A stretch of 64,000 nucleotides of DNA from Nitrososphaerales archaeon (GTDB lineage Archaea; Thermoproteota; Nitrososphaeria; Nitrososphaerales; UBA213), in NCBI GenBank assembly GCA_965197925.1, contig CBDAOC010000016.1, positions 64,001 through 128,000 of the forward strand. Reading direction: 5' to 3'. Below, piece after piece: positions 1-64,000 of this stretch. Each line of letters begins with the position of its first letter. Position 1 is the first letter of the stretch. Below the pieces are notes generated by a model. The model saw only the letters and a list, made by a program, of their open reading frames with translations. It ran no database searches and was not told the origin of the DNA. The position numbers and the translations under genes are program-made.

Positions 1-2
1 TT

Positions 3-197
3 GTATACCTACACAATGGTAGAGTAATAACTCTAAATGCACAACAAAGACAATGGTGTGCATATGCTCAGAATGTAGGAATAACTACACAACACTGGAC
101 TCTAGATAACATAGAGGCCATATACCGTCTACTACGAACACCGTACCCTACTATGAACATAGTAGATGCAATTATCCCACCTCCAAACATACACTAA
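3..197 (+). CDS. 3' end of a hypothetical protein (truncated by window edge)
   Basis: Frame 3 is open from the window start to TAA at 195-197, just before the RBS of the Ro60 gene. Confidence 0.5.
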   Translation, partial: VYLHNGRVITLNAQQRQWCAYAQNVGITTQHWTLDNIEAIYRLLRTPYPTMNIVDAIIPPPNIH

Positions 198-224
198 CAA
201 ATAAACACAGGAGAAACACAACTT

Positions 225-1889
225 ATGTCATATTTGACACAAGCATTCAACACACCAGCTCCCCAGCGTGAGCCAGAGATGGGGCGTGAACAAGACCAAG
301 TAAAGAACAATGCAGGCGGATACGTATTCCCTGTAACCCCAGAAATACAGCTAGATCGCTTCCTAATCCTAGGTAGCGAAGGTGGTAGTTATTACGCTAG
401 CGAAAGAGCCTTAACCCTAGAGAACGCTAAGAACGCTCTCAACATGGTAAAAGGTGAAAAAGGTATACAAGTAGTCAAGAGAGTTGTAGAACTCGCTCAT
501 GGCCGTGCCCCAAAGATAGGCCCACCCCTATTCGTATTGGCTATGGCTGCTTCCTATGGCAACACTGACACCAGAACTGTAGCATTCGAAGTTCTTCCAC
601 AGGTAGCTCGCACAGCAAGCCATCTGTTCCAGTTCATCGAATATGTAGACAGCATGCGTGGTTGGGGCAGAGCCTTGAAGAATGGTATCAACAACTGGTA
701 CACATCCAAGACTCCAGAAAACCTAGCCTACCAGGTTGTAAAGTACCGCACCAGAAACTCTTGGAGCCACCGAGACGTACTACGAAAGACCCACCCAATG
801 AGCTATGATCACAACAACCTATTCGCCTACTTGACCAACAAGGCATGGACCGAAGAGGATTCGTTGAGCATCGTAAAGGCATATGAAGCAGCGAAAACCA
901 TGGATAGCAAGGAACTTGTTGAACACATCACCAAGCATAGCCTAACCTGGGAAATGCTTCCTACTGAATCCCTACGCGACATGGAGGTATGGCGTGCCAT
1001 GTTACCCGACATGCCTGCCACTGCACTACTTAGAAACTTAGGACGTTTGACCCGCCTAGAACTGCTCAAGCCCCTAAGCGATGAAGCTAGCCAAGTCGCC
1101 GCGAAGTTCTCTAGCGCAGAGTGGGTAAAATACGGTCGTCTGCACCCCTTCAACATCCTTTTGGCGTATTACACATACATCAGAGGACAAGGATACCAGA
1201 GTCGTAACAGTGGCAGAGGCAGAAGTGCCTTCAGTGACCCTTACGGCACTCACAAGCCAGACTGGGAACCAGTACAGTCTGTAGTAGATGCACTTGAAAC
1301 TGCATTCAACCATTCTTTCCAAAATGTAGCACCTACAGGACAAAAGATCTATGTAGGACTGGACGTGTCCGGCTCTATGAGAGCAGAGATCATGGGAACT
1401 CCTATCTCTGCACGTGAAGGTGCCGCCGCACTGGCTTTGTACGTTGCAAAGACAGAGCCTAACTTCCACGTCGCTGCATTCTCAGCTGGTACTCAGTTTA
1501 GTACAAGAAGATTTGTTTCCAGAGGTACTGCAATGGTACCAATGGACTTCTCTTCAAAGGACTCTCTCCAGGACATACTCAGAAAGACAGAAAGACTACC
1601 ATTCGGTGGTACAGACTGTGCTCTTCCAATGATGGATGCTCTTGAAAAGAAGATCGAAGTAGATTGCTTCCTAGTACTAACTGACAGTGAGACATGGGCA
1701 GGCCCCATCCACCCATTCAGAGCCCTAGAAAAGTATCGTGCCGAAATGAATCGTCCAGCTAAGCTGGTGGTTGTAGGCATGACCTCAAACGAGTTTAGTA
1801 TTGCTGATCCTAGTGATGCAGGTATGCTAGACATAGTTGGATTCGACGCTGCAATGCCTAGGCTGATCAGTGATTTCATAACCAACTAA
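225..1889 (+). CDS. rsr: Ro60/TROVE-domain RNA-binding protein (Rsr)
   Basis: NNAGGYVF, LDRFLILGSEGGSYY, GWGRA, WSHRD, ALLRNL, vWA MIDAS DVSGSM, GGTDCALPM, TDSETW and C-terminal DAGMLDIVGFD; AGGAG RBS. Confidence 0.95.
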   Translation: MSYLTQAFNTPAPQREPEMGREQDQVKNNAGGYVFPVTPEIQLDRFLILGSEGGSYYASERALTLENAKNALNMVKGEKGIQVVKRVVELAHGRAPKIGPPLFVLAMAASYGNTDTRTVAFEVLPQVARTASHLFQFIEYVDSMRGWGRALKNGINNWYTSKTPENLAYQVVKYRTRNSWSHRDVLRKTHPMSYDHNNLFAYLTNKAWTEEDSLSIVKAYEAAKTMDSKELVEHITKHSLTWEMLPTESLRDMEVWRAMLPDMPATALLRNLGRLTRLELLKPLSDEASQVAAKFSSAEWVKYGRLHPFNILLAYYTYIRGQGYQSRNSGRGRSAFSDPYGTHKPDWEPVQSVVDALETAFNHSFQNVAPTGQKIYVGLDVSGSMRAEIMGTPISAREGAAALALYVAKTEPNFHVAAFSAGTQFSTRRFVSRGTAMVPMDFSSKDSLQDILRKTERLPFGGTDCALPMMDALEKKIEVDCFLVLTDSETWAGPIHPFRALEKYRAEMNRPAKLVVVGMTSNEFSIADPSDAGMLDIVGFDAAMPRLISDFITN

Positions 1890-1901
1890 TGAAACAAGTA
1901 C

Positions 1902-1934
1902 AGAACGCCCTAGTTACTAAAATTAGGGCGTTCT
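1902..1934 (+). terminator. Hairpin after rsr (probable terminator, weak U-tract)
   Basis: AGAACGCCCTAG...TTAGGGCGTTCT inverted repeat 12 nt after the stop codon. Confidence 0.6.
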
Positions 1935-1958
1935 TGAATAAACGAGCGAAAATAAGAA

Positions 1959-3788
1959 ATGAACGATGTATCTTCCATATCATGGAGCAAGCTAATAGAG
2001 AGCCCTCCATCATTAGTACCTACAGATAGCCTTCCACATTATAAAGAAGCCATACGAGACACAGACCAAGCAATAATAGCACATAAAAATGACACAATAA
2101 TAGGCCTAGACATAGAAACCACAGGATTAAGACATTGGGATGATGAGATACGCGTAGTACAAATGTATGGCTATCCTTCTAACAAACTATCCATACTACA
2201 CTTTCCAGACGGAGAGTTACCTACGCAGCTCATCAACTGGATGAACAGTATGAAGTCCACAATATGGTTAGGCCATAGAATATTATCTTTCGATGCTAGA
2301 TTCTTCCATGCATACGGAGTAAATGTAGGTCAATTACATTTTTGGGATACACTACTAGTTGAAGGAATAGTAAATGCACAACATCGTAAAGAAGTATTCA
2401 GAACAACGAATGATCTACCAGCACTAGCACAACGATACTTAAACATACACTTACCTAAGATCATTGATCATAGTAGCTGGCAAAGTACCTTATTCCCATA
2501 TCTAAACGATGAGCAATTAAAGTATGCAGCCGACGATGTTATACATCTAACCAATATATTAGCTAAACAAATAGAACTATTACAGGAAGATAATTCCAAA
2601 CGTACCACAAGTTTTGAGCTATATACAGCCGTACCAGTATTATACATGGCAACCCGAGGTCTACCAATTGACCGCTCTAGATTTGCCGACTTCACTAAAG
2701 ACAATAGCACACGTCTACTAAAAGCCAGAAGAAATGTACAAGAACATTGGAGAGGCAATCCAGATTCACCACCTCAAGTACTAAAATTCCTAAAGTCATT
2801 AGGAATAAAAGTAGAATCAACTGGTGCACAGATACTCAAAGATGAATATGGTAAAACTCTACACCCATTTCTACGTGCCTTACTAGATCATAGAAAAGCA
2901 TCTAGTTTACACAAGTATAACTCTAAATGGTTACAGACATGGATGACCAGAGACGGAACAATACAGTCTAGTTATAACACAACTGGAACAGATACATATA
3001 GATTATCTAGTAGAGAACCCAACGCGCAAAACTACCCACACGAAATACGACAAATATTCGGCCATCCAACTGAATGGATGGTAGTAGTAGACTACAGTAC
3101 TGTAGAGATGCGCATAGCTGCTGCCCATACACAAGACAAACTAATGTTACGAAGGTTTGATGAAGGCATAGACATTCATAAAACCACAGCAGCAGCCCTA
3201 TTCAATAAACATGAAGACAACGTAACAAAAGACGAAAGACAAGCGGCTAAAGCTGCCAACTTTGCCATGATATTCGGTGGTGGCCCAGGTGCCATTATAA
3301 GACAGGCACAAAAGATGGAACTAGATCCTATAAATGAAGAAGAAGCCGCTAGAATGCGTGATAGATTTTTCACATTGTACGAGGATATGAGAGAGTTCCA
3401 CGGGGATTTAAACTCTAAAATAAAGAGTCTACCTTCAACAGGAATAGACTATTTAGAACTTCCTATAGGCCCGTTTGGTCACAGTAGACAACTACGTGAT
3501 GAGAACCTAAAAATAACAACAGCTTTAAACACTCCTATCCAAGGACAAGCTGCTATAGGTATGAAAATGACATTCATACTTGTAGCCAAGCAATACCCTG
3601 AACTACTACCATACCTTGCTGCCAATGTTCACGACGAAATCATATTAACTGGTTTAACAAGTGAAACACACGCAGATGAATACAGAATAAAATTACAAGA
3701 TGCAATGATACGTGGTATGGCAGAAGTACGCCCCGGAGTAAAATACGAAGCCGAAGGTAAAGTTATACATTACTGGAACGAAAAATAA
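1959..3788 (+). CDS. polA: Family A DNA polymerase with 3'-5' exonuclease domain
   Basis: ExoI DIETTGL, ExoIII YAADD, RLSSREPNAQN, motif A DYSTVEMR, motif B RQAAKAANF, motif C VHDEI. Confidence 0.95.
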   Translation: MNDVSSISWSKLIESPPSLVPTDSLPHYKEAIRDTDQAIIAHKNDTIIGLDIETTGLRHWDDEIRVVQMYGYPSNKLSILHFPDGELPTQLINWMNSMKSTIWLGHRILSFDARFFHAYGVNVGQLHFWDTLLVEGIVNAQHRKEVFRTTNDLPALAQRYLNIHLPKIIDHSSWQSTLFPYLNDEQLKYAADDVIHLTNILAKQIELLQEDNSKRTTSFELYTAVPVLYMATRGLPIDRSRFADFTKDNSTRLLKARRNVQEHWRGNPDSPPQVLKFLKSLGIKVESTGAQILKDEYGKTLHPFLRALLDHRKASSLHKYNSKWLQTWMTRDGTIQSSYNTTGTDTYRLSSREPNAQNYPHEIRQIFGHPTEWMVVVDYSTVEMRIAAAHTQDKLMLRRFDEGIDIHKTTAAALFNKHEDNVTKDERQAAKAANFAMIFGGGPGAIIRQAQKMELDPINEEEAARMRDRFFTLYEDMREFHGDLNSKIKSLPSTGIDYLELPIGPFGHSRQLRDENLKITTALNTPIQGQAAIGMKMTFILVAKQYPELLPYLAANVHDEIILTGLTSETHADEYRIKLQDAMIRGMAEVRPGVKYEAEGKVIHYWNEK

Positions 3789-4418
3789 ATGCCCTACGAA
3801 CTACAAATTAGATCAACGAATATACTTCCAAACCTAACAGACTCATTAAGAAATAAAATGTCTCCTTACTTAAATTCCACGGTTAGAGTAAGCCAATATT
3901 ACAGAGGAGATAAAATACCCGCTAACGAAGGTATAAAGTACCCCTACTTCCTATCAGAAAACTTATGTCTAGTTTTACCTAAATATATATCTGCACAAAA
4001 AAGTACAATGATATGCACCGCACTAGCTGAAAATTATAGAAACAAAATACTACAATACTTTCTAGACTTATGTGAACAAAACTTAAGACCAAAAGATATA
4101 AACGTAGGAAAACTAGAGGAAATACAAAAAAATATACAATACAAAACAAATCAGAATAGAATATATGCCTTAACTCATACTCCTGCCCTAATACATCCTA
4201 GTATTATATCGAGCCAGTTACCAGATGAAGTTACCTCCAAAAGTCACATATTCACTACAAACAGCCTTAGAAATACCGCTCCATTAATAATATCATATAC
4301 ACCAACACTATATGAAGAGACAGAGGAACCTCATATGTTAGCTGTAAAATCTACATTAACATTTGAAGTAGTCACAGACTTTACTGATACAGTATACATA
4401 AGAGCACCAATAAACTAA
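3789..4418 (+). CDS. hypothetical protein
   Basis: 209-aa ORF abutting polA and overlapping the next start. Confidence 0.6.
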   Translation: MPYELQIRSTNILPNLTDSLRNKMSPYLNSTVRVSQYYRGDKIPANEGIKYPYFLSENLCLVLPKYISAQKSTMICTALAENYRNKILQYFLDLCEQNLRPKDINVGKLEEIQKNIQYKTNQNRIYALTHTPALIHPSIISSQLPDEVTSKSHIFTTNSLRNTAPLIISYTPTLYEETEEPHMLAVKSTLTFEVVTDFTDTVYIRAPIN

Positions 4419-5326
4419 TGCCACCTACCTCACTAAACCTAGGCGTAATGATCGCCGCTGGAATCCTAGGAACAGATGGACTAGGAACCGGATTATCACA
4501 TACTATAAAAAATGAACTCGATAATTTCAAGTACATCGTAACTAAATCACTAACGAATTATCCAACCAGCGGAACCCCACAACCCAATCATACAGGTAGA
4601 AACCGATATCAACTAGAAGGAGTTACATTAAATAATGTAAACCTCCGTAATATGGGATCTTGGATAAGCACTGATAGAATAAATTCACTTGCAAAACAAC
4701 TAAATTCAGCAAGACTAGTTGCAAGTATAGCCGTACAGAGTCCGACTGATATAACGAGATACGGATTCACCACATTAATGAGCACACTACTAAACCATGC
4801 AGCCGTAGACACAATAGAAATTAATCTAGGCTGCCATCTACTGTATAACGCCTTTACAATTCCGAACAACCATGCAGAACGTATGGCTGAACACTTACGT
4901 ATATTTTTAAAAGAGACAATAACTAAACGAGAAACTATAAAACCCATATGGTTGAAACTGCCGCCAGACCCACACTTTACTCGTAGCATAGTAGAAGATG
5001 CAGAACTATTAGACCTATGCTCGTTAGTAATATCCAACAGTTACGCAGGAAAGATATACGACAACAACATCGAGCATAAAACTAATGTACTTCAAAGTGG
5101 AATCGGAGTAAGTGTGAACGCTATGAAATACATGAACTACAAATTAATAGAAGATATGCGTAAACAGATAAAAGATAGTATAAACATTATAGGATGTGGT
5201 GGAATTTCAGCTACACAAGATGTTCAAGACTACATGACTGCTGGAGTAAATGGTGTACAAATAGGTAGTCTATTCTTACATCAACCTGAAACAGCAATAG
5301 CAATAGCACGAGCATTCACACAATAA
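4418..5326 (+). CDS. pyrD: Dihydroorotate dehydrogenase-like FMN TIM-barrel protein
   Basis: AAG, VTKS, EINLGC, WLKLPP, ISN, IIGCGGI and VQIGS follow family 1 DHOD motif order; divergent. Confidence 0.75.
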   Translation: MPPTSLNLGVMIAAGILGTDGLGTGLSHTIKNELDNFKYIVTKSLTNYPTSGTPQPNHTGRNRYQLEGVTLNNVNLRNMGSWISTDRINSLAKQLNSARLVASIAVQSPTDITRYGFTTLMSTLLNHAAVDTIEINLGCHLLYNAFTIPNNHAERMAEHLRIFLKETITKRETIKPIWLKLPPDPHFTRSIVEDAELLDLCSLVISNSYAGKIYDNNIEHKTNVLQSGIGVSVNAMKYMNYKLIEDMRKQIKDSINIIGCGGISATQDVQDYMTAGVNGVQIGSLFLHQPETAIAIARAFTQ

Positions 5327-5332
5327 CACACC

Positions 5333-5563
5333 ATGTATACACGACCACCTAAACCACCTTGGACTATACGTGATGCGTGTTTACAAACATGGCAAATAAC
5401 CCACAATGCACACAAAGTCTATGTATGGAGCACTTCTACTAACTTCAGAGTAATGAAGACGCCTACATCATTTGACGCTATAAGCATATGCGAATCAATA
5501 GAAGCAGCGTTTCAAGCAGCTATGTTTTATCTAGCCCATTATGCGTTAGAAGATACACCTTAG
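5333..5563 (+). CDS. hypothetical protein
   Basis: 76-aa ORF in operon context. Confidence 0.5.
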   Translation: MYTRPPKPPWTIRDACLQTWQITHNAHKVYVWSTSTNFRVMKTPTSFDAISICESIEAAFQAAMFYLAHYALEDTP

Positions 5564-5792
5564 CTCTTTGCAACACACTAGGCTTTTCTCTAGCCATACC
5601 TAATAGTTTATTACAGGATGAGCATAGCAACCCACGAACCTCACCGGTATCGTGATTATGATCGACAACTAGACCATACGAAGATTCTTGGCATACGGCA
5701 CACGCGTAGTCCTGAGCCTGCAACAATGCCAAGAACTCCTCCTGGCTCAATCCATACCTGCTCTTTATCTTATACCAATCACGCTTTATCAT
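5520..5792 (-). CDS. Endonuclease VII-family (His-Me) nuclease
   Basis: YGLS...Q..CAVC...VVDHNHDTGEVRGLLCSSCN signature; AAGGA RBS and TGGTATTCT extended -10 upstream on the - strand. Confidence 0.85.
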   Translation of the reverse strand: MIKRDWYKIKSRYGLSQEEFLALLQAQDYACAVCQESSYGLVVDHNHDTGEVRGLLCSSCNKLLGMAREKPSVLQRAKVYLLTHNGLDKT

Positions 5793-5857
5793 TTAAATTC
5801 CTTATGTGTATGTAATGACTACTAGAATACCATAAAAATAAAGGACATGCAAAACAT

Positions 5858-6268
5858 ATGAAATGGATACTACCAACAATAGTAGGCCTAGCATTAGCAG
5901 CAATAATTATTGGAGCGGTTGCAGTAATCACACTATCTATACACGACTGGAACGACACTCACAACGAAACCCTTACAAATAATGTAGACACTGCTGCATA
6001 TATGGATGCACAAACCATACTAAATGCAGTATCGTATAACCTAGATGAACGAAACACGTTTTGCAATACGTGGAACACATTAAAATTAAATGCTAAAAGT
6101 TACACAAAAGCCGCAGGTACTCTACATAGAATATTTGCAGAACGTGACAGAGTAAAACAGCATGGACTAATACTAAACTCTACAAGTGGCAAAGCTATGA
6201 ACAGATTAGGTACACAACTAGATGAGCACTGTGCAACCATACAATTAGAAAAATATAGTGTACAATAG
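5858..6268 (+). CDS. Membrane-anchored hypothetical protein
   Basis: N-terminal hydrophobic helix, AAGGA RBS. Confidence 0.6.
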   Translation: MKWILPTIVGLALAAIIIGAVAVITLSIHDWNDTHNETLTNNVDTAAYMDAQTILNAVSYNLDERNTFCNTWNTLKLNAKSYTKAAGTLHRIFAERDRVKQHGLILNSTSGKAMNRLGTQLDEHCATIQLEKYSVQ

Positions 6269-6281
6269 ATATACAACACAC

Positions 6282-6356
6282 GCTTCGATAGTGTAATGGC
6301 TAACACATTGGTCTCCAAAACCAACGATCTGGGTTCGAATCCTAGTCGGAGTGCCA
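6282..6356 (+). tRNA. tRNA-Trp(CCA)
   Basis: GCTTCGA/TCGGAGT acceptor, TTGGT-CTCCAAA-ACCAA anticodon arm, GGTTCGAATCC, encoded CCA. Confidence 0.9.
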
Positions 6357-6357
6357 C

Positions 6358-6433
6358 TGTCCCGTAGCATAATTGGTAGTGCACCTTGCTGTTAACAAGA
6401 TGATTGCAGGTTCGAATCCTGCCGGGACAGCCA
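6358..6433 (+). tRNA. tRNA-Asn(GTT), U1-A72/G73 type
   Basis: TGTCCCG/CGGGACA acceptor, CTGTTAA loop, GGTTCGAATCC, GCCA end. Confidence 0.9.
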
Positions 6434-6453
6434 TATTTTTAAAAGGATAACAC

Positions 6454-6696
6454 ATGCCTGTACAAAATTTAAGAAAAGAAGTAGAGACCGCACTATTAGA
6501 TTTATTGAAAGACCCATTTGCAAGATACGTAGATGACAAACCCTTTACAAACTTATTTGGCCTATTTAAAACCCATTCCAATGAAATAAAAAGTATACTC
6601 CTAGAAAATAAATACATAGATAAAAATGGTGCTCTAACAAAAGATGGCAGAGAATACGCAAAAATGGTCAAATCAGAACAAAGTACTTCAATGTAG
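6454..6696 (+). CDS. hypothetical protein (possible winged-helix-like C-terminus)
   Basis: AAGGA RBS; LLENKYID..G.LTKDGREY pattern. Confidence 0.55.
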   Translation: MPVQNLRKEVETALLDLLKDPFARYVDDKPFTNLFGLFKTHSNEIKSILLENKYIDKNGALTKDGREYAKMVKSEQSTSM

Positions 6697-7165
6697 TAAA
6701 TGTAAAAAATATAAATCACTCAATTCATTTCATACAACAAACGCAGTAAGCCACAAAAACAGAAATTTCAAACACTACCTTTGTAAAACGTGTGTTTTAG
6801 CTAAAATAAAAACTATAAGAAAAATAAATCAACAAAATAATTTATGCAGTTGTAAAAGTGGAGATAGTCGATTATATATAAATAAAGAAATAAGTTCCAC
6901 CTACTGTTCCAAATGTTACATATATAACCGAGTACGAAATTGGAAAAGAGTTGGCATACAACTATCTTTTGATACATATTACAACATGATAGAATGTCAA
7001 GGATACATCTGCCTAATATGCTTACAGAACATACCTATAACCGCAGCACACGTAGATCACAACCATAAAACAAATATAATACGTGGTATACTTTGTAATA
7101 GATGCAACACGCATTTAGAATTCGTAGAAACACATTACGAAAAAATAGTAAAATACTTAACCTAA
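6644..7165 (+). CDS. Endonuclease VII-family putative homing endonuclease with N-terminal Zn motifs
   Basis: CSKC, CKTC, CLIC, HVDHNHKTNIIRGILCNRCN. Confidence 0.85.
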   Translation: MAENTQKWSNQNKVLQCSKCKKYKSLNSFHTTNAVSHKNRNFKHYLCKTCVLAKIKTIRKINQQNNLCSCKSGDSRLYINKEISSTYCSKCYIYNRVRNWKRVGIQLSFDTYYNMIECQGYICLICLQNIPITAAHVDHNHKTNIIRGILCNRCNTHLEFVETHYEKIVKYLT

Positions 7166-7166
7166 T

Positions 7167-7243
7167 GCCTGGGTTGCTTAAAGGTAAAGCTTAAAGTACC
7201 TCACGAAAACTTGTTGCGGGTTCGAGTCCTGTCCCAGGCACCA
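7167..7243 (+). tRNA. tRNA-like gene with aberrant anticodon arm (closest reading Val-CAC)
   Basis: Perfect GCCTGGG/CCCAGGC acceptor, GCTT/AAGC D stem, GGTTCGAGTCC T arm and ACCA end, but the anticodon arm is AAGT/ACTT around an 11-nt loop. Confidence 0.65.
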
Positions 7244-7249
7244 TTAACA

Positions 7250-7405
7250 ATGAAACATATGATGAACGGTATACTAACTACAAAAAGACAATGGTCTACT
7301 TACAATCAATTGATACTACATCTACAACACAGTATGTGGGATCACCATAGACCAATAAATAGATATCTTCTAAGACTACACAACAAATTAGCAATGGATC
7401 GGTAG
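7250..7405 (+). CDS. small hypothetical protein, stop codon inside next tRNA
   Basis: ATG at 7250, 51 aa, ends YLLRLHNKLAMDR. Confidence 0.4.
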   Translation: MKHMMNGILTTKRQWSTYNQLILHLQHSMWDHHRPINRYLLRLHNKLAMDR

Positions 7406-7471
7406 CTCCAATGGTAGAGCATTCGGCTGTTAACTGAAAGTGTGTGGGTTCGACCCCCACCCGATCCTCCA
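7396..7471 (+). tRNA. tRNA-Asn(GTT), G1-C72/U73 variant
   Basis: GGATCGG/CCGATCC acceptor, TTCGG-CTGTTAA-CTGAA anticodon arm, GGTTCGACCCC, TCCA end. Confidence 0.85.
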
Positions 7472-7603
7472 TTATATTGAATACACCAAACTACACTTTT
7501 AAAGTAAAACAAATTCAACAGTATCTTAATAGTAGTGCAAACCCAAACGTTGCAAACTTCAGCTTAGCATATATACTACTGTGGATCCATACAACATTAG
7601 CAC

Positions 7604-7783
7604 ATGACAACAACACGAAAAATTAATGGAACATATGCAATCAAATCAACACGCAACTGGTGGCTCGACGAAGATTTATACCAAGCAAAGCAACGTATTC
7701 ATTACTATCTAACACGTAGAAATGTTGTATGGAATCTATCAACAAGACTACTAGAAATACACACAGTATATATGAGACTATAA
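7604..7783 (+). CDS. small hypothetical protein (MTTT start), below ORF-track cutoff
   Basis: Translated by hand, 59 aa: MTTTRKINGTYAIKSTRNWW...RLLEIHTVYMRL. Confidence 0.45.
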   Translation: MTTTRKINGTYAIKSTRNWWLDEDLYQAKQRIHYYLTRRNVVWNLSTRLLEIHTVYMRL

Positions 7784-8001
7784 TTAATAATCACGATCAC
7801 AACGAACACAAACCCATACCAGTAGGAGACCTATTATTATGCGCATGTGGAAAAAGCAACACTGAATGCCATCCATGTAGGCACCCAAATGAAAACTGCT
7901 ACTACAAAGATGTAGGTTGTCAACATCCTAAACGATGTGAGGCTATCGCTGGACCATACCTAAATGACAACAACAAGAATAACCGCTTACACACTACTTA
8001 A
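7729..8001 (+). CDS. Cys/His-rich small protein (start uncertain)
   Basis: CACG, CHPCRH and CYY...CQHPKRC clusters. Confidence 0.45.
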   Translation: MESINKTTRNTHSIYETIINNHDHNEHKPIPVGDLLLCACGKSNTECHPCRHPNENCYYKDVGCQHPKRCEAIAGPYLNDNNKNNRLHTT

Positions 8002-8146
8002 TATCAATAAATTTACATTTATGGTACTACGAAAGAGCAACACACCTTTTGCAACGCGAGCTTTAGAAACTTCAATAGCATACTGTCCATGTAATCCTAT
8101 AAACAGTTACTACGAAACTCCTAACAATGACAACAACACATTATAA
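7964..8146 (+). CDS. small protein, paralogue of 8127-8339
   Basis: MTTT start; LRKSNTPFATRALETSIAYCPC. Confidence 0.55.
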   Translation: MTTTRITAYTLLNINKFTFMVLRKSNTPFATRALETSIAYCPCNPINSYYETPNNDNNTL

Positions 8147-8339
8147 ACAACCATCAACAACCACCCCATATAGATCTGACCTATTTGGTGTACTTACAGA
8201 TAATATGTTAAAAAGATTACGAGCAAACTCCTCAATATTTGCAAACCTAGCATTAAAAACATCAAAAGTACACTGTCCATGTAGAGCAACAAAACTACAA
8301 GATGATTGGACACAAAGACACCTATATTTACGCTTATGA
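8127..8339 (+). CDS. small protein, paralogue of 7964-8146
   Basis: MTTT start; LRANSSIFANLALKTSKVHCPC. Confidence 0.55.
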   Translation: MTTTHYKQPSTTTPYRSDLFGVLTDNMLKRLRANSSIFANLALKTSKVHCPCRATKLQDDWTQRHLYLRL

Positions 8340-8479
8340 AACCTCCATACCTATACGCACACTATTCATCAGAAGAATGGTACCAACTAACATATCTATA
8401 CCAAACACTGGCTAGATCTAAAACCCATTTAAGTGCAATATCAGCATATCTTCTATACCTAAGAAGACGTATACACTAA
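8336..8479 (+). CDS. small hypothetical protein
   Basis: ATGA overlap with the previous stop; 47 aa ending AYLLYLRRRIH. Confidence 0.4.
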   Translation: MKPPYLYAHYSSEEWYQLTYLYQTLARSKTHLSAISAYLLYLRRRIH

Positions 8480-8487
8480 ACTTATTA

Positions 8488-8808
8488 ATGCCACCAAGAT
8501 TTAACACAGAAGCATTGACCTTCTATCTAGAAACACTACCTTGCGGATACACAATTTACAAAGATACAATGTTACAAAATAAGAATGCAATACATACTCC
8601 GTCTACATGTACAAACTGTAAAAAGGGACAATTCCCAATAATACTACATGCCTATACAGGCTTCTGCAACCGGGATAAATGTACATATGAAACAAAACCT
8701 AATCAGTTCCATATAGTAACGGAAGAAATGAAAGAACACGCTACTACCATACACAAACCTATGAAAGGTAGACCGCGTACCACCACCAAAAAGAAAGACG
8801 CTCCCTAA
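8488..8808 (+). CDS. hypothetical Cys-containing protein
   Basis: 106 aa with CTNC and CNRDKC, basic tail. Confidence 0.55.
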   Translation: MPPRFNTEALTFYLETLPCGYTIYKDTMLQNKNAIHTPSTCTNCKKGQFPIILHAYTGFCNRDKCTYETKPNQFHIVTEEMKEHATTIHKPMKGRPRTTTKKKDAP

Positions 8809-8822
8809 ACAGAGAGCGTCTA
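8787..8822 (-). terminator. Rho-independent terminator for nrdJ
   Basis: On the - strand AAGACGCTCTCT-GTTT-AGGGAGCGTCTT followed by TCTTTTT. Confidence 0.7.
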
Positions 8823-8841
8823 CATATTAGATGTGAGCAAT

Positions 8842-10614
8842 TTATACACGTAACTGCGCAGATCTTGCCGTCACTTTAGCAACTTCTGCACTCCACCAAA
8901 CATCAGGATAAGCATGATGTGTATTAGCTTTAAGATCCTCTTCTTCCTCTTCACACGTTTTGTAACCATAGGACTCTGTTTCAAAAGAACTTATTTCATC
9001 AGGAACTTGTCCTGGAGCACACACCTCGTCTCCACACTTAGTAAGAACTTGCTTCTCTCTGCATCCGTCACGGAAGATAGATACAGCTTTGCAACCCTCT
9101 TCCCAAGCCATCAACATAATATTACGAATGTCGTCCACAGTAGCATTGTTAGGAAGATTAACCGTCTTAGAGATACCATTATCAATATGAGGCTGAACAG
9201 CACTGACCATTAGAACATGGTCTTCTGGAGCGATAGCATCAGCAACCTTTGGCATATCCTTACCTTGAGAATTTAGCCAGTCCACACTCCATGGACACTC
9301 CATTAACACATCACCATCAGCAGTTACTCTAGTATTTTCCAAGGCAAACAAAGGCTCAATACCAGTAGATACACCAAGCAAAATAGCGGTAGTACCAGTA
9401 GGCTGAATGCTCGTAACTATAGCATTACGACGCATGATACCCGTACCTTCAAAGCAAGGTGCTGGCCCGTCAACAGTAGCAAGATACCGTGTAGTACGTT
9501 CACACTGCAAACGAATAGCCTGAGCAATGTTAGCAGCAAATGTACGTGATACAGAACGGTCATAATCTAGCCCCATAACAGCTAGTAAGTCACCCAAGCC
9601 CATAAAACCCACACCAATGCGACGAGAGCGTAGAGAAGCCTCTCTGATGCCTTCTGTGGGGTATATATTCTCATCTAGGATTTGGTTTAAGTAACGAACC
9701 ATTAATGCTACAGTAAATTTCATACCTTCCCAATCAAAGACTTGCGTATCAACATTATAGAAAGCCATAAGGTTCAAAGAAGCAAGGTTACATGACTCAT
9801 TGTGCTTCAAGAACTGCTCTGAACATGGATTACAGCCTAGGATAGCCCCTTCATCAGGAGTAGGATTATCTTGATTTACTCTATCACGGTAAATTATGCC
9901 TGGATCACCTGTTGTCCAGCAACTCTCAGCCATACGGTCTAGAACAAAGTTAGCATGACTATCTCCATTATATACACGCTCCATAAAGTCGTCTCCAACT
10001 GATACTGAAATGTTAAAAGTACTAAGATCATTAGGGTCTGCATTTTTACATGTGATAAATTCTAGAATATCAGCATGCTCTACAGGCATCACACCCATCT
10101 GAGCCGCCGCTCTCTTACCTGACTGAGTAATCATACGCCCTACCGCATGTAAATACCGCATTACTTCCACAGGGCCACATGCCTTACCATGAGTTGAGTT
10201 GACAGAAGAACCTTTGGCACGGAGATTACCAAAGTAGTAGCCTACACCACCACCGAATTTTGTTATAGCGGCCGCGTCCCGGCCAATTGACATAATACCA
10301 TCGTCTTCCAACATATTATCTTCAATTTCCAATACGAAACATGCACTTAATGTTCCGTTATTCAAACCACGATTGAACAAGGTGGGACTATTAGGAAGAA
10401 ACTTACCTTCCTCTATATGAGTACGGATATCCGTACCTCTAGGGCCTGCTACTCTAGTTAAGAACTCCTCATGTGTCTCATGCGCACCGTTGCAGTAGTC
10501 ACATGTAGAAAGATTATCACCTATCTTAGAGTAGTATCTCTTGCATAGCAAAATCTGTGCATTATGCGTTATTCCGCCTTCTTTAAGTGTAGGTAGTTGA
10601 TTTACTGTGTTCAT
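8842..10614 (-). CDS. nrdJ: Ribonucleotide reductase, probably class II (B12-dependent)
   Basis: PNSPTLFN, LSACF, GGGVG, NPCSE, CNLASLN, QPTGT, GISKTVN; no ATP-cone and no small subunit in the window. Confidence 0.88.
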   Translation of the reverse strand: MNTVNQLPTLKEGGITHNAQILLCKRYYSKIGDNLSTCDYCNGAHETHEEFLTRVAGPRGTDIRTHIEEGKFLPNSPTLFNRGLNNGTLSACFVLEIEDNMLEDDGIMSIGRDAAAITKFGGGVGYYFGNLRAKGSSVNSTHGKACGPVEVMRYLHAVGRMITQSGKRAAAQMGVMPVEHADILEFITCKNADPNDLSTFNISVSVGDDFMERVYNGDSHANFVLDRMAESCWTTGDPGIIYRDRVNQDNPTPDEGAILGCNPCSEQFLKHNESCNLASLNLMAFYNVDTQVFDWEGMKFTVALMVRYLNQILDENIYPTEGIREASLRSRRIGVGFMGLGDLLAVMGLDYDRSVSRTFAANIAQAIRLQCERTTRYLATVDGPAPCFEGTGIMRRNAIVTSIQPTGTTAILLGVSTGIEPLFALENTRVTADGDVLMECPWSVDWLNSQGKDMPKVADAIAPEDHVLMVSAVQPHIDNGISKTVNLPNNATVDDIRNIMLMAWEEGCKAVSIFRDGCREKQVLTKCGDEVCAPGQVPDEISSFETESYGYKTCEEEEEDLKANTHHAYPDVWWSAEVAKVTARSAQLRV

Positions 10615-10699
10615 TATTGTTATATCTCCTTAAGATACAAAGAGCCGCAACCTTCGCGGTGCGGCGGTGTTTTGTTTTAGTCTTTATGTTCGTATCACT

Positions 10700-10728
10700 A
10701 TATTACTACACCCACCAACCCATGTCAA
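10700..10728 (-). promoter_or_regulatory. sigma70-type promoter for nrdJ
   Basis: TTGACA-17 nt-TAATAT on the - strand about 85 nt upstream of the start codon. Confidence 0.65.
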
Positions 10729-10746
10729 CAAATATTAGGAGCAATT

Positions 10747-11343
10747 TTGACCCAACATTATCCCATAGATAGTGCCGCAGCTTTTAGATTCTCCAAAGCA
10801 CAATTTGGAGAGTTATCCAACATGAATAACAGGTTTCCAGTAGTATTAAACGGTTTACAATTCCAATCATCGGAAGGCCTATATCAAGCCATGAAGTTCC
10901 CTACTAGCTCTAACAGGCAATTATACATAGCCCACGCACAAACTGGATATGATGCTAAAAAGAGGGCTTATTCAGCCACTAACGAGCCTCTATATGAGAA
11001 CTGGAACAACGCAAGAATAGACGCGATGCGCCTAACACTAGCCGTAAAGCTACTACAGCACCCTGCAACAATATACGACGTACTAAGATCCACAGGTAAC
11101 AAAAGCATAGTAGAATTTAGCCAAAAAGACCGATTTTGGGGTGCAAGCTATAATTATCATAACGATCAAAAAGTATACACAGGATATAACATATTAGGCA
11201 GACTATGGTCACGCTTACGAGACCTAGCCAAGAGCACAGATTGGGTTGAAGTAGAAGCACCTATCATTGCTTTTCTAGACCCTGTTCAGTATGCCTTCAC
11301 AATAAACAACGTACAATTTACCAAGGAATCAGTATTGTACTGA
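10747..11343 (+). CDS. NADAR family protein
   Basis: LSN...FPV, SSEGLYQAMKF, DRFWG and GYNILGRLW motifs; AGGAG RBS before TTG start. Confidence 0.88.
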   Translation: MTQHYPIDSAAAFRFSKAQFGELSNMNNRFPVVLNGLQFQSSEGLYQAMKFPTSSNRQLYIAHAQTGYDAKKRAYSATNEPLYENWNNARIDAMRLTLAVKLLQHPATIYDVLRSTGNKSIVEFSQKDRFWGASYNYHNDQKVYTGYNILGRLWSRLRDLAKSTDWVEVEAPIIAFLDPVQYAFTINNVQFTKESVLY

Positions 11344-11349
11344 GAACAA

Positions 11350-11368
11350 TGTCTTAATATTTAAGACA
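11350..11368. promoter_or_regulatory. Palindrome TGTCTTAA-tat-TTAAGACA, possible operator
   Basis: Perfect 8-bp inverted repeat upstream of ORF 11427. Confidence 0.4.
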
Positions 11369-11426
11369 CAAGGAGTGACACAATAGATACAAACCCAACC
11401 ATAAACTTAAAGGAAATAACAACCAC

Positions 11427-12017
11427 ATGGTAACATTAAACCTAAATACTCTGGATCTAGGTGACGCCCGTCGTCGTGCAGCTCCCGTAGCACAAAAGTT
11501 GCTTATGACAGATGTTCAGATGGATGAACTGCTTAACCCCGTTCGCCATCACGCTAGCGGACGTGGAGACAGACGTGCACGGCAGTTGCTTGATGCATAT
11601 AATCACTTCCGTGAGGGCACAGTTGACCAGATCGTAGGATCTGCTGCAATCCCCCAGGAACATATGGCTTCATTTGAACGCGATATTATCCAGCGAGCAG
11701 AGCAGGTGAACCGTTCTTTCGGTTTGCTAGCATGCTATGCACTAGCAGAACTTACGGATCCTAGCCCACCTGACGCACCTGTAATGGTACGTTCTGGCAA
11801 CCGTATGGCTCCTGGCGTAAATCAACACTTCGGTGGTGAAACGGCTTGGGGCGTAGCAGACTTCACAGTAAATGAAATTAATAGCAAGGCTAACCATTTC
11901 TGGAACTCTGTACTAAGACGTGTAGAACTGGCTGAACGTGAAGATGGTCGCTGCGATCGCAATGGATGCAACGATGACTGTACCGACGGTAACGAAGAGT
12001 ACCCAGACCTATATTAA
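11427..12017 (+). CDS. hypothetical protein
   Basis: 196-aa ORF, strong RBS, visibly more GC-rich than neighbours, own downstream hairpin. Confidence 0.75.
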   Translation: MVTLNLNTLDLGDARRRAAPVAQKLLMTDVQMDELLNPVRHHASGRGDRRARQLLDAYNHFREGTVDQIVGSAAIPQEHMASFERDIIQRAEQVNRSFGLLACYALAELTDPSPPDAPVMVRSGNRMAPGVNQHFGGETAWGVADFTVNEINSKANHFWNSVLRRVELAEREDGRCDRNGCNDDCTDGNEEYPDLY

Positions 12018-12024
12018 CCCTTAA

Positions 12025-12056
12025 TAGAACGACCTCAATTAAAAGAGGTCGTTCTA
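12025..12056 (+). terminator. 12-bp hairpin after ORF 11427
   Basis: TAGAACGACCTC-aattaaaa-GAGGTCGTTCTA; no U-tract. Confidence 0.55.
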
Positions 12057-12066
12057 CAGGATAACA

Positions 12067-12663
12067 ATGACCCTATTAGAAAGAAAATTAGGCAGAGAAC
12101 TAGCCTACACACACCTACACAGAGTACAACGATACCTAAAGACAGAGAATACTTTCTTAGGTTCCATAGACATAATTCTATTTGAATTAGACGAACTAAA
12201 CACCATTCTATTCTCTCTAAGCGATAGGTATCCAAGTGCACCTTATTGGATAGACTCTGAAAAGGAACTATCTGAGAAACTAATGCCAAGAGCTGCTGGA
12301 TACTCACTGAATGTGAACCAGTTTGGACACGCTAAGATAATACTTAACCACCTAACAAGTAGCATCCAAACCGTAATAGCTAATGAACTATTAGAATATG
12401 CATTTATACCTGTATCACTGAACATATCAGAGCAGTTGAAATTTATAATCGAATACAACTCCGTTCTACTAACCATGAAAGACTACTTCAGAAGTGCACA
12501 GCTAACATTAGATCTAACCAAAGATGCTATAGAAAATACAATACAGCGTAATGAGCCTTATCTAATGACAAAACTTGCACAACTACCAGCCATGCGTGTA
12601 AAGTCCGTAGTAGACCTTCATACTATAACAAAAGAGAGCCTTGTACCGCAGGTAACGCGTTAG
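12067..12663 (+). CDS. hypothetical protein
   Basis: 198-aa ORF with AGGA RBS. Confidence 0.65.
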   Translation: MTLLERKLGRELAYTHLHRVQRYLKTENTFLGSIDIILFELDELNTILFSLSDRYPSAPYWIDSEKELSEKLMPRAAGYSLNVNQFGHAKIILNHLTSSIQTVIANELLEYAFIPVSLNISEQLKFIIEYNSVLLTMKDYFRSAQLTLDLTKDAIENTIQRNEPYLMTKLAQLPAMRVKSVVDLHTITKESLVPQVTR

Positions 12664-12810
12664 AGGGATCCGGGAATTTCCTATAGTGAGGGGTGAAAAC
12701 TAAGACAATTAAGACAAATAAAATGTTGAAAACTGTTTCCTCACCCTATATAGGTATTGTCTCATTTGTCTTAGTTTACACCCCTCCCCTTAGAAAAATC
12801 CCGGATCCCC
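12664..12810. repeat. 54-bp imperfect inverted repeat with 39-bp spacer (candidate origin or structured element)
   Basis: Arm 12664-12717 aligns without gaps to the reverse complement of 12757-12810 (GGGATCCGGGA, GAGGGGTG, AAACTAAGACAA blocks). Confidence 0.85.
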
Positions 12811-12834
12811 CCCCCTACAGATAAAATAAGACAC

Positions 12835-14046
12835 ATGGACATAAAAATAACCCAACCCAACCTAATGCAAGCACTGCAGATCACCGCCCCTGCCGCCTTG
12901 CCCAATCCTGACTTCCCGGTAGGCAAATATGTATTAATAAATGTAGCAACTGGGCAAACCACACTAAATACCAACGATAGAAATATTTTTATCAACCAAG
13001 TGGCTCCAGTAGAAGAAGTTACAAAACCCGGACAAGTGCTTGTAGAACATAAACTACTATACAATTGGGCAGCACGTACGAAATCCGATAAAATGATCAG
13101 ACTATCTATAGAGAAAGAAAAAGACGACATAGAACAACTACACTGTCGCGCAGCTAGATCGCACGTACGCCTAGGAATAGCAGATACTAAGGACTTCCCA
13201 CCCAATCCCTTCAAACCCCATACAAGATGGACAATTCCAAGCAAACTGATAAAGGAAGGTCTATCAACAACAAGCAACTCACGGATAGGATTACCCGAGA
13301 AATCTGATGGCGAGACTACAAGAGCTATACATGGCACACATTTCCGCCTAACACCGACATACATCACCATAGAGGCTGTATCGTACAGTTACGGGGCATT
13401 CTATGCAGATACACATGGTATAGAGAATGTAAAGACAGAATTAGATGTACTACTAACCCCTAAAATCACCGGCATATTACAAACAACACTTCCAAACGAT
13501 GACACACTGATATTTCTAGAATTAAACGAACAAAAGTCGCTACTGAAAATAAAGTACAACACAACAGAGTGGTACGCCATTCTACTAAACGGAACATTTC
13601 CCGATACAAGCCCATTCTATGCAACAAGTAATCCTGTAGTGTATGAACTCGACGTGGACAGTACAGACTTACGCAATGCCATACAAACAGCTGAAATGTT
13701 CATGCAGCAAGCCTCCGATCCTATACTATTATGGTCAATGCCCGACGAAAATAACAACCAAACATTAGCTATAAAGAGTCTAGGTAATGAGAAAGGAAGT
13801 TACGAAGGACAGATAGATCTTATAAACATAGTAGAAGAAGACAAGGATAAGAAACCACTAAGAATAGCAGGATCTATACAACAATTAAGTAAAATTTCTG
13901 CAATATTGCGAGCCAGCAAAAGTATAAATTTGAAAGTAAAAGGAAAAGAAAATCCAGGTATGCACATATCCGGAGACTCCGCTGAACGAACATTCTACGT
14001 GACGATGCCAATCAAAATAAAGGATGAATTATGGCAGATAAAATAA
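12835..14046 (+). CDS. dnaN: DNA sliding clamp (DNA pol III beta-like)
   Basis: 403 aa; PGQVLV, DFP, LLNGTFPD and terminal YVTMPI match the beta-clamp layout; divergent. Confidence 0.75.
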   Translation: MDIKITQPNLMQALQITAPAALPNPDFPVGKYVLINVATGQTTLNTNDRNIFINQVAPVEEVTKPGQVLVEHKLLYNWAARTKSDKMIRLSIEKEKDDIEQLHCRAARSHVRLGIADTKDFPPNPFKPHTRWTIPSKLIKEGLSTTSNSRIGLPEKSDGETTRAIHGTHFRLTPTYITIEAVSYSYGAFYADTHGIENVKTELDVLLTPKITGILQTTLPNDDTLIFLELNEQKSLLKIKYNTTEWYAILLNGTFPDTSPFYATSNPVVYELDVDSTDLRNAIQTAEMFMQQASDPILLWSMPDENNNQTLAIKSLGNEKGSYEGQIDLINIVEEDKDKKPLRIAGSIQQLSKISAILRASKSINLKVKGKENPGMHISGDSAERTFYVTMPIKIKDELWQIK

Positions 14047-14357
14047 AACTACACGAACTATTATGGGTCGAAGTAAGTCACCCAAATGGAGTAGTATTTA
14101 AGGCTGACACACCAATTGCAATAGTACAAATACGAGTAGAAAAACAGTATGATATACCCATAGTAAAGATGTACATAGGTATAAAGCGTGGAAATGCAAT
14201 AATAAATCACAATAGAAACGCCGTGTATAATGATACAGAACGTACTCTACTTGCCAGATATGAAGATCTACAGAATGGATTAGACAACATTAGACCAATA
14301 ACTTTATACGAAACCAAAGTAGAAGAAATACGAAAGCTACTTCAACAAAACATATGA
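14031..14357 (+). CDS. hypothetical protein
   Basis: ORF overlapping both neighbours. Confidence 0.6.
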   Translation: MADKIKLHELLWVEVSHPNGVVFKADTPIAIVQIRVEKQYDIPIVKMYIGIKRGNAIINHNRNAVYNDTERTLLARYEDLQNGLDNIRPITLYETKVEEIRKLLQQNI

Positions 14358-14791
14358 ACGTAGAATTAAATAGTAACGATCTATACATAAAAGATGGGCT
14401 TCTAGCACTACAAGAGGCTGTAGAAACCACACAAGAAATTACACTACATCTTACTCCACATACTGAAACCTCTAAAAAAATTCTAACAAAGCTTAAGAAT
14501 AAAAAATTAGATCTAAAAATAACAGTGGATAAACTTGATACAATAGGAAAGACAATGCATAAAATACAAATTATGGACGACAAAAATGAGTGGATAGAAA
14601 GAAAAGAATATAGAGTAATTAATAATAACTACGCTATCACAGAGAAATACCATATACAAGAATTCATTGATAGAAGTCAAGAATGGGTAGATAAAACAAA
14701 CAGAACAAAAACAATAGGCGAAAGCCTAGATCAACTAGCAACTAAATTGCGTATAAATAAACAACATATACGCATAGAGCCCTTACAATAA
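14354..14791 (+). CDS. hypothetical protein
   Basis: ORF overlapping the upstream gene and abutting thyX. Confidence 0.6.
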   Translation: MNVELNSNDLYIKDGLLALQEAVETTQEITLHLTPHTETSKKILTKLKNKKLDLKITVDKLDTIGKTMHKIQIMDDKNEWIERKEYRVINNNYAITEKYHIQEFIDRSQEWVDKTNRTKTIGESLDQLATKLRINKQHIRIEPLQ

Positions 14792-15436
14792 ATGGCACTA
14801 GTAGAATACGTAAACCACATGGGCGATGATAACATGGTTGTTGACGCCGCCCGTGTGTCCTTCAATAAAACAAGTGACAATTATACAGATAGACAAAATG
14901 CTCGCCTCATTAAGTTCCTTCGTACACACAATCACTGGTCACCTTTCAGCCATTGCGTCGTACAGTTTAGAATTACTGCTCCCATATACGTTGCTAGACA
15001 GCTCTTCAAACACCAAATTGGCTTCTCTCTTAATGAAATATCCAGACGATACGTTGATTATGAGCCTACTTTTGACTGTCCAGAAGTTTGGAGAGCAAGA
15101 CCAGGAAAAAATAAGAAACAAGGAAGCGGAAGTAACCTAGAAAATCACTATCAGTTGTACATAAATAGTCTTGTACGAGACCACATAGAACGGTCTAAAA
15201 CACTGTATAATCAACTGATTGATATGGATGTTGCTCCCGAACAAGCCCGTGTAATACTACCACTATGCACTGAAACTCAGTGGATATGGACAGCCACACT
15301 CGAAGGCTGGTTAAGAGTATGTTCTCTACGCATAGCAGAGGATGCTCAATCAGAGACCCGAGCTGTAGCAGAAGAAATAGCTACACATATACAGAAGTTA
15401 TTCCCTATATGTTGGGAAGCTTCACAAGCAGGATAA
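14792..15436 (+). CDS. thyX: FAD-dependent thymidylate synthase
   Basis: AARVS, HWSPF, ARQLFKH, NEISRRY, EQARVILP, AQSE motifs. Confidence 0.95.
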   Translation: MALVEYVNHMGDDNMVVDAARVSFNKTSDNYTDRQNARLIKFLRTHNHWSPFSHCVVQFRITAPIYVARQLFKHQIGFSLNEISRRYVDYEPTFDCPEVWRARPGKNKKQGSGSNLENHYQLYINSLVRDHIERSKTLYNQLIDMDVAPEQARVILPLCTETQWIWTATLEGWLRVCSLRIAEDAQSETRAVAEEIATHIQKLFPICWEASQAG

Positions 15437-15441
15437 ATAAG

Positions 15442-15846
15442 ATGAATAAAAAAGTACAAATAAACAACAGAACTTTTACCTTAGAATTAATAACTATAAA
15501 TGAAAATGAATTCATATTAATAGATGATATATTAATAATGGGTGCAGCAACAGCAGATTTAACTAAATTCAGATGGACATATAATCCTAAATCTATAGGT
15601 ATGCCAGAAACAGTAGTAAGTATAAACACAGGACTACCTGCATTCATGCATTATTATAGCCAAAGAGAAGAAGATAGACATATTTATACAACTCTAACTG
15701 AAACATTATTAATGGCTTGCAATTTTATAGTAAAAGAAGAAAAAAGAGAACAAGAAAGACAAAAAGCACTTGCAGAAAAAGCAAAGCAAAAATACCCAAA
15801 TGAAGAAATAGAACTATTTTGGAAAACACTACCTAACGATGACTAA
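15442..15846 (+). CDS. hypothetical protein
   Basis: ATG at 15442 just after the thyX stop. Confidence 0.6.
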   Translation: MNKKVQINNRTFTLELITINENEFILIDDILIMGAATADLTKFRWTYNPKSIGMPETVVSINTGLPAFMHYYSQREEDRHIYTTLTETLLMACNFIVKEEKREQERQKALAEKAKQKYPNEEIELFWKTLPNDD

Positions 15847-16216
15847 AATACTCCCAGCAATAGTACCAACACTACTAATAACTGCTTTAATATTTAACTA
15901 CCTATTCTTCATTATAAATCCCAACGTATCACAAACAATCTGGAATATAATAGATCCAGTCCTACTAGCATACTTAGGACTATTCATACTGATATCAATA
16001 GTAGTAATGTACATTAAATCGACATACACCACATTTACATTGCTATATCTAACAGCAGCATCCATAGTAACCGTACTTTATGCTCACAACTATATACTCA
16101 AAGTAGCACTAGGCACGACCGCCGCCAACCCTTGGATCTGGCACTTCCTTGTACCAGCAGTAGTAGCTTTACTTATTATATACCTAATTAAGTACGCAAA
16201 AGGTGGACAAACATAA
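15839..16216 (+). CDS. Membrane protein with about four TM helices
   Basis: Four hydrophobic segments. Confidence 0.65.
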   Translation: MTKILPAIVPTLLITALIFNYLFFIINPNVSQTIWNIIDPVLLAYLGLFILISIVVMYIKSTYTTFTLLYLTAASIVTVLYAHNYILKVALGTTAANPWIWHFLVPAVVALLIIYLIKYAKGGQT

Positions 16217-16230
16217 AAGCCAAGATCTAC

Positions 16231-16494
16231 GTGCATCGCATAATAGCAGCACGCAACAAGAAAAACAATAAAGATGATCCATGCATAAGCATACGCACCC
16301 ATAAGAACACAGAAAGAGCACATGAAGTAGTATTCACAGGCCCTGCTAAACTAGTTACCATAAAGAATAATAAAGGTGACCCTTCTGTATGGATCGAAGC
16401 GCAAAGAGAAACCCTACAACTGATAACCCGAGGTAAAACAGATGAAGAAATGGGCTATCTAGCGCCAATACCAGAAAATGGATGGCTATTATAA
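16231..16494 (+). CDS. hypothetical protein
   Basis: 87-aa ORF (start may be slightly upstream). Confidence 0.55.
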   Translation: MHRIIAARNKKNNKDDPCISIRTHKNTERAHEVVFTGPAKLVTIKNNKGDPSVWIEAQRETLQLITRGKTDEEMGYLAPIPENGWLL

Positions 16495-16497
16495 AGC

Positions 16498-16764
16498 ATG
16501 CCCTCTATCTTAAAACCTCAGAAGTACGTATCATCAAGTAGTAAGAAATATAAAAAAGCTAGATATGCAATACGAAGACTAATAAAAGTAACATACTGGG
16601 ACAGAAAACGTCCAAACGTCTACGCCATAGTGACAAGGCTACTGCTAAGAACACATAGAGAATTCCATTTGAACTATCCAAACAATTTCCTAAGAGAAAA
16701 TAGAACGGATCAAAATGCCCGCGTCCATATTGAAACCCCAAAAATACGTATCATCGAGCAGTAA
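16498..16764 (+). CDS. small basic protein, tandem paralogue 1
   Basis: Shares SILKPQKYVSSSSKKYK and HREFHLNYPNNFLREN with 16715-16948. Confidence 0.7.
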   Translation: MPSILKPQKYVSSSSKKYKKARYAIRRLIKVTYWDRKRPNVYAIVTRLLLRTHREFHLNYPNNFLRENRTDQNARVHIETPKIRIIEQ

Positions 16765-16948
16765 GAAATATAAAATATGTAAACGCACTATAGCAGCCAT
16801 GATACTTGTAGCACGGTGGCAAAGACGGTATCCACAATACACAATATTACTAGTTTCTCACCTTCTAGCAGTACACAGAGAATTTCATTTAAACTATCCG
16901 AATAACTTTTTAAGAGAGAATATTACTGAACAATGGTATCAACACTAA
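16715..16948 (+). CDS. small basic protein, tandem paralogue 2
   Basis: Same terminal blocks as 16498-16764, with synonymous DNA differences. Confidence 0.7.
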   Translation: MPASILKPQKYVSSSSKKYKICKRTIAAMILVARWQRRYPQYTILLVSHLLAVHREFHLNYPNNFLRENITEQWYQH

Positions 16949-17286
16949 CCACACAACAAAAAATTGCAGTATTAACACAAAAATTAGCTATTATAGTACA
17001 AAGTGCCAATAAAGTACTAGAAAACATAGCAGTTAAAGAAAATGGCATTACATACATGCCAATAACTGAAAACGAACTAGTCACAATACAGCAATTAATG
17101 AACGACGGGTTAATAGATAAACTACCAGACATGAATGACCAATATAATCGTGTATACGTAACAGTAAAAGGTTATTCTAGATTACTGGATATGCTAGAAA
17201 GCATGCAGAAAGATGAAACAAGAGAGTATCAACGTACACACGCCCGTCCAAATGCGTTTGATATACAACATCAACAACAAAAGTAA
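16933..17286 (+). CDS. hypothetical protein (possible winged helix)
   Basis: IQQLMNDGLI...VYVTVKG pattern. Confidence 0.55.
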   Translation: MVSTLTTQQKIAVLTQKLAIIVQSANKVLENIAVKENGITYMPITENELVTIQQLMNDGLIDKLPDMNDQYNRVYVTVKGYSRLLDMLESMQKDETREYQRTHARPNAFDIQHQQQK

Positions 17287-17291
17287 CAACT

Positions 17292-18050
17292 ATGAAAATA
17301 CTTTTAACAATAATATTTTTACTAGTACTAAGTATCACATGTACTAACATCAAACATATAGAAATCCCTACTATTAAAATCAGTACCACCACACCCCCAT
17401 ACAAGCAAGCAACAATACCAGCAACAATACCAGCACCTACACCCACAATGCCACTAGCACCTACATCACCGCCACCGACTAAAAGAGTAACAAAATACAT
17501 ACAAGTACCTCCCACACCCTCACCCACGTCTATACCTAAACGTCACACTCCAGTTACAACAATATACAGACAAATAACTCAACAACCACCACCACCTACT
17601 GTAGAACCTCCAAACGAATACATCAGAACACCTACTAATCTATTCGCTAATGCATTCGTACAACCTACAAATACACCACGACCAACTAGACAACCTACAC
17701 CCGAACCCACATTAGCTTATAATATAGACGCCATAACAAAATACTACAGTGCTCCAAGCTTTAACGTGCACGACATACAAGTACAATTCATCACCCATAT
17801 TTTGCACAGTAACAAAGTAACATATCCTCAAGATACTTGCTACAGAGTAAAATACATAAATCGTCAAGGAAAGTCGAAATCAATTAAGCTAAAGTTCAGC
17901 CTATTCAACTACAATCAACAAGATGAATACATACAACTATACGAAATATCCAGTCCTGGTGCATTCGATGACGCTAATACACAAGATATACAACAAGCTC
18001 TAAAAAACCTAAAAAACAACAAAGAAACGCACAAATACTCCTGCAACTAA
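17292..18050 (+). CDS. Pro/Thr-rich exported protein
   Basis: Signal-peptide-like N-terminus followed by PTPT-rich low-complexity linker. Confidence 0.65.
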   Translation: MKILLTIIFLLVLSITCTNIKHIEIPTIKISTTTPPYKQATIPATIPAPTPTMPLAPTSPPPTKRVTKYIQVPPTPSPTSIPKRHTPVTTIYRQITQQPPPPTVEPPNEYIRTPTNLFANAFVQPTNTPRPTRQPTPEPTLAYNIDAITKYYSAPSFNVHDIQVQFITHILHSNKVTYPQDTCYRVKYINRQGKSKSIKLKFSLFNYNQQDEYIQLYEISSPGAFDDANTQDIQQALKNLKNNKETHKYSCN

Positions 18051-18108
18051 ACAAGTATGGTATACTAAATTCGAACTAAGCGTAAACTAAGGATATAACA
18101 TAGATTAA

Positions 18109-18603
18109 ATGAATAAAGAATACCAAAAATTTATTAAACAACTACCTGATCTAAGCCAAACAACAGTGCCCGATCTTGTAGCACACTGCCGCAGGATAAT
18201 AGAACCTGCGGCACACAATATATACATAGCATGTGCATACAAAGACTCTAAAGTAAGCGTAATGGAAGCACGAAAACTCCTATGTATTGCCGTAAGCAAC
18301 GAACTAAGAGGCGCACATATAAAACACTACAATCCCATAGGAGACACTACCAAAAATACAACAGAGCTAGAACCTAAATCACCTGAATATACCAACTGGT
18401 ATGATATAGATCTAAGTCTATTAGATAACGCAACACATCTATTAATACTAGATATACCAGGTATACAGAATAGCTTAGGCGTAGCAGTAGAAATAGGATT
18501 TGCAAAAGCTAAACGAATTCCTATATATACAATTCCAGAAAGTCTCTGGAGTCCATTGGTAGGCCCTATAACACGGAGCAACATATACAATGGTGACTAC
18601 TAA
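18109..18603 (+). CDS. Nucleoside 2-deoxyribosyltransferase-like (DUF1937-type) protein
   Basis: IYIACAY...DLSLL...LLIL.IPG..NSLGVAVEIGFAKAKRIPI. Confidence 0.65.
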   Translation: MNKEYQKFIKQLPDLSQTTVPDLVAHCRRIIEPAAHNIYIACAYKDSKVSVMEARKLLCIAVSNELRGAHIKHYNPIGDTTKNTTELEPKSPEYTNWYDIDLSLLDNATHLLILDIPGIQNSLGVAVEIGFAKAKRIPIYTIPESLWSPLVGPITRSNIYNGDY

Positions 18604-21139
18604 TAAACTACACACACAAATAGGACAGATAGAAGTATCTGTATATAATAATGGATTCGATGCAAAAAGCCGAAGATATATACGTTTACAAGAAATTGCG
18701 GACATTATTATCACTGGCCGTCCAATGTTATCGAATCCATCAAGATCAATAAAAGACCTACAAATAGAAGCCAGATTCAAAAAAGAAGAACTACCTCACA
18801 GCGAATACCAAGAATGGAAGGCTACCAACCTTCCTATGTTCCTAGTTACCGGATGCTTTTCAGAGCGTAAGACAAACGCACTAATCGGTCCACATACATC
18901 TCTTATAAATGTAGATATTGATCATGTAACTGATGTAGTTACAATGAAAAACAACATAATAGCCAATGAACCATCATTAGTAATGGCTGGTATATCACCT
19001 AGTGGTGATGGTATAAAATTAGTATTCCATGTTGCCCCAACACCCACAGACGCAACAGAACACAGACAGATAGCAACACAGTTACATAAATATCTATCTG
19101 AAAAGTACAACATACCTCTAACAACAGACAACGAAGATAAAATGGGAATAGATACAGCAGGTAACAGACTTGTCTTTACTTGTTTCTTTTTCCATGACGT
19201 AGACTTATACCTAAACACCCAAGTTCCTTCTAGATTCCAAGGAAATATCCAAAAAATACTTCCACAAGCAGAAGAACCTTTAGAGAATTTCGATTGGTAT
19301 AAATTAGACAATGCACTGAAATTCTACACACCAGACTGTTCGTATGAAGACTGGAAAGACATAGGTATGGCCCTTAAACATGAAGGGTATAAGCGTCATC
19401 AAGAAGAGTTATTCTTTGATAAATGGGATGAATGGAGTAAAGGCTCGGAAACACAGTATGATGCCTCAAAAATGCAAGGAAAATGGGACACATTTAACCA
19501 AGATAATGATAGACAGATAACACTAGGTAGCATATATGCCAGAGCCAAAGACAATGGATGGGCACCACCACTAAGTGCCATAACTTCTACAAAAACCGAT
19601 CAAAATAGACAGTCAGCAGAACAGCAAGAACTAGATCGGTATGCCCAAGAACAGAACCTACCTATGTATCTACGTCCAACTCCCGCAGAAGACACAGATA
19701 TGGCTAGAATATTACAATATATGAAAGACCATATAGTTATTGTAAATAACAAAGATGTATACATAAGAACAATGCAAGGAGCTTGGGATAAAATTGAGGT
19801 AGAAAGAGCTAACGGATTCCTAGATAACATAATAGAAATAGTACGTAAAAAAGCTGTAGATGAATCAGAGGAACATGAATATGGTGGCACAGAATACAAG
19901 ATACGCCTAGCTCGTTCCTTCCGTTCAACAAATAACCACATAAAGGCTATAACAGGCCGTCTACTAAGCCTAGCTGCACGTTCTGATCACGGTATAACCA
20001 CAATAAAGTTAAATGATTTCAATAATAGAATCGTACATAATCCAACACTACCTTTACAATATGGTGCAATAGACTTAACATCAGGGGCCATACTTACTCC
20101 TGATGAGTATGCACCTTTCCATGCTCTTGATACAGAGTTTTGGGCCACAGATTACGAACCTGAGATACTAAGTAAAAAGTCACCAGGTTGCCAAGTAGCG
20201 AAGCATCTAATAGAGACACATTATGGCATAGAACTAATATCTAGAATAGCCTATCACCTAGTAAACTCAAATAAATCAGTTGACATAATAAATATACCTG
20301 AAAGTTCCGCAGGTAAAACAGCCCTAGCAGAATGGCTTAAGTTAACCATAGGTAATGTAGGGATCGACTCTAGATCACGAAGCTTAACTGCTAAAGGTGA
20401 TGCGTACACTCAAGCAACAGCCCCACTAACGGAGCATTTAATCTATTTCTACGATGAAGTAGACAAACTAGATAATGACATACCAGCCGGTATATTGAAC
20501 GAAATGACCTCTGAGGGGCTTACAATCACAAAGAAGTACCAAAACCCCACTCCGCTCTCACGCATCGGCGTAGGGGTCTTAATGGGCGCGGATTGGCCCC
20601 CTATAGATACAACCGCGCAGGGGCTAGATACTCGTATAACATATGTGTACTATAAAAACCTACCACCCATGCCTGATTCCACAAAGAAACTACTTCAAAG
20701 TGATACTGATACACATAAGTACCTACTAGCACGTATAGTAGAACTATGTATCAAATGGGCCAGTAATCCAGAAGCCGAATGGAAAAATTCACCAGAGGCT
20801 AACAAAGCTAGAGAACGATTCTTCAGAGAAAGAACACCCGAGGCTAAACAAGTATTAATAGATAACTACACCTACACAGGCAATGAAGCCGACTATATAA
20901 CACTTGATCACATAAAAGAGCTACTATCAGGTATAACAGATAACAAACAAAACATACCCAAACTGCTATTAAGTGTATTCCCAAAGGCAAAGAAAAAACA
21001 AAAACGTGTAAAAATAGATGGTGTAGAACAGAGACTCTACGTATATATCAACATAAAGATAAAACCCGAAGAAGATCAAACAGTAGAATCAAAGGATATA
21101 GAAGAGATCTCTTCAAAAGTAATTGAAGAAATCGGATGA
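18590..21139 (+). CDS. Primase-helicase: BT4734/VirE-N-like primase domain, PriCT-2 and SF3-like helicase
   Basis: VDIDH, ISPSGDGIK, YEDWKDIGMALK..WDEWS..ITLGSIY..AKDNGW, Walker A SSAGKT, Walker B FYDE. Confidence 0.85.
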   Translation: MVTTNKLHTQIGQIEVSVYNNGFDAKSRRYIRLQEIADIIITGRPMLSNPSRSIKDLQIEARFKKEELPHSEYQEWKATNLPMFLVTGCFSERKTNALIGPHTSLINVDIDHVTDVVTMKNNIIANEPSLVMAGISPSGDGIKLVFHVAPTPTDATEHRQIATQLHKYLSEKYNIPLTTDNEDKMGIDTAGNRLVFTCFFFHDVDLYLNTQVPSRFQGNIQKILPQAEEPLENFDWYKLDNALKFYTPDCSYEDWKDIGMALKHEGYKRHQEELFFDKWDEWSKGSETQYDASKMQGKWDTFNQDNDRQITLGSIYARAKDNGWAPPLSAITSTKTDQNRQSAEQQELDRYAQEQNLPMYLRPTPAEDTDMARILQYMKDHIVIVNNKDVYIRTMQGAWDKIEVERANGFLDNIIEIVRKKAVDESEEHEYGGTEYKIRLARSFRSTNNHIKAITGRLLSLAARSDHGITTIKLNDFNNRIVHNPTLPLQYGAIDLTSGAILTPDEYAPFHALDTEFWATDYEPEILSKKSPGCQVAKHLIETHYGIELISRIAYHLVNSNKSVDIINIPESSAGKTALAEWLKLTIGNVGIDSRSRSLTAKGDAYTQATAPLTEHLIYFYDEVDKLDNDIPAGILNEMTSEGLTITKKYQNPTPLSRIGVGVLMGADWPPIDTTAQGLDTRITYVYYKNLPPMPDSTKKLLQSDTDTHKYLLARIVELCIKWASNPEAEWKNSPEANKARERFFRERTPEAKQVLIDNYTYTGNEADYITLDHIKELLSGITDNKQNIPKLLLSVFPKAKKKQKRVKIDGVEQRLYVYINIKIKPEEDQTVESKDIEEISSKVIEEIG

Positions 21140-21915
21140 TAAAGAACACCACCACTAGTATATGCCCTAAATGTAGTGGCAGAATACATACAGAACAAGT
21201 ACCCTCGGGTATGGCAAAAGTGCGGACATTCCGCACTTACTGTATTATGTGTGCCAAAACAATAAAAGAGCTAGAAATACCAGACCCACCAATGATAAAA
21301 CCTGATATAAAAGAACCGCCACATGTCATTCAAGTAGCAGGAATAAGTCTGTATACTGATACATTCGCGTACTATAACAATTCCCTATACTTCCTATCCT
21401 GTGTAGGAGCTACACATGACCTAGCTAGAATAAAGCAGACCATACAGAACAACAATACCAAGTTCAGTAAAATAGCACATATAGTACCAAGAACCGCTTT
21501 AGAATATAAACAAAAACTAACTGCTTTCAATCTAGCTTTAACTCCTTTAATAAACGGCAAAGTCTGGCAGCAACAAATGCCTAAACTTGGACAGAATCAG
21601 CAACATATAATATTAAGAGCGCAGACTCCTATTAATAAAAGTGCTGACTATTCATTCCCAGTATTCTCAGTTAACGAAGAACAATTCTCTAGAAGCCTGT
21701 ACGAACAATTACAACGACACACTGAAATTATTGCAATACCACAGTGGGCAAAAGAGATACATCAAATATGTATAAACGAACAATGGCTTACAACAATGAC
21801 ATGCTATGGAAACATAGTAGCCAGAATGTGTAGACCTAATCCGTATATATTACAGCAATTAATCCAAGAAGCTGTTCAAGGGCAGCAATTACCACTATTT
21901 CTAGATGAATTTTAA
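21136..21915 (+). CDS. hypothetical protein with N-terminal Zn ribbon
   Basis: CPKC...CIMC; C-terminal IPQWA motif. Confidence 0.6.
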   Translation: MIKNTTTSICPKCSGRIHTEQVPSGMAKVRTFRTYCIMCAKTIKELEIPDPPMIKPDIKEPPHVIQVAGISLYTDTFAYYNNSLYFLSCVGATHDLARIKQTIQNNNTKFSKIAHIVPRTALEYKQKLTAFNLALTPLINGKVWQQQMPKLGQNQQHIILRAQTPINKSADYSFPVFSVNEEQFSRSLYEQLQRHTEIIAIPQWAKEIHQICINEQWLTTMTCYGNIVARMCRPNPYILQQLIQEAVQGQQLPLFLDEF

Positions 21916-22471
21916 GACACTAAAAGAAGATGATCTACCTTGTCTAGAACAAATACCAATACAAAGTATAAGAGATATAATGGCAACACACCCATTTGAC
22001 CCAGACAAGTATAGACAAAATCGCGTAAAACCGACCACTGACACACAATACAATCCGCCTATCCGTGTACAACAAATGATTGACACCTCTCTAGAACCTA
22101 TAAAAACTAGACTAGATAATCTAGAGCAAGGAAAACCCATCGCTGTTAATGCAACTCCACAGTATTACAGACAAAAACGCAAAACAAATGACACTATTAA
22201 TAGAATATTCTTACTAGATAATGACAATATAGTGCACTTTATATTCAATGCTGTAGAAGACGTAGCAACTCCAACCTTACTAGGATGGAGATTGTGGCAA
22301 CCCCATGAACTGAAAAATTTAAGCGCATATGACATAACTGTTAGAGCAGATGGCAAAGTACTAATGCAAGATGTAATATATAAAACAGCAGATGAAGTAG
22401 AGGATGCGGCACTAGCTATAATAAATACAGGTAAAATAAATAGTGCCATGAACAATGCTCCCATGTTATAA
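21905..22471 (+). CDS. hypothetical protein
   Basis: 188-aa ORF overlapping the upstream gene. Confidence 0.6.
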   Translation: MNFKTLKEDDLPCLEQIPIQSIRDIMATHPFDPDKYRQNRVKPTTDTQYNPPIRVQQMIDTSLEPIKTRLDNLEQGKPIAVNATPQYYRQKRKTNDTINRIFLLDNDNIVHFIFNAVEDVATPTLLGWRLWQPHELKNLSAYDITVRADGKVLMQDVIYKTADEVEDAALAIINTGKINSAMNNAPML

Positions 22472-22472
22472 T
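22464..22472 (+). promoter_or_regulatory. extended -10 promoter element for tRNA-Ser
   Basis: TGTTATAAT 11 nt before the tRNA. Confidence 0.45.
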
Positions 22473-22483
22473 GGAGACAAATA

Positions 22484-22579
22484 GGGATAGTGGCAGAGAG
22501 GCTTATTGCGCGTGCCTGCTAAGCGCGTGGATCAGGCATCCACTTGGTTCCATGGGTTCAAATCCCATCTATCCCGCCA
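22484..22579 (+). tRNA. tRNA-Ser(GCT)
   Basis: GGGATAG/CTATCCC acceptor, CTGCTAA loop, long variable arm, GGTTCAAATCC, GCCA. Confidence 0.9.
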
Positions 22580-22606
22580 TTATTACATAAGGTATGTGAC
22601 ACATGA

Positions 22607-23053
22607 ATGGTACATTCAGCTAAGAAAGTAAACAAAAACACTACTAGTAGAACAGGCACTAGACCACCAGCAAAAAAGAAGAACCCAGTTCTTCGCCCCT
22701 CACTTAACAAGAACTCTAATAAAAAATCGGGAATATCAACTCGAGAAATGAAACAAGTACTAGTACGCAAGTTTGGATTGCAATGTTGGGGCTGTGATTT
22801 CATAGCACCAAGAGAACAGTACTTACAAATGGATCATATAGATCCAAAATCATTGGGTGGCTCCAATGGACTAGACAATAGAGCCCTGCTATGTGCTCCA
22901 TGTAATAGTCTTAAGTCTAATACAAAGACATTAATAGGCCTTAGATTAGAGAATCTACAAAGAGGGCACTCAAAAAGAGAAGAACATCCAATAGATGTAA
23001 TGAAAGCACGAGCATGGTGCCGCAAATACATTAGAGGAAAGGTAACTACATAA
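22607..23053 (+). CDS. HNH endonuclease
   Basis: CWGC...MDHIDPKSLGG...N...LCAPCNSLK. Confidence 0.85.
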   Translation: MVHSAKKVNKNTTSRTGTRPPAKKKNPVLRPSLNKNSNKKSGISTREMKQVLVRKFGLQCWGCDFIAPREQYLQMDHIDPKSLGGSNGLDNRALLCAPCNSLKSNTKTLIGLRLENLQRGHSKREEHPIDVMKARAWCRKYIRGKVTT

Positions 23054-23217
23054 TGCCTGCCGTAGGAAATAAAGCCACACGTTTCGGACGTGAACGAAAA
23101 GAAAAGGTTAAAACCATGAGCCGTTCACGTAAGAACAGAGCTTCCAGAAAACGTATACGCTCTGCAAAAGACTGGCGCAGAGCATTAAGATTAAAAGGAT
23201 ACGTTGAAACTACCTAA
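23053..23217 (+). CDS. 54-aa highly basic protein (below ORF-track cutoff)
   Basis: TAATG coupling to HNH gene; MPAVGNKATRFGRERKEKVKTMSRSRKNRASRKRIRSAKDWRRALRLKGYVETT. Confidence 0.6.
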   Translation: MPAVGNKATRFGRERKEKVKTMSRSRKNRASRKRIRSAKDWRRALRLKGYVETT

Positions 23218-23521
23218 ATATGTATGGTTCTTCTTTAAATGGTTACGTCAGGAACATATACATAACAGAACAACGCTACTAATTAAAACTAGATGTATAC
23301 TGTGCATGCACTATTTTGTACTCGAAGAAGAAGACGAAGCAGCGTACAAGCAGGGAATGATACTCCCTAAATGTTTAAATTGCATAATATATACTTACAA
23401 CAAATCAAGGAGCGGTGGCAGAGTCCGGCTTATTGCACTTGTCTTGAAAACAAACAGGGCCTTAAAACCCTCGCGGGTTCGAATCCCGCCCGCTCTTCCA
23501 TATCAACCACAAAGGCACTAA
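23204..23521 (+). CDS. Zn-ribbon small protein whose frame runs through tRNA-Ser(TGA)
   Basis: CILC...CLNC; AAGGA RBS before TTG. Confidence 0.45.
   Translation: MKLPKYVWFFFKWLRQEHIHNRTTLLIKTRCILCMHYFVLEEEDEAAYKQGMILPKCLNCIIYTYNKSRSGGRVRLIALVLKTNRALKPSRVRIPPALPYQPQRH
23409..23500 (+). tRNA. tRNA-Ser(TGA)
   Basis: GGAGCGG/CCGCTCT acceptor, CTTGAAA loop, long variable arm, GGTTCGAATCC, TCCA. Confidence 0.88.
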
Positions 23522-23523
23522 TA

Positions 23524-23883
23524 ATGAAACAAACCATAAACAACTACAAAGGCTTACCTATAGACTTCGCCAGACTTGAATGGATTGAAGGTAACAATAG
23601 TTTTTACGCTAATCAAGGTTTATGGAACATAAATATAGATGTAACGAATGACCTAGACATAGTATACGTAAAAGTAAATATGAAAACAGAGCCAAATGCT
23701 CTAATAACATATGGATACAATGAACTATGTAACACCTTCACGATAGAGTATAAAATCCAAGAACTTGCTTTCAAAACACTATTAGCATATATGAAATACC
23801 AAGATCCAACTCTATCTATACGACAAACCACACAAAAGAAAATAACTAGAGACACCGTTAAAGGGCTATTAAATGTCACATAA
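23524..23883 (+). CDS. hypothetical protein
   Basis: ATG at 23524 after the tRNA. Confidence 0.55.
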   Translation: MKQTINNYKGLPIDFARLEWIEGNNSFYANQGLWNINIDVTNDLDIVYVKVNMKTEPNALITYGYNELCNTFTIEYKIQELAFKTLLAYMKYQDPTLSIRQTTQKKITRDTVKGLLNVT

Positions 23884-25291
23884 CATAATCTTAGACACAG
23901 ACTCATACAAGCAAACCCATTGGAGAATGTCCCTACCAGGCATAAAGAAGATGGGTTCTTATTTTGAAAGCAGAGAAGGTGCAGAGTACAACGAAACATT
24001 ATTCTTTGGATTACAATATCTACTACTAAAGTATTTTGTAGGACAGCAAGTAACCCACGAAAAGATAGTAGAAGCTGAAAAATTCTGCCGAGAACACTTC
24101 GGCACCGCAGAAATATTCAACCGCGATGGATGGGCACATATACTAGTAGACCATGATGGTAAGTTACCCGTATCCATACGAGCTGTACCAGAAGGAACAC
24201 TAGTACCAGTAAGCAACGTCATGTTTACAATAGAGAATACATGTGACCAATGTTTCTGGCTAACCAATCACCTAGAAACATTACTAGTAGAACTATGGTA
24301 CTCCTGTACGGTAGCGACCATAAGTAGAGCAAACAAACTAGTACTATATGCAGGTCTACAACAAAGCGGTGACATAAACAATCTACCCTTCATGCTTCAT
24401 GATTTTGGATTCAGAGGATCTACATCTCGAGAATCAGCTAGTATAGGTGGAGCAGCACACTTAGTAAACTTCCGTGGCACAGATACCATAGCCGCAGTAC
24501 AATTATGTAAAGAATATTACGATGAAAACATGGCTGGCTATTCTGTACCAGCAGCAGAGCATAGTACAATAACCCCTTGGGGTAAAGACAACGAAACCAA
24601 AGCCTACAAACACATACTTGATACCCACAAAACTGGAATAGTATCTGTAGTATCTGACTCCTATGATATAGAGAACGCTTGTAAGAACATATGGGGTACA
24701 GAACTAAGAAAGTATGTAGAAGAACACCCTAATAGAAAGCTTGTTATACGTCCAGATTCAGGAGATCCTACTAAAGTAATACCTAAGATATTACTTATAC
24801 TAGCACAACAATTTGGTTGCAAGACTAACGAAAAAGGATACAGAGTCCTACCAGACTATGTAAGACTGATTCAAGGAGACGGGATTACCCGCAAGAGTCT
24901 ACCGATAATATGTAAATCTATTATAGATGCTAACTTCTCACTAGATAACATAGTATTTGGATCAGGTGGTGGTCTACTGCAGGATTGCAATAGAGACACA
25001 CAAAGATTCGCACTAAAATGCAGCTGGATACAAGATAAAGACGATAACATAATCCCTGTATACAAAGATCCAATAACCGATGCAGGTAAGAAGTCTAAGA
25101 GTGGAATACTAAAACTAGTAAACAACATAGATTTCAGAATCAATCGTATAACTGGTGCATATGATAATTGGAATCAACTAACCACTGTACCATACAGTGA
25201 CCCTAGACAAGATCTTATGAGAGAAGTCTTCAGAGATGGAGAACTACTAATAAGAGACAACTTAGCAGATATACGAAAGAGAGTTACATAG
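23873..25291 (+). CDS. nadV: Nicotinamide phosphoribosyltransferase (NAMPT)
   Basis: TDSYKQTH, LHDFGFRG, GTDT, PAAEHS, SVVSDSYD, IRPDSGDP, IQGDG, FGSGGGLLQ, KDPITD.GKKSK. Confidence 0.95.
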   Translation: MSHNIILDTDSYKQTHWRMSLPGIKKMGSYFESREGAEYNETLFFGLQYLLLKYFVGQQVTHEKIVEAEKFCREHFGTAEIFNRDGWAHILVDHDGKLPVSIRAVPEGTLVPVSNVMFTIENTCDQCFWLTNHLETLLVELWYSCTVATISRANKLVLYAGLQQSGDINNLPFMLHDFGFRGSTSRESASIGGAAHLVNFRGTDTIAAVQLCKEYYDENMAGYSVPAAEHSTITPWGKDNETKAYKHILDTHKTGIVSVVSDSYDIENACKNIWGTELRKYVEEHPNRKLVIRPDSGDPTKVIPKILLILAQQFGCKTNEKGYRVLPDYVRLIQGDGITRKSLPIICKSIIDANFSLDNIVFGSGGGLLQDCNRDTQRFALKCSWIQDKDDNIIPVYKDPITDAGKKSKSGILKLVNNIDFRINRITGAYDNWNQLTTVPYSDPRQDLMREVFRDGELLIRDNLADIRKRVT

Positions 25292-25645
25292 TTGACGACA
25301 GAAAAACTAACAAACAAAGAGTTAGCGAACATACTAGATCGTACATGGAATAAAATTAACCAGAAATTTGGACGGAACCCGTACCTATTTCTCAACTTAA
25401 TCAACGATACAACAATAAGAATCTATCCATCTGAAAAACAAATAGGTGAATGCACAGTTCAAATAACAAATGTTAAACAAAAATACCTAATGTTTTCAAA
25501 GTCCACAACCATAAGCCGTGCTGCCATAAAGATAACAATATCCAATCTATATTCAAAACTCTTTAAAGAAGTACAGAAACAAACAACACCTATAGACAAA
25601 CAAAATATGGATAATTTACAATCCATATTTAATGTAGTAAAATAA
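25292..25645 (+). CDS. hypothetical protein
   Basis: ORF abutting NAMPT. Confidence 0.5.
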   Translation: MTTEKLTNKELANILDRTWNKINQKFGRNPYLFLNLINDTTIRIYPSEKQIGECTVQITNVKQKYLMFSKSTTISRAAIKITISNLYSKLFKEVQKQTTPIDKQNMDNLQSIFNVVK

Positions 25646-25653
25646 ACAAACGT

Positions 25654-25730
25654 GCCTCCGTAACTCAATTGGCTAGAGTGCTCGGCTTTTAACCGATAGG
25701 CTGTGGGTTCGAGTCCCACCGGGGGTACCA
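25654..25730 (+). tRNA. tRNA-Lys(TTT)
   Basis: GCCTCCG/CGGGGGT acceptor, CTTTTAA loop, GGTTCGAGTCC, ACCA. Confidence 0.9.
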
Positions 25731-25748
25731 ATTAATAAAGGAAACAAA

Positions 25749-26318
25749 ATGAATTACGCAATAATATGCATAGACGAAACCGCATCAATGAGAGGACAAC
25801 AGCAAAGAGTAGTATCCTCTCTAAACGAGTACGTGAGTGGCCTACCAGAACATACTCATATAAGTGTATTTACTTTCAATAGAGAAATTGAATGGAAAAC
25901 ATACTTCGACAACTATAAAAAGAACTGGGTTAACATGACTGAGGAAGACTATCGGCCACAATCTATGACACCGCTATTCGATTCTATAGCAAAGACAATA
26001 CATCATGGTGAAAAGGTATCATCTTTAGATGATAAAGTATTTGTCATGATAGACACAGACGGCCAAGAAAATTGTAGCAAAGAAGAAACCATAGATTCCG
26101 TAAAGGCCTTAATACAACAAAAGAAAAATATGGGATGGGAATTTTGGTTCATGGCTAACAGCATAGACCAAATGTCTGCTGAAAGAATAGGTAAAACAGG
26201 CTTTGACCTAGGTATGAACGTAGCATCAAATGTATACCGCGATAGAAGGGCTGTATACAGTGCACATGTTGGACAGACTATGAGTTACTTCAACGACGAC
26301 AAAGAAAATACACCTTAA
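25749..26318 (+). CDS. vWA-domain protein
   Basis: MIDAS-like DETASM, TPLFD, TDGQEN, GWEFWF. Confidence 0.85.
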   Translation: MNYAIICIDETASMRGQQQRVVSSLNEYVSGLPEHTHISVFTFNREIEWKTYFDNYKKNWVNMTEEDYRPQSMTPLFDSIAKTIHHGEKVSSLDDKVFVMIDTDGQENCSKEETIDSVKALIQQKKNMGWEFWFMANSIDQMSAERIGKTGFDLGMNVASNVYRDRRAVYSAHVGQTMSYFNDDKENTP

Positions 26319-26322
26319 CCCT

Positions 26323-26946
26323 ATGGAACGAATATTAATCATAGATAAATCCATATTTCATAACAGTCATATAGATTATCACACAACCATAGAGATAAAG
26401 TATAACGAATATTGGAAACCCATAAATCCAGTATTCGATACAATAACATTACATAGTCTACAATTAAAATTAGATAAACAACCGCTCACATGTATAGCTC
26501 AATTCTTCAACACGTTAGTTGCAAAAGTAGATATAAAACCATCATTACCGTTAACAGGCCCAGAAGCTCTAGTAGCGTTACCTAAAGATGCACTTAAAAT
26601 GATTCTAGAACAATGCATAGAACACAGCAACAATAGTAAATTGATTGACATACTCAGTGTAGATAAAACTGACACAAAAAGTAATGAGAAAATAGTATTA
26701 ATTTGGCAAAATAGTGTTAAGAACGAATGGTGGACAACAATAAACAAAACATTAATAGTAGTTACTTACAGACCTATAATGCAAACATTTAAATGGAAAG
26801 CCAACATTTACAATATAAAACGCGATCCATTTAAGAAACATTGGATTAATGAATACAAAACAAGCAGTAGGGAAGAACTTAAACAAAAAATTAAGGAAAA
26901 CCTTACCGACTCCTATAATACCCACAACGACACTACCTGGCCGTAG
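26323..26946 (+). CDS. hypothetical protein
   Basis: 207-aa ORF. Confidence 0.6.
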   Translation: MERILIIDKSIFHNSHIDYHTTIEIKYNEYWKPINPVFDTITLHSLQLKLDKQPLTCIAQFFNTLVAKVDIKPSLPLTGPEALVALPKDALKMILEQCIEHSNNSKLIDILSVDKTDTKSNEKIVLIWQNSVKNEWWTTINKTLIVVTYRPIMQTFKWKANIYNIKRDPFKKHWINEYKTSSREELKQKIKENLTDSYNTHNDTTWP

Positions 26947-26955
26947 TGGTATAAT
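26947..26955 (+). promoter_or_regulatory. extended -10 promoter element for tRNA-Arg
   Basis: TGGTATAAT 6 nt before the tRNA 5' end. Confidence 0.55.
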
Positions 26956-26961
26956 ATAAGT

Positions 26962-27036
26962 GCCCCCGTAGTACAATGGAAAGTGCATGTGGCTACGAAC
27001 CACAAAATACGGGTTCGACTCCTGTCGGGGGTACCA
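26962..27036 (+). tRNA. tRNA-Arg(ACG)
   Basis: GCCCCCG/CGGGGGT acceptor, TGTGG-CTACGAA-CCACA, GGTTCGACTCC, ACCA. Confidence 0.9.
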
Positions 27037-27063
27037 TTAAATATAAAAATGCATTAAGACAAC

Positions 27064-27342
27064 ATGACCGTACTAGAATACACCCAAACACAATATAGAG
27101 CCTTAGAAAAGTTATATAGTTTAACTAAATCTCAACGAGACAACCTACAACATCGTTTAATCACTATGGAAAAGAAATACCATGAAGCCCATAGAACTAA
27201 CATAGAGAATAAAACTAAAGCAGGACTTGCAATACAGCGAGCTGTAGATGCTGAAGAAAGATTAAACGACGCAAAGAACGCATTACATTGTAACCACGAA
27301 TACGAACGTGGATCAGGCTTCTGCAATAAATGCGGATTATAA
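27064..27342 (+). CDS. Coiled-coil protein with C-terminal Zn finger
   Basis: Heptad-like region, then CNH...CNKCG. Confidence 0.6.
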   Translation: MTVLEYTQTQYRALEKLYSLTKSQRDNLQHRLITMEKKYHEAHRTNIENKTKAGLAIQRAVDAEERLNDAKNALHCNHEYERGSGFCNKCGL

Positions 27343-27349
27343 ATAATGT

Positions 27350-27424
27350 GCCCCTGTAACTCAATGGTAGAGTACTCGGCTCTTAACCGATAAGCTGTGG
27401 GTTCGAGTCCCGCCAGGGGTACCA
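27350..27424 (+). tRNA. tRNA-Lys(CTT)
   Basis: GCCCCTG/CAGGGGT acceptor, CTCTTAA loop; near-paralogue of tRNA-Lys(TTT). Confidence 0.9.
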
Positions 27425-27439
27425 TTTAATAAGGAACAA

Positions 27440-27625
27440 ATGCCTACCACAGAAGAAAAATTAATATCCATTTTACAAAAAGTAGAATACGCAGCTATTG
27501 ATATAAGTGACTACGATGATGAAAGTAAGACACTTACTTATCATACAGGACAACTATATGAAGCAATAGACATGCTCAAAACCGTACTACAAACAGTTCA
27601 AGAAATACGCAAAGAGTGCCAATAA
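27440..27625 (+). CDS. small hypothetical protein
   Basis: AAGGA RBS, 61 aa. Confidence 0.55.
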   Translation: MPTTEEKLISILQKVEYAAIDISDYDDESKTLTYHTGQLYEAIDMLKTVLQTVQEIRKECQ

Positions 27626-27627
27626 CA

Positions 27628-28338
27628 ATGCCAACTAAACCCTTCCTAGCTATAGACATAGAAACAAATAAACCATTTCCAGTAGGAGAAAACTGGCGAA
27701 ACGCTGCGCCACTAGGTATAGCTTGTGCAACAGCCTACACATCTAACAAGTATTGGGTATGGGCTGAAAAAGACAATGATGGAACCTACAAAGATCAACT
27801 AACTATAGAGACAGCACAGGCACTAGTGCATGATCTACAAGTATTAGCCCAAGAATACACCATAGTAACTTGGAACGGAGCAGGATTCGACTGGCCCATC
27901 ATAGCACAGGAATCCACTGAATTAGAAACCTGCAAAACACTGACACTAAATCACGTAGACATGATGCTACAGTTAATGTGTGTAAAAGGATACCCAGTAT
28001 CTCTAGCCTCTGCTTGCACAACAATGGGAATGCCCTCTAAAACAGAAGGAATACACGGTTCAATGGTTAACGAAATGTGGGCCAATGGACAACGTGAACA
28101 AATCGTACAATACTGTATACAGGACTCCTATATAACAGCTACGCTAGCTGACATGTGCCAACGTATGAACAATCTACAGTGGACAAGTAAGCGCGGCATA
28201 CTACAAACATTAATGCTTCCCAACGGCTGGTTATCAGTCAGAGATGCATTACAACTACCCCTACCAGACACCTCTTGGATGACTGAGCCACTAACACGCC
28301 AATCATTCGTAAATTGGTTACTACAACAAAATGAATAA
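27628..28338 (+). CDS. RNase H-fold DEDDy 3'-5' exonuclease
   Basis: AIDIET, TWNGAGFDW, HVDM, YCIQD. Confidence 0.85.
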   Translation: MPTKPFLAIDIETNKPFPVGENWRNAAPLGIACATAYTSNKYWVWAEKDNDGTYKDQLTIETAQALVHDLQVLAQEYTIVTWNGAGFDWPIIAQESTELETCKTLTLNHVDMMLQLMCVKGYPVSLASACTTMGMPSKTEGIHGSMVNEMWANGQREQIVQYCIQDSYITATLADMCQRMNNLQWTSKRGILQTLMLPNGWLSVRDALQLPLPDTSWMTEPLTRQSFVNWLLQQNE

Positions 28339-31300
28339 CTTAACAAGATTACTGGCAAACATACTACATGTCACTAAATTTAGATGTACATGTCCAAGCA
28401 GTATTGCACAGAAAACAGACAAAGGATCACATATAATTAGAGTATGTGATCCAAATTTTTATAATAGTGACATAGTAAATGCCGTAAATAGTGCATTACA
28501 AGCCGTTACACAAAATCACAGCTGCAAAGGCCCCTGGAACACAAAGCACTGGTGCATAATGCCGCCAAATAGAGTGCCTACTGCACATAACCAAACCACA
28601 GCTGACATTAAACCAATCATAGGAAATAAACCTCAACTATACCCAGCGTTCTTCGATATAACTGCTGTAACTGGACAGACAAATCAAGAAGTACTAGAAC
28701 ACTTGCAATACGCAGTACCCGCTACACACAAGCGTGGACTAGTAGTAGCAGTGATGCCTAATACGCCGAACATGAAAGTATTAGAGCCTATGATACGCCT
28801 ACTAAATCCAATGGAAGTATTTGTATTCGAAGAGAACAATGTAATAATAGGACAACCTACAGCAAATCGTTACGGTTCAGATAGACCACTATCAATATAT
28901 GAAACTACCAAACTTCAACAAATATTGAATACCCTAGAGTATGCATCCATACAAACTGTAGCCAGCTACGGATACAGTTGGGATATATTCGTAAAAACAA
29001 GCATAGATCCCAGAAGTGCTATTGAACCAGTAACAACGGATACATTTGATCCAATAGACCTGCCCGCACACTTAGTAAATGATAGTACATGGACTAATGA
29101 AGACTACTTCGATGACATATTCGACACAGTAGTACATAACAAACTAGAACCTATTGAACCGTTACTTGCTGGACATTTAGGATTGCTACTGCCTGTAGGA
29201 TATCTAAACAACAAAGTAATATACGATAAAACTTCTGACAAAGATCCAATTATAATCAAGGGATCTGTTGAAAAGTTTGAACAAATAGTAGAAGAACAAC
29301 CTAATAAAATAGTCACCGAAGAAACATATGAGATTAGAATAACCACAATGAATCTAAAAACCGGTGAAGTAAGCTACATAGGTCAACAAGACGATGTATC
29401 ATTACCAGACTTCTTACAAAACAACCAATCTGCTTTATATAATACAGCCAAGACTTTATTCCCACCATCAGTAGACTACACACATACAGATGTAGAAACC
29501 TTTATTGATAGAATGAAATCACTAAAACGTCAACCAGTAGGAAAGCAAGGAGCAACAATCATATCTTTAGCATCACATATACGTGATAATAAAAACGCTT
29601 TTTGCATAGGACAACAAGGATCAGGTAAAACCTTCATAGCACTAGGTATAACAACCGCACTTAACTACAACAAAGTATTAGTCATGTGCCCCACTCACGC
29701 AGTGGAAACATGGAGACGCGAGATCAAAGAAACTATACCTAATGCAGTTGTTCTAAAGCCTAGCGGTATCTCAGGTACTAAGCATACAAAAACGGAAATA
29801 CCACTAGACAAGATAAACGATCTACCTTGTGATAAACCTACCTTTATAATGTTACCCAAAGATATTAGCAAACTAGGATTCACTGAAAAGCTAGAACTTA
29901 GACAGTCTATTCTATACAGAAACCAGTACGGCAGGGTTAGATCTAGTAACGTAACTCACAAAGACCCCGAACGCCTACCAAAAGAATGCCCCCATTGTCA
30001 AGATGAACAAGTATTAACACCAATCAAAATAGGTGATAAATACACGGTACAGTGTCCACAATGTAAGTTCCCACAAGAAATAACATGCCCCACATGCTGG
30101 CAACCTATACAAGATGCAAGAAAACTTCTAGCAACGAAAAAGATAACAAAGAAGATATACTGTACCAATAACATAGCATATCATCACGAACCCACGAATA
30201 GAATACGCTTTAATAAATGCGATGCACTACTAACCGCACCCGACACAGATGCTAGATTCCATCACCGTCTAGCATATGGTGACTATATAGCCAAGTACCT
30301 ATCTCACTGGCATGACATATTCATAATAGATGAACTACACCAGTATAAAGGTAAAGGTAGTCTTCAGACAATGGTAGCCGGAAAAATAGCACAGAAGTCT
30401 AAGAAAACTCTAGGATTAACTGGCACATTTATGGGTGGATACGCGGCAAATTTATACTGGCTATTTGAACATTTCATACCTAGATTCCCCGCAAATGGAT
30501 TAGAGTGGAACCGAGAAACAAAATTCGTAGAACTATTTGGTAAGTATAGACACACCTACAAAATGAATCGAACACAGTTTAATAGAATGATGGTAGGACT
30601 AACACGAAGACAGACAGGCCAACGAACACAGATACCTGGATATCATCCAGAACTTCTAAAATTTATATTACCTACATCTGTATTCGTAAAGATATATGAT
30701 ATCAATAGAGATCTATTAGCTCCACAAATATACGCTAAGATAATTCCTCTAGATAAAAACAACACCTTTGCCAAAGGTGAAGCCACATTAAATCAACACG
30801 ACGCATACTTTAAACTAAAAGCAGCGATGGAAACAAATGCTGTCGATAGAGTATCACGTGGAGAGAACTATAACATACTAGCTATGATCCATGAGCTTGT
30901 GGCATACCCAGAGAATTGCTGGCAAGGCGTAGCCCCTAAAGATACTACAACTGACAAGACAATAATAACACTACCAGAGATTCAACTACGTGAAGGAAAA
31001 CTTTTCCCTAAAGAAGAAGAACTAGTAAAAATTATACAAGAAGAAGTTGTAAATCAGAAACGAAAGTGCCTAATCTACTGCACACACACCAACGAAAAGG
31101 CCACATGGACACGAATAGTACAAATACTAAATGATCACCCACTACTACCGAACGTTAAATGTGCATTCATGGCAAGCAAAGGTGCAGCAGACACCCGTCT
31201 AAGTAGACTAGAAGCACTTGCAGAAAAGAATGATGTAGTCATAATTCAACCACAAGCTGTAGAGACAGGATTAAATCTACAACAATTCCCAACTATAATA

Positions 31301-31888
31301 TGGTATGAACCTCATCTCTCCATTTATACCAGTGAACAGGCTTCTGCTCGCTCTCACAGAATTAATCAAGATAAAGAAGTCAGAATCTACTACTTGGCGT
31401 ATGCCGGTACCTATCAAGAAAGGCAACTTCGATTGCTCGCAGATAAACGCGATGTTAGTAGTACTATCACGGGAGTAATAAATGAAGACTCCCTAAGCAG
31501 TCTAAACGCTAAACAAATGAACTTAAGAGAGATACTAGCAAAAGAATTTCATACCAACTATAAGTTCACTGACGAAAGAAGCATAGACGAACGTGCTACC
31601 GAAATATCAGAATTATTTAATCAACAACGTGAAACTATAACCAAACAAATAGAACAAGATACAATGACACTTCTAGATGATGCAACAAGCTCACACTATG
31701 AAAATATAATGGAAACCTCTTCAATACAAACTGTCGTACAACCTACCGAAGAACTAATAGAAATAGATCTAATTGAATCAGTTATTGCTAATGAACCATT
31801 ACGATACATATCTATAGGAACAGATCTAAATAATACTACATATCAAACACTACTAAAGACAGCAGGAAAACAAGGATCACTATTCTAA
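28331..31888 (+). CDS. Large SF2 (SNF2-like) helicase with Zn-ribbon insert and long N-terminal region
   Basis: GQQGSGKT, VMCP.H....W, DELH, LTGT, ETGLNL, QASARSHRINQ; CPHC/CPQC/CPTC insert. Confidence 0.88.
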   Translation: MNNLTRLLANILHVTKFRCTCPSSIAQKTDKGSHIIRVCDPNFYNSDIVNAVNSALQAVTQNHSCKGPWNTKHWCIMPPNRVPTAHNQTTADIKPIIGNKPQLYPAFFDITAVTGQTNQEVLEHLQYAVPATHKRGLVVAVMPNTPNMKVLEPMIRLLNPMEVFVFEENNVIIGQPTANRYGSDRPLSIYETTKLQQILNTLEYASIQTVASYGYSWDIFVKTSIDPRSAIEPVTTDTFDPIDLPAHLVNDSTWTNEDYFDDIFDTVVHNKLEPIEPLLAGHLGLLLPVGYLNNKVIYDKTSDKDPIIIKGSVEKFEQIVEEQPNKIVTEETYEIRITTMNLKTGEVSYIGQQDDVSLPDFLQNNQSALYNTAKTLFPPSVDYTHTDVETFIDRMKSLKRQPVGKQGATIISLASHIRDNKNAFCIGQQGSGKTFIALGITTALNYNKVLVMCPTHAVETWRREIKETIPNAVVLKPSGISGTKHTKTEIPLDKINDLPCDKPTFIMLPKDISKLGFTEKLELRQSILYRNQYGRVRSSNVTHKDPERLPKECPHCQDEQVLTPIKIGDKYTVQCPQCKFPQEITCPTCWQPIQDARKLLATKKITKKIYCTNNIAYHHEPTNRIRFNKCDALLTAPDTDARFHHRLAYGDYIAKYLSHWHDIFIIDELHQYKGKGSLQTMVAGKIAQKSKKTLGLTGTFMGGYAANLYWLFEHFIPRFPANGLEWNRETKFVELFGKYRHTYKMNRTQFNRMMVGLTRRQTGQRTQIPGYHPELLKFILPTSVFVKIYDINRDLLAPQIYAKIIPLDKNNTFAKGEATLNQHDAYFKLKAAMETNAVDRVSRGENYNILAMIHELVAYPENCWQGVAPKDTTTDKTIITLPEIQLREGKLFPKEEELVKIIQEEVVNQKRKCLIYCTHTNEKATWTRIVQILNDHPLLPNVKCAFMASKGAADTRLSRLEALAEKNDVVIIQPQAVETGLNLQQFPTIIWYEPHLSIYTSEQASARSHRINQDKEVRIYYLAYAGTYQERQLRLLADKRDVSSTITGVINEDSLSSLNAKQMNLREILAKEFHTNYKFTDERSIDERATEISELFNQQRETITKQIEQDTMTLLDDATSSHYENIMETSSIQTVVQPTEELIEIDLIESVIANEPLRYISIGTDLNNTTYQTLLKTAGKQGSLF

Positions 31889-32266
31889 ATGTCACCATCA
31901 CCGCAATGGGTATCTCACACACTTAACAGACCAGAAAAGTATACACTATATGGCCCACCAGATAAACATAGTCCTGGATATTGCTACGTTGCAACTATAG
32001 AGTTAGGCTTCCCACCTTGTAAATATGTAGTAACTATATCCCACACTCCCCGAATATCTCATGGATACTCAACAGAATTCGTACATAAAGCTACTATAAA
32101 AATACTTGAACACGAATTCATTGAACTTACAGACCGATCTATACTTTCAGCAAAAGAATTTGCAGAGCGTGCTCTCAATTGGTACAGTGACACCAGTCAA
32201 CATAGAGAACGAATGAGAACCCATATGGCTGCTACATTTAATATTGATTCCGAAGATAGTACATGA
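31889..32266 (+). CDS. hypothetical protein
   Basis: ORF abutting the helicase. Confidence 0.55.
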   Translation: MSPSPQWVSHTLNRPEKYTLYGPPDKHSPGYCYVATIELGFPPCKYVVTISHTPRISHGYSTEFVHKATIKILEHEFIELTDRSILSAKEFAERALNWYSDTSQHRERMRTHMAATFNIDSEDST

Positions 32267-32272
32267 TATACT
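32244..32272 (+). promoter_or_regulatory. sigma70-type promoter
   Basis: TTGATT-17 nt-TATACT with TG extension. Confidence 0.6.
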
Positions 32273-32307
32273 TAGTATCACACTAAATTAGTAGGAAGTA
32301 ACCAATC

Positions 32308-32547
32308 ATGCCCGTTCACACACCTATAAACTTAAAACATATCACAAATCGTGAATGGGCATATTACAAAAAACCATGCGTACGTCTAGAATGCCCCGGA
32401 AAATTTTTTCTAATTTATAACGACATGACCTGTCACGCATGTGGACACCAAGTACCAAGACCTAATGAAGAATCTAGACAACCTAAACCCAGAAAAGACT
32501 ATAAAAGAACTGATAGCTATGCTGAACGTAGGAGCGATACGATTTAA
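32308..32547 (+). CDS. Zn-ribbon small protein
   Basis: CVRLEC...CHAC; AGGA RBS. Confidence 0.55.
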   Translation: MPVHTPINLKHITNREWAYYKKPCVRLECPGKFFLIYNDMTCHACGHQVPRPNEESRQPKPRKDYKRTDSYAERRSDTI

Positions 32548-32665
32548 TGTATTGTCAATACCAGGCACAGACTTTCGAAACACAGTTAAACAAGTACAAT
32601 TAATATACTTAAATGACAACAACGAGAAAATGATACAACCTATAGGAAAACCTATAAACGTATAA
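32465..32665 (+). CDS. small hypothetical protein
   Basis: ORF ending just before tRNA-Gly. Confidence 0.4.
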   Translation: MKNLDNLNPEKTIKELIAMLNVGAIRFNVLSIPGTDFRNTVKQVQLIYLNDNNEKMIQPIGKPINV

Positions 32666-32670
32666 CCAAC

Positions 32671-32744
32671 GCCGGTGTAGTTTAATGACAGAACCTCACA
32701 CTTCCAATGTGATCGTGCGGGTTTGATTCCCGCCATCGGCTCCA
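32671..32744 (+). tRNA. tRNA-Gly(TCC) with non-canonical D/T loops
   Basis: GCCGGTG/CATCGGC acceptor, TCACA-CTTCCAA-TGTGA, T loop TTTGATT, TCCA. Confidence 0.85.
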
Positions 32745-32746
32745 TT

Positions 32747-33010
32747 ATGATGATAGAATCATACAAATTTAATCTAATTACACAAAATTTCAGAGCAAGT
32801 CAACAGTACGCACCAAATCAAATATATCTATACAATTATTATTTAAATAGTCGTAACATATTTTCATTAACTCGTAGACAACCAAACATACCAATAGCCT
32901 ATAAACTTCTAGAAGTATCAGAAACACTACTACAATTTCATATAAATATAGCACGAATAACTGAACGACATAAAGAATTCACAATTATAGACTATGTTGC
33001 ACGATTATAA
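32747..33010 (+). CDS. small hypothetical protein
   Basis: ATG immediately after tRNA. Confidence 0.45.
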   Translation: MMIESYKFNLITQNFRASQQYAPNQIYLYNYYLNSRNIFSLTRRQPNIPIAYKLLEVSETLLQFHINIARITERHKEFTIIDYVARL

Positions 33011-33263
33011 AGCACTTAAACTAAACAACTTAAATACAATTTTACAAAGACCTAATCAAATTGGTATAACTGGATCTGTAAACATAGCAAGAGACATGTA
33101 CGGCCAATCCATATTTATACCTTACATACCAATTCAAATAGTACTTTTGTATATACAAAAAGAAATTTATAACCATCTACCGGGCGTAGTTTTAGCGGTA
33201 AAACATCTGCTTGCCATGCAGAAGGCACGAGTTCGAATCTCGTCGCCCGGTCCATTACATTAA
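32994..33263 (+). CDS. small hypothetical protein whose frame runs through tRNA-Gly(GCC)
   Basis: ORF-track call overlapping the tRNA. Confidence 0.35.
   Translation: MLHDYKALKLNNLNTILQRPNQIGITGSVNIARDMYGQSIFIPYIPIQIVLLYIQKEIYNHLPGVVLAVKHLLAMQKARVRISSPGPLH
33180..33254 (+). tRNA. tRNA-Gly(GCC)
   Basis: CCGGGCG/CGCCCGG acceptor, TCTGC-TTGCCAT-GCAGA, GTTCGAATC, TCCA. Confidence 0.88.
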
Positions 33264-33273
33264 AGGAAACAAC

Positions 33274-33603
33274 TTGAACATACCAGATCTAAATAACTTA
33301 CCTTGGAATAACATCAGAACAGATTCATACATAGCAACAGCATATGAAAGATTTGTAATATATGTAACCAATATAGAAAGAATAAACGCTCAATATAACT
33401 GGAGATACATCGTAATAGATTTAGAAAGTACCGTATCTGTAACTGAACGAATAAATATGAAAGGATGTAGACATGGTATATACACAAACTTAACACCCAC
33501 AAAAGAAATGACAAAATCACTTATAACAGAAGTAATAAATGAAATATTTGCCGCAGAAAAACCACACACAATTTACAACAAAGACACACGAAATTGGCCG
33601 TAA
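33274..33603 (+). CDS. hypothetical protein
   Basis: AAAGGA RBS before TTG at 33274. Confidence 0.55.
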   Translation: MNIPDLNNLPWNNIRTDSYIATAYERFVIYVTNIERINAQYNWRYIVIDLESTVSVTERINMKGCRHGIYTNLTPTKEMTKSLITEVINEIFAAEKPHTIYNKDTRNWP

Positions 33604-34032
33604 ATGTATTACGTATTTGATTTAGACGGAACACTAAGTGACGACAGTCACCGAGAGCACTTCCGCAAACAAGAACCAAAAGACTGGAACGCATACAACG
33701 CTGCATGCGATAAAGACACTCCTATACAAGAAACAATAGAAATAATATCTTCTTTGTATACAGACGGGATACATAGAATAGAAATTTGGACTGGCAGAAC
33801 AGAAAACGAACGAAGTAAAACAGAAAAATGGCTATACAAGCATAAAATTAACTATGATCGAATAAAAATGAGACCAGACAATGATTTCAGAACAGCCGAC
33901 ATATTAAAAACAGAATGGTTAGACAACGAAGAAACTAAACCCGATATAATATTTGAAGACAGAGAAACACAAGTACAGTATTGGCTTGACGCTGGTATAA
34001 ATGTTTTACTACTAAAAAGAACGCAGAAATAA
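33604..34032 (+). CDS. HAD phosphatase (T4 polynucleotide kinase/phosphatase C-terminal-like)
   Basis: DLDGTL, WTGR, MRP..D.R....K, FEDR. Confidence 0.85.
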   Translation: MYYVFDLDGTLSDDSHREHFRKQEPKDWNAYNAACDKDTPIQETIEIISSLYTDGIHRIEIWTGRTENERSKTEKWLYKHKINYDRIKMRPDNDFRTADILKTEWLDNEETKPDIIFEDRETQVQYWLDAGINVLLLKRTQK

Positions 34033-34033
34033 C

Positions 34034-34273
34034 ATGACTACTGAACCAATTCTACATGTAACATTCCAGAACATAACTTTCCGTGATAGAACAATGATAG
34101 TACTAGAACTACAAAACCATCTATTAGAAACAATAGATTGTACAGATATAGAGTATACAAATCCCAAAAACTTAGACACAGTACAATTCATTGCCGTGTA
34201 TAAAACAGGTGAAGAAATAGAAGCTGAACTCGCTGAATACAACGCTCGTTGGTTTAAAGAATGGTGGGCTTAA
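34034..34273 (+). CDS. small hypothetical protein
   Basis: ORF in operon context. Confidence 0.5.
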   Translation: MTTEPILHVTFQNITFRDRTMIVLELQNHLLETIDCTDIEYTNPKNLDTVQFIAVYKTGEEIEAELAEYNARWFKEWWA

Positions 34274-35220
34274 TGACCTTAAAACAATTTGAACCACCAA
34301 GAGCTTACGAACCGAAAGACAAAGACACAATACTATCAACACAACATAGTATTATAGAACCTAAACTAGATGGTGTTAGAGGCATCATACACTGCACCCC
34401 TGATGGGGTGTTTATTTTATCTCGTAGAGTAAACAAAGATGGAGCATACACACAATTTCAAGACAATGTACCACACCTACGAGACCATGCCACACTAGTT
34501 ACATTAGGAAAAGCTGGCTACACCATTCTAGACAGTGAGCTACTAGCACCAGTAGATGACGATACTCTAGGAAACACTATGAGTATAATAGGAGCCAAAC
34601 CAGAGAAAGCTATAGAAACACAAAAGAAAATAGGCAATGCTTATATTGTTTTGTTTGATGTAATAGAATTCAAAGGAAAGGATATAAGAAAATATGCATG
34701 GCGCGCACGAAGACTATATCTTAATGAAATAGAACTAGATGAAAAGAACAAATACATAAGAAGAATACCATATGTAGAAAACACTATTATAGAACAACGA
34801 AGAACAATAGCTGCAAACTACATTAAAGCTGGATACGAAGGTGTTGTCCTCAAGAATCCAGAAGCTGGCTACTTTGACTCTCGCGCATGGTTAAAGCATA
34901 AAGAACGCACAACCATAGATGCACAGATTACAGGATGGATACCAGGTAAAGGTAAATATGCTAACAACATAGGAGCCTTAAAAACTTCCATACTGAATAG
35001 CAAAAATGAATTACAATTCCTATGCACCGTTGCTCCCGGAACTGATGCTAAACGAAGTGCTCTCTACAATAGATTCATAAATTTATCTGAAGAGAAAATA
35101 ACAGCACTGAAACTTATAGTAGAGATAGAAGGACAACAAATGACAAAAGATAAATCAATTAGACACCCACGAATACTACGTTACCGAGAGGATCGTAGTA
35201 CTCCTACAAAAGTAGAATAA
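34273..35220 (+). CDS. ATP-dependent DNA ligase
   Basis: EPKLDGVR (motif I), LDSE, FDVI, EGVVLK, WLKHK, RHPR...REDR. Confidence 0.9.
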   Translation: MTLKQFEPPRAYEPKDKDTILSTQHSIIEPKLDGVRGIIHCTPDGVFILSRRVNKDGAYTQFQDNVPHLRDHATLVTLGKAGYTILDSELLAPVDDDTLGNTMSIIGAKPEKAIETQKKIGNAYIVLFDVIEFKGKDIRKYAWRARRLYLNEIELDEKNKYIRRIPYVENTIIEQRRTIAANYIKAGYEGVVLKNPEAGYFDSRAWLKHKERTTIDAQITGWIPGKGKYANNIGALKTSILNSKNELQFLCTVAPGTDAKRSALYNRFINLSEEKITALKLIVEIEGQQMTKDKSIRHPRILRYREDRSTPTKVE

Positions 35221-35796
35221 ATGATACACATAGTACTTGATCTAGAAGCCACTTGTTCTAACATACAAGAGAACTTTTTAATGGAAATCATAGAAATTGG
35301 CGCGGTAGCCATAAATGATAGAGGAGAAATACTAGATACTTTCGATACATTTATAAAACCAATAGTAAATACAAAACTAACTAAATTTTGCACAGAGCTA
35401 ACAACAATAACTCAAGATAATGTAGATGCAGCACCATTATTTCCCACTGCATTAAAATCATTTCTTAATTGGATAGATGACCACAACATAGATGATGAAT
35501 ATAAAGGGCTAAAGCTATGGAGCTGGGGTTATTACGATAAAAACCAATTCATGAAAGATTGTGCATTACATAACACAACCACATCCTGGTTACTAACAAG
35601 GCATTACAATCTTAGAGTAGCTTTTAAAAATAGACACAAACTACGTAAGAATCCAGGAATGGACGTAGCTTTAAACATGAAAAACATACCATTAGTAGGA
35701 ACACATCACAGAGGAATAGACGACGCTAAAAACTTAGCTGAAATATTCATAGATGATATGCAATGGTTCATAGAGAACACACCAGTATCAGAGTAA
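35221..35796 (+). CDS. DEDDh exonuclease, ERI-1/KapD-like
   Basis: DLEATC, EIIEIGAV, FCTELT.ITQ..VD, SWG.YD, HRGIDDA. Confidence 0.9.
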   Translation: MIHIVLDLEATCSNIQENFLMEIIEIGAVAINDRGEILDTFDTFIKPIVNTKLTKFCTELTTITQDNVDAAPLFPTALKSFLNWIDDHNIDDEYKGLKLWSWGYYDKNQFMKDCALHNTTTSWLLTRHYNLRVAFKNRHKLRKNPGMDVALNMKNIPLVGTHHRGIDDAKNLAEIFIDDMQWFIENTPVSE

Positions 35797-35797
35797 A

Positions 35798-36553
35798 ATG
35801 ATTCCTGAAATAGTTACATCAACAGACTACATGCAAGCCAAGTGGAACATAACCACTGGTTGTAGCCTACTATCAGAGGCATGTAAAGTATGCCTAATAG
35901 GTTCTTATAGCGAACATTATTCAAAGTTTGATCCGCTGTTCAAGAACAAACTAATGCCCACACTACATGAACACAATCTCCAACTACCCGGCAGTTGGTT
36001 TGAGCCAAGAATAATTGAAGTATCACCTTACAGTGATCTATTCAATCCCGCTTTTCCATCTTCATTCATACACAAAGTATTCACAGTAATCGAAAACACT
36101 CCACGTCACATTTACATGCTCACCACTAAGTATGTAAACAGAGCCAACAATGCGTCAAACGTACTAGGTTGGCCCTCTAATCTATGGTGCGGAACCAGTA
36201 TAGAAATGAACCAATACATGGACAGATTAGAAGAGCTTGCTCTCATACCAGCACCAGTAAGATATGTAGAGTTTCAACCTATACTTGAAAACATAGAACC
36301 TTTCCAATTCAAGTCACCCATAGACTTCGCAACAGCACAAAAAGATATTACAGGACACAAACCATATGACATGCAATGGATAGAGAACATACGATCCGCA
36401 TGTAACAACAAAGAGATTCCTCTAATATTCAAAACTAGTAACAATGAATTTCCCACCCTAACCGAAACAGTAGGAGAGATATTAAATTTCTCCATTGACA
36501 GCGAGAAAACCCCATCAACATGGACCGTGAACTGGCCGCGCAAAAATGCTTAG
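35798..36553 (+). CDS. DUF5131 (phage Gp37/Gp68, radical-SAM-like) protein
   Basis: WNITTGCxxxSEACKVC, SDLF, HIY.L.TK, NLWCGTSIE. Confidence 0.8.
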   Translation: MIPEIVTSTDYMQAKWNITTGCSLLSEACKVCLIGSYSEHYSKFDPLFKNKLMPTLHEHNLQLPGSWFEPRIIEVSPYSDLFNPAFPSSFIHKVFTVIENTPRHIYMLTTKYVNRANNASNVLGWPSNLWCGTSIEMNQYMDRLEELALIPAPVRYVEFQPILENIEPFQFKSPIDFATAQKDITGHKPYDMQWIENIRSACNNKEIPLIFKTSNNEFPTLTETVGEILNFSIDSEKTPSTWTVNWPRKNA

Positions 36554-36693
36554 AAATCCTAGTAAAAATAGATAATAAGACATACGAAGTATTTGAACAA
36601 ATAAATCCGTATGTACAGAAAGTTAAATACGTGCCTACCATACTCTTTGCAATCGGACTCGTCGCTTATGCTGTTTGGTACCACGTATTCTAA
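36520..36693 (+). CDS. small protein with C-terminal TM helix
   Basis: Hand translation, 57 aa ending TILFAIGLVAYAVWYHVF; TAATG coupling to next ORF. Confidence 0.35.
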   Translation: MDRELAAQKCLEILVKIDNKTYEVFEQINPYVQKVKYVPTILFAIGLVAYAVWYHVF

Positions 36694-36965
36694 TGATAAC
36701 ACCAACACATAAACTAAAATTACCAAAAAACATTGTAATAGCAACATACGAATTAGATTCTAACGAAAATAAGAATAAGGTCGCTCAAGAACTATCGAGC
36801 GACCTTACTTATTATTCTCTAGAAGAAACAATAGAAATACACACACATAAAATTTTCTCTATGCCACGATCAAACAAACTTGTTCACGTGGCTACTGTGA
36901 AACAGAGTAACGGTGATTCTATGCAACAGATGATCAATACTCTAGGATTAGGTAGAACGAGCTAA
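36693..36965 (+). CDS. hypothetical protein, last of the + strand block
   Basis: Converges on the tail module. Confidence 0.45.
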   Translation: MITPTHKLKLPKNIVIATYELDSNENKNKVAQELSSDLTYYSLEETIEIHTHKIFSMPRSNKLVHVATVKQSNGDSMQQMINTLGLGRTS

Positions 36966-39900
36966 ATTAACATATCTACTTAATGACCATGGACTATAAG
37001 TATCTGGTGTAGTAGCAGTATTAACTGCTCTTATTTGAAACTCATGCCAAAATCCTAAATCATAATCACTACCATCACTATCACTAGCAATAACAACATT
37101 ACTAAGTGATGAAATATCCACTGAATCATCTGATGGATCACTAACCATAGTAGTAGCCCAATCCCGTGATCCTGAACCATCATCGACATATGCAACTCTA
37201 TACCGGACTTCTATTTCATCTGTCAAACCTGATAAATCGCTATCACTTTCAAGATCCCAAGTTGCCGTAACAGATGTATCACTAACTCTATCAACTTCAA
37301 AATCATATGGAATAGATGGAATAGTAGGGGCACTTACATCATCATCAATAATAAAAGCAAACATGGCTCCATATACTGGATGATCGTGAACAGGCTGAGC
37401 AGTATGCCGCACACCAGATGAATCTTTATCGCCCTCTTCACTTCGAGAACTAGAACCTGCAAAGGTTAAACTTATATGCACAGGAGTTGATGCTAAACGA
37501 TACCTTGGCTCATCTTGATTAGCATTTAAACCAACAATCCAGACGCTAACAGTATAGGTACCAGCAGGTATATCAGTAAAACTAACATCAGGACTACCCC
37601 TAGAAGAGAATTTTTGATAAAGTCTAGACCCAACAGCACCAGATAAAGAACCTGTAGATGTTTTATGCATCTCCACTCGCGCTTGCGTAGCCTGAGTGTT
37701 AACATGAGTAGAATCAGGTCCACTCCAACGAATAACTACGGAACTATCAGTTTTATTATTTAATGTAACAGAGGAAGCTGGATTCCAAACTATAGTTGTA
37801 TCCGCCCTAGTAGTACGAACTCTAGGGCCAGAACCCCACGGCCCTACCATACCATCATGCATATAGCGCATACGATAATCAAAATAAGAAGCACTATTAC
37901 TATGTGATAACGCAGATGTATTACCACTTCTATGTATTTGTCGATAAATACTACTAGTACTTAAACTTATAATACGATAATTAACCCAATCATCGTCGTC
38001 ATCTCGAGAATCTCTACGACTAATTTGAATACTTTCATATAATGGATCCGAAGCAGTCTCAGTCCACCATAAAACATACTGACGAGTACTATTTGTATTA
38101 TACCAACCACCAGACACAGGAGATTGAGTTATAGTAGCACTTGTACTAAACGTCAATTCTGAAGACCATGGACCAGAACTAACACCAGAGGCCGTAGCGC
38201 GAACTCTAACAATATAACTAGTATTCAAACTTAATCCAGTAACTTCAACTGAGGCTACTGTAGAAGTAGTTCGCCTTGAATTAGTAAAAGCTTGAGAAGA
38301 TGTTCTCCACTGTATCTCATATACAGACGCACCAGTAACAGAACCCCATGCAAGATGTAAACTTATATACCCAGTACGTGATGTACGAACTCCCGATACT
38401 TGTCCTAATGCTGCTGGCGTATCAGTTCTAACACTACGCGTACTAGACCATGCACCATCCGTAAGTCCACTAGCTGTAGCACGCACACGAACATAGTACA
38501 AAGTACCACTATTAAGAGAAGCCACCGTTGCAGAACGACTACTTGTAGAACGCTGACGAGAAGTAGAAAAACTCTGACTACTGCTACGCCACTGATATGT
38601 GTATGATGTAGCACTAGCAACCGAACTCCAAGCAAAACTAATAGTAGTTTCAGTAGATGAAATACTAGTAATAGATGTTTGCCCTAATCCCGCAGCATCA
38701 GTCATAACTGAAAATTCAGCAGACCACTCACCGTCTAGAAAACCGCTAGCAGTAGCACGAACACGAACAAAATAAGTTGTACTTTCCAACAGACCAGTGA
38801 TAGTTCTACTACTAGATGACGTAGTAGACTGTCTACTAGTACTAAAACTCTGAGTAGAACGTCTCCACTGAACAATATAACTAGTAGCACCAGATATTGA
38901 ACTCCAATCAACAAAAATACTACTACTAGACGGTGCTCTACCAGTATGAATACTAACTCTACCTAATTGTTGAGCTTCCGTTGTAGCACTATTTTCAAAA
39001 GACCAATCTCCATCATCTAATCCACTAGCAGTAGCTCTAACTCTTACGTAATATGTAGTGTTAGATGAAAGACCTGTTATTCTTCGACTAGTTCCATTAG
39101 TAGTTAATTGTCTACTAGTACTGAAACTTTGAGAAGATGTTCTCCACTGAACAATATAATTATCCGCATTAAAGACAGAAGACCAAGAAGTATTAATAGC
39201 ATTAGATCCATCCGCAGAGACAGATAAACCTCTAACACGATCTAGAGTTTGCTGTTCAGTAGTAGCTCTCTCTTCATCAGACCACGCATCTTCATCTATG
39301 TAACCAGCAGCTTCACCACGAACTCTAATGAAATAAGAAGTTTCCCCACTCAATCCAGATATAGTACGCGAAGTAGCAGTTGTAGTAAATTGTCTACTAC
39401 TTGAAGAAAAACTCTGTCCAGAAGTACGATATTGAACAATATAACTAGTAGCATTGCTTACACTATTCCAAGAAACAGCAATACTATCATTACTAGGAAT
39501 CAAACTTAAACCATCTACAATAGCTAATGACGGTTTTCCAGATATTTCACGATAAGTAAATGAGTTAGTAACCAACAAGGACTCTACAGAACTAAGAGAA
39601 ACATTCCAATCATCACTAATCTTATACAATGCATCTCTACTACCAGTTTCTTCTAGTCCTGACATAGCCTCAATATCAGGAATACGTACACCATCTTTAA
39701 CATCTAAAATATAAAAAACAGGTATTCCAGATGCGCTATTAATAGTAACAACTCCTATTCTATAGATAGAATCTGCTGGAATATTCCATACATCATACAT
39801 ATCATTTGCATCAGAACCGATAGAAAAGTCAGGACTGTTATTAGACAACAACGCTAAACGACTACTATATGAATCATAATAAGCTACACGAGGAGCGAAT

Positions 39901-40349
39901 CCACCTAAACGAGTAAGCTCTTCTTCCATGAAAGCGGAATCCTCTACCACAGCCGATAATAAATTAGCCCGAGCACGAGAAAACGCTTCAACAAAAGCTA
40001 AACCCGGAATTTTAGATATATAAGCATCATCAGTGATACTAGCAGCAAACCCAGAAGGATCGGCATTATACTGCCTATACGACAAATTAGCTGCACCACT
40101 AGACCAAATAATGTCCTCATCAGCCCCTACAGATACAAAGTTACCATAACTACCATCAACAATAGCAAGTCTACCTACATTACCATTGTTATCAACATAG
40201 CTCTGCTTACCTTTACCAAAGAGTATATCGCCACGTGTAACCGATCTATTAGCACCCGATTCTAATAAATTACAAACAAGATTGACAAAAAAACTTTCAT
40301 GCAATGCACTATTTTCACCTATAGTAGTAGGCAAACTTATCCAAGCCAT
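36948..40349 (-). CDS. Fibronectin type III repeat tail/receptor-binding protein
   Basis: Five similar tandem Fn3 units (W.SV..A.SY.VQWR..SQSFS.SRQ...GL...T.Y.VRVRA...W) plus more divergent C-terminal Ig-like domains. Confidence 0.85.
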   Translation of the reverse strand: MAWISLPTTIGENSALHESFFVNLVCNLLESGANRSVTRGDILFGKGKQSYVDNNGNVGRLAIVDGSYGNFVSVGADEDIIWSSGAANLSYRQYNADPSGFAASITDDAYISKIPGLAFVEAFSRARANLLSAVVEDSAFMEEELTRLGGFAPRVAYYDSYSSRLALLSNNSPDFSIGSDANDMYDVWNIPADSIYRIGVVTINSASGIPVFYILDVKDGVRIPDIEAMSGLEETGSRDALYKISDDWNVSLSSVESLLVTNSFTYREISGKPSLAIVDGLSLIPSNDSIAVSWNSVSNATSYIVQYRTSGQSFSSSSRQFTTTATSRTISGLSGETSYFIRVRGEAAGYIDEDAWSDEERATTEQQTLDRVRGLSVSADGSNAINTSWSSVFNADNYIVQWRTSSQSFSTSRQLTTNGTSRRITGLSSNTTYYVRVRATASGLDDGDWSFENSATTEAQQLGRVSIHTGRAPSSSSIFVDWSSISGATSYIVQWRRSTQSFSTSRQSTTSSSSRTITGLLESTTYFVRVRATASGFLDGEWSAEFSVMTDAAGLGQTSITSISSTETTISFAWSSVASATSYTYQWRSSSQSFSTSRQRSTSSRSATVASLNSGTLYYVRVRATASGLTDGAWSSTRSVRTDTPAALGQVSGVRTSRTGYISLHLAWGSVTGASVYEIQWRTSSQAFTNSRRTTSTVASVEVTGLSLNTSYIVRVRATASGVSSGPWSSELTFSTSATITQSPVSGGWYNTNSTRQYVLWWTETASDPLYESIQISRRDSRDDDDDWVNYRIISLSTSSIYRQIHRSGNTSALSHSNSASYFDYRMRYMHDGMVGPWGSGPRVRTTRADTTIVWNPASSVTLNNKTDSSVVIRWSGPDSTHVNTQATQARVEMHKTSTGSLSGAVGSRLYQKFSSRGSPDVSFTDIPAGTYTVSVWIVGLNANQDEPRYRLASTPVHISLTFAGSSSRSEEGDKDSSGVRHTAQPVHDHPVYGAMFAFIIDDDVSAPTIPSIPYDFEVDRVSDTSVTATWDLESDSDLSGLTDEIEVRYRVAYVDDGSGSRDWATTMVSDPSDDSVDISSLSNVVIASDSDGSDYDLGFWHEFQIRAVNTATTPDTYSPWSLSRYVNLARST

Positions 40350-40351
40350 AA

Positions 40352-41155
40352 TTAAAACCTATAAAACAATGTTACGAATAAATATCTAAATGAGTCTCCA
40401 TAGAATTCTTCTCTATAAAAACTAGTTAAATCTACCAAATTAAAACCAGGAAGTGAAAAATCAAATCCCGTAGCAGCAATCTCAAAATTAACAACCTGAA
40501 CATTTGAAGAAGCATTCAATCCTAAAATATCGTTGTTAGAAAAGTATGAATTTAATGCCAATACATTAGTAGAAAAATCTGATTGTGCAACCAGCATTGT
40601 TATTTCCACCGTTGAATTGCACCGTAAAGTAATTGTATCACTTCCTTCCAAACCTAAACGAATAATATCTAAATTACTATTATCAATAACAATCATAGGA
40701 TCTTCATATTCTTCGTCAACATCAAGTTCAATCCAACTATCCGTTGCTGAACGTCTATATTCAATCCTACGATCTCTATGAGGACGTCGAACAAATAAAC
40801 TACTGACCGCAAAGCTTTCGCCTATAAGTGCACCCGCACTAGACAATACGTCATCAGCTGAATCATCACCAAGAAATGGCCCCAATGAATCACTGTTTAA
40901 CAATAACACATCATCTAATCCTCTCCAAACCGGTAGATCTGTAACACCTATATCGTTGACAAGATATAAATCACTAGCACTAGGAACAGCTAAACGCCGT
41001 AACTCGCCATCACCCTCTCCTATAGCTATATCACCAGCCTCTTGCCAATAATTAGGCGCAAGTTGATAGATTGTCTCAATAATACTATTCATATTAATAG
41101 CACGCAACGCACTTTGATTCATAAATGAAGCACTTTGCAGTGTATCCCATACCAT
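40352..41155 (-). CDS. Minor tail protein (putative)
   Basis: Position in the tail module; N-terminal GDIAIG.G...RL motif also seen in 36948-40349. Confidence 0.5.
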   Translation of the reverse strand: MVWDTLQSASFMNQSALRAINMNSIIETIYQLAPNYWQEAGDIAIGEGDGELRRLAVPSASDLYLVNDIGVTDLPVWRGLDDVLLLNSDSLGPFLGDDSADDVLSSAGALIGESFAVSSLFVRRPHRDRRIEYRRSATDSWIELDVDEEYEDPMIVIDNSNLDIIRLGLEGSDTITLRCNSTVEITMLVAQSDFSTNVLALNSYFSNNDILGLNASSNVQVVNFEIAATGFDFSLPGFNLVDLTSFYREEFYGDSFRYLFVTLFYRF

Positions 41156-41610
41156 TATAAATTATCCTTATTCTCTAAAATTAAAGATGCCAAAGTCTCA
41201 TGTGCATATCCATTTCTATTTACCGCATGAGGACGTAGTAATAAAACATCCTCAATATTCTTCCAATCTGGACGCAATAATACTCTATGAAATCCCTCAG
41301 AAACTTCACTCTCTATACACACTAAACATATCCACAACTCAGAACACTTTCGAATAACAGTCCTAGAACCACAACCAGAACATTCTGTACTCCAGACACC
41401 ACGAACAACATCTGCTACAGTAGTAACATACGACATTATAGGTTCCATAGTTTCCATATTAAACGGAAATAGAGATAACTTATCACCTAACGTATAACTT
41501 AAATAATGCACATACCCCACATCAGTAGTTATATCAAAATCTAAACTAACCCATGCTTGCGCTGCAAACATACTAATAAAATCATGAATACATTTTTTAT
41601 TAACAGACAT
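41155..41610 (-). CDS. Cys-motif tail-associated hypothetical protein
   Basis: CSGC...CLVC, LLLRP...RN...ETLASL..EN. Confidence 0.55.
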   Translation of the reverse strand: MSVNKKCIHDFISMFAAQAWVSLDFDITTDVGYVHYLSYTLGDKLSLFPFNMETMEPIMSYVTTVADVVRGVWSTECSGCGSRTVIRKCSELWICLVCIESEVSEGFHRVLLRPDWKNIEDVLLLRPHAVNRNGYAHETLASLILENKDNL

Positions 41611-44600
41611 TATGCTGAATACCCCGCACCACTATCTAATGTAGAACCCCCAATAATAAACGGCAATACACCAAAGAAGTCCAATGATCGAGATTCTAGT
41701 TCTAGTTCTACATAGTAAAATCCACCTTCCCATCTATGACGATATTTACGCAAATATGCGAAGCCACCAGGAAAAGCCCTATTACCAGAATCTATATCAT
41801 CAGTAAAGAACAACAAACGACCATCTCTATCTTCTTCTGTATTACCTATACCTTCATTCTCCAAAGCCAATGTATCGTCAAGCAACAATAGCTCTGATAA
41901 TTTACTTGATGTATCCCCATATATTCTAACAAAAAATGTATCTACACCTTCATGATAATTCTGCACAATATTACGTACTAACTGGGTACCTCTATCAACG
42001 GCTATCGTAGGATACACATTTCCAGGCCACTCACGACTACCATGGTCTGTTTCACTATCGGATACAGTACTAATAGTATTCTCGATACCATCAGATGTTA
42101 CTTGAATCTTAGCACCTATCTCAAGTGCTCGTCCTCTAATTATAACATTTCTAACACGTGCAACCTGTGAACTAGCACTATTATCAAAACGCATTACAGC
42201 TCTAGTAGCAGATAACTCTTCTATAATGTAACTAACAGACAGTGAGTCTAAGGTAGACATGAATGATGGCTCAGCATTACCAAGATAATCAATAACAGGT
42301 CCAGAAAATGTAGCAGTCAAATCATAAGTAGCCCCCGGAAGAATACGAAATTCAATATTACGTCTCCAGATTTCATCATCTTCTTCTGGTTCAATATACT
42401 CTACAACATCCAATTCTGCATGATTAACTACATACTCAACTTCAGATTGCTCCTGAACATTACCAATCAAAGCAAAGGAATCAGGATAAACACTAGGATC
42501 ACCAATAGTTTTCCTATCTAATGAAGCTGCTGTTCTACCTGTACCAAAGAACACTAACTCACCTAAATTATTTTCATAAAAAGTAGATGGTGGACCTTCT
42601 GTGTTTACTAATCTTTGAATAGCTTGCCATCCAGTTTCGCCACTTAACCACCAGTACGATAGAATAGTAGAAAACTGAGAATCTGTAAGAGAAAAACCAT
42701 CTCCCCAATCAGCCGCAGACAAAACTTTGCGAAGAGCCTTAGCAACAGAACTATCTGATAACACCTCACTGTATAATTTATCTCTAGTTAATCTACTAGT
42801 CATACCCAAAGCATTGATAGTATAAGTAAATAAATTCTGATTAAACTTATATCCAACAGTATCTACAACTCCAGTAAACACAGCTTTGCACTCACCGCCA
42901 GGCAGCATACCCAACAAAGAGACCTCTGTACCACTAACATAGGGACGTGTGTAATAAATACCAGAACTACCATCCTCAGTAGCTTCATGATCCCAAATCT
43001 TACATCTCATTGCAGGAACTCTAGGTGGAGTAAGCTGTCTCTGAGAATCTCTACCACGAACTACAGACGCTTCCAAAGCTACTACAGCATCAGATTTATA
43101 CACAAAACTAGGAATACCACCATACCAAACTTGAACATCATTATCAGTTACATAATATAGTCTACTAACATCCTCACTAGTTTCACAACTAAGCGCATCG
43201 TCATCAAAACTAATAGAATTACCAGAAGGCTTAGTGTCAGCAACAATAAGTTCACCTGATACACCATTAAACAAATCAATCTCTATGTTAGAAATATTAT
43301 CTACAACACGATGAATTTTCAAAACAAGCGGAATATTTATATAGTCATTGTTTAAAATCCATACCCATCTATCATTCGAACCTTCTTGAATTTTAACGCC
43401 ATCAGTATACTTAGAAAAAATGATAGATAAAGTATCCGCAGTTATAGTTGCTATAGTATCAGCAATTATATCTTCATGCGCATAGGTAGTTATATATAAT
43501 TGCATACTACTATCTCTACCGTCATCATTAGTAAAATGAAGAGCCTGCGTACTTCCATCATCTATTTCTCTAATCTCTCTAGTCCCTACATGTACTATAG
43601 GCATAGTTGCCACAACATCTTCAGAAGAAGATAATACGTGATAAATACTATCTAATGCATCCTCTTCATCAGTACGCACAATAATAACTTCTGATCTATC
43701 ACCATCAGCTGAACCCTCATATATAGCATATACTCTAATAGAATAACTAGTATCAGAAGACAAATTACCTAATCTATATGTTATAGAATTAACTAACACA
43801 GAAGAGTAATCACCACTCAAACCTAATCTACGATACTCTACAACATATTTTACATCTATATCATCTGTAGAGACAGGATCATTTACAGCATCCCAAGATA
43901 AGTCTATTGCAAGATGAGAAAAAACACTTCCAGATAAATTGTCTACTTGATTAGGTGTAGAATGCGCATAAGTGGCAACAGAAACTTCAGCTGAAACCAA
44001 ACCATTTTCTGCATCATCACGCAACGCCGTAACTTGAATAAAATACTCTGTATCAGCAGACAAACTAGTTATAGAATGTGTAGTATCTGGAACAGATTGA
44101 TCGTGTTGATTAGTTGAATCAAATACATCACCATCTACTCTCCACTGAATACGGTAATCATCCGCATGTAGTACAGAAGACCAAGATACATCTAGACGAG
44201 TATCACTATATGCAACAACTACCACTCCTATAACTTGTCCAGGAGTAGATGGAGAAACCGTAACATCTAACTCTCTAGATCCACCATTACCACTAACATT
44301 AACAGCAAAAACTATATAATTATAACTAATATCACTATCAAAATCATGAGCAGAAGTAACATCCGTATACGTTACAATAGAACCACTACTATCAAAAGTA
44401 GCTTCAGGTGCACCAGATGTACCTATACGTCTTTCTATACGATAGCTACCAACATCACCACCATCAGAAGGTGCATCCCATTCAAGGACAACATGTCTAG
44501 ATAAGTTAACCGTTGCAGTAAGATTAGAAATTCTACCAGGAGCTTCTACTAATGTAGTTACAGTAAGAACAGAAGACCATATACCTACAACACTATTTGG

Positions 44601-45938
44601 ATAAGGAACTCCATCAACTTCAGTTGAAGAACCAAAATGACGTCTAGCTCTAATACGCACATAATACGTAGTTTCAACATCTAGACTAGAAATCTCATAA
44701 AACTCTACAGGATTAATTGAAGCATCTAAAAACTCTATTAAATCTTCATCATCTCCTAAATCAGCTATACTTTCAGCCCACTGAATTTCATAATCATCAG
44801 CATGAAGAACAGCGAACCAATCCAACGCAATAACATCATGACTAGATGAAAACCTAATATCAGTGACTTGACCTGGAGTTGGTGGTCGATCAACACGCAA
44901 TTTAGCTGTAAGAGAACCAGTTTCTGAAAACTCGGCTTCTAGTTTTACATCAGGAATCACACGCAAAGTAGCACTAATACTACCATCTTCAGATAAATTA
45001 GCACCAAGATCCACATTTGCAGGCCCTACTAACGTAGTAGATAAAACGGGAACAGTAGTCTCAGAAGGACGACCTCTACGTCTAGCTACTATAGTAAAAC
45101 TATATTCCTTTGCATATTGTAAAGGGATAGACTCTAAATCAGCATTTACTGCATGACTAATACGTTCCGATGTAGTTTCCCGATCCTGAACATGTACCTC
45201 GGTACCAATACTAGCAGAATCATCAGTTCGAAAGAACTCGATAGTATAACTATCTACGTCTAATTCAATAGATTCATCCCAACTAAGATCAAATCCAACA
45301 GTTCGACGACTAGGCGGATTAACATAAATAGGTGTTACAGTAAAACCCGTAACAGGAAGTGGTGGATCCAGATTATCTACATTACCGAAAGCAGTAATAG
45401 AATCTGTTTCAGAAAGCCTAGCAGACAAAGAAACAGAAGGTGGAAAACTTACAGAAATACTACCAGAAATAAAACCAGTTTCAGATAGCTCAGCTTCGAG
45501 TTGATCTGGAGCTAAAGCAACAGTATCACGAATTTCTATAGTAGTAGAAACACTTGAATTATAGTTAGTGACTATATCTGCCATCACTGCAACAGTATCT
45601 GAATCAGTAACCGTCCAAGAGTATGGTTCAGACATATCTACAAATGATAATCTAATTACATATGTACCATGAGTAATCTCGACATACCCATTAGTATGTA
45701 CAGCATCTGTAAAAGACTGTTCAGCAGGACTAAAAAATTCAGAAGTAGTACTACTCAACCCAAGAGTAAAAGCACCGCCAGCAAAAATACCTAAACGAGA
45801 AATATACGCCGTACCACCATCTTCTAAAAGATCAGATAAAACGGGACCCACATACGGAAATGGATCCCATATAACACTCATAGCAACAGAATTTACCGTT
45901 ACATCCGTTGCGGGAAATGTACCTATCCAAGATGCCAT
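41610..45938 (-). CDS. Large tail tip/hub protein with Fn3 domains
   Basis: About five Fn3 repeats in the N-terminal half; C-terminal half has VFTG.V, L..AD W and FYEN..GELVF hub-like motifs; lies downstream of the TMP. Confidence 0.75.
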   Translation of the reverse strand: MASWIGTFPATDVTVNSVAMSVIWDPFPYVGPVLSDLLEDGGTAYISRLGIFAGGAFTLGLSSTTSEFFSPAEQSFTDAVHTNGYVEITHGTYVIRLSFVDMSEPYSWTVTDSDTVAVMADIVTNYNSSVSTTIEIRDTVALAPDQLEAELSETGFISGSISVSFPPSVSLSARLSETDSITAFGNVDNLDPPLPVTGFTVTPIYVNPPSRRTVGFDLSWDESIELDVDSYTIEFFRTDDSASIGTEVHVQDRETTSERISHAVNADLESIPLQYAKEYSFTIVARRRGRPSETTVPVLSTTLVGPANVDLGANLSEDGSISATLRVIPDVKLEAEFSETGSLTAKLRVDRPPTPGQVTDIRFSSSHDVIALDWFAVLHADDYEIQWAESIADLGDDEDLIEFLDASINPVEFYEISSLDVETTYYVRIRARRHFGSSTEVDGVPYPNSVVGIWSSVLTVTTLVEAPGRISNLTATVNLSRHVVLEWDAPSDGGDVGSYRIERRIGTSGAPEATFDSSGSIVTYTDVTSAHDFDSDISYNYIVFAVNVSGNGGSRELDVTVSPSTPGQVIGVVVVAYSDTRLDVSWSSVLHADDYRIQWRVDGDVFDSTNQHDQSVPDTTHSITSLSADTEYFIQVTALRDDAENGLVSAEVSVATYAHSTPNQVDNLSGSVFSHLAIDLSWDAVNDPVSTDDIDVKYVVEYRRLGLSGDYSSVLVNSITYRLGNLSSDTSYSIRVYAIYEGSADGDRSEVIIVRTDEEDALDSIYHVLSSSEDVVATMPIVHVGTREIREIDDGSTQALHFTNDDGRDSSMQLYITTYAHEDIIADTIATITADTLSIIFSKYTDGVKIQEGSNDRWVWILNNDYINIPLVLKIHRVVDNISNIEIDLFNGVSGELIVADTKPSGNSISFDDDALSCETSEDVSRLYYVTDNDVQVWYGGIPSFVYKSDAVVALEASVVRGRDSQRQLTPPRVPAMRCKIWDHEATEDGSSGIYYTRPYVSGTEVSLLGMLPGGECKAVFTGVVDTVGYKFNQNLFTYTINALGMTSRLTRDKLYSEVLSDSSVAKALRKVLSAADWGDGFSLTDSQFSTILSYWWLSGETGWQAIQRLVNTEGPPSTFYENNLGELVFFGTGRTAASLDRKTIGDPSVYPDSFALIGNVQEQSEVEYVVNHAELDVVEYIEPEEDDEIWRRNIEFRILPGATYDLTATFSGPVIDYLGNAEPSFMSTLDSLSVSYIIEELSATRAVMRFDNSASSQVARVRNVIIRGRALEIGAKIQVTSDGIENTISTVSDSETDHGSREWPGNVYPTIAVDRGTQLVRNIVQNYHEGVDTFFVRIYGDTSSKLSELLLLDDTLALENEGIGNTEEDRDGRLLFFTDDIDSGNRAFPGGFAYLRKYRHRWEGGFYYVELELESRSLDFFGVLPFIIGGSTLDSGAGYSA

Positions 45939-45944
45939 AGTATA

Positions 45945-46310
45945 TTAACTCCAAGCAGTACTAGCTATAGCTACACGCGCATAATCATTTCCTGATAACT
46001 CATTAGATCCATCAGTTCCCGGATCCGCACTATGCAAAGAAATATATCTCGTACCTGAAATATAACCATTTAATGCTTGTTGCGCACCAGCAACTGTAAA
46101 ATCATCATTACTAATTTCAACAACTAACATAGTTGCTGCAAATGAAACAGTTGCACCATCAGTAGGTGCATCTACGTCATTAGATAAACCTACACGGCCT
46201 AAAAATGTACCACCAGTAGCTGCTGTCCAAATACCCACAAAAGTTGGATCAGCCCAATCATCCGAAGGTACAGGAAAAGTCACTGCCGATGTATTTGAAT
46301 AACTTGCCAT
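45945..46310 (-). CDS. Small virion structural protein
   Basis: VTFP....W....GIWTAATGG and YISLHSADPG..G..E.SG..YARVA motifs typical of phage tail proteins. Confidence 0.7.
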   Translation of the reverse strand: MASYSNTSAVTFPVPSDDWADPTFVGIWTAATGGTFLGRVGLSNDVDAPTDGATVSFAATMLVVEISNDDFTVAGAQQALNGYISGTRYISLHSADPGTDGSNELSGNDYARVAIASTAWS

Positions 46311-46325
46311 AAATAATTCTCCTTT

Positions 46326-49300
46326 TTATAGCGCACCACGTCCTGAACGCAATGCTAATTCTTGTGCTTCTAGTATAACATTAACTACCTCTTCTCCGCC
46401 CATTTCAAGACTTACGTGATTTTCAAGAAGAAGTACACCATCACCAGAAGCATTAACACTATCCATATAACTATCAGTAGCACCAGACATACCTATAATC
46501 ATAGAAGGTACAGACGCGAGCATATCCTTAATTGGTTGTAGCATAATTTCACTAGCAGTCCCCGTCATAGACTTCATAGAATCTGCAGATCTAGCAAACG
46601 CTTCAGCAAAAATACCAGGAACTTTACTAAGAGGAAGAATAGCTTCACCTTCACCCATTTCAGCGACATTCAAAGCTACACCACCAGAAGTAGGTAATGC
46701 AAAACCACCTTGCCAAGTATCTTGACCAGTATCTATACCTTGCGCATCTGTAGTACCAATATTAGGATCACCAGGTTGCGCACCAGGTGTTGTTCCACCG
46801 CCTGGGCCACCACCACCTGGGCCACCACCGCCTGGGCCACCACCACCTGGGCCACCACCACCTGGGCCACCACCACCTGGGCCACCACCGCCTGGGCCAC
46901 CACCACCTGGGCCACCACCACCTGGGCCACCACCACCTGGGCCACCACCACCTGGGCCACCACCGCCTGGGCCACCACCGCCTGGGCCACCACCACCTGG
47001 GCCACCACCGCCTCCACCTCTACTTCCTGAAGACGAATACGTAGTATGTACACTAATATTTATAGTTTTATCCTTTAACCTATCATAAACATCAGCAATA
47101 TCATCAAACACATTCTGAACATCATGACTCGCAGACAACAAACTATCAGAGCCATTAACTCTATTCTTCAAGCCTATAATAGCATTATATACATCTTCAT
47201 TTAATGTATCAAATAGAGTATCAACCTTCGATTGGACCTCAATTCCAAATGCAGAGGCTATACTATTATCCCCACCACCAATACTTCTAGTAAGACCCAC
47301 AATAGAATTGTACACATCTTCATTCAAAACATTGAACAAATTGTTAACCTTTGATTGCACATCAATTTCGAATGCCGACGCCAAACTATTGTCTGCTCCA
47401 CCAATACTTCTAGTAAGACCCACAATAGAATTGTACACATCTTCATTCAAAACATTGAACAAACTATCAACCTTTGACTGAACTTCAATTCCAAATGCAG
47501 AAGCTATACTATTGTCTCCACCACCAATACTACTAATAAGACCAACAATAGAATTATACACATCTTCATTTAAAGAATTGAACAAGTTAGTAACCTTCGA
47601 TTGCACATCAATTTCAAATGCAGAGGCTATACTATTATCTCCACTACCAATACTTGAAATAAGATTAACAATAGAATTGTGCATATCTTCATTTAATGTA
47701 TCAAATAAACTGTCAACCTTTGACTGAACTTCAATTCCAAATGCAGAAGCTATACTATTTTCTTCTCCGCCAATATTTAATTGTGTCTCTTCAATTTTAG
47801 AATTAAGTGTATCAATATCACTATAGATTTGATTCAATCCTGATACAACAGACTCCTCACTACCCATAAATGCCCCAGCAACACCTTCCGCAGCTTCTTG
47901 TACACTATTAATATCTGTAATTAATTGACCAAAATCAATACCAAAAGCACCACCAGATACGCGAGGATTGCCACCTAAATCACCACCAAACATAATACTA
48001 TTCCACATAGAACTATCAAGACCGCCTCCACTAGAACCTTGGCCGCCTCCACTAGAACCTTGACTAGCTCCTCCACTAGAACTAGAAAATCCAGGAATAC
48101 CACCAGGACCAAAAATATCTTCTGGAGTAAGGTCAAGACCGGCCATTTCCGCTACTATACTAAGGTATATAGCATCCGCCGCTTTCTTTGAAATAGTAGC
48201 TGAATCCATATCATCAGTTATACTATTAGACAAATCTTCCCAGAGTTTTTCAGCACCGTCTACACCTACCGCTTGAATAGATGCAAATAATTGTGCAAAC
48301 CCTATACCCATATCAGACGGATCCATTTTACTAATTACATCTCTATACGCTTTTATAATAGAGTCCAATGATAAACCTGCTGCCGCAGCACGCAAAACAT
48401 CTTCAAGTATATCCACCAAAGTACTTGAATCTATTTTCTCAGTAGGTAACAAATCTTTAATACTCTGACCAATATCAACAGGGTCTCCACCCATTAAAGC
48501 TAACTCATATGCAGCTTCCAACAACGCAACCAATTTTTCAGTAGAAATATCTGTAGGTAATAATGCTTTAATACTCTCAGTTATATTTACAGGATCTCCA
48601 CCTACAATAGCAATTTCATACGCTGATAATAGAATAGATTCTATTTGCGCAGCTGTAGTGTCGTCTGGCAACAATACTAATATACTACTTGCAATATCTA
48701 CAGGATCGCCATCTACTATAGCTACTTCATAAGCACTGATAAGAATTTTCTCTAATGCCTCACCATCTAACTTATCCGGAAGAATATTCAACAAATTTTC
48801 AGTAATACTACCACTATCTACTCCTTCCGCAGCAGCTAGAAAAGCTGCTTCCAACACTGATACTAAACCAGCATTAGACAACTTATCAGGAAGTATATCC
48901 ATCAACTTAGCACTAAGTTCCTCTACATCCACACCCGCCATCAATGCTGTAAAAGCTGCTTCAAATACCTTCTCAAAATCAATAGCAGACATATCATCAG
49001 GTAGAAGTCCCTTTAAGAACGCCTCTAAGTCTAATTTTGCCTCTTCCTGAACATCAGGAAATGCTATAGGAGCGCCTTCAAACAATTTGACACGACCAGT
49101 ATCACCAAATGTTTCGTATTGCTCAACCATCTGACCAGTAGCAACATCATAAACAGTTTCCATAGTACCATGTTTAATTTCATCAGGTACATCACGTTTA
49201 TCAGCTTGAGGATCTTTTTGATCCCATACTCCATCAATATATGTATACCATTTATCTCCCTTACGCTTTTGTTCTACCTTTCGTGTTATATCTTCAGTAA

Positions 49301-52300
49301 CAGTTATTCTCCCTTCACTGCCGCCAGACTCATCGAATCCATATGTAGCACCACCAACTTGCCACACACCGCTACCAGGAGACTTAGCGCCTGACAAAGG
49401 ATCAACCTCATAAGCGCGATCAGTCTGTTCTGCAGATCTCTGTCCAGGAACAAGAATACTACTTCCTGTACCCATCTGCTTTAATGCCTCAACAAAACCT
49501 GATGGAAGGTTCTCTAATGTACGACGAAACTCTACTTCACCGGCAGCATTACGACGCAAATTAGCATTACTAAACTCAGGATCAAATTCCAAACCACTAA
49601 ATTCACGAGCAGCATTTTCTCCCGCAGATATAACTGATGCAAACATATCTCTAAACAATTCAGTTACTAAATCTAACTCACTCTTAATAGCACCACTAGC
49701 AATACCAGCCTCTAGACTATCTTCAAATGGAGAAATTACTGCACCATATCTATCAGACATATCTTGCAACATCGTAGCCGCGCCATCAGGAGCATCAGAA
49801 AGTCTAGTGCCTCGACCTACCTCAAATCTCTCAACAGCTAAGTCGACCATACTTTGCTCAAACCCACCAGTAAACAAATCCTGCCCACCAGTAAGACCAG
49901 CCATAGCCCATGTAGAAGGATCTTTACGTAGATTTTGTCCAGCAACAGCATATTGCATAGACATACCAAACATATCTTCCGCACCACCAACACCGCTCAT
50001 ACGACCAACAGCACCTAAAATACTACGCAATACAGTTTGATCCTCAAGTTTACCGAAACTAGTCTCGACCATATCAGATGTAACATCTTTGGCAAATGGA
50101 TCGAAATATGACGCTGTTTGACGTACACGTGCACCAGCCATCCCAACAGCAGCACGTCTATCTGCTTCTTTAGCTTCATACTCTAACCTATCTATATTTC
50201 TAGATACATACCCTTCAGTAACAAATCCCTTAAACATTTCGCGACGATCATAAACACCTGTTCCACCGAACAACTCATCATCGTACTGAGCAGTAGTTAA
50301 TCTTTCAGCTTCAAATGCCGCTAGTTTTTCACCGGCTTCCACAGATGCTGCATAGTATGAAGCCTTATCACCAACTGTAGATACACCTAATCCTTCGCGT
50401 AAAGCTTGTTCATCTTTACCCATCATTGTTATAGCTTCACGATAGCCACGTTCACGTAACTTAGCAATATCCTCAGCCAAACGATCATATTGTGTACCAA
50501 ACATTTGCACAGGTTGTGTAGTGCCATACAACTTTTCTGATAATTCAGAAGGCATTGTAGAAAGAAGCCCTTCACCTATATCAATACCAGCACGAGTACC
50601 TTGTAACTCATAACGCTCAGCAGCAGCAAGTGTCTGCTCTCTTGCTCTACTACCAAGACGCATAGCTGCTTCTCTAATAGGCTCATGTTCAGGAGCATCA
50701 CCATATACAGCAGAAAGTAACGCAGCATCACCAACAAGTCTTTGATTAGGCCCAAGCATATCTGCAAACTGAGCAGGATCTGGTAGACCACCTTGAATAC
50801 CAGCAACATCTAAAGCGGCCACAATAGAATCTAAACTAACCAATTCAGGCATCTTACCTATCATAGAATCCATAGTAGACATTTGACGAGGAAGATCAAA
50901 ATCCCCTGTACCTACAGGTATACGAGCATATTGTTCAAAATCAATACCACGCATACTAGGAGTCAGTCCAGCAAGCACAGACGCAGGGACACCTGCATAC
51001 CGTGCCTCTCTCATTAACGTTTGTTCAGCAATAGATAACTGACGAACATCAACATCAGCACCCCAACCACGACTAGTAAAGAATTCATTAAACAAACCTT
51101 CACCCCGAGCCTCTGCTGTAGCCGCTGTAGCAGCCTGTGCAAATGATTCAGGTTCTGCACGTGTCCAACCAGTAGCTTGAAGATAGTCTTGAATTCTAAT
51201 AGCTTCTCCAGATTCAGTAGCACCAAAAATATCTACAACACTACGCGCTTCTGGATCTCTTGAATCCTCACCAAACGCAGCTTGTCCTTTAATATCAAAG
51301 AACAATCTATCTTGAGATGCAAACTGTTCCATAAATCCCGCAGCAATAGCATTAGCAATAGGCCCACCAACTTCATAATGCTCAGGTGCATCGACACCTT
51401 CAACACGGAACCTTTCTGTCATTAAACGCAAAGCATCATTAAACGCTGTAACATCAGCATCACCAGTAGTAGGATCAATAGTATGCTCTAAAGCACGCAT
51501 AGCAACTGGCTGACCATATGCATCAACACTACGACCCAAAACAGTAGGATCAGCTGCACCTGTAATAGGATCAATACCTCTAGTATCAAACGGTGTAGTA
51601 AGCTGTCTAACAGTGTCCGCATCGACCATCCACACATCTTCCATACGAGGTCTAATTACACCTGACTCAAATGCTCCTGGTGGAACCATTTGTGCAGGCA
51701 TAGGATCACCTTTTACAATATCAGCTCCTGGAATAGGTGAATCATAAGTATACTGTTCACCAAAAACAGCTTCATTTATCTTAGGTCTTGTATGATAATA
51801 CTCAGTATCATCACCAGGAAGTCTAAAGATAGCTTGAGATCTAATCTTTTCTAGAGATACATCTATAGCATCTTGTCCATAAATACGACTATAAGGAACT
51901 TCACTTACATCTTGTGGCTTAATTTGTGCAAGCATATCTCGCGCCATAGTAAACACACCACTAGATGTATCAAAACCAGTAGCCCAATCAGGCATTTGCT
52001 GTGGAGTATCAAATGGAGTCCAGTCTAGAGAACGATCTACAGCTGCCTTACTTTCTGCCAATTGCTGTTGCCAGAAATTCATATTAAGAGCATTACCACC
52101 AAACTCAGCAAATTCAGTAGCTCCTGTTCCAACAAAAGCCATCTTAGACCCTTCACCAAAAGTACCACTTGCCTGTAATTCAGCGTCCATAGCAGACGCT
52201 AGACGCAAAGCTTCTCCCATACCTTTATTAGAAGCAGAGATTTGATAAATACTATCACCTATAGATGCCTCTAAACCACCTAAAATACGAGCAACATCAT

Positions 52301-55300
52301 GCATAGCACTAGCAATATCCGCCAATTCCTCTGCACTGGATACACCACCTTCACTAGCCAAATTACTAAATATATCAGCAAGCACACTTTTGTCTAGAGG
52401 AATAATTGCCTCATCATATCCAGCCTCACCAGCATTAATTAATGTACCGCCTGAATTCGCAGGAATTACACCACCCTCCTGCATTTGAGGAACAGATAAT
52501 GGATTAGTCAACTTAAGACTATCATACTCATTAGCAGCATTACGCAAAGTATCTGTTACACGTGATGAAGGTTCACTTAAGTCATACTTAGGAACTTCCG
52601 GAATCTTAATCCAATCTTGACCCTCTGAAGGTCTAACGTAACGTACAGGCTTCTTCCAGAATTCCAAATGTCTCAAGTAAGCATGTAGAACAGCCATCAT
52701 AGATGTATCCGCACTTTCAAACTTAGAATACTCATGCCATCCTGGTCTATAATTTTCATACTCATAGTCTTCACGACTCAAAGCTGCAAATGGCTGTATA
52801 TTTTCCTCTCCCCAATCTCTAGCCCATTCTGGACTTCCTTGCCAATCATAATCTTTACCATACTGAGAACGCAATCCCATCTGCAATGCTTGCCAAGATG
52901 TAGCACGACGAGGATCCTCTTCAATAGAGCGTCCACGGATACCTTGTGCAGCCTGTCTAGAAACTACACGTCTCAAACCAGGAGATAAACTTCTAGCAGC
53001 AAAACCAGCATTCTCTCTGCTAGAGCCTTGACGTACATACCCAGAGTAAGCCTGCATATCCTTAATAATAGTATTCCACTGTCCAGAATCAGACAACTGC
53101 TTCAACTGCGCTAAGTTACGACGAAGATTACGATCTTCAATAACTTCAAACGCACCGGAACGAACTTGCTCCCACTGCTCATCAGTAAGCACAGCATTTA
53201 CACCAGAATACAAACGTTGCTGCTCTGGTTCCAAAGAACCCCAATCATCTTGGAAAGTAGCTGAGAATGGAGTACCTTGTCTATCCCAAGGCATTTGAAT
53301 AGTACTTGGAAGATCAGATGCCCAACGAGATGGTGGAGCAGCTGCTAACTTAGCCACTAACCATGGATGAATAGATGGTGGAGCAGTTATCCATGGACGA
53401 TTAACATGCATGAACTCTTCATTCATAGGCTCAAATGTAGCACCACGAGTACCACTAATTCTTTCCATTTCACGCTTATTGTAATCACGAGCATAAGCAC
53501 GGCGTGGCCCAACTGCATACTCTCCAATATAAGGAATGGGCAATCTACCAATAAGTGGAATTGCTTGTATACCCGGGAAACTACGTGAAAGCAATGGAAG
53601 CTGGAACATTTCCATTTGCTCTTGACGACGTGCTGCTTCAGCATTAAACAAATCTAATGTATTATACCCAGAACCAAATTCACTGCCAAATTCACGACGA
53701 CGTCTTTCTTCCCAAATAGCACCTTCCGCACCAGCAGCACCAAGAATACCAGCTTGTGCAAGTAGTAATGGACGAGCCAAACCTCTAGTTGGCAGCCAAC
53801 TTCTCCAATCAGTACTTCTACGCCACTCTTCAGGATCTATAATACTTCCACCCATACGACCTTTAAGCATATCCCCACGAAGTTCCATTCTATTTCGTCC
53901 AGAACTCACATCCAATTCTCTAGTCCAAGGTGTATTTATACCCCAACCAACACGTCCTCCAGTTCTACGCACTGGTGAACCAGTCTCTATACCAAGTGTC
54001 ATAGCATATATTTTACGACCTAAATTATCTCCCCAATCCATACGACCGAACGACTTCGCAGTTGGTATATCAGCCATGAAAGCTTCACGACGTTCAATAT
54101 CACGACGAACCTGTCTCTTCTGTTCATCAGTTAACAAATCAAAGTCTATATCAATGTCGATACGTCCATCACCACCACGCGCACGATTTCTAGTCATCAA
54201 CTCCTCATAGTTAGGCATATCTCTAGTAATCTTCATAAATGGAAGAATTTGATCAGCAATACGTCTCTGAGATTCAGCACTCAAACCACGACGATTAGCT
54301 TCATTGATTAATTGATTCGCATCACGACTCAAACGACTCAAATGAGTTTCATATTGTTCCAAACGCTTAGGATCCTCTAGATTTGCAGTAATCTTCTTTA
54401 GGCCAATCTCACGACCACGGACTTTCTGATTCCACAAATCCTTCATAAGCATGCTGAAGTAGTTACCATACTGCACAGTACCTTCATCATTGGTACGACG
54501 GTACAATTCATCATTATCGCCAACTTCGTCTAGTCTACGATATAGACGCTCATACAATTCAGGATTATCACCCTTAAGTGCACGCAAGAACACATTAAAA
54601 TCTCCACGATCACGCAATGCACGCAAACGCGCTGGCCCAACACCAGTCTGATTAGTAATAATACGTTCAGCTAACTCAGCATATCCACCACCCTCACGTA
54701 AAGTTCTATGCATAGAAAGTTGAAGAATTTCTCCCTGCTTTGCACCACTAAATCTAGCTAATGACGCAGGAGAATCATATAGTCTACCAATATTTCTACC
54801 AGCCATCCACCAACCTGTCATGAATGGCAAACCAGAGATACCAGCAGAAATAGCTGTACCCATAACATCCATACCAGAACGTGAATACACACCAGGTAGC
54901 TGCATAATACGAGCGAACTGACCTACATCGGTATTCTGAATAAATTGCTCAGTAATACCGCCACGAACCAACTCACCAGATGTATCAGAACGAATTTCTC
55001 CACGTAGTCTATTTCCTGAACTAGAACCCGCAACAAATCTAGCACCTCGTCCAATACCTCTTCCAACTCTTCCAGCAGGAATCATACCCATACCACGACC
55101 AATACCACGTCCCGCAGCACCAAAAGTACGACCAGACAAAGCAGTCAATTGCGTACCACCCCACTGCATACCTCTCATAGCAGCAGACAATACTCCCGGA
55201 GCACCACTACTCGCTGTACGGCGACCCCATGCCTGAAGCAAAGGCATACGTGTCGCACGATTACCAGCCCTATTTGCTTGCTTAATAAGCTCAATATACT

Positions 55301-58300
55301 CTTGTCCAGTCTCCGCCATCATAGGGTCGATTTCGTCGGCAAACTCCATTCCCATAGTCGGATCTCGTAATCTAGCATCATTAACATCTGGTAGAAAATC
55401 ATAGTAAGAAGCAACGGGCTGCATACCCAAATCATCCCAAGATCTGCCTACTACATCCTGCGCACCAAATCTACCAAACTGTTCTGGTAGCATACCAGAA
55501 AGAATATTCCATAATGCTCCTGTCTGCTCTACATCCAGCCTATTATAAAGATCCATAACAAACTGCAAATCCTTATTATTAGGATCTCTATACATTCTTT
55601 CCATTAGCTCACCCGCAGGAACTTCAAGCTCACCACGAGATAAACCAAGCATCTCAGTAATACTACCAGGGCCCTTCAATGGCAACTGACGCAAAGCATT
55701 ACCCCAGAAACGACGCACACGATCTTCAATAGCTTGAGGACTAAGAACACCACCTTCCAATTTACCACTAACCCAAGTATCCTCTTCCTTAGTAGCAGCA
55801 CGCACCATACCACGTCCACCTAGTCCAGCTGCTTCACCACCCTTACGCAAATCCCAAACTACTTTACCTTCAAAATTAACTCCAAAATTACGAGCAGTTA
55901 AATCTAAGTCGTGAGATACATTGTATCCAACAACATCCGTTACACTACCAACAATATCATTAAGTACACCAGCTTTAACATCATTTAATGATAGAGCAAT
56001 ATGTTCCACACTTCCATCATCGTTAATAATCTGTGCACCCCAGTAACCAACGTTAGCACGTTCACGGCCACGAACAAGTTTCTTATAGTCGTTTTCTACG
56101 TCAAAAATAAGAATACGACGACGCTTCATAGCATGAAGACGAAGTTGCTCAGGGGTAAGATCACGATCCAAAGATCCACGTACACTTTGTAGCATTCCAC
56201 TAGGAGATACAGTAGTCTTTTGAACATCTAAAATGCCCTCTGGAGCCTCTAAACCACGAGCTAAACCTTCCCAATCAAATCCTGATAATGTAGGATCCTG
56301 AATAATCTCACTCAGTGTACGGCCACCAATTATTCTTCTAGTAATCTCCTCAGCTTGAGACCACTCATCAATACCCAACCGTCCTACACCAAATAGCCCC
56401 GACTCATATAAACTAGTCTGACCAACTGTAGCACCTATTGAACCTTGGTAACGCAATGGCCCAGCAGCTTCTGCAATAGCACCCATCTGTACATCTTGAA
56501 TTTCTTGAAGAGCTTTGAACTCTCCCTTAATCATCTCACCAATATGATAGGCCGCACCACTAGCACTTTGCTGACGACGTACTACATATTCTTTAGCTTG
56601 TTTAACTCCAGCAGCAATACCACCACCAAACTCCAAACGTAATGCAGGTTGAAAGTCATCAAATGACTCAAAATAAGACTCATATGCACTTCTATCTAGA
56701 AGTTCTAAAATCTCATCAGAAATAGCAGTATTAAAACCTTTACGACGACCAGCACTAGACTCGGATACAGCTACTTGCATAAGAGCAGCAGCATAATCTT
56801 GAGGCATATACCCTTGATTAACGGCCTCACGTAAACCTTGATTTACGACATCAGATTGAGCAGTAGTAAGTTTATCACCCTCTACAACACCAGCATATAA
56901 AGGACTACGATAACGATTATGCAATCCACTAGACATTGTAGTAGCACGACGAGCTATCTGTAGCAAACGTGTATCTAATTGCTTAGTCATAGCACTACGT
57001 GAACCCTGGAATAGAATGCTCTGAACATTTTCAAAGACACGGGATTCCAACAGTGCATCCTTACGAACATTAGCAATATCTAAACTAGTATATTCATAAC
57101 GAACACCAGCAGCTATAGGAGAACTAACTTCAGACAAGTATTCTTCAAAGTCACGCTTCAACCATGGATACTCTTCAATCAAATGCTTATCCAAAGAACG
57201 GCGTGGATTCGCCTCTAACCACTGTCTAATTTCATTCTTAATAGCCTTTTCAGCTACAACAGAAGAACCTCTAAATCTTGTTAAAGCATCAAGAACATCA
57301 GAGAAAACACCACCAGCAATATCGCTATCAACACCAGAATGCGTTAGCAATCTCATGTAAACATCAATTTTACCAATGTTACCTTTCTCACGATTGAACT
57401 GAGTAATTCTACGAATATTAGTTGGCCCATGCTCAGTTAGTCTCAATGGACTACCACTCATAGGAAGATCAGTAGGATTAAATCCAACATTACGTGCTTG
57501 TCCACTACGTACATCACCAAAATTCCATCTAACTAATTGATTACCAGTTTGAATCTCTGTATTTGTTACATCTATAGCTTCGATACGTGTAGTTTTAGTA
57601 AATTTATCAGCATCAACTTTACTTATTCTACGAACAAGACCAGCACCTACGCCTTGAGGATCTCTACCAATAGGAAGAAAATATTCCCACTGTTTACGAT
57701 TATTCATACTCTTTAGTAAAAATGTCAAAGCATGGTCATCAGCATCAGAACCCTCTGTACCACGAATAAATTCCCATGTAGCAACATCTTTTTCATGCGG
57801 AGCAAGACCAATATATCTACCACTATCATCGAAAATAAGTTTTACATGATCTTGGCTTTCATAAGTTCCTTTGGTAAAAAATTCAGCTGGAAGCAGACGC
57901 CCATACACAGCCTGCAAAGCTCCAGATGGTGCCATACCAGTACCACCCCGAGCAACGGCCTTACCTACAGTAGAACTATACAAACGAAATCTTGATGTAG
58001 CATACGCGCCTCTCTTCATAGCTGCAGACATAAATGGATTTTCCTGAGAATACCTTTCAGAAATCTCATCATAATACGACATTGCAAACTCTTCATCATA
58101 ATTAAATGACTGACCCTCATCTAATCTACGACTCATTTCACGTTGTGTACGTAATTGTGCAATAGTTTGCATCTCTGCTTCTGATGGTTGATCATTAGCA
58201 AACATAGAACGAACACGTTGCCATTCAGCTCTACGCATACCACGATACGCAGGCTTAATAATTCTCTTTACAAGATCACGACCCATTATACTTTCAAGCC

Positions 58301-61034
58301 ACTTCATTTGCTGCATAGAGTTAATAATTCTATAGTTACTAGAATCATTACGCGGAGCATCAGGCTTAAATAATATTCGAACAGCACCTACAGTAGGTCT
58401 ATATCCAGTCTTCAAAGAAGCTGTAGATCCAATAATATCCAAAGGTTTAGAACCAGAACCAGAAATAAGAATATTACGATCAATCAAATACTGTTCCATA
58501 GCTGCAAAATGAGCATCAGATACTACTTGTACATCAGCTTTATGAAAACCACCATGCATAGTATGCGTCAGTGCAAATGTAAATTGCTCATCATCTTTTA
58601 ACGTATCATCAATATATTTAGTTATACTTCTCTGAGCTGCAACATCCGCTTGAACACCACCACTAGCCTTTTGGTTCTGATAAGCATTAAATAATTTTGA
58701 TCTAAATGTAGACATAGACATAATAGCACTGGCATCAGTATATGAACCAGTCATAATGTTTCCACTAGAATCTAAACGCCTAAAACTATAGCCAGCTTCA
58801 AGGTTATCCTTCATCCACTTAGTTCTAGAAGCATCATCAGGCAATTTATTAAATGCAGACATAGTAGGATGATAGTAGTCTATAACCTTCTCTTCACCCT
58901 TAGCATTAGCTATGGAAACATATTTCTTAGGCTTTACTAGTCCAACACGCAAACTAAGATCGTCCATAACAATATCCATATGTCTACTGCTATCCAGCTT
59001 AGGAAGTGTACGTGTACGACCTTGTAAATCAGCTACACGTGCTAAACCACCACGCTTACCAAGCAAGTCCAATAGTAACTTAGAAGTATTAGACGATCTA
59101 TCGTTAACATCAATATCAATACCTACTGACTTCCAAAAACTAAAGAACCCTTCACGTGACTTATCACTAGTTACTACAACAGCTAAATCATCACCCGGAC
59201 CAAGTCCGTATCCATCTTCAATAACAAGATTAGAACGCTTCAACCAAGATAAGAACTGATTAACATTACGATCCTTACCACTAAAGTTAACAATAGCTCT
59301 AAAATTATTATCCTGAACTTGTGATAGTGCAGCAGCTTGTGGCTTTCCTGTAAGAGTACGGGACATATCCATAAAATTACCCTCTGCTGTAAATGCAGCA
59401 TCAGAAGTAACAATAGATGATACTCCAGTACGAGGATTCGCCATACCACTTATAAAGTTTTCACGAGATACTTCATCTGCAATCTTTGCAGTAGCAGCGC
59501 GCATACGATCACTAATTACATTAGGATCACGAACAACTTGCGCACCAGCAGCTTGCACTCTATAAGCAGTTGAATGCTGATATAGCTGAGAACGTATATC
59601 TCTAATTCCTACACCACGCATTGGCTGACGTTTACGATATGTACTTTCCAACTCACTTAAAGCATCGGCCAAGAAATTACGATTAGGGTCATTCATAGGA
59701 GTACGCGCTAAAGTAGTTCTTAGATTATTTATACTACCAAGTATTTGCTTACCTTCCTCTGTCCACGCACGTGACGCTTGTGAATAGCTTTCAGCAGTAG
59801 ATAGCACATCTTCTGTAGGTAATTGCTCTCTAATAAGCCTCATGGCACGAGGCATAACAAATTCTTCATGCTGTGCCCGAGTAACAGCTCCACCTTTAGT
59901 AACATACATTTGTGTAGCAATATCTTCAGCCATACGTCTAAATACAGCAGGCTGCTCCCGTTCTAAACCAGGAACATAAAAACCTTGCTGTTGTAAACGA
60001 GTACGTGCCAATCTAGCATATGTCATAGACCCTTGGACACCGGGGAACGCAAACTCATCTGACCCACGAAACTGTGCATCCAATGGAGATAATTCAGCAC
60101 GTCTAAACGCTGTCTCTCTATATCTATCTATGATACCTTGTTGCTGAACACGTGATGACGCAGCAGTTTCTTCCACAGTACGTGGAGATATACCAAATTC
60201 ACGACCAAGAATATCTTGTGCACGACGACGTAATCCAGGAGCAACCAAAGGATCTACACTTCTACGGAATGCTGTACCAACACCTCTAGCAGCAGGCCCA
60301 AAAACAGCTCTACCAGCACCAGCCAATAACAAATCTGAACCTATATCTAATCCAAGCAAACTCGTTTCCCCAATTGTAAGCCTACTACCGCCTGGCCCGT
60401 ATGGACTACCAGTTTCCGCAATAGTAAATGGAAGGGAAGAAGCTGCACCAATAGCACCACTAGCTAACAATCCACCAGTAGTTCCAAGAATACCACCACC
60501 GATAGCTCCAGCAGTAATAGGTGCCGCAGCCATCGCAAATGGAGCCGCAGCTAGAGAACTGTATATAATGTTACGCTTCATGGCAGACTCAGATAGAGCA
60601 ACATCATGGAACATAGTAGCACTATACTGAGTTGGAGTAACACCTAAACTACGAGCACGTGACTGTGCCTGTAACATAGGACGCACAGTAGCCGGAATAG
60701 CAGACGGAGCATTAGCACCAATAACAGAGTACATAATACCCATAAATGCAGCTTCACGCTGTTCAGAAGTCATACCTTCTACAATTTGTCTATTACGCTC
60801 TTGACTACCAGCAAACGCACCAGTTCCTATAGGCGTACTAAACCAACCACCAATTGCCCCAAAATTACGTCCCCAGAAACCCGGTTCACTTTGAGGCGGT
60901 ACATCTTCTACACCACCCTGTACAGGTGGTCTATTATACTGACGAACTGGTGTGCGATATCTATCGTCAAAACGACTCAAGGGATTCGGAATCCCTTGAG
61001 CCGAGAAATCTAACATTAAGTTTGGTGATACCAT
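46326..61034 (-). CDS. Giant tape measure protein (4902 aa) with putative N-terminal two-barrel RNA polymerase and DEDDy exonuclease domains
   Basis: Directly follows the frameshifting tail chaperone; TMP-type helical repeats and GE.G.EAI.PL motifs; polymerase- and exonuclease-like motifs detailed in findings. Confidence 0.85.
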   Translation of the reverse strand: MVSPNLMLDFSAQGIPNPLSRFDDRYRTPVRQYNRPPVQGGVEDVPPQSEPGFWGRNFGAIGGWFSTPIGTGAFAGSQERNRQIVEGMTSEQREAAFMGIMYSVIGANAPSAIPATVRPMLQAQSRARSLGVTPTQYSATMFHDVALSESAMKRNIIYSSLAAAPFAMAAAPITAGAIGGGILGTTGGLLASGAIGAASSLPFTIAETGSPYGPGGSRLTIGETSLLGLDIGSDLLLAGAGRAVFGPAARGVGTAFRRSVDPLVAPGLRRRAQDILGREFGISPRTVEETAASSRVQQQGIIDRYRETAFRRAELSPLDAQFRGSDEFAFPGVQGSMTYARLARTRLQQQGFYVPGLEREQPAVFRRMAEDIATQMYVTKGGAVTRAQHEEFVMPRAMRLIREQLPTEDVLSTAESYSQASRAWTEEGKQILGSINNLRTTLARTPMNDPNRNFLADALSELESTYRKRQPMRGVGIRDIRSQLYQHSTAYRVQAAGAQVVRDPNVISDRMRAATAKIADEVSRENFISGMANPRTGVSSIVTSDAAFTAEGNFMDMSRTLTGKPQAAALSQVQDNNFRAIVNFSGKDRNVNQFLSWLKRSNLVIEDGYGLGPGDDLAVVVTSDKSREGFFSFWKSVGIDIDVNDRSSNTSKLLLDLLGKRGGLARVADLQGRTRTLPKLDSSRHMDIVMDDLSLRVGLVKPKKYVSIANAKGEEKVIDYYHPTMSAFNKLPDDASRTKWMKDNLEAGYSFRRLDSSGNIMTGSYTDASAIMSMSTFRSKLFNAYQNQKASGGVQADVAAQRSITKYIDDTLKDDEQFTFALTHTMHGGFHKADVQVVSDAHFAAMEQYLIDRNILISGSGSKPLDIIGSTASLKTGYRPTVGAVRILFKPDAPRNDSSNYRIINSMQQMKWLESIMGRDLVKRIIKPAYRGMRRAEWQRVRSMFANDQPSEAEMQTIAQLRTQREMSRRLDEGQSFNYDEEFAMSYYDEISERYSQENPFMSAAMKRGAYATSRFRLYSSTVGKAVARGGTGMAPSGALQAVYGRLLPAEFFTKGTYESQDHVKLIFDDSGRYIGLAPHEKDVATWEFIRGTEGSDADDHALTFLLKSMNNRKQWEYFLPIGRDPQGVGAGLVRRISKVDADKFTKTTRIEAIDVTNTEIQTGNQLVRWNFGDVRSGQARNVGFNPTDLPMSGSPLRLTEHGPTNIRRITQFNREKGNIGKIDVYMRLLTHSGVDSDIAGGVFSDVLDALTRFRGSSVVAEKAIKNEIRQWLEANPRRSLDKHLIEEYPWLKRDFEEYLSEVSSPIAAGVRYEYTSLDIANVRKDALLESRVFENVQSILFQGSRSAMTKQLDTRLLQIARRATTMSSGLHNRYRSPLYAGVVEGDKLTTAQSDVVNQGLREAVNQGYMPQDYAAALMQVAVSESSAGRRKGFNTAISDEILELLDRSAYESYFESFDDFQPALRLEFGGGIAAGVKQAKEYVVRRQQSASGAAYHIGEMIKGEFKALQEIQDVQMGAIAEAAGPLRYQGSIGATVGQTSLYESGLFGVGRLGIDEWSQAEEITRRIIGGRTLSEIIQDPTLSGFDWEGLARGLEAPEGILDVQKTTVSPSGMLQSVRGSLDRDLTPEQLRLHAMKRRRILIFDVENDYKKLVRGRERANVGYWGAQIINDDGSVEHIALSLNDVKAGVLNDIVGSVTDVVGYNVSHDLDLTARNFGVNFEGKVVWDLRKGGEAAGLGGRGMVRAATKEEDTWVSGKLEGGVLSPQAIEDRVRRFWGNALRQLPLKGPGSITEMLGLSRGELEVPAGELMERMYRDPNNKDLQFVMDLYNRLDVEQTGALWNILSGMLPEQFGRFGAQDVVGRSWDDLGMQPVASYYDFLPDVNDARLRDPTMGMEFADEIDPMMAETGQEYIELIKQANRAGNRATRMPLLQAWGRRTASSGAPGVLSAAMRGMQWGGTQLTALSGRTFGAAGRGIGRGMGMIPAGRVGRGIGRGARFVAGSSSGNRLRGEIRSDTSGELVRGGITEQFIQNTDVGQFARIMQLPGVYSRSGMDVMGTAISAGISGLPFMTGWWMAGRNIGRLYDSPASLARFSGAKQGEILQLSMHRTLREGGGYAELAERIITNQTGVGPARLRALRDRGDFNVFLRALKGDNPELYERLYRRLDEVGDNDELYRRTNDEGTVQYGNYFSMLMKDLWNQKVRGREIGLKKITANLEDPKRLEQYETHLSRLSRDANQLINEANRRGLSAESQRRIADQILPFMKITRDMPNYEELMTRNRARGGDGRIDIDIDFDLLTDEQKRQVRRDIERREAFMADIPTAKSFGRMDWGDNLGRKIYAMTLGIETGSPVRRTGGRVGWGINTPWTRELDVSSGRNRMELRGDMLKGRMGGSIIDPEEWRRSTDWRSWLPTRGLARPLLLAQAGILGAAGAEGAIWEERRRREFGSEFGSGYNTLDLFNAEAARRQEQMEMFQLPLLSRSFPGIQAIPLIGRLPIPYIGEYAVGPRRAYARDYNKREMERISGTRGATFEPMNEEFMHVNRPWITAPPSIHPWLVAKLAAAPPSRWASDLPSTIQMPWDRQGTPFSATFQDDWGSLEPEQQRLYSGVNAVLTDEQWEQVRSGAFEVIEDRNLRRNLAQLKQLSDSGQWNTIIKDMQAYSGYVRQGSSRENAGFAARSLSPGLRRVVSRQAAQGIRGRSIEEDPRRATSWQALQMGLRSQYGKDYDWQGSPEWARDWGEENIQPFAALSREDYEYENYRPGWHEYSKFESADTSMMAVLHAYLRHLEFWKKPVRYVRPSEGQDWIKIPEVPKYDLSEPSSRVTDTLRNAANEYDSLKLTNPLSVPQMQEGGVIPANSGGTLINAGEAGYDEAIIPLDKSVLADIFSNLASEGGVSSAEELADIASAMHDVARILGGLEASIGDSIYQISASNKGMGEALRLASAMDAELQASGTFGEGSKMAFVGTGATEFAEFGGNALNMNFWQQQLAESKAAVDRSLDWTPFDTPQQMPDWATGFDTSSGVFTMARDMLAQIKPQDVSEVPYSRIYGQDAIDVSLEKIRSQAIFRLPGDDTEYYHTRPKINEAVFGEQYTYDSPIPGADIVKGDPMPAQMVPPGAFESGVIRPRMEDVWMVDADTVRQLTTPFDTRGIDPITGAADPTVLGRSVDAYGQPVAMRALEHTIDPTTGDADVTAFNDALRLMTERFRVEGVDAPEHYEVGGPIANAIAAGFMEQFASQDRLFFDIKGQAAFGEDSRDPEARSVVDIFGATESGEAIRIQDYLQATGWTRAEPESFAQAATAATAEARGEGLFNEFFTSRGWGADVDVRQLSIAEQTLMREARYAGVPASVLAGLTPSMRGIDFEQYARIPVGTGDFDLPRQMSTMDSMIGKMPELVSLDSIVAALDVAGIQGGLPDPAQFADMLGPNQRLVGDAALLSAVYGDAPEHEPIREAAMRLGSRAREQTLAAAERYELQGTRAGIDIGEGLLSTMPSELSEKLYGTTQPVQMFGTQYDRLAEDIAKLRERGYREAITMMGKDEQALREGLGVSTVGDKASYYAASVEAGEKLAAFEAERLTTAQYDDELFGGTGVYDRREMFKGFVTEGYVSRNIDRLEYEAKEADRRAAVGMAGARVRQTASYFDPFAKDVTSDMVETSFGKLEDQTVLRSILGAVGRMSGVGGAEDMFGMSMQYAVAGQNLRKDPSTWAMAGLTGGQDLFTGGFEQSMVDLAVERFEVGRGTRLSDAPDGAATMLQDMSDRYGAVISPFEDSLEAGIASGAIKSELDLVTELFRDMFASVISAGENAAREFSGLEFDPEFSNANLRRNAAGEVEFRRTLENLPSGFVEALKQMGTGSSILVPGQRSAEQTDRAYEVDPLSGAKSPGSGVWQVGGATYGFDESGGSEGRITVTEDITRKVEQKRKGDKWYTYIDGVWDQKDPQADKRDVPDEIKHGTMETVYDVATGQMVEQYETFGDTGRVKLFEGAPIAFPDVQEEAKLDLEAFLKGLLPDDMSAIDFEKVFEAAFTALMAGVDVEELSAKLMDILPDKLSNAGLVSVLEAAFLAAAEGVDSGSITENLLNILPDKLDGEALEKILISAYEVAIVDGDPVDIASSILVLLPDDTTAAQIESILLSAYEIAIVGGDPVNITESIKALLPTDISTEKLVALLEAAYELALMGGDPVDIGQSIKDLLPTEKIDSSTLVDILEDVLRAAAAGLSLDSIIKAYRDVISKMDPSDMGIGFAQLFASIQAVGVDGAEKLWEDLSNSITDDMDSATISKKAADAIYLSIVAEMAGLDLTPEDIFGPGGIPGFSSSSGGASQGSSGGGQGSSGGGLDSSMWNSIMFGGDLGGNPRVSGGAFGIDFGQLITDINSVQEAAEGVAGAFMGSEESVVSGLNQIYSDIDTLNSKIEETQLNIGGEENSIASAFGIEVQSKVDSLFDTLNEDMHNSIVNLISSIGSGDNSIASAFEIDVQSKVTNLFNSLNEDVYNSIVGLISSIGGGDNSIASAFGIEVQSKVDSLFNVLNEDVYNSIVGLTRSIGGADNSLASAFEIDVQSKVNNLFNVLNEDVYNSIVGLTRSIGGGDNSIASAFGIEVQSKVDTLFDTLNEDVYNAIIGLKNRVNGSDSLLSASHDVQNVFDDIADVYDRLKDKTINISVHTTYSSSGSRGGGGGGPGGGGPGGGGPGGGGPGGGGPGGGGPGGGGPGGGGPGGGGPGGGGPGGGGPGGGGPGGGGPGGGGPGGGTTPGAQPGDPNIGTTDAQGIDTGQDTWQGGFALPTSGGVALNVAEMGEGEAILPLSKVPGIFAEAFARSADSMKSMTGTASEIMLQPIKDMLASVPSMIIGMSGATDSYMDSVNASGDGVLLLENHVSLEMGGEEVVNVILEAQELALRSGRGAL
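46801..47010 (-). repeat. 14 x 15-bp tandem repeat encoding (GGGGP)n
   Basis: Unit CCTGGGCCACCACC(A/G) on the + strand. Confidence 0.95.
47160..47774 (-). repeat. 5 x 123-bp (41-aa) tandem repeat in TMP
   Basis: IGG.DNSIASAF.I.VQSKV..LF..LNED.YN.I.GL unit. Confidence 0.9.
48380..49010 (-). repeat. About 6 x 37-aa helical repeat in TMP
   Basis: LP.D.....L...L.AA...A..G.D...I....L unit. Confidence 0.8.
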
Positions 61035-61052
61035 TACTACCTACTACTACCA

Positions 61053-61364
61053 CTAGCTGAACAATTTGAACACATCATTAATTTGTTGAGTAAGTTCTTT
61101 CTTAGACTTGGCCTTATTACTTCTACTACGACGCTTAGGTATAAAGTCCTCTTCACCTTTAGCGGGCTGACCTTTACTTCTACTTTGATTAGACATAAGG
61201 GCCATTATACGCCCGAACCGTCTATTCTCTTTTTCATCCTCGTCACCTTGGGCTTCGCTCAACGCTTGAAATTCCACCCAACATAATGACCAAAAATCGT
61301 AATCACTAAGCCGCAAACTTACTCTTGCGAAACCCCAGAGTTTTAACCAGTCGAGGCCTTTTTG
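61053..61364 (-). CDS. Tail assembly chaperone frameshift extension (gpT-like)
   Basis: -1 frame open from the slippery site: KGLDWLKLWGFARVSLRLSDYDFWSL..EF. Confidence 0.8.
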   Translation of the reverse strand, partial: QKGLDWLKLWGFARVSLRLSDYDFWSLCWVEFQALSEAQGDEDEKENRRFGRIMALMSNQSRSKGQPAKGEEDFIPKRRSRSNKAKSKKELTQQINDVFKLFS

Positions 61365-61735
61365 CGGCTCTTCGCCTGTGGCTTTGTGGGCTCCGTAACC
61401 ACTTCCCCCTCAGAAGATTGACCAAATGCTCGCTCATTCTCCTGACCAATCATAGTACTTAACTCTATACTCAATTTAACCAAATCACCAGGATTACAGT
61501 TACTCATAATATAACTCCAATCCTCTTCTGGATGATGAGTAAGACCAGTACATTGGATCAAAGAGCGAATATGATCTTCATTCCACACATCATCTGTTGT
61601 AGGAAGAAGATCTTCACGAGCCAATTGAGCGATATGATTCATAGTAGCAAGATTATATACAAACGTATACATCTTACCATCAAATTCAAACTCAACCATA
61701 GGTACTTTAGTTGCATGTATCTTATTAGTTGCCAT
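61343..61735 (-). CDS. Tail assembly chaperone (gpG-like)
   Basis: Between tail tube and TMP, ends at slippery C-AAA-AAG. Confidence 0.8.
   Translation of the reverse strand: MATNKIHATKVPMVEFEFDGKMYTFVYNLATMNHIAQLAREDLLPTTDDVWNEDHIRSLIQCTGLTHHPEEDWSYIMSNCNPGDLVKLSIELSTMIGQENERAFGQSSEGEVVTEPTKPQAKSRKKASTG
61358..61364 (-). promoter_or_regulatory. -1 programmed ribosomal frameshift site CAAAAAG
   Basis: In-frame CGC AAA AAG; a -1 shift joins the gpT-like ORF. Confidence 0.75.
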
Positions 61736-61743
61736 TATTTAAC

Positions 61744-62322
61744 CTAACTTATTTCATAAGAATATGTTGTATCGGAATCAGAAACATCAGGCCATAAACC
61801 ATCTGCAACAGTTAGACCAGTAGTAGTCGTTACTTTACCAGTTACTTTGATACTAACATTCCCTATTATTATACCACCCGCACTATGAGAAGTCGATAAA
61901 CCCAATACATAGCCATCAAAATTCCAACTCCAACTACTAGGATTAGTATTATCTTCAGTTTCAGCTTCAGGAATCACTAACATAAACTTTTCCTTAGTAT
62001 CATTTGTATAACTTTCTAATAGTAACCTATGTGAACCTAAACTAGAATTAAACAAAACACTTAATGTAACACTCCCAGGATCTTTATATCCTGGAATTAC
62101 TTGCTTCCAAGATCCAGGAATCGCAGGTGTAACATCATGAAAAGTCTTTGTCATACTAGGCGAAGATACATCTACAATTTGCGCAACAGGAAGCCAGTCA
62201 GGAGTAACTGTAGTTCCTTCTACAGTCTCTATTTCAATATCATCCCTATTAGAAACAAGGAGTAGAACTCCATGAGAATCTACTCCTTGTGTCGCAGGAT
62301 ATAACCCTGCATATGTTGTCAT
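61744..62322 (-). CDS. Tail tube (major tail) protein
   Basis: DVT....WKQ.IPG.KDPGSV, W.FDGYV, IKVTGK pattern of siphoviral tail tube proteins. Confidence 0.8.
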   Translation of the reverse strand: MTTYAGLYPATQGVDSHGVLLLVSNRDDIEIETVEGTTVTPDWLPVAQIVDVSSPSMTKTFHDVTPAIPGSWKQVIPGYKDPGSVTLSVLFNSSLGSHRLLLESYTNDTKEKFMLVIPEAETEDNTNPSSWSWNFDGYVLGLSTSHSAGGIIIGNVSIKVTGKVTTTTGLTVADGLWPDVSDSDTTYSYEIS

Positions 62323-62339
62323 TTTACTACAACCTTATT

Positions 62340-63359
62340 TTACAAGATGTTTGGACCACCATAAACTGCCAAGTGGCAACGACCACCATTAGCAATCAAA
62401 GCAGTGATAAACGCTTCTACATCATCTGAAATAGCAGCAGCATTATCTCCTTCACCCATAGATACAGCAGTTGTATTATATACATTAGTAGAGGCGTAAG
62501 TACCCCACAACTCATACTGTCCTGGAATAAACAAGCGTATTCTAACTTTACCAACATCACCTACTGCAACTGTATCTGTATCCGAAGCAACTAGATCACC
62601 AACTGTAACACTTAATGTACTATCTGTACCAACAGTACCATCAAAAGTTAAAGTAGGTGCTGATATAGCTCTACGAACCTCTCCATTAACAAAAATACCC
62701 GCAGCTACACTACCAGTATCGCTACTATTAGCTCCAGTTAACAAAGCAGCAGAAGTTCCAGCAGCAGCAGCACTAGCATTGTCCGCAGCATTAGTACTAT
62801 CCCAAACACCAGCACCAGCTGTACCAGTAGTAAACCCACTAACTTGATAAACAAGTGGAGTAATCTGCTCAGGCTCTCCAACAATCTTCCAACCTACTTG
62901 TCCAGACATAATTGCTTCAGGCTGGTAACTCAATGGACCAAGCTGTGTCAAGAACGCACGACATGTAATTAAGTGAAGATCTGGGTCAGGAGCAAGCACA
63001 CGAAGTCTTGTCAACTCGTTAGACTCCAAAGACGCCTGTCTAAGCAATGACCAATCAGCCGCATAACGACCCTGTGTATCATTATAACCAGGCAACCAGT
63101 TAACTGCCGCAGCTACTTCACCACCATCACGTAGACCAGGAGCGAAACTCTGGTAACGACCCAAAGATCTCATGTGATAAGAAGGAATAACATTCGTACG
63201 AATGTTAATAGCTGTAATACCCATTAATGCGCCAACAAAAGATCCAGGCCATTCAGCTGCACCAGTCTGTGGCTGTCTACCTACAGTAAGCAACGCACCA
63301 TAACCAGCGAAACCAGATTGATTCTGGTTCTGTTCGGCGGTAAGTCTCAAATTTCCCAT
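62340..63359 (-). CDS. Second tail tube-like protein with C-terminal extension
   Basis: GYGALL, F.PGLRDGGEV..NW.P, AFLT, KIVGEP, then about 170-aa beta-rich extension. Confidence 0.7.
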   Translation of the reverse strand: MGNLRLTAEQNQNQSGFAGYGALLTVGRQPQTGAAEWPGSFVGALMGITAINIRTNVIPSYHMRSLGRYQSFAPGLRDGGEVAAAVNWLPGYNDTQGRYAADWSLLRQASLESNELTRLRVLAPDPDLHLITCRAFLTQLGPLSYQPEAIMSGQVGWKIVGEPEQITPLVYQVSGFTTGTAGAGVWDSTNAADNASAAAAGTSAALLTGANSSDTGSVAAGIFVNGEVRRAISAPTLTFDGTVGTDSTLSVTVGDLVASDTDTVAVGDVGKVRIRLFIPGQYELWGTYASTNVYNTTAVSMGEGDNAAAISDDVEAFITALIANGGRCHLAVYGGPNIL

Positions 63360-63457
63360 ATTTTCCTCTCTCTATATAGATAGATTTTCTAGATTTGAAA
63401 TCAAACTAGCTATAGTATAAACTATATTTATACTAAAACACAAGAGGTAAATATATC

Positions 63458-63691
63458 ATGAATAGATGTTTCAATTGTAATTACACAGTTAGTCTAAGCC
63501 TTCACGATGATGGGCACCATTATTGCGTTGGCTGTATGCCAAAACCTACACCTAAACCTGAACCTAAGCCCAGAGCTAAAAGACACAAGAAAGTAGAAAA
63601 AGAACCAGAGCCAGAGCCAATGCATGACGAAGCGATGATGGCAGAGCCAGAACCAGAACACTTCGATGACGAAGTAAAAGAAGAGTTCTAA
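63458..63691 (+). CDS. small Zn-finger protein with (KP/EP)n tail
   Basis: CFNC...CVGC; GAGG RBS. Confidence 0.6.
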   Translation: MNRCFNCNYTVSLSLHDDGHHYCVGCMPKPTPKPEPKPRAKRHKKVEKEPEPEPMHDEAMMAEPEPEHFDDEVKEEF

Positions 63692-63865
63692 ATGGGTAAA
63701 GAAAGAACAATAAGCATAGATATACCGTGCTGCTATTGTTTCAAAATAATAAAAGCAAACACAATATTATGGCAATCAAAACACGGTGATTTTGTACATA
63801 CTGATTGCCCTAAGAAAAGAACTTTTAAAGGTATAAACAACCAAAGAAGTAAAGAACTAGAATAG
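63692..63865 (+). CDS. small Zn-finger protein
   Basis: Hand translation, 57 aa, CCYC...HTDC. Confidence 0.5.
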   Translation: MGKERTISIDIPCCYCFKIIKANTILWQSKHGDFVHTDCPKKRTFKGINNQRSKELE

Positions 63866-63893
63866 AAAAGCCCCCGATTATTCGGGGGCTTAA
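63866..63893. terminator. Bidirectional terminator
   Basis: AAAAGCCCCCGA-tta-TTCGGGGGCTT between convergent genes. Confidence 0.75.
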
Positions 63894-63912
63894 TACTTTA
63901 TTATCTCAACAT

Positions 63913-63999
63913 TTACTCTGTATGATCAGATTCAGGTGTACCTAATTGCGCCATACGATACTCATGATCTACTGCAATCTTATGGTGATTAGGCGGACT
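63913..63999 (-). CDS. 3' end of an upstream structural gene (possibly tail terminator), truncated by window edge
   Basis: Open - frame ...HHKIAVDHEYRMAQLGTPESDHTE*. Confidence 0.4.
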   Translation of the reverse strand, partial: SPPNHHKIAVDHEYRMAQLGTPESDHTE

Positions 64000-64000
64000 A

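Follow-up and report, generated by a model that had tools for sequence, protein, structure and literature searches.

Does the giant tape measure gene of this phage encode, in its N-terminal part, an RNA polymerase carried inside the virion, and if so, how is its active site built? The window, a stretch of 64,000 nucleotides, corresponds to positions 64001-128000 of contig C16 (CBDAOC010000016.1) of assembly GCA_965197925.1. C16 is a phage contig of 150,385 bp with 28 tRNA genes, whose ends do not overlap. It contains terminase, portal and major head genes, a tail block and a replication set of its own (PolA, beta clamp, primase, helicase and ligase), and an archaeal-type RNA polymerase is encoded in the rest of the assembly, outside C16. 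Since the genes of the phage are of a bacterial-looking type and none of 60 related host genomes contained a match to the tape measure protein (TMP), the contig was likely misbinned in an archaeal assembly.

Several further genes of this phage are worth recording. A Ro60/TROVE RNA-binding protein (window 225-1889, plus strand) is encoded on this contig with its 28 tRNA genes, and a ribonucleotide reductase gene (window 8842-10614, minus strand) lies on the opposite strand within a plus-strand block. The phage also carries a class I tRNA synthetase gene (Tyr/Trp) as well as three PcfJ-like genes (C16 20835-21956, 29945-31914 and 49105-50799). In a 1185-aa helicase (window 28331-31888, plus strand) a long stretch, possibly an insertion, separates the ATPase motifs. 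The genes for NADAR and nicotinamide phosphoribosyltransferase (window 10747-11343 and 23873-25291, plus strand) and for a Macro-SLOG-DUF4326 fusion (C16 40906-42072) form a candidate NAD/ADP-ribose counter-defence set.

The tape measure gene and its neighbours are arranged as follows.

36948..46310, minus strand: genes of the tail tip and fibres (Gp80-like and FN3-repeat proteins), downstream of the TMP gene
46326..61034, minus strand: gene of the tape measure protein (4902 aa without cysteine)
46329..55457, minus strand: TMP residues ~1860-4902, the remainder with the ruler repeats and the C-terminal end
61053..62322, minus strand: tail tube gene and two small tail-assembly genes, upstream, fixing the TMP slot

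The tail tube gene upstream matched PF16460 (E 1.3e-7), and the two small genes between it and the TMP gene are of chaperone size. The 4902-aa ORF itself had a weak match to PHROG tape measure proteins (E 0.0074). Its gene position, this weak match and the absence of cysteine, as in gp96 of Thermus phage P23-45, point to a tape measure protein. Cysteines are also absent from the homologues P0001, P0002 and P0008, and P0004 and P0005 have one each. Near the TMP C-terminus, a run of Gly-Pro pentapeptide repeats (window ~46700-47050, minus strand) follows ruler repeats of ~37 residues; a C-terminal TMP motif is present in three copies in P0001.

To find relatives of the N-terminal part, TMP residues 601-1350 were searched exhaustively against 1.84 billion representatives, which gave 6 matches; one further homologue came from a separate protein search. 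Five of the homologues are long (2144-7174 aa), three of them lie on contigs of 133-152 kb, and core identity ranges from 28 to 79%. As the protein searches yielded only the named homologues, the alignments were kept at 6-7 rows, and the conservation counts for the TMP refer to a six-row alignment. Relatives were absent from the viral contigs and the metagenome contigs searched, a single match in GenBank phages had an E of 4, and the ESM Atlas gave no usable match for residues 601-1350.

The first-pass annotation had read five motifs of the TMP as those of a two-barrel polymerase. All five were found at the residues it had named: TDASAIMS (766-773), GGFHKA (828-833), STASLK (870-875), GTEGSDADDH (1092-1101) and GRDPQ (1123-1127), with D1097-D1100 at nt 57735-57746. 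Their key residues are also conserved in the homologues, as the annotation had required: D767, A768, K832, S873, L874, K875, D1097, D1099, D1100, R1124 and P1126 are invariant in 6/6 sequences, as are G1045, R1046, D1224 and D1249. In GGFHKA, invariance is limited to the Lys, and the TMP copy has not kept the glycines of DGxG and GxKG. DxDD occurs only once in the whole TMP (DADD at 1097-1100), and DxDxD is absent before residue 2293. Invariant columns are densest at residues 1051-1200, with 27 per 150 compared to 4-20 elsewhere in the first 2250 residues, and motif conservation in the core is more than chance.

The part of the chain ahead of the acidic motif contains three features.

58995..59477, minus strand: TMP residues ~520-680, a conserved alpha/beta domain (conservation in homologues; alpha/beta in model 1), the presumed polymerase N-terminal domain
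58359..58793, minus strand: TMP residues ~748-892, putative first double-psi barrel (B type) with D767, K832 and K875 (invariance; weak match of model 2 residues 17-146)
58311..58322, minus strand: N905-x-x-Q908 after the B barrel (Q908 invariant in two TMP-family alignments; NARQ in the paralogue P0012), at the position of the LNRQ motif

Structure prediction with fold searches, which the annotation had proposed as a check, gave a divided answer: a weak double-psi match for the first barrel and none for the second (A) barrel, at pLDDT 45-48. Model 1 (TMP residues 501-1400, pLDDT 45.4) returned only noise in Foldseek and wide fold searches. For model 2 (residues 750-1300, pLDDT 47.5, pTM 0.30; the two models span pTM 0.27-0.30), 48 of the 49 rows listed by Foldseek were chains of RNA polymerase complexes, with E 0.17-1.1, none significant and the entries redundant. 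A wide fold search with model 2 found helical hairpins only, nothing appeared in BFVD at E <= 0.001, and the structures of gp96 and of gp64, the second P23-45 polymerase, were not among the matches listed in any fold search. TMP residues 766-895 (model 2 residues 17-146) aligned with double-psi barrels of five unrelated protein families at Z 2.2-3.1, all under the noise level of the tool (rmsd 3.3-7.7, 58-92 aligned residues). The partners were aspartate decarboxylase, formate dehydrogenase, nitrate reductase, the N-domain of p97, beta-prime 362-478 and a designed protein whose title names the double-psi barrel; all of them share this fold. The match is weak but convergent, and together with the invariant K832 and K875 it is consistent with a double-psi barrel B bearing two conserved lysines. 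The A barrel region of low-confidence model 2 matched no double-psi barrel, and both models were too poor to show the barrel pair with converging Asp and Lys residues on which the annotation's test depended. The two core halves folded with Mg as a complex scored 0.01, the fold of the partners being uncertain, and this speaks neither for nor against the assignment.

Two further genes of the contig encode relatives of the TMP core.

C16 42335-45187, plus strand, outside the window: P0011, a paralogue of the TMP polymerase, 950 aa
C16 146812-150126, plus strand, outside the window: P0012, the second paralogue, 1104 aa

A profile of TMP residues 1030-1160 placed P0011 first and P0012 sixth among 4429 ORFs, and a longer TMP-only profile placed them first and second. 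With P0011 added to the profile, P0012 reached an iE of 4e-5 and the next ORF 0.95. HHalign of the TMP family against P0011 gave a probability of 79 (E 1.6e-5, 348 columns), and of the joint alignment against P0012 a probability of 31 (E 5e-4). At a paralogue identity of ~21%, the B-barrel motifs of P0011 (NDGGG, IKGIF) and P0012 (GDGVGG, FLKGH, NARQ) look more canonical than those of the TMP copy; the second B-barrel Lys is missing at the aligned place in P0011. In the A barrel, P0011 has DGFDMDD followed by GRNP and P0012 has EYLDHDD followed by KEP, both then continuing with a GxL helix and a VD motif. Both proteins contain cysteines, and their genes lie outside the virion block. P0011, situated among replication genes, had no family matches and has an insertion rich in Cys and His (CxxC...C) within its A barrel hairpin, and P0012 has a Cys/His segment at its N-terminus. 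If the contig ends join, as we assume, P0012 would lie directly ahead of a run of small plus-strand genes. The searches found no relatives of either protein, and an exonuclease domain was seen in neither.

Direct comparison with known polymerases gave no significant match for the TMP core or the paralogues in PDB, Pfam or PHROGs, and HHalign against gp96, gp64 and YonO remained at E 0.14-0.69. When profiles built from the three paralogues were run, the 18 known RNAP ORFs did not come out near the top; for four blocks, their best ranks were 265, 299, 644 and 5. Toward gp96 in particular, similarity was E 0.49 with BLASTP and E 0.18 with HHalign and the TMP has no DFDGD, which places it outside the gp96 family; tblastn with gp96 in the phage collection retrieved 10 Thermus phage records only, and HHalign of gp96 against P0011 paired the RNP motifs in its best block, not significantly. 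RNAP families often have no significant similarity outside the DxDxD region (PMC10770324), which softens the missing sequence link but does not remove it.

We ranked motif blocks. Seven of them, from gp96, gp64, YonO and the archaeal-type RNAP that the assembly itself encodes, were scored at every position. At the predicted TMP residues they ranked 25, 70, 3, 1, 1, 3 and 10 of ~2237 positions (top 0.04-3.1%), in canonical order save for RxP. Rank 1 was reached by the blocks at H1080 (strand 5-helix 2) and D1097 (acid loop). The strand 3-RxP-strand 4 block, which falls on R1124 in the TMP, ranked 3, 2 and 4 in the TMP family and the two paralogues. For the bridge helix the ranks were 3/2233 (TMP family), 7/933 (P0011) and 55/1087 (P0012), for the trigger-loop base 10/2237, 1/937 and 8/1091, so that both elements follow barrel A in the TMP and the paralogues at the motif level. 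Paralogue blocks generally ranked in the top 0.1-5%, except for the P0011 DG block, whose rank of 137 was scored at G201, one residue off D200, and is not a fair test. Combined p-values from these blocks are optimistic because the positions were picked by eye. In a blind listing of the top four positions, 4/7 blocks fell on the predicted residue in the TMP and 4/7 in P0011; the DG, K1 and trigger blocks were off the predicted TMP residues.

A region that is no active polymerase, be it the scaffold of one that has lost its activity or a metal-binding enzyme of other origin with chance motifs, would agree with the lack of a significant known-polymerase match by any method, with the lost glycines of the B-barrel motifs in the TMP copies and with the uninformative models, but it has to face four acids, two lysines and RxP fixed across 28% identical sequences and ~21% identical paralogues, seven motifs recurring in one order in three proteins, and a first barrel that matches double-psi barrels, if weakly. 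We consider it improbable. The annotation's proposal of a TMP-fused two-barrel polymerase is well supported by conservation, the two paralogues, the block ranks and the weak barrel match, but lacks a significant polymerase match; a two-barrel fold of the TMP core is very probable.

The catalytic part of this core and the elements behind it are as follows.

57615..57929, minus strand: TMP residues ~1036-1140, presumed catalytic (A type) barrel (model 2 secondary structure and block ranks; topology inferred)
57795..57809, minus strand: GLAPH 1076-1080, the site that fits the b5-a2 junction best (the corresponding block ranks 1 of 2239 here; His in 5/6)
57732..57755, minus strand: acid loop E1094-G-S-D1097-A-D1099-D1100-H1101, predicted to bind Mg (motif, conservation and block rank; same pattern in both paralogues)
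57657..57665, minus strand: R1124-D-P1126, displaced RxP motif (invariant in 6/6; RNP in P0011, KEP in P0012)
57267..57422, minus strand: TMP residues ~1205-1256, presumed bridge helix (G1221, D1224) and trigger-loop base (D1249) (block ranks; model 2 helices)

In place of the canonical DxDxD signature for Mg binding, all eight sequences (six of the TMP family and the two paralogues) have an acid loop [DE]xxDxDD followed by [RK]xP. The compact DxDD loop of the first-pass annotation is invariant, but this description is incomplete because a fourth acid, E1094, belongs to the loop; the position is E or D in 6/6 TMP-family sequences and in 8/8 with the paralogues. L1103, four places after D1099, is hydrophobic in 6/6, as is the residue four places after the last Asp in the four reference families, and a register score favoured D1099 as the last Asp in both paralogues and was undecided in the TMP family. 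Under this register, E1094 would take the role of the first Asp from a position one residue ahead, leaving D1100 as an additional acid. The RxP of the TMP lies 25 residues after D1099, that is, after rather than before the acid loop, and there is no conserved RxP or KxP between residues 1030 and 1096; this order, which the annotation had pointed out, is well supported by conservation, the paralogues and the block ranks.

Model 2 (pLDDT 47.5) has strands at 1063-1068, 1074-1078, near 1107-1110, 1116-1121 and 1134-1137, and helices at 1081-1092, ahead of the acid loop, and at 1139-1149. In a double-psi barrel, strand 2 adjoins strand 5 and strand 6 adjoins strand 3. We lean toward a strand order b1-b2-b5-a2-acid loop-b6-b3-RxP-b4, i.e., a segment swap within the catalytic barrel. 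Because b2/b5 and b6/b3 are neighbours, the new order could rebuild the same barrel: b2 would hairpin straight to b5 and b3-RxP-b4 would follow b6, giving two new hairpins, and the reordered strands would leave all catalytic residues where they normally sit. A tandem duplication followed by a deletion may have produced this arrangement. The same two-barrel RNA polymerase might instead have an A barrel that is a plain circular permutation, or R1124-x-P might be a convergent look-alike. Residues 1133-1157 (strand, helix, strand) do resemble a generic half-barrel, and an alternative count of the six strands reads b1-psi-b2-a1-acid loop-b3-b4-psi-b5-a2-b6, the model being too poor to tell; yet the strand-RxP-loop-strand block ranks 3, 2 and 4 in three proteins, a conserved RxP/KxP is missing between 1030 and 1096, and the chain ends of a permuted barrel would presumably fall at a loop facing the active site. 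This explanation is possible but clearly the less probable one. That an RNA polymerase with a re-threaded barrel is present seems to us evenly balanced.

Behind the polymerase the TMP carries a second predicted enzyme.

55485..56123, minus strand: TMP residues ~1638-1850, DEDDy-type 3'-5' exonuclease (D1645, E1647, N1705, D1709, Y1830 and D1834, all six invariant in 6/6)

Its motifs are IFDVE, GYNxxxD and YxxxD, so that the four acids and the Tyr of ExoI-III (D1645, E1647, D1709, Y1830, D1834) are all present. With this stretch the ESM Atlas gave a score of 3381, above the 2300 mark; the top three matches were unnamed clusters, and the best ten with a family were all RNase_H_2/polymerase exonucleases (0.90-0.91). 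In the homologue P0005, Pfam DNA_pol_A_exo1 matched weakly (E 0.17), significant Pfam or PDB matches for the TMP exonuclease were absent, and an exonuclease profile run against the 4429 local ORFs found no exonuclease. The domain shares ExoI DxE, ExoII NxxxD and ExoIII YxxxD with DEDDy/RNase_H_2 proteins (PF13482), all invariant, and unlike those it is embedded behind a polymerase. These features mark the domain as an intact DEDDy 3'-5' exonuclease.

The exonuclease, the letters of GLAPH and the two-aspartate site of PolD opened another reading, in which the TMP-fused enzyme would be a DNA polymerase or primase of the two-barrel type that has a PolD-like two-aspartate loop, GLAPH as steric gate and a DEDDy proofreader, serving gap filling, repair or priming of the injected genome. 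PolD has the selectivity motif GLAPHT (PMC7708050), whose letters recur in GLAPH 1076-1080, and keeps two of three aspartates (PMC4996933); in one register, G1095 occupies the first Asp position of the TMP. Like archaeal PolD DP2, the TMP would combine a two-barrel core, two aligned aspartates, GLAPH ahead of the acid loop and a 3'-5' exonuclease partner, which is intact in 6/6. In PolD, the exonuclease is a separate calcineurin-like subunit and PHT stands in place of RxP, whereas in the TMP family the exonuclease lies within the chain, RxP is kept and GLAPH is not conserved. The motif varies (GLAPH, GLAPH, GAAPH, GFTAD, GFTAH, GFTLH), with APH, APH, APH, TAD, TAH and TLH at the place of PHT, is missing from both paralogues and scores best as the b5-a2 junction. 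RxP is present in 8/8, and an Arg at this motif marks rNTP selection (PMC7708050); the acid at 1094 can substitute the first Asp. The paralogues show no exonuclease domain, and with a full PolA replisome, including clamp, primase and helicase, the phage has no need of another DNA polymerase. The variable GLAPH, the conserved RxP and the missing exonuclease of the paralogues make a DNA polymerase unlikely. Likewise doubtful is a combination in which the three paralogues form a new two-barrel branch with a re-threaded barrel, the tail copy being a PolD-like DNA polymerase or primase with proofreading that enters the cell before the genome, and transcription being the task of the free copies. Three motif patterns, perhaps too strict or defeated by an interrupted gene, detected no PolD DP2 in the archaeal assembly (98.7% complete).

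The closest known system is that of P23-45, in which gp96, a TMP-fused virion RNAP (PDB 8H2M, 8H2N), and gp64, a non-virion RNAP, arose by duplication, and gp96 transcribes the first genes to enter, as found by ChIP-seq and start-site mapping (PMC10770324). Like gp96, the protein described here is a Cys-free TMP of ~5000 aa with the polymerase in its N-terminal part; as in the P23-45 enzymes, both barrels are on one chain with B before A, and a free-standing paralogue is encoded in the same genome. The bridge-helix and trigger motifs resemble those of gp64. In contrast, gp96 has DFDGD with RNP before it, and here [DE]xxDxDD precedes RxP; P23-45 has one free paralogue and this phage two; and a metallopeptidase is described for gp96 where this TMP has the DEDDy exonuclease. 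No promoter motif was found: an exact-word count over the whole contig, which would miss a degenerate motif, revealed no repeated promoter-like word. The repeats it picked up were tRNA loops, the repeats of the TMP and, at 4-5 copies, short words rich in A/T. YonO of SPbeta and RdRP-like single-subunit two-barrel RNAPs (QDE-1, phi14:2 gp66) agree with the family described here in how the DG, K, SxxK, NxxQ, bridge-helix and aVD motifs are ordered and spaced; YonO has canonical DxDGD and RxP order, no TMP fusion, and HHalign E 0.42-0.45.

We consider it most probable, at roughly three chances in four, that TMP residues ~520-1460 are a single-chain two-barrel DNA-dependent RNA polymerase carried in the virion and working like gp96. 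The B barrel would supply D767, K832 and K875, and the A barrel the Mg-binding acid loop [DE]xxDxDD. We infer that the product is RNA rather than DNA, that the TMP is ejected, and which genes are the targets: on infection, the N-terminal polymerase would be ejected with the TMP and transcribe the first phage genes entering, which probably include P0012 at the head of the small plus-strand genes, and P0012 and P0011 would take over later gene classes. The exonuclease behind the polymerase may act on transcripts, by trimming or proofreading them, or on DNA ends, by degrading or processing them.

The two paralogues, the order of [DE]xxDxDD and [RK]xP in 8 sequences and the intact DEDDy exonuclease go beyond the first-pass annotation. 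The literature searched, including PMC7824862 in its available part and few subscription papers, contained no permuted polymerase barrel and no TMP polymerase bearing an exonuclease. Within the same literature, TMP-fused virion RNAPs appear to be published for P23-45 and relatives only, and the alignment supplement of PMC10770324 may hold variant acid loops.

The active site of two-barrel RNAPs is regarded as near fixed from bacteria to humans, with DxDxD and an RxP on the preceding strand pair. If the assignment is true, a reordered barrel with a different acid loop would mean that the two-barrel core can be re-threaded, and would account for the failure of motif and profile searches to find such enzymes. 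P0011 and P0012 (950 and 1104 aa) would be small soluble proteins for testing this. Polymerase delivery by the TMP would then reach beyond Thermus phages into an unrelated lineage that has three paralogues, and an exonuclease would join the cargo.
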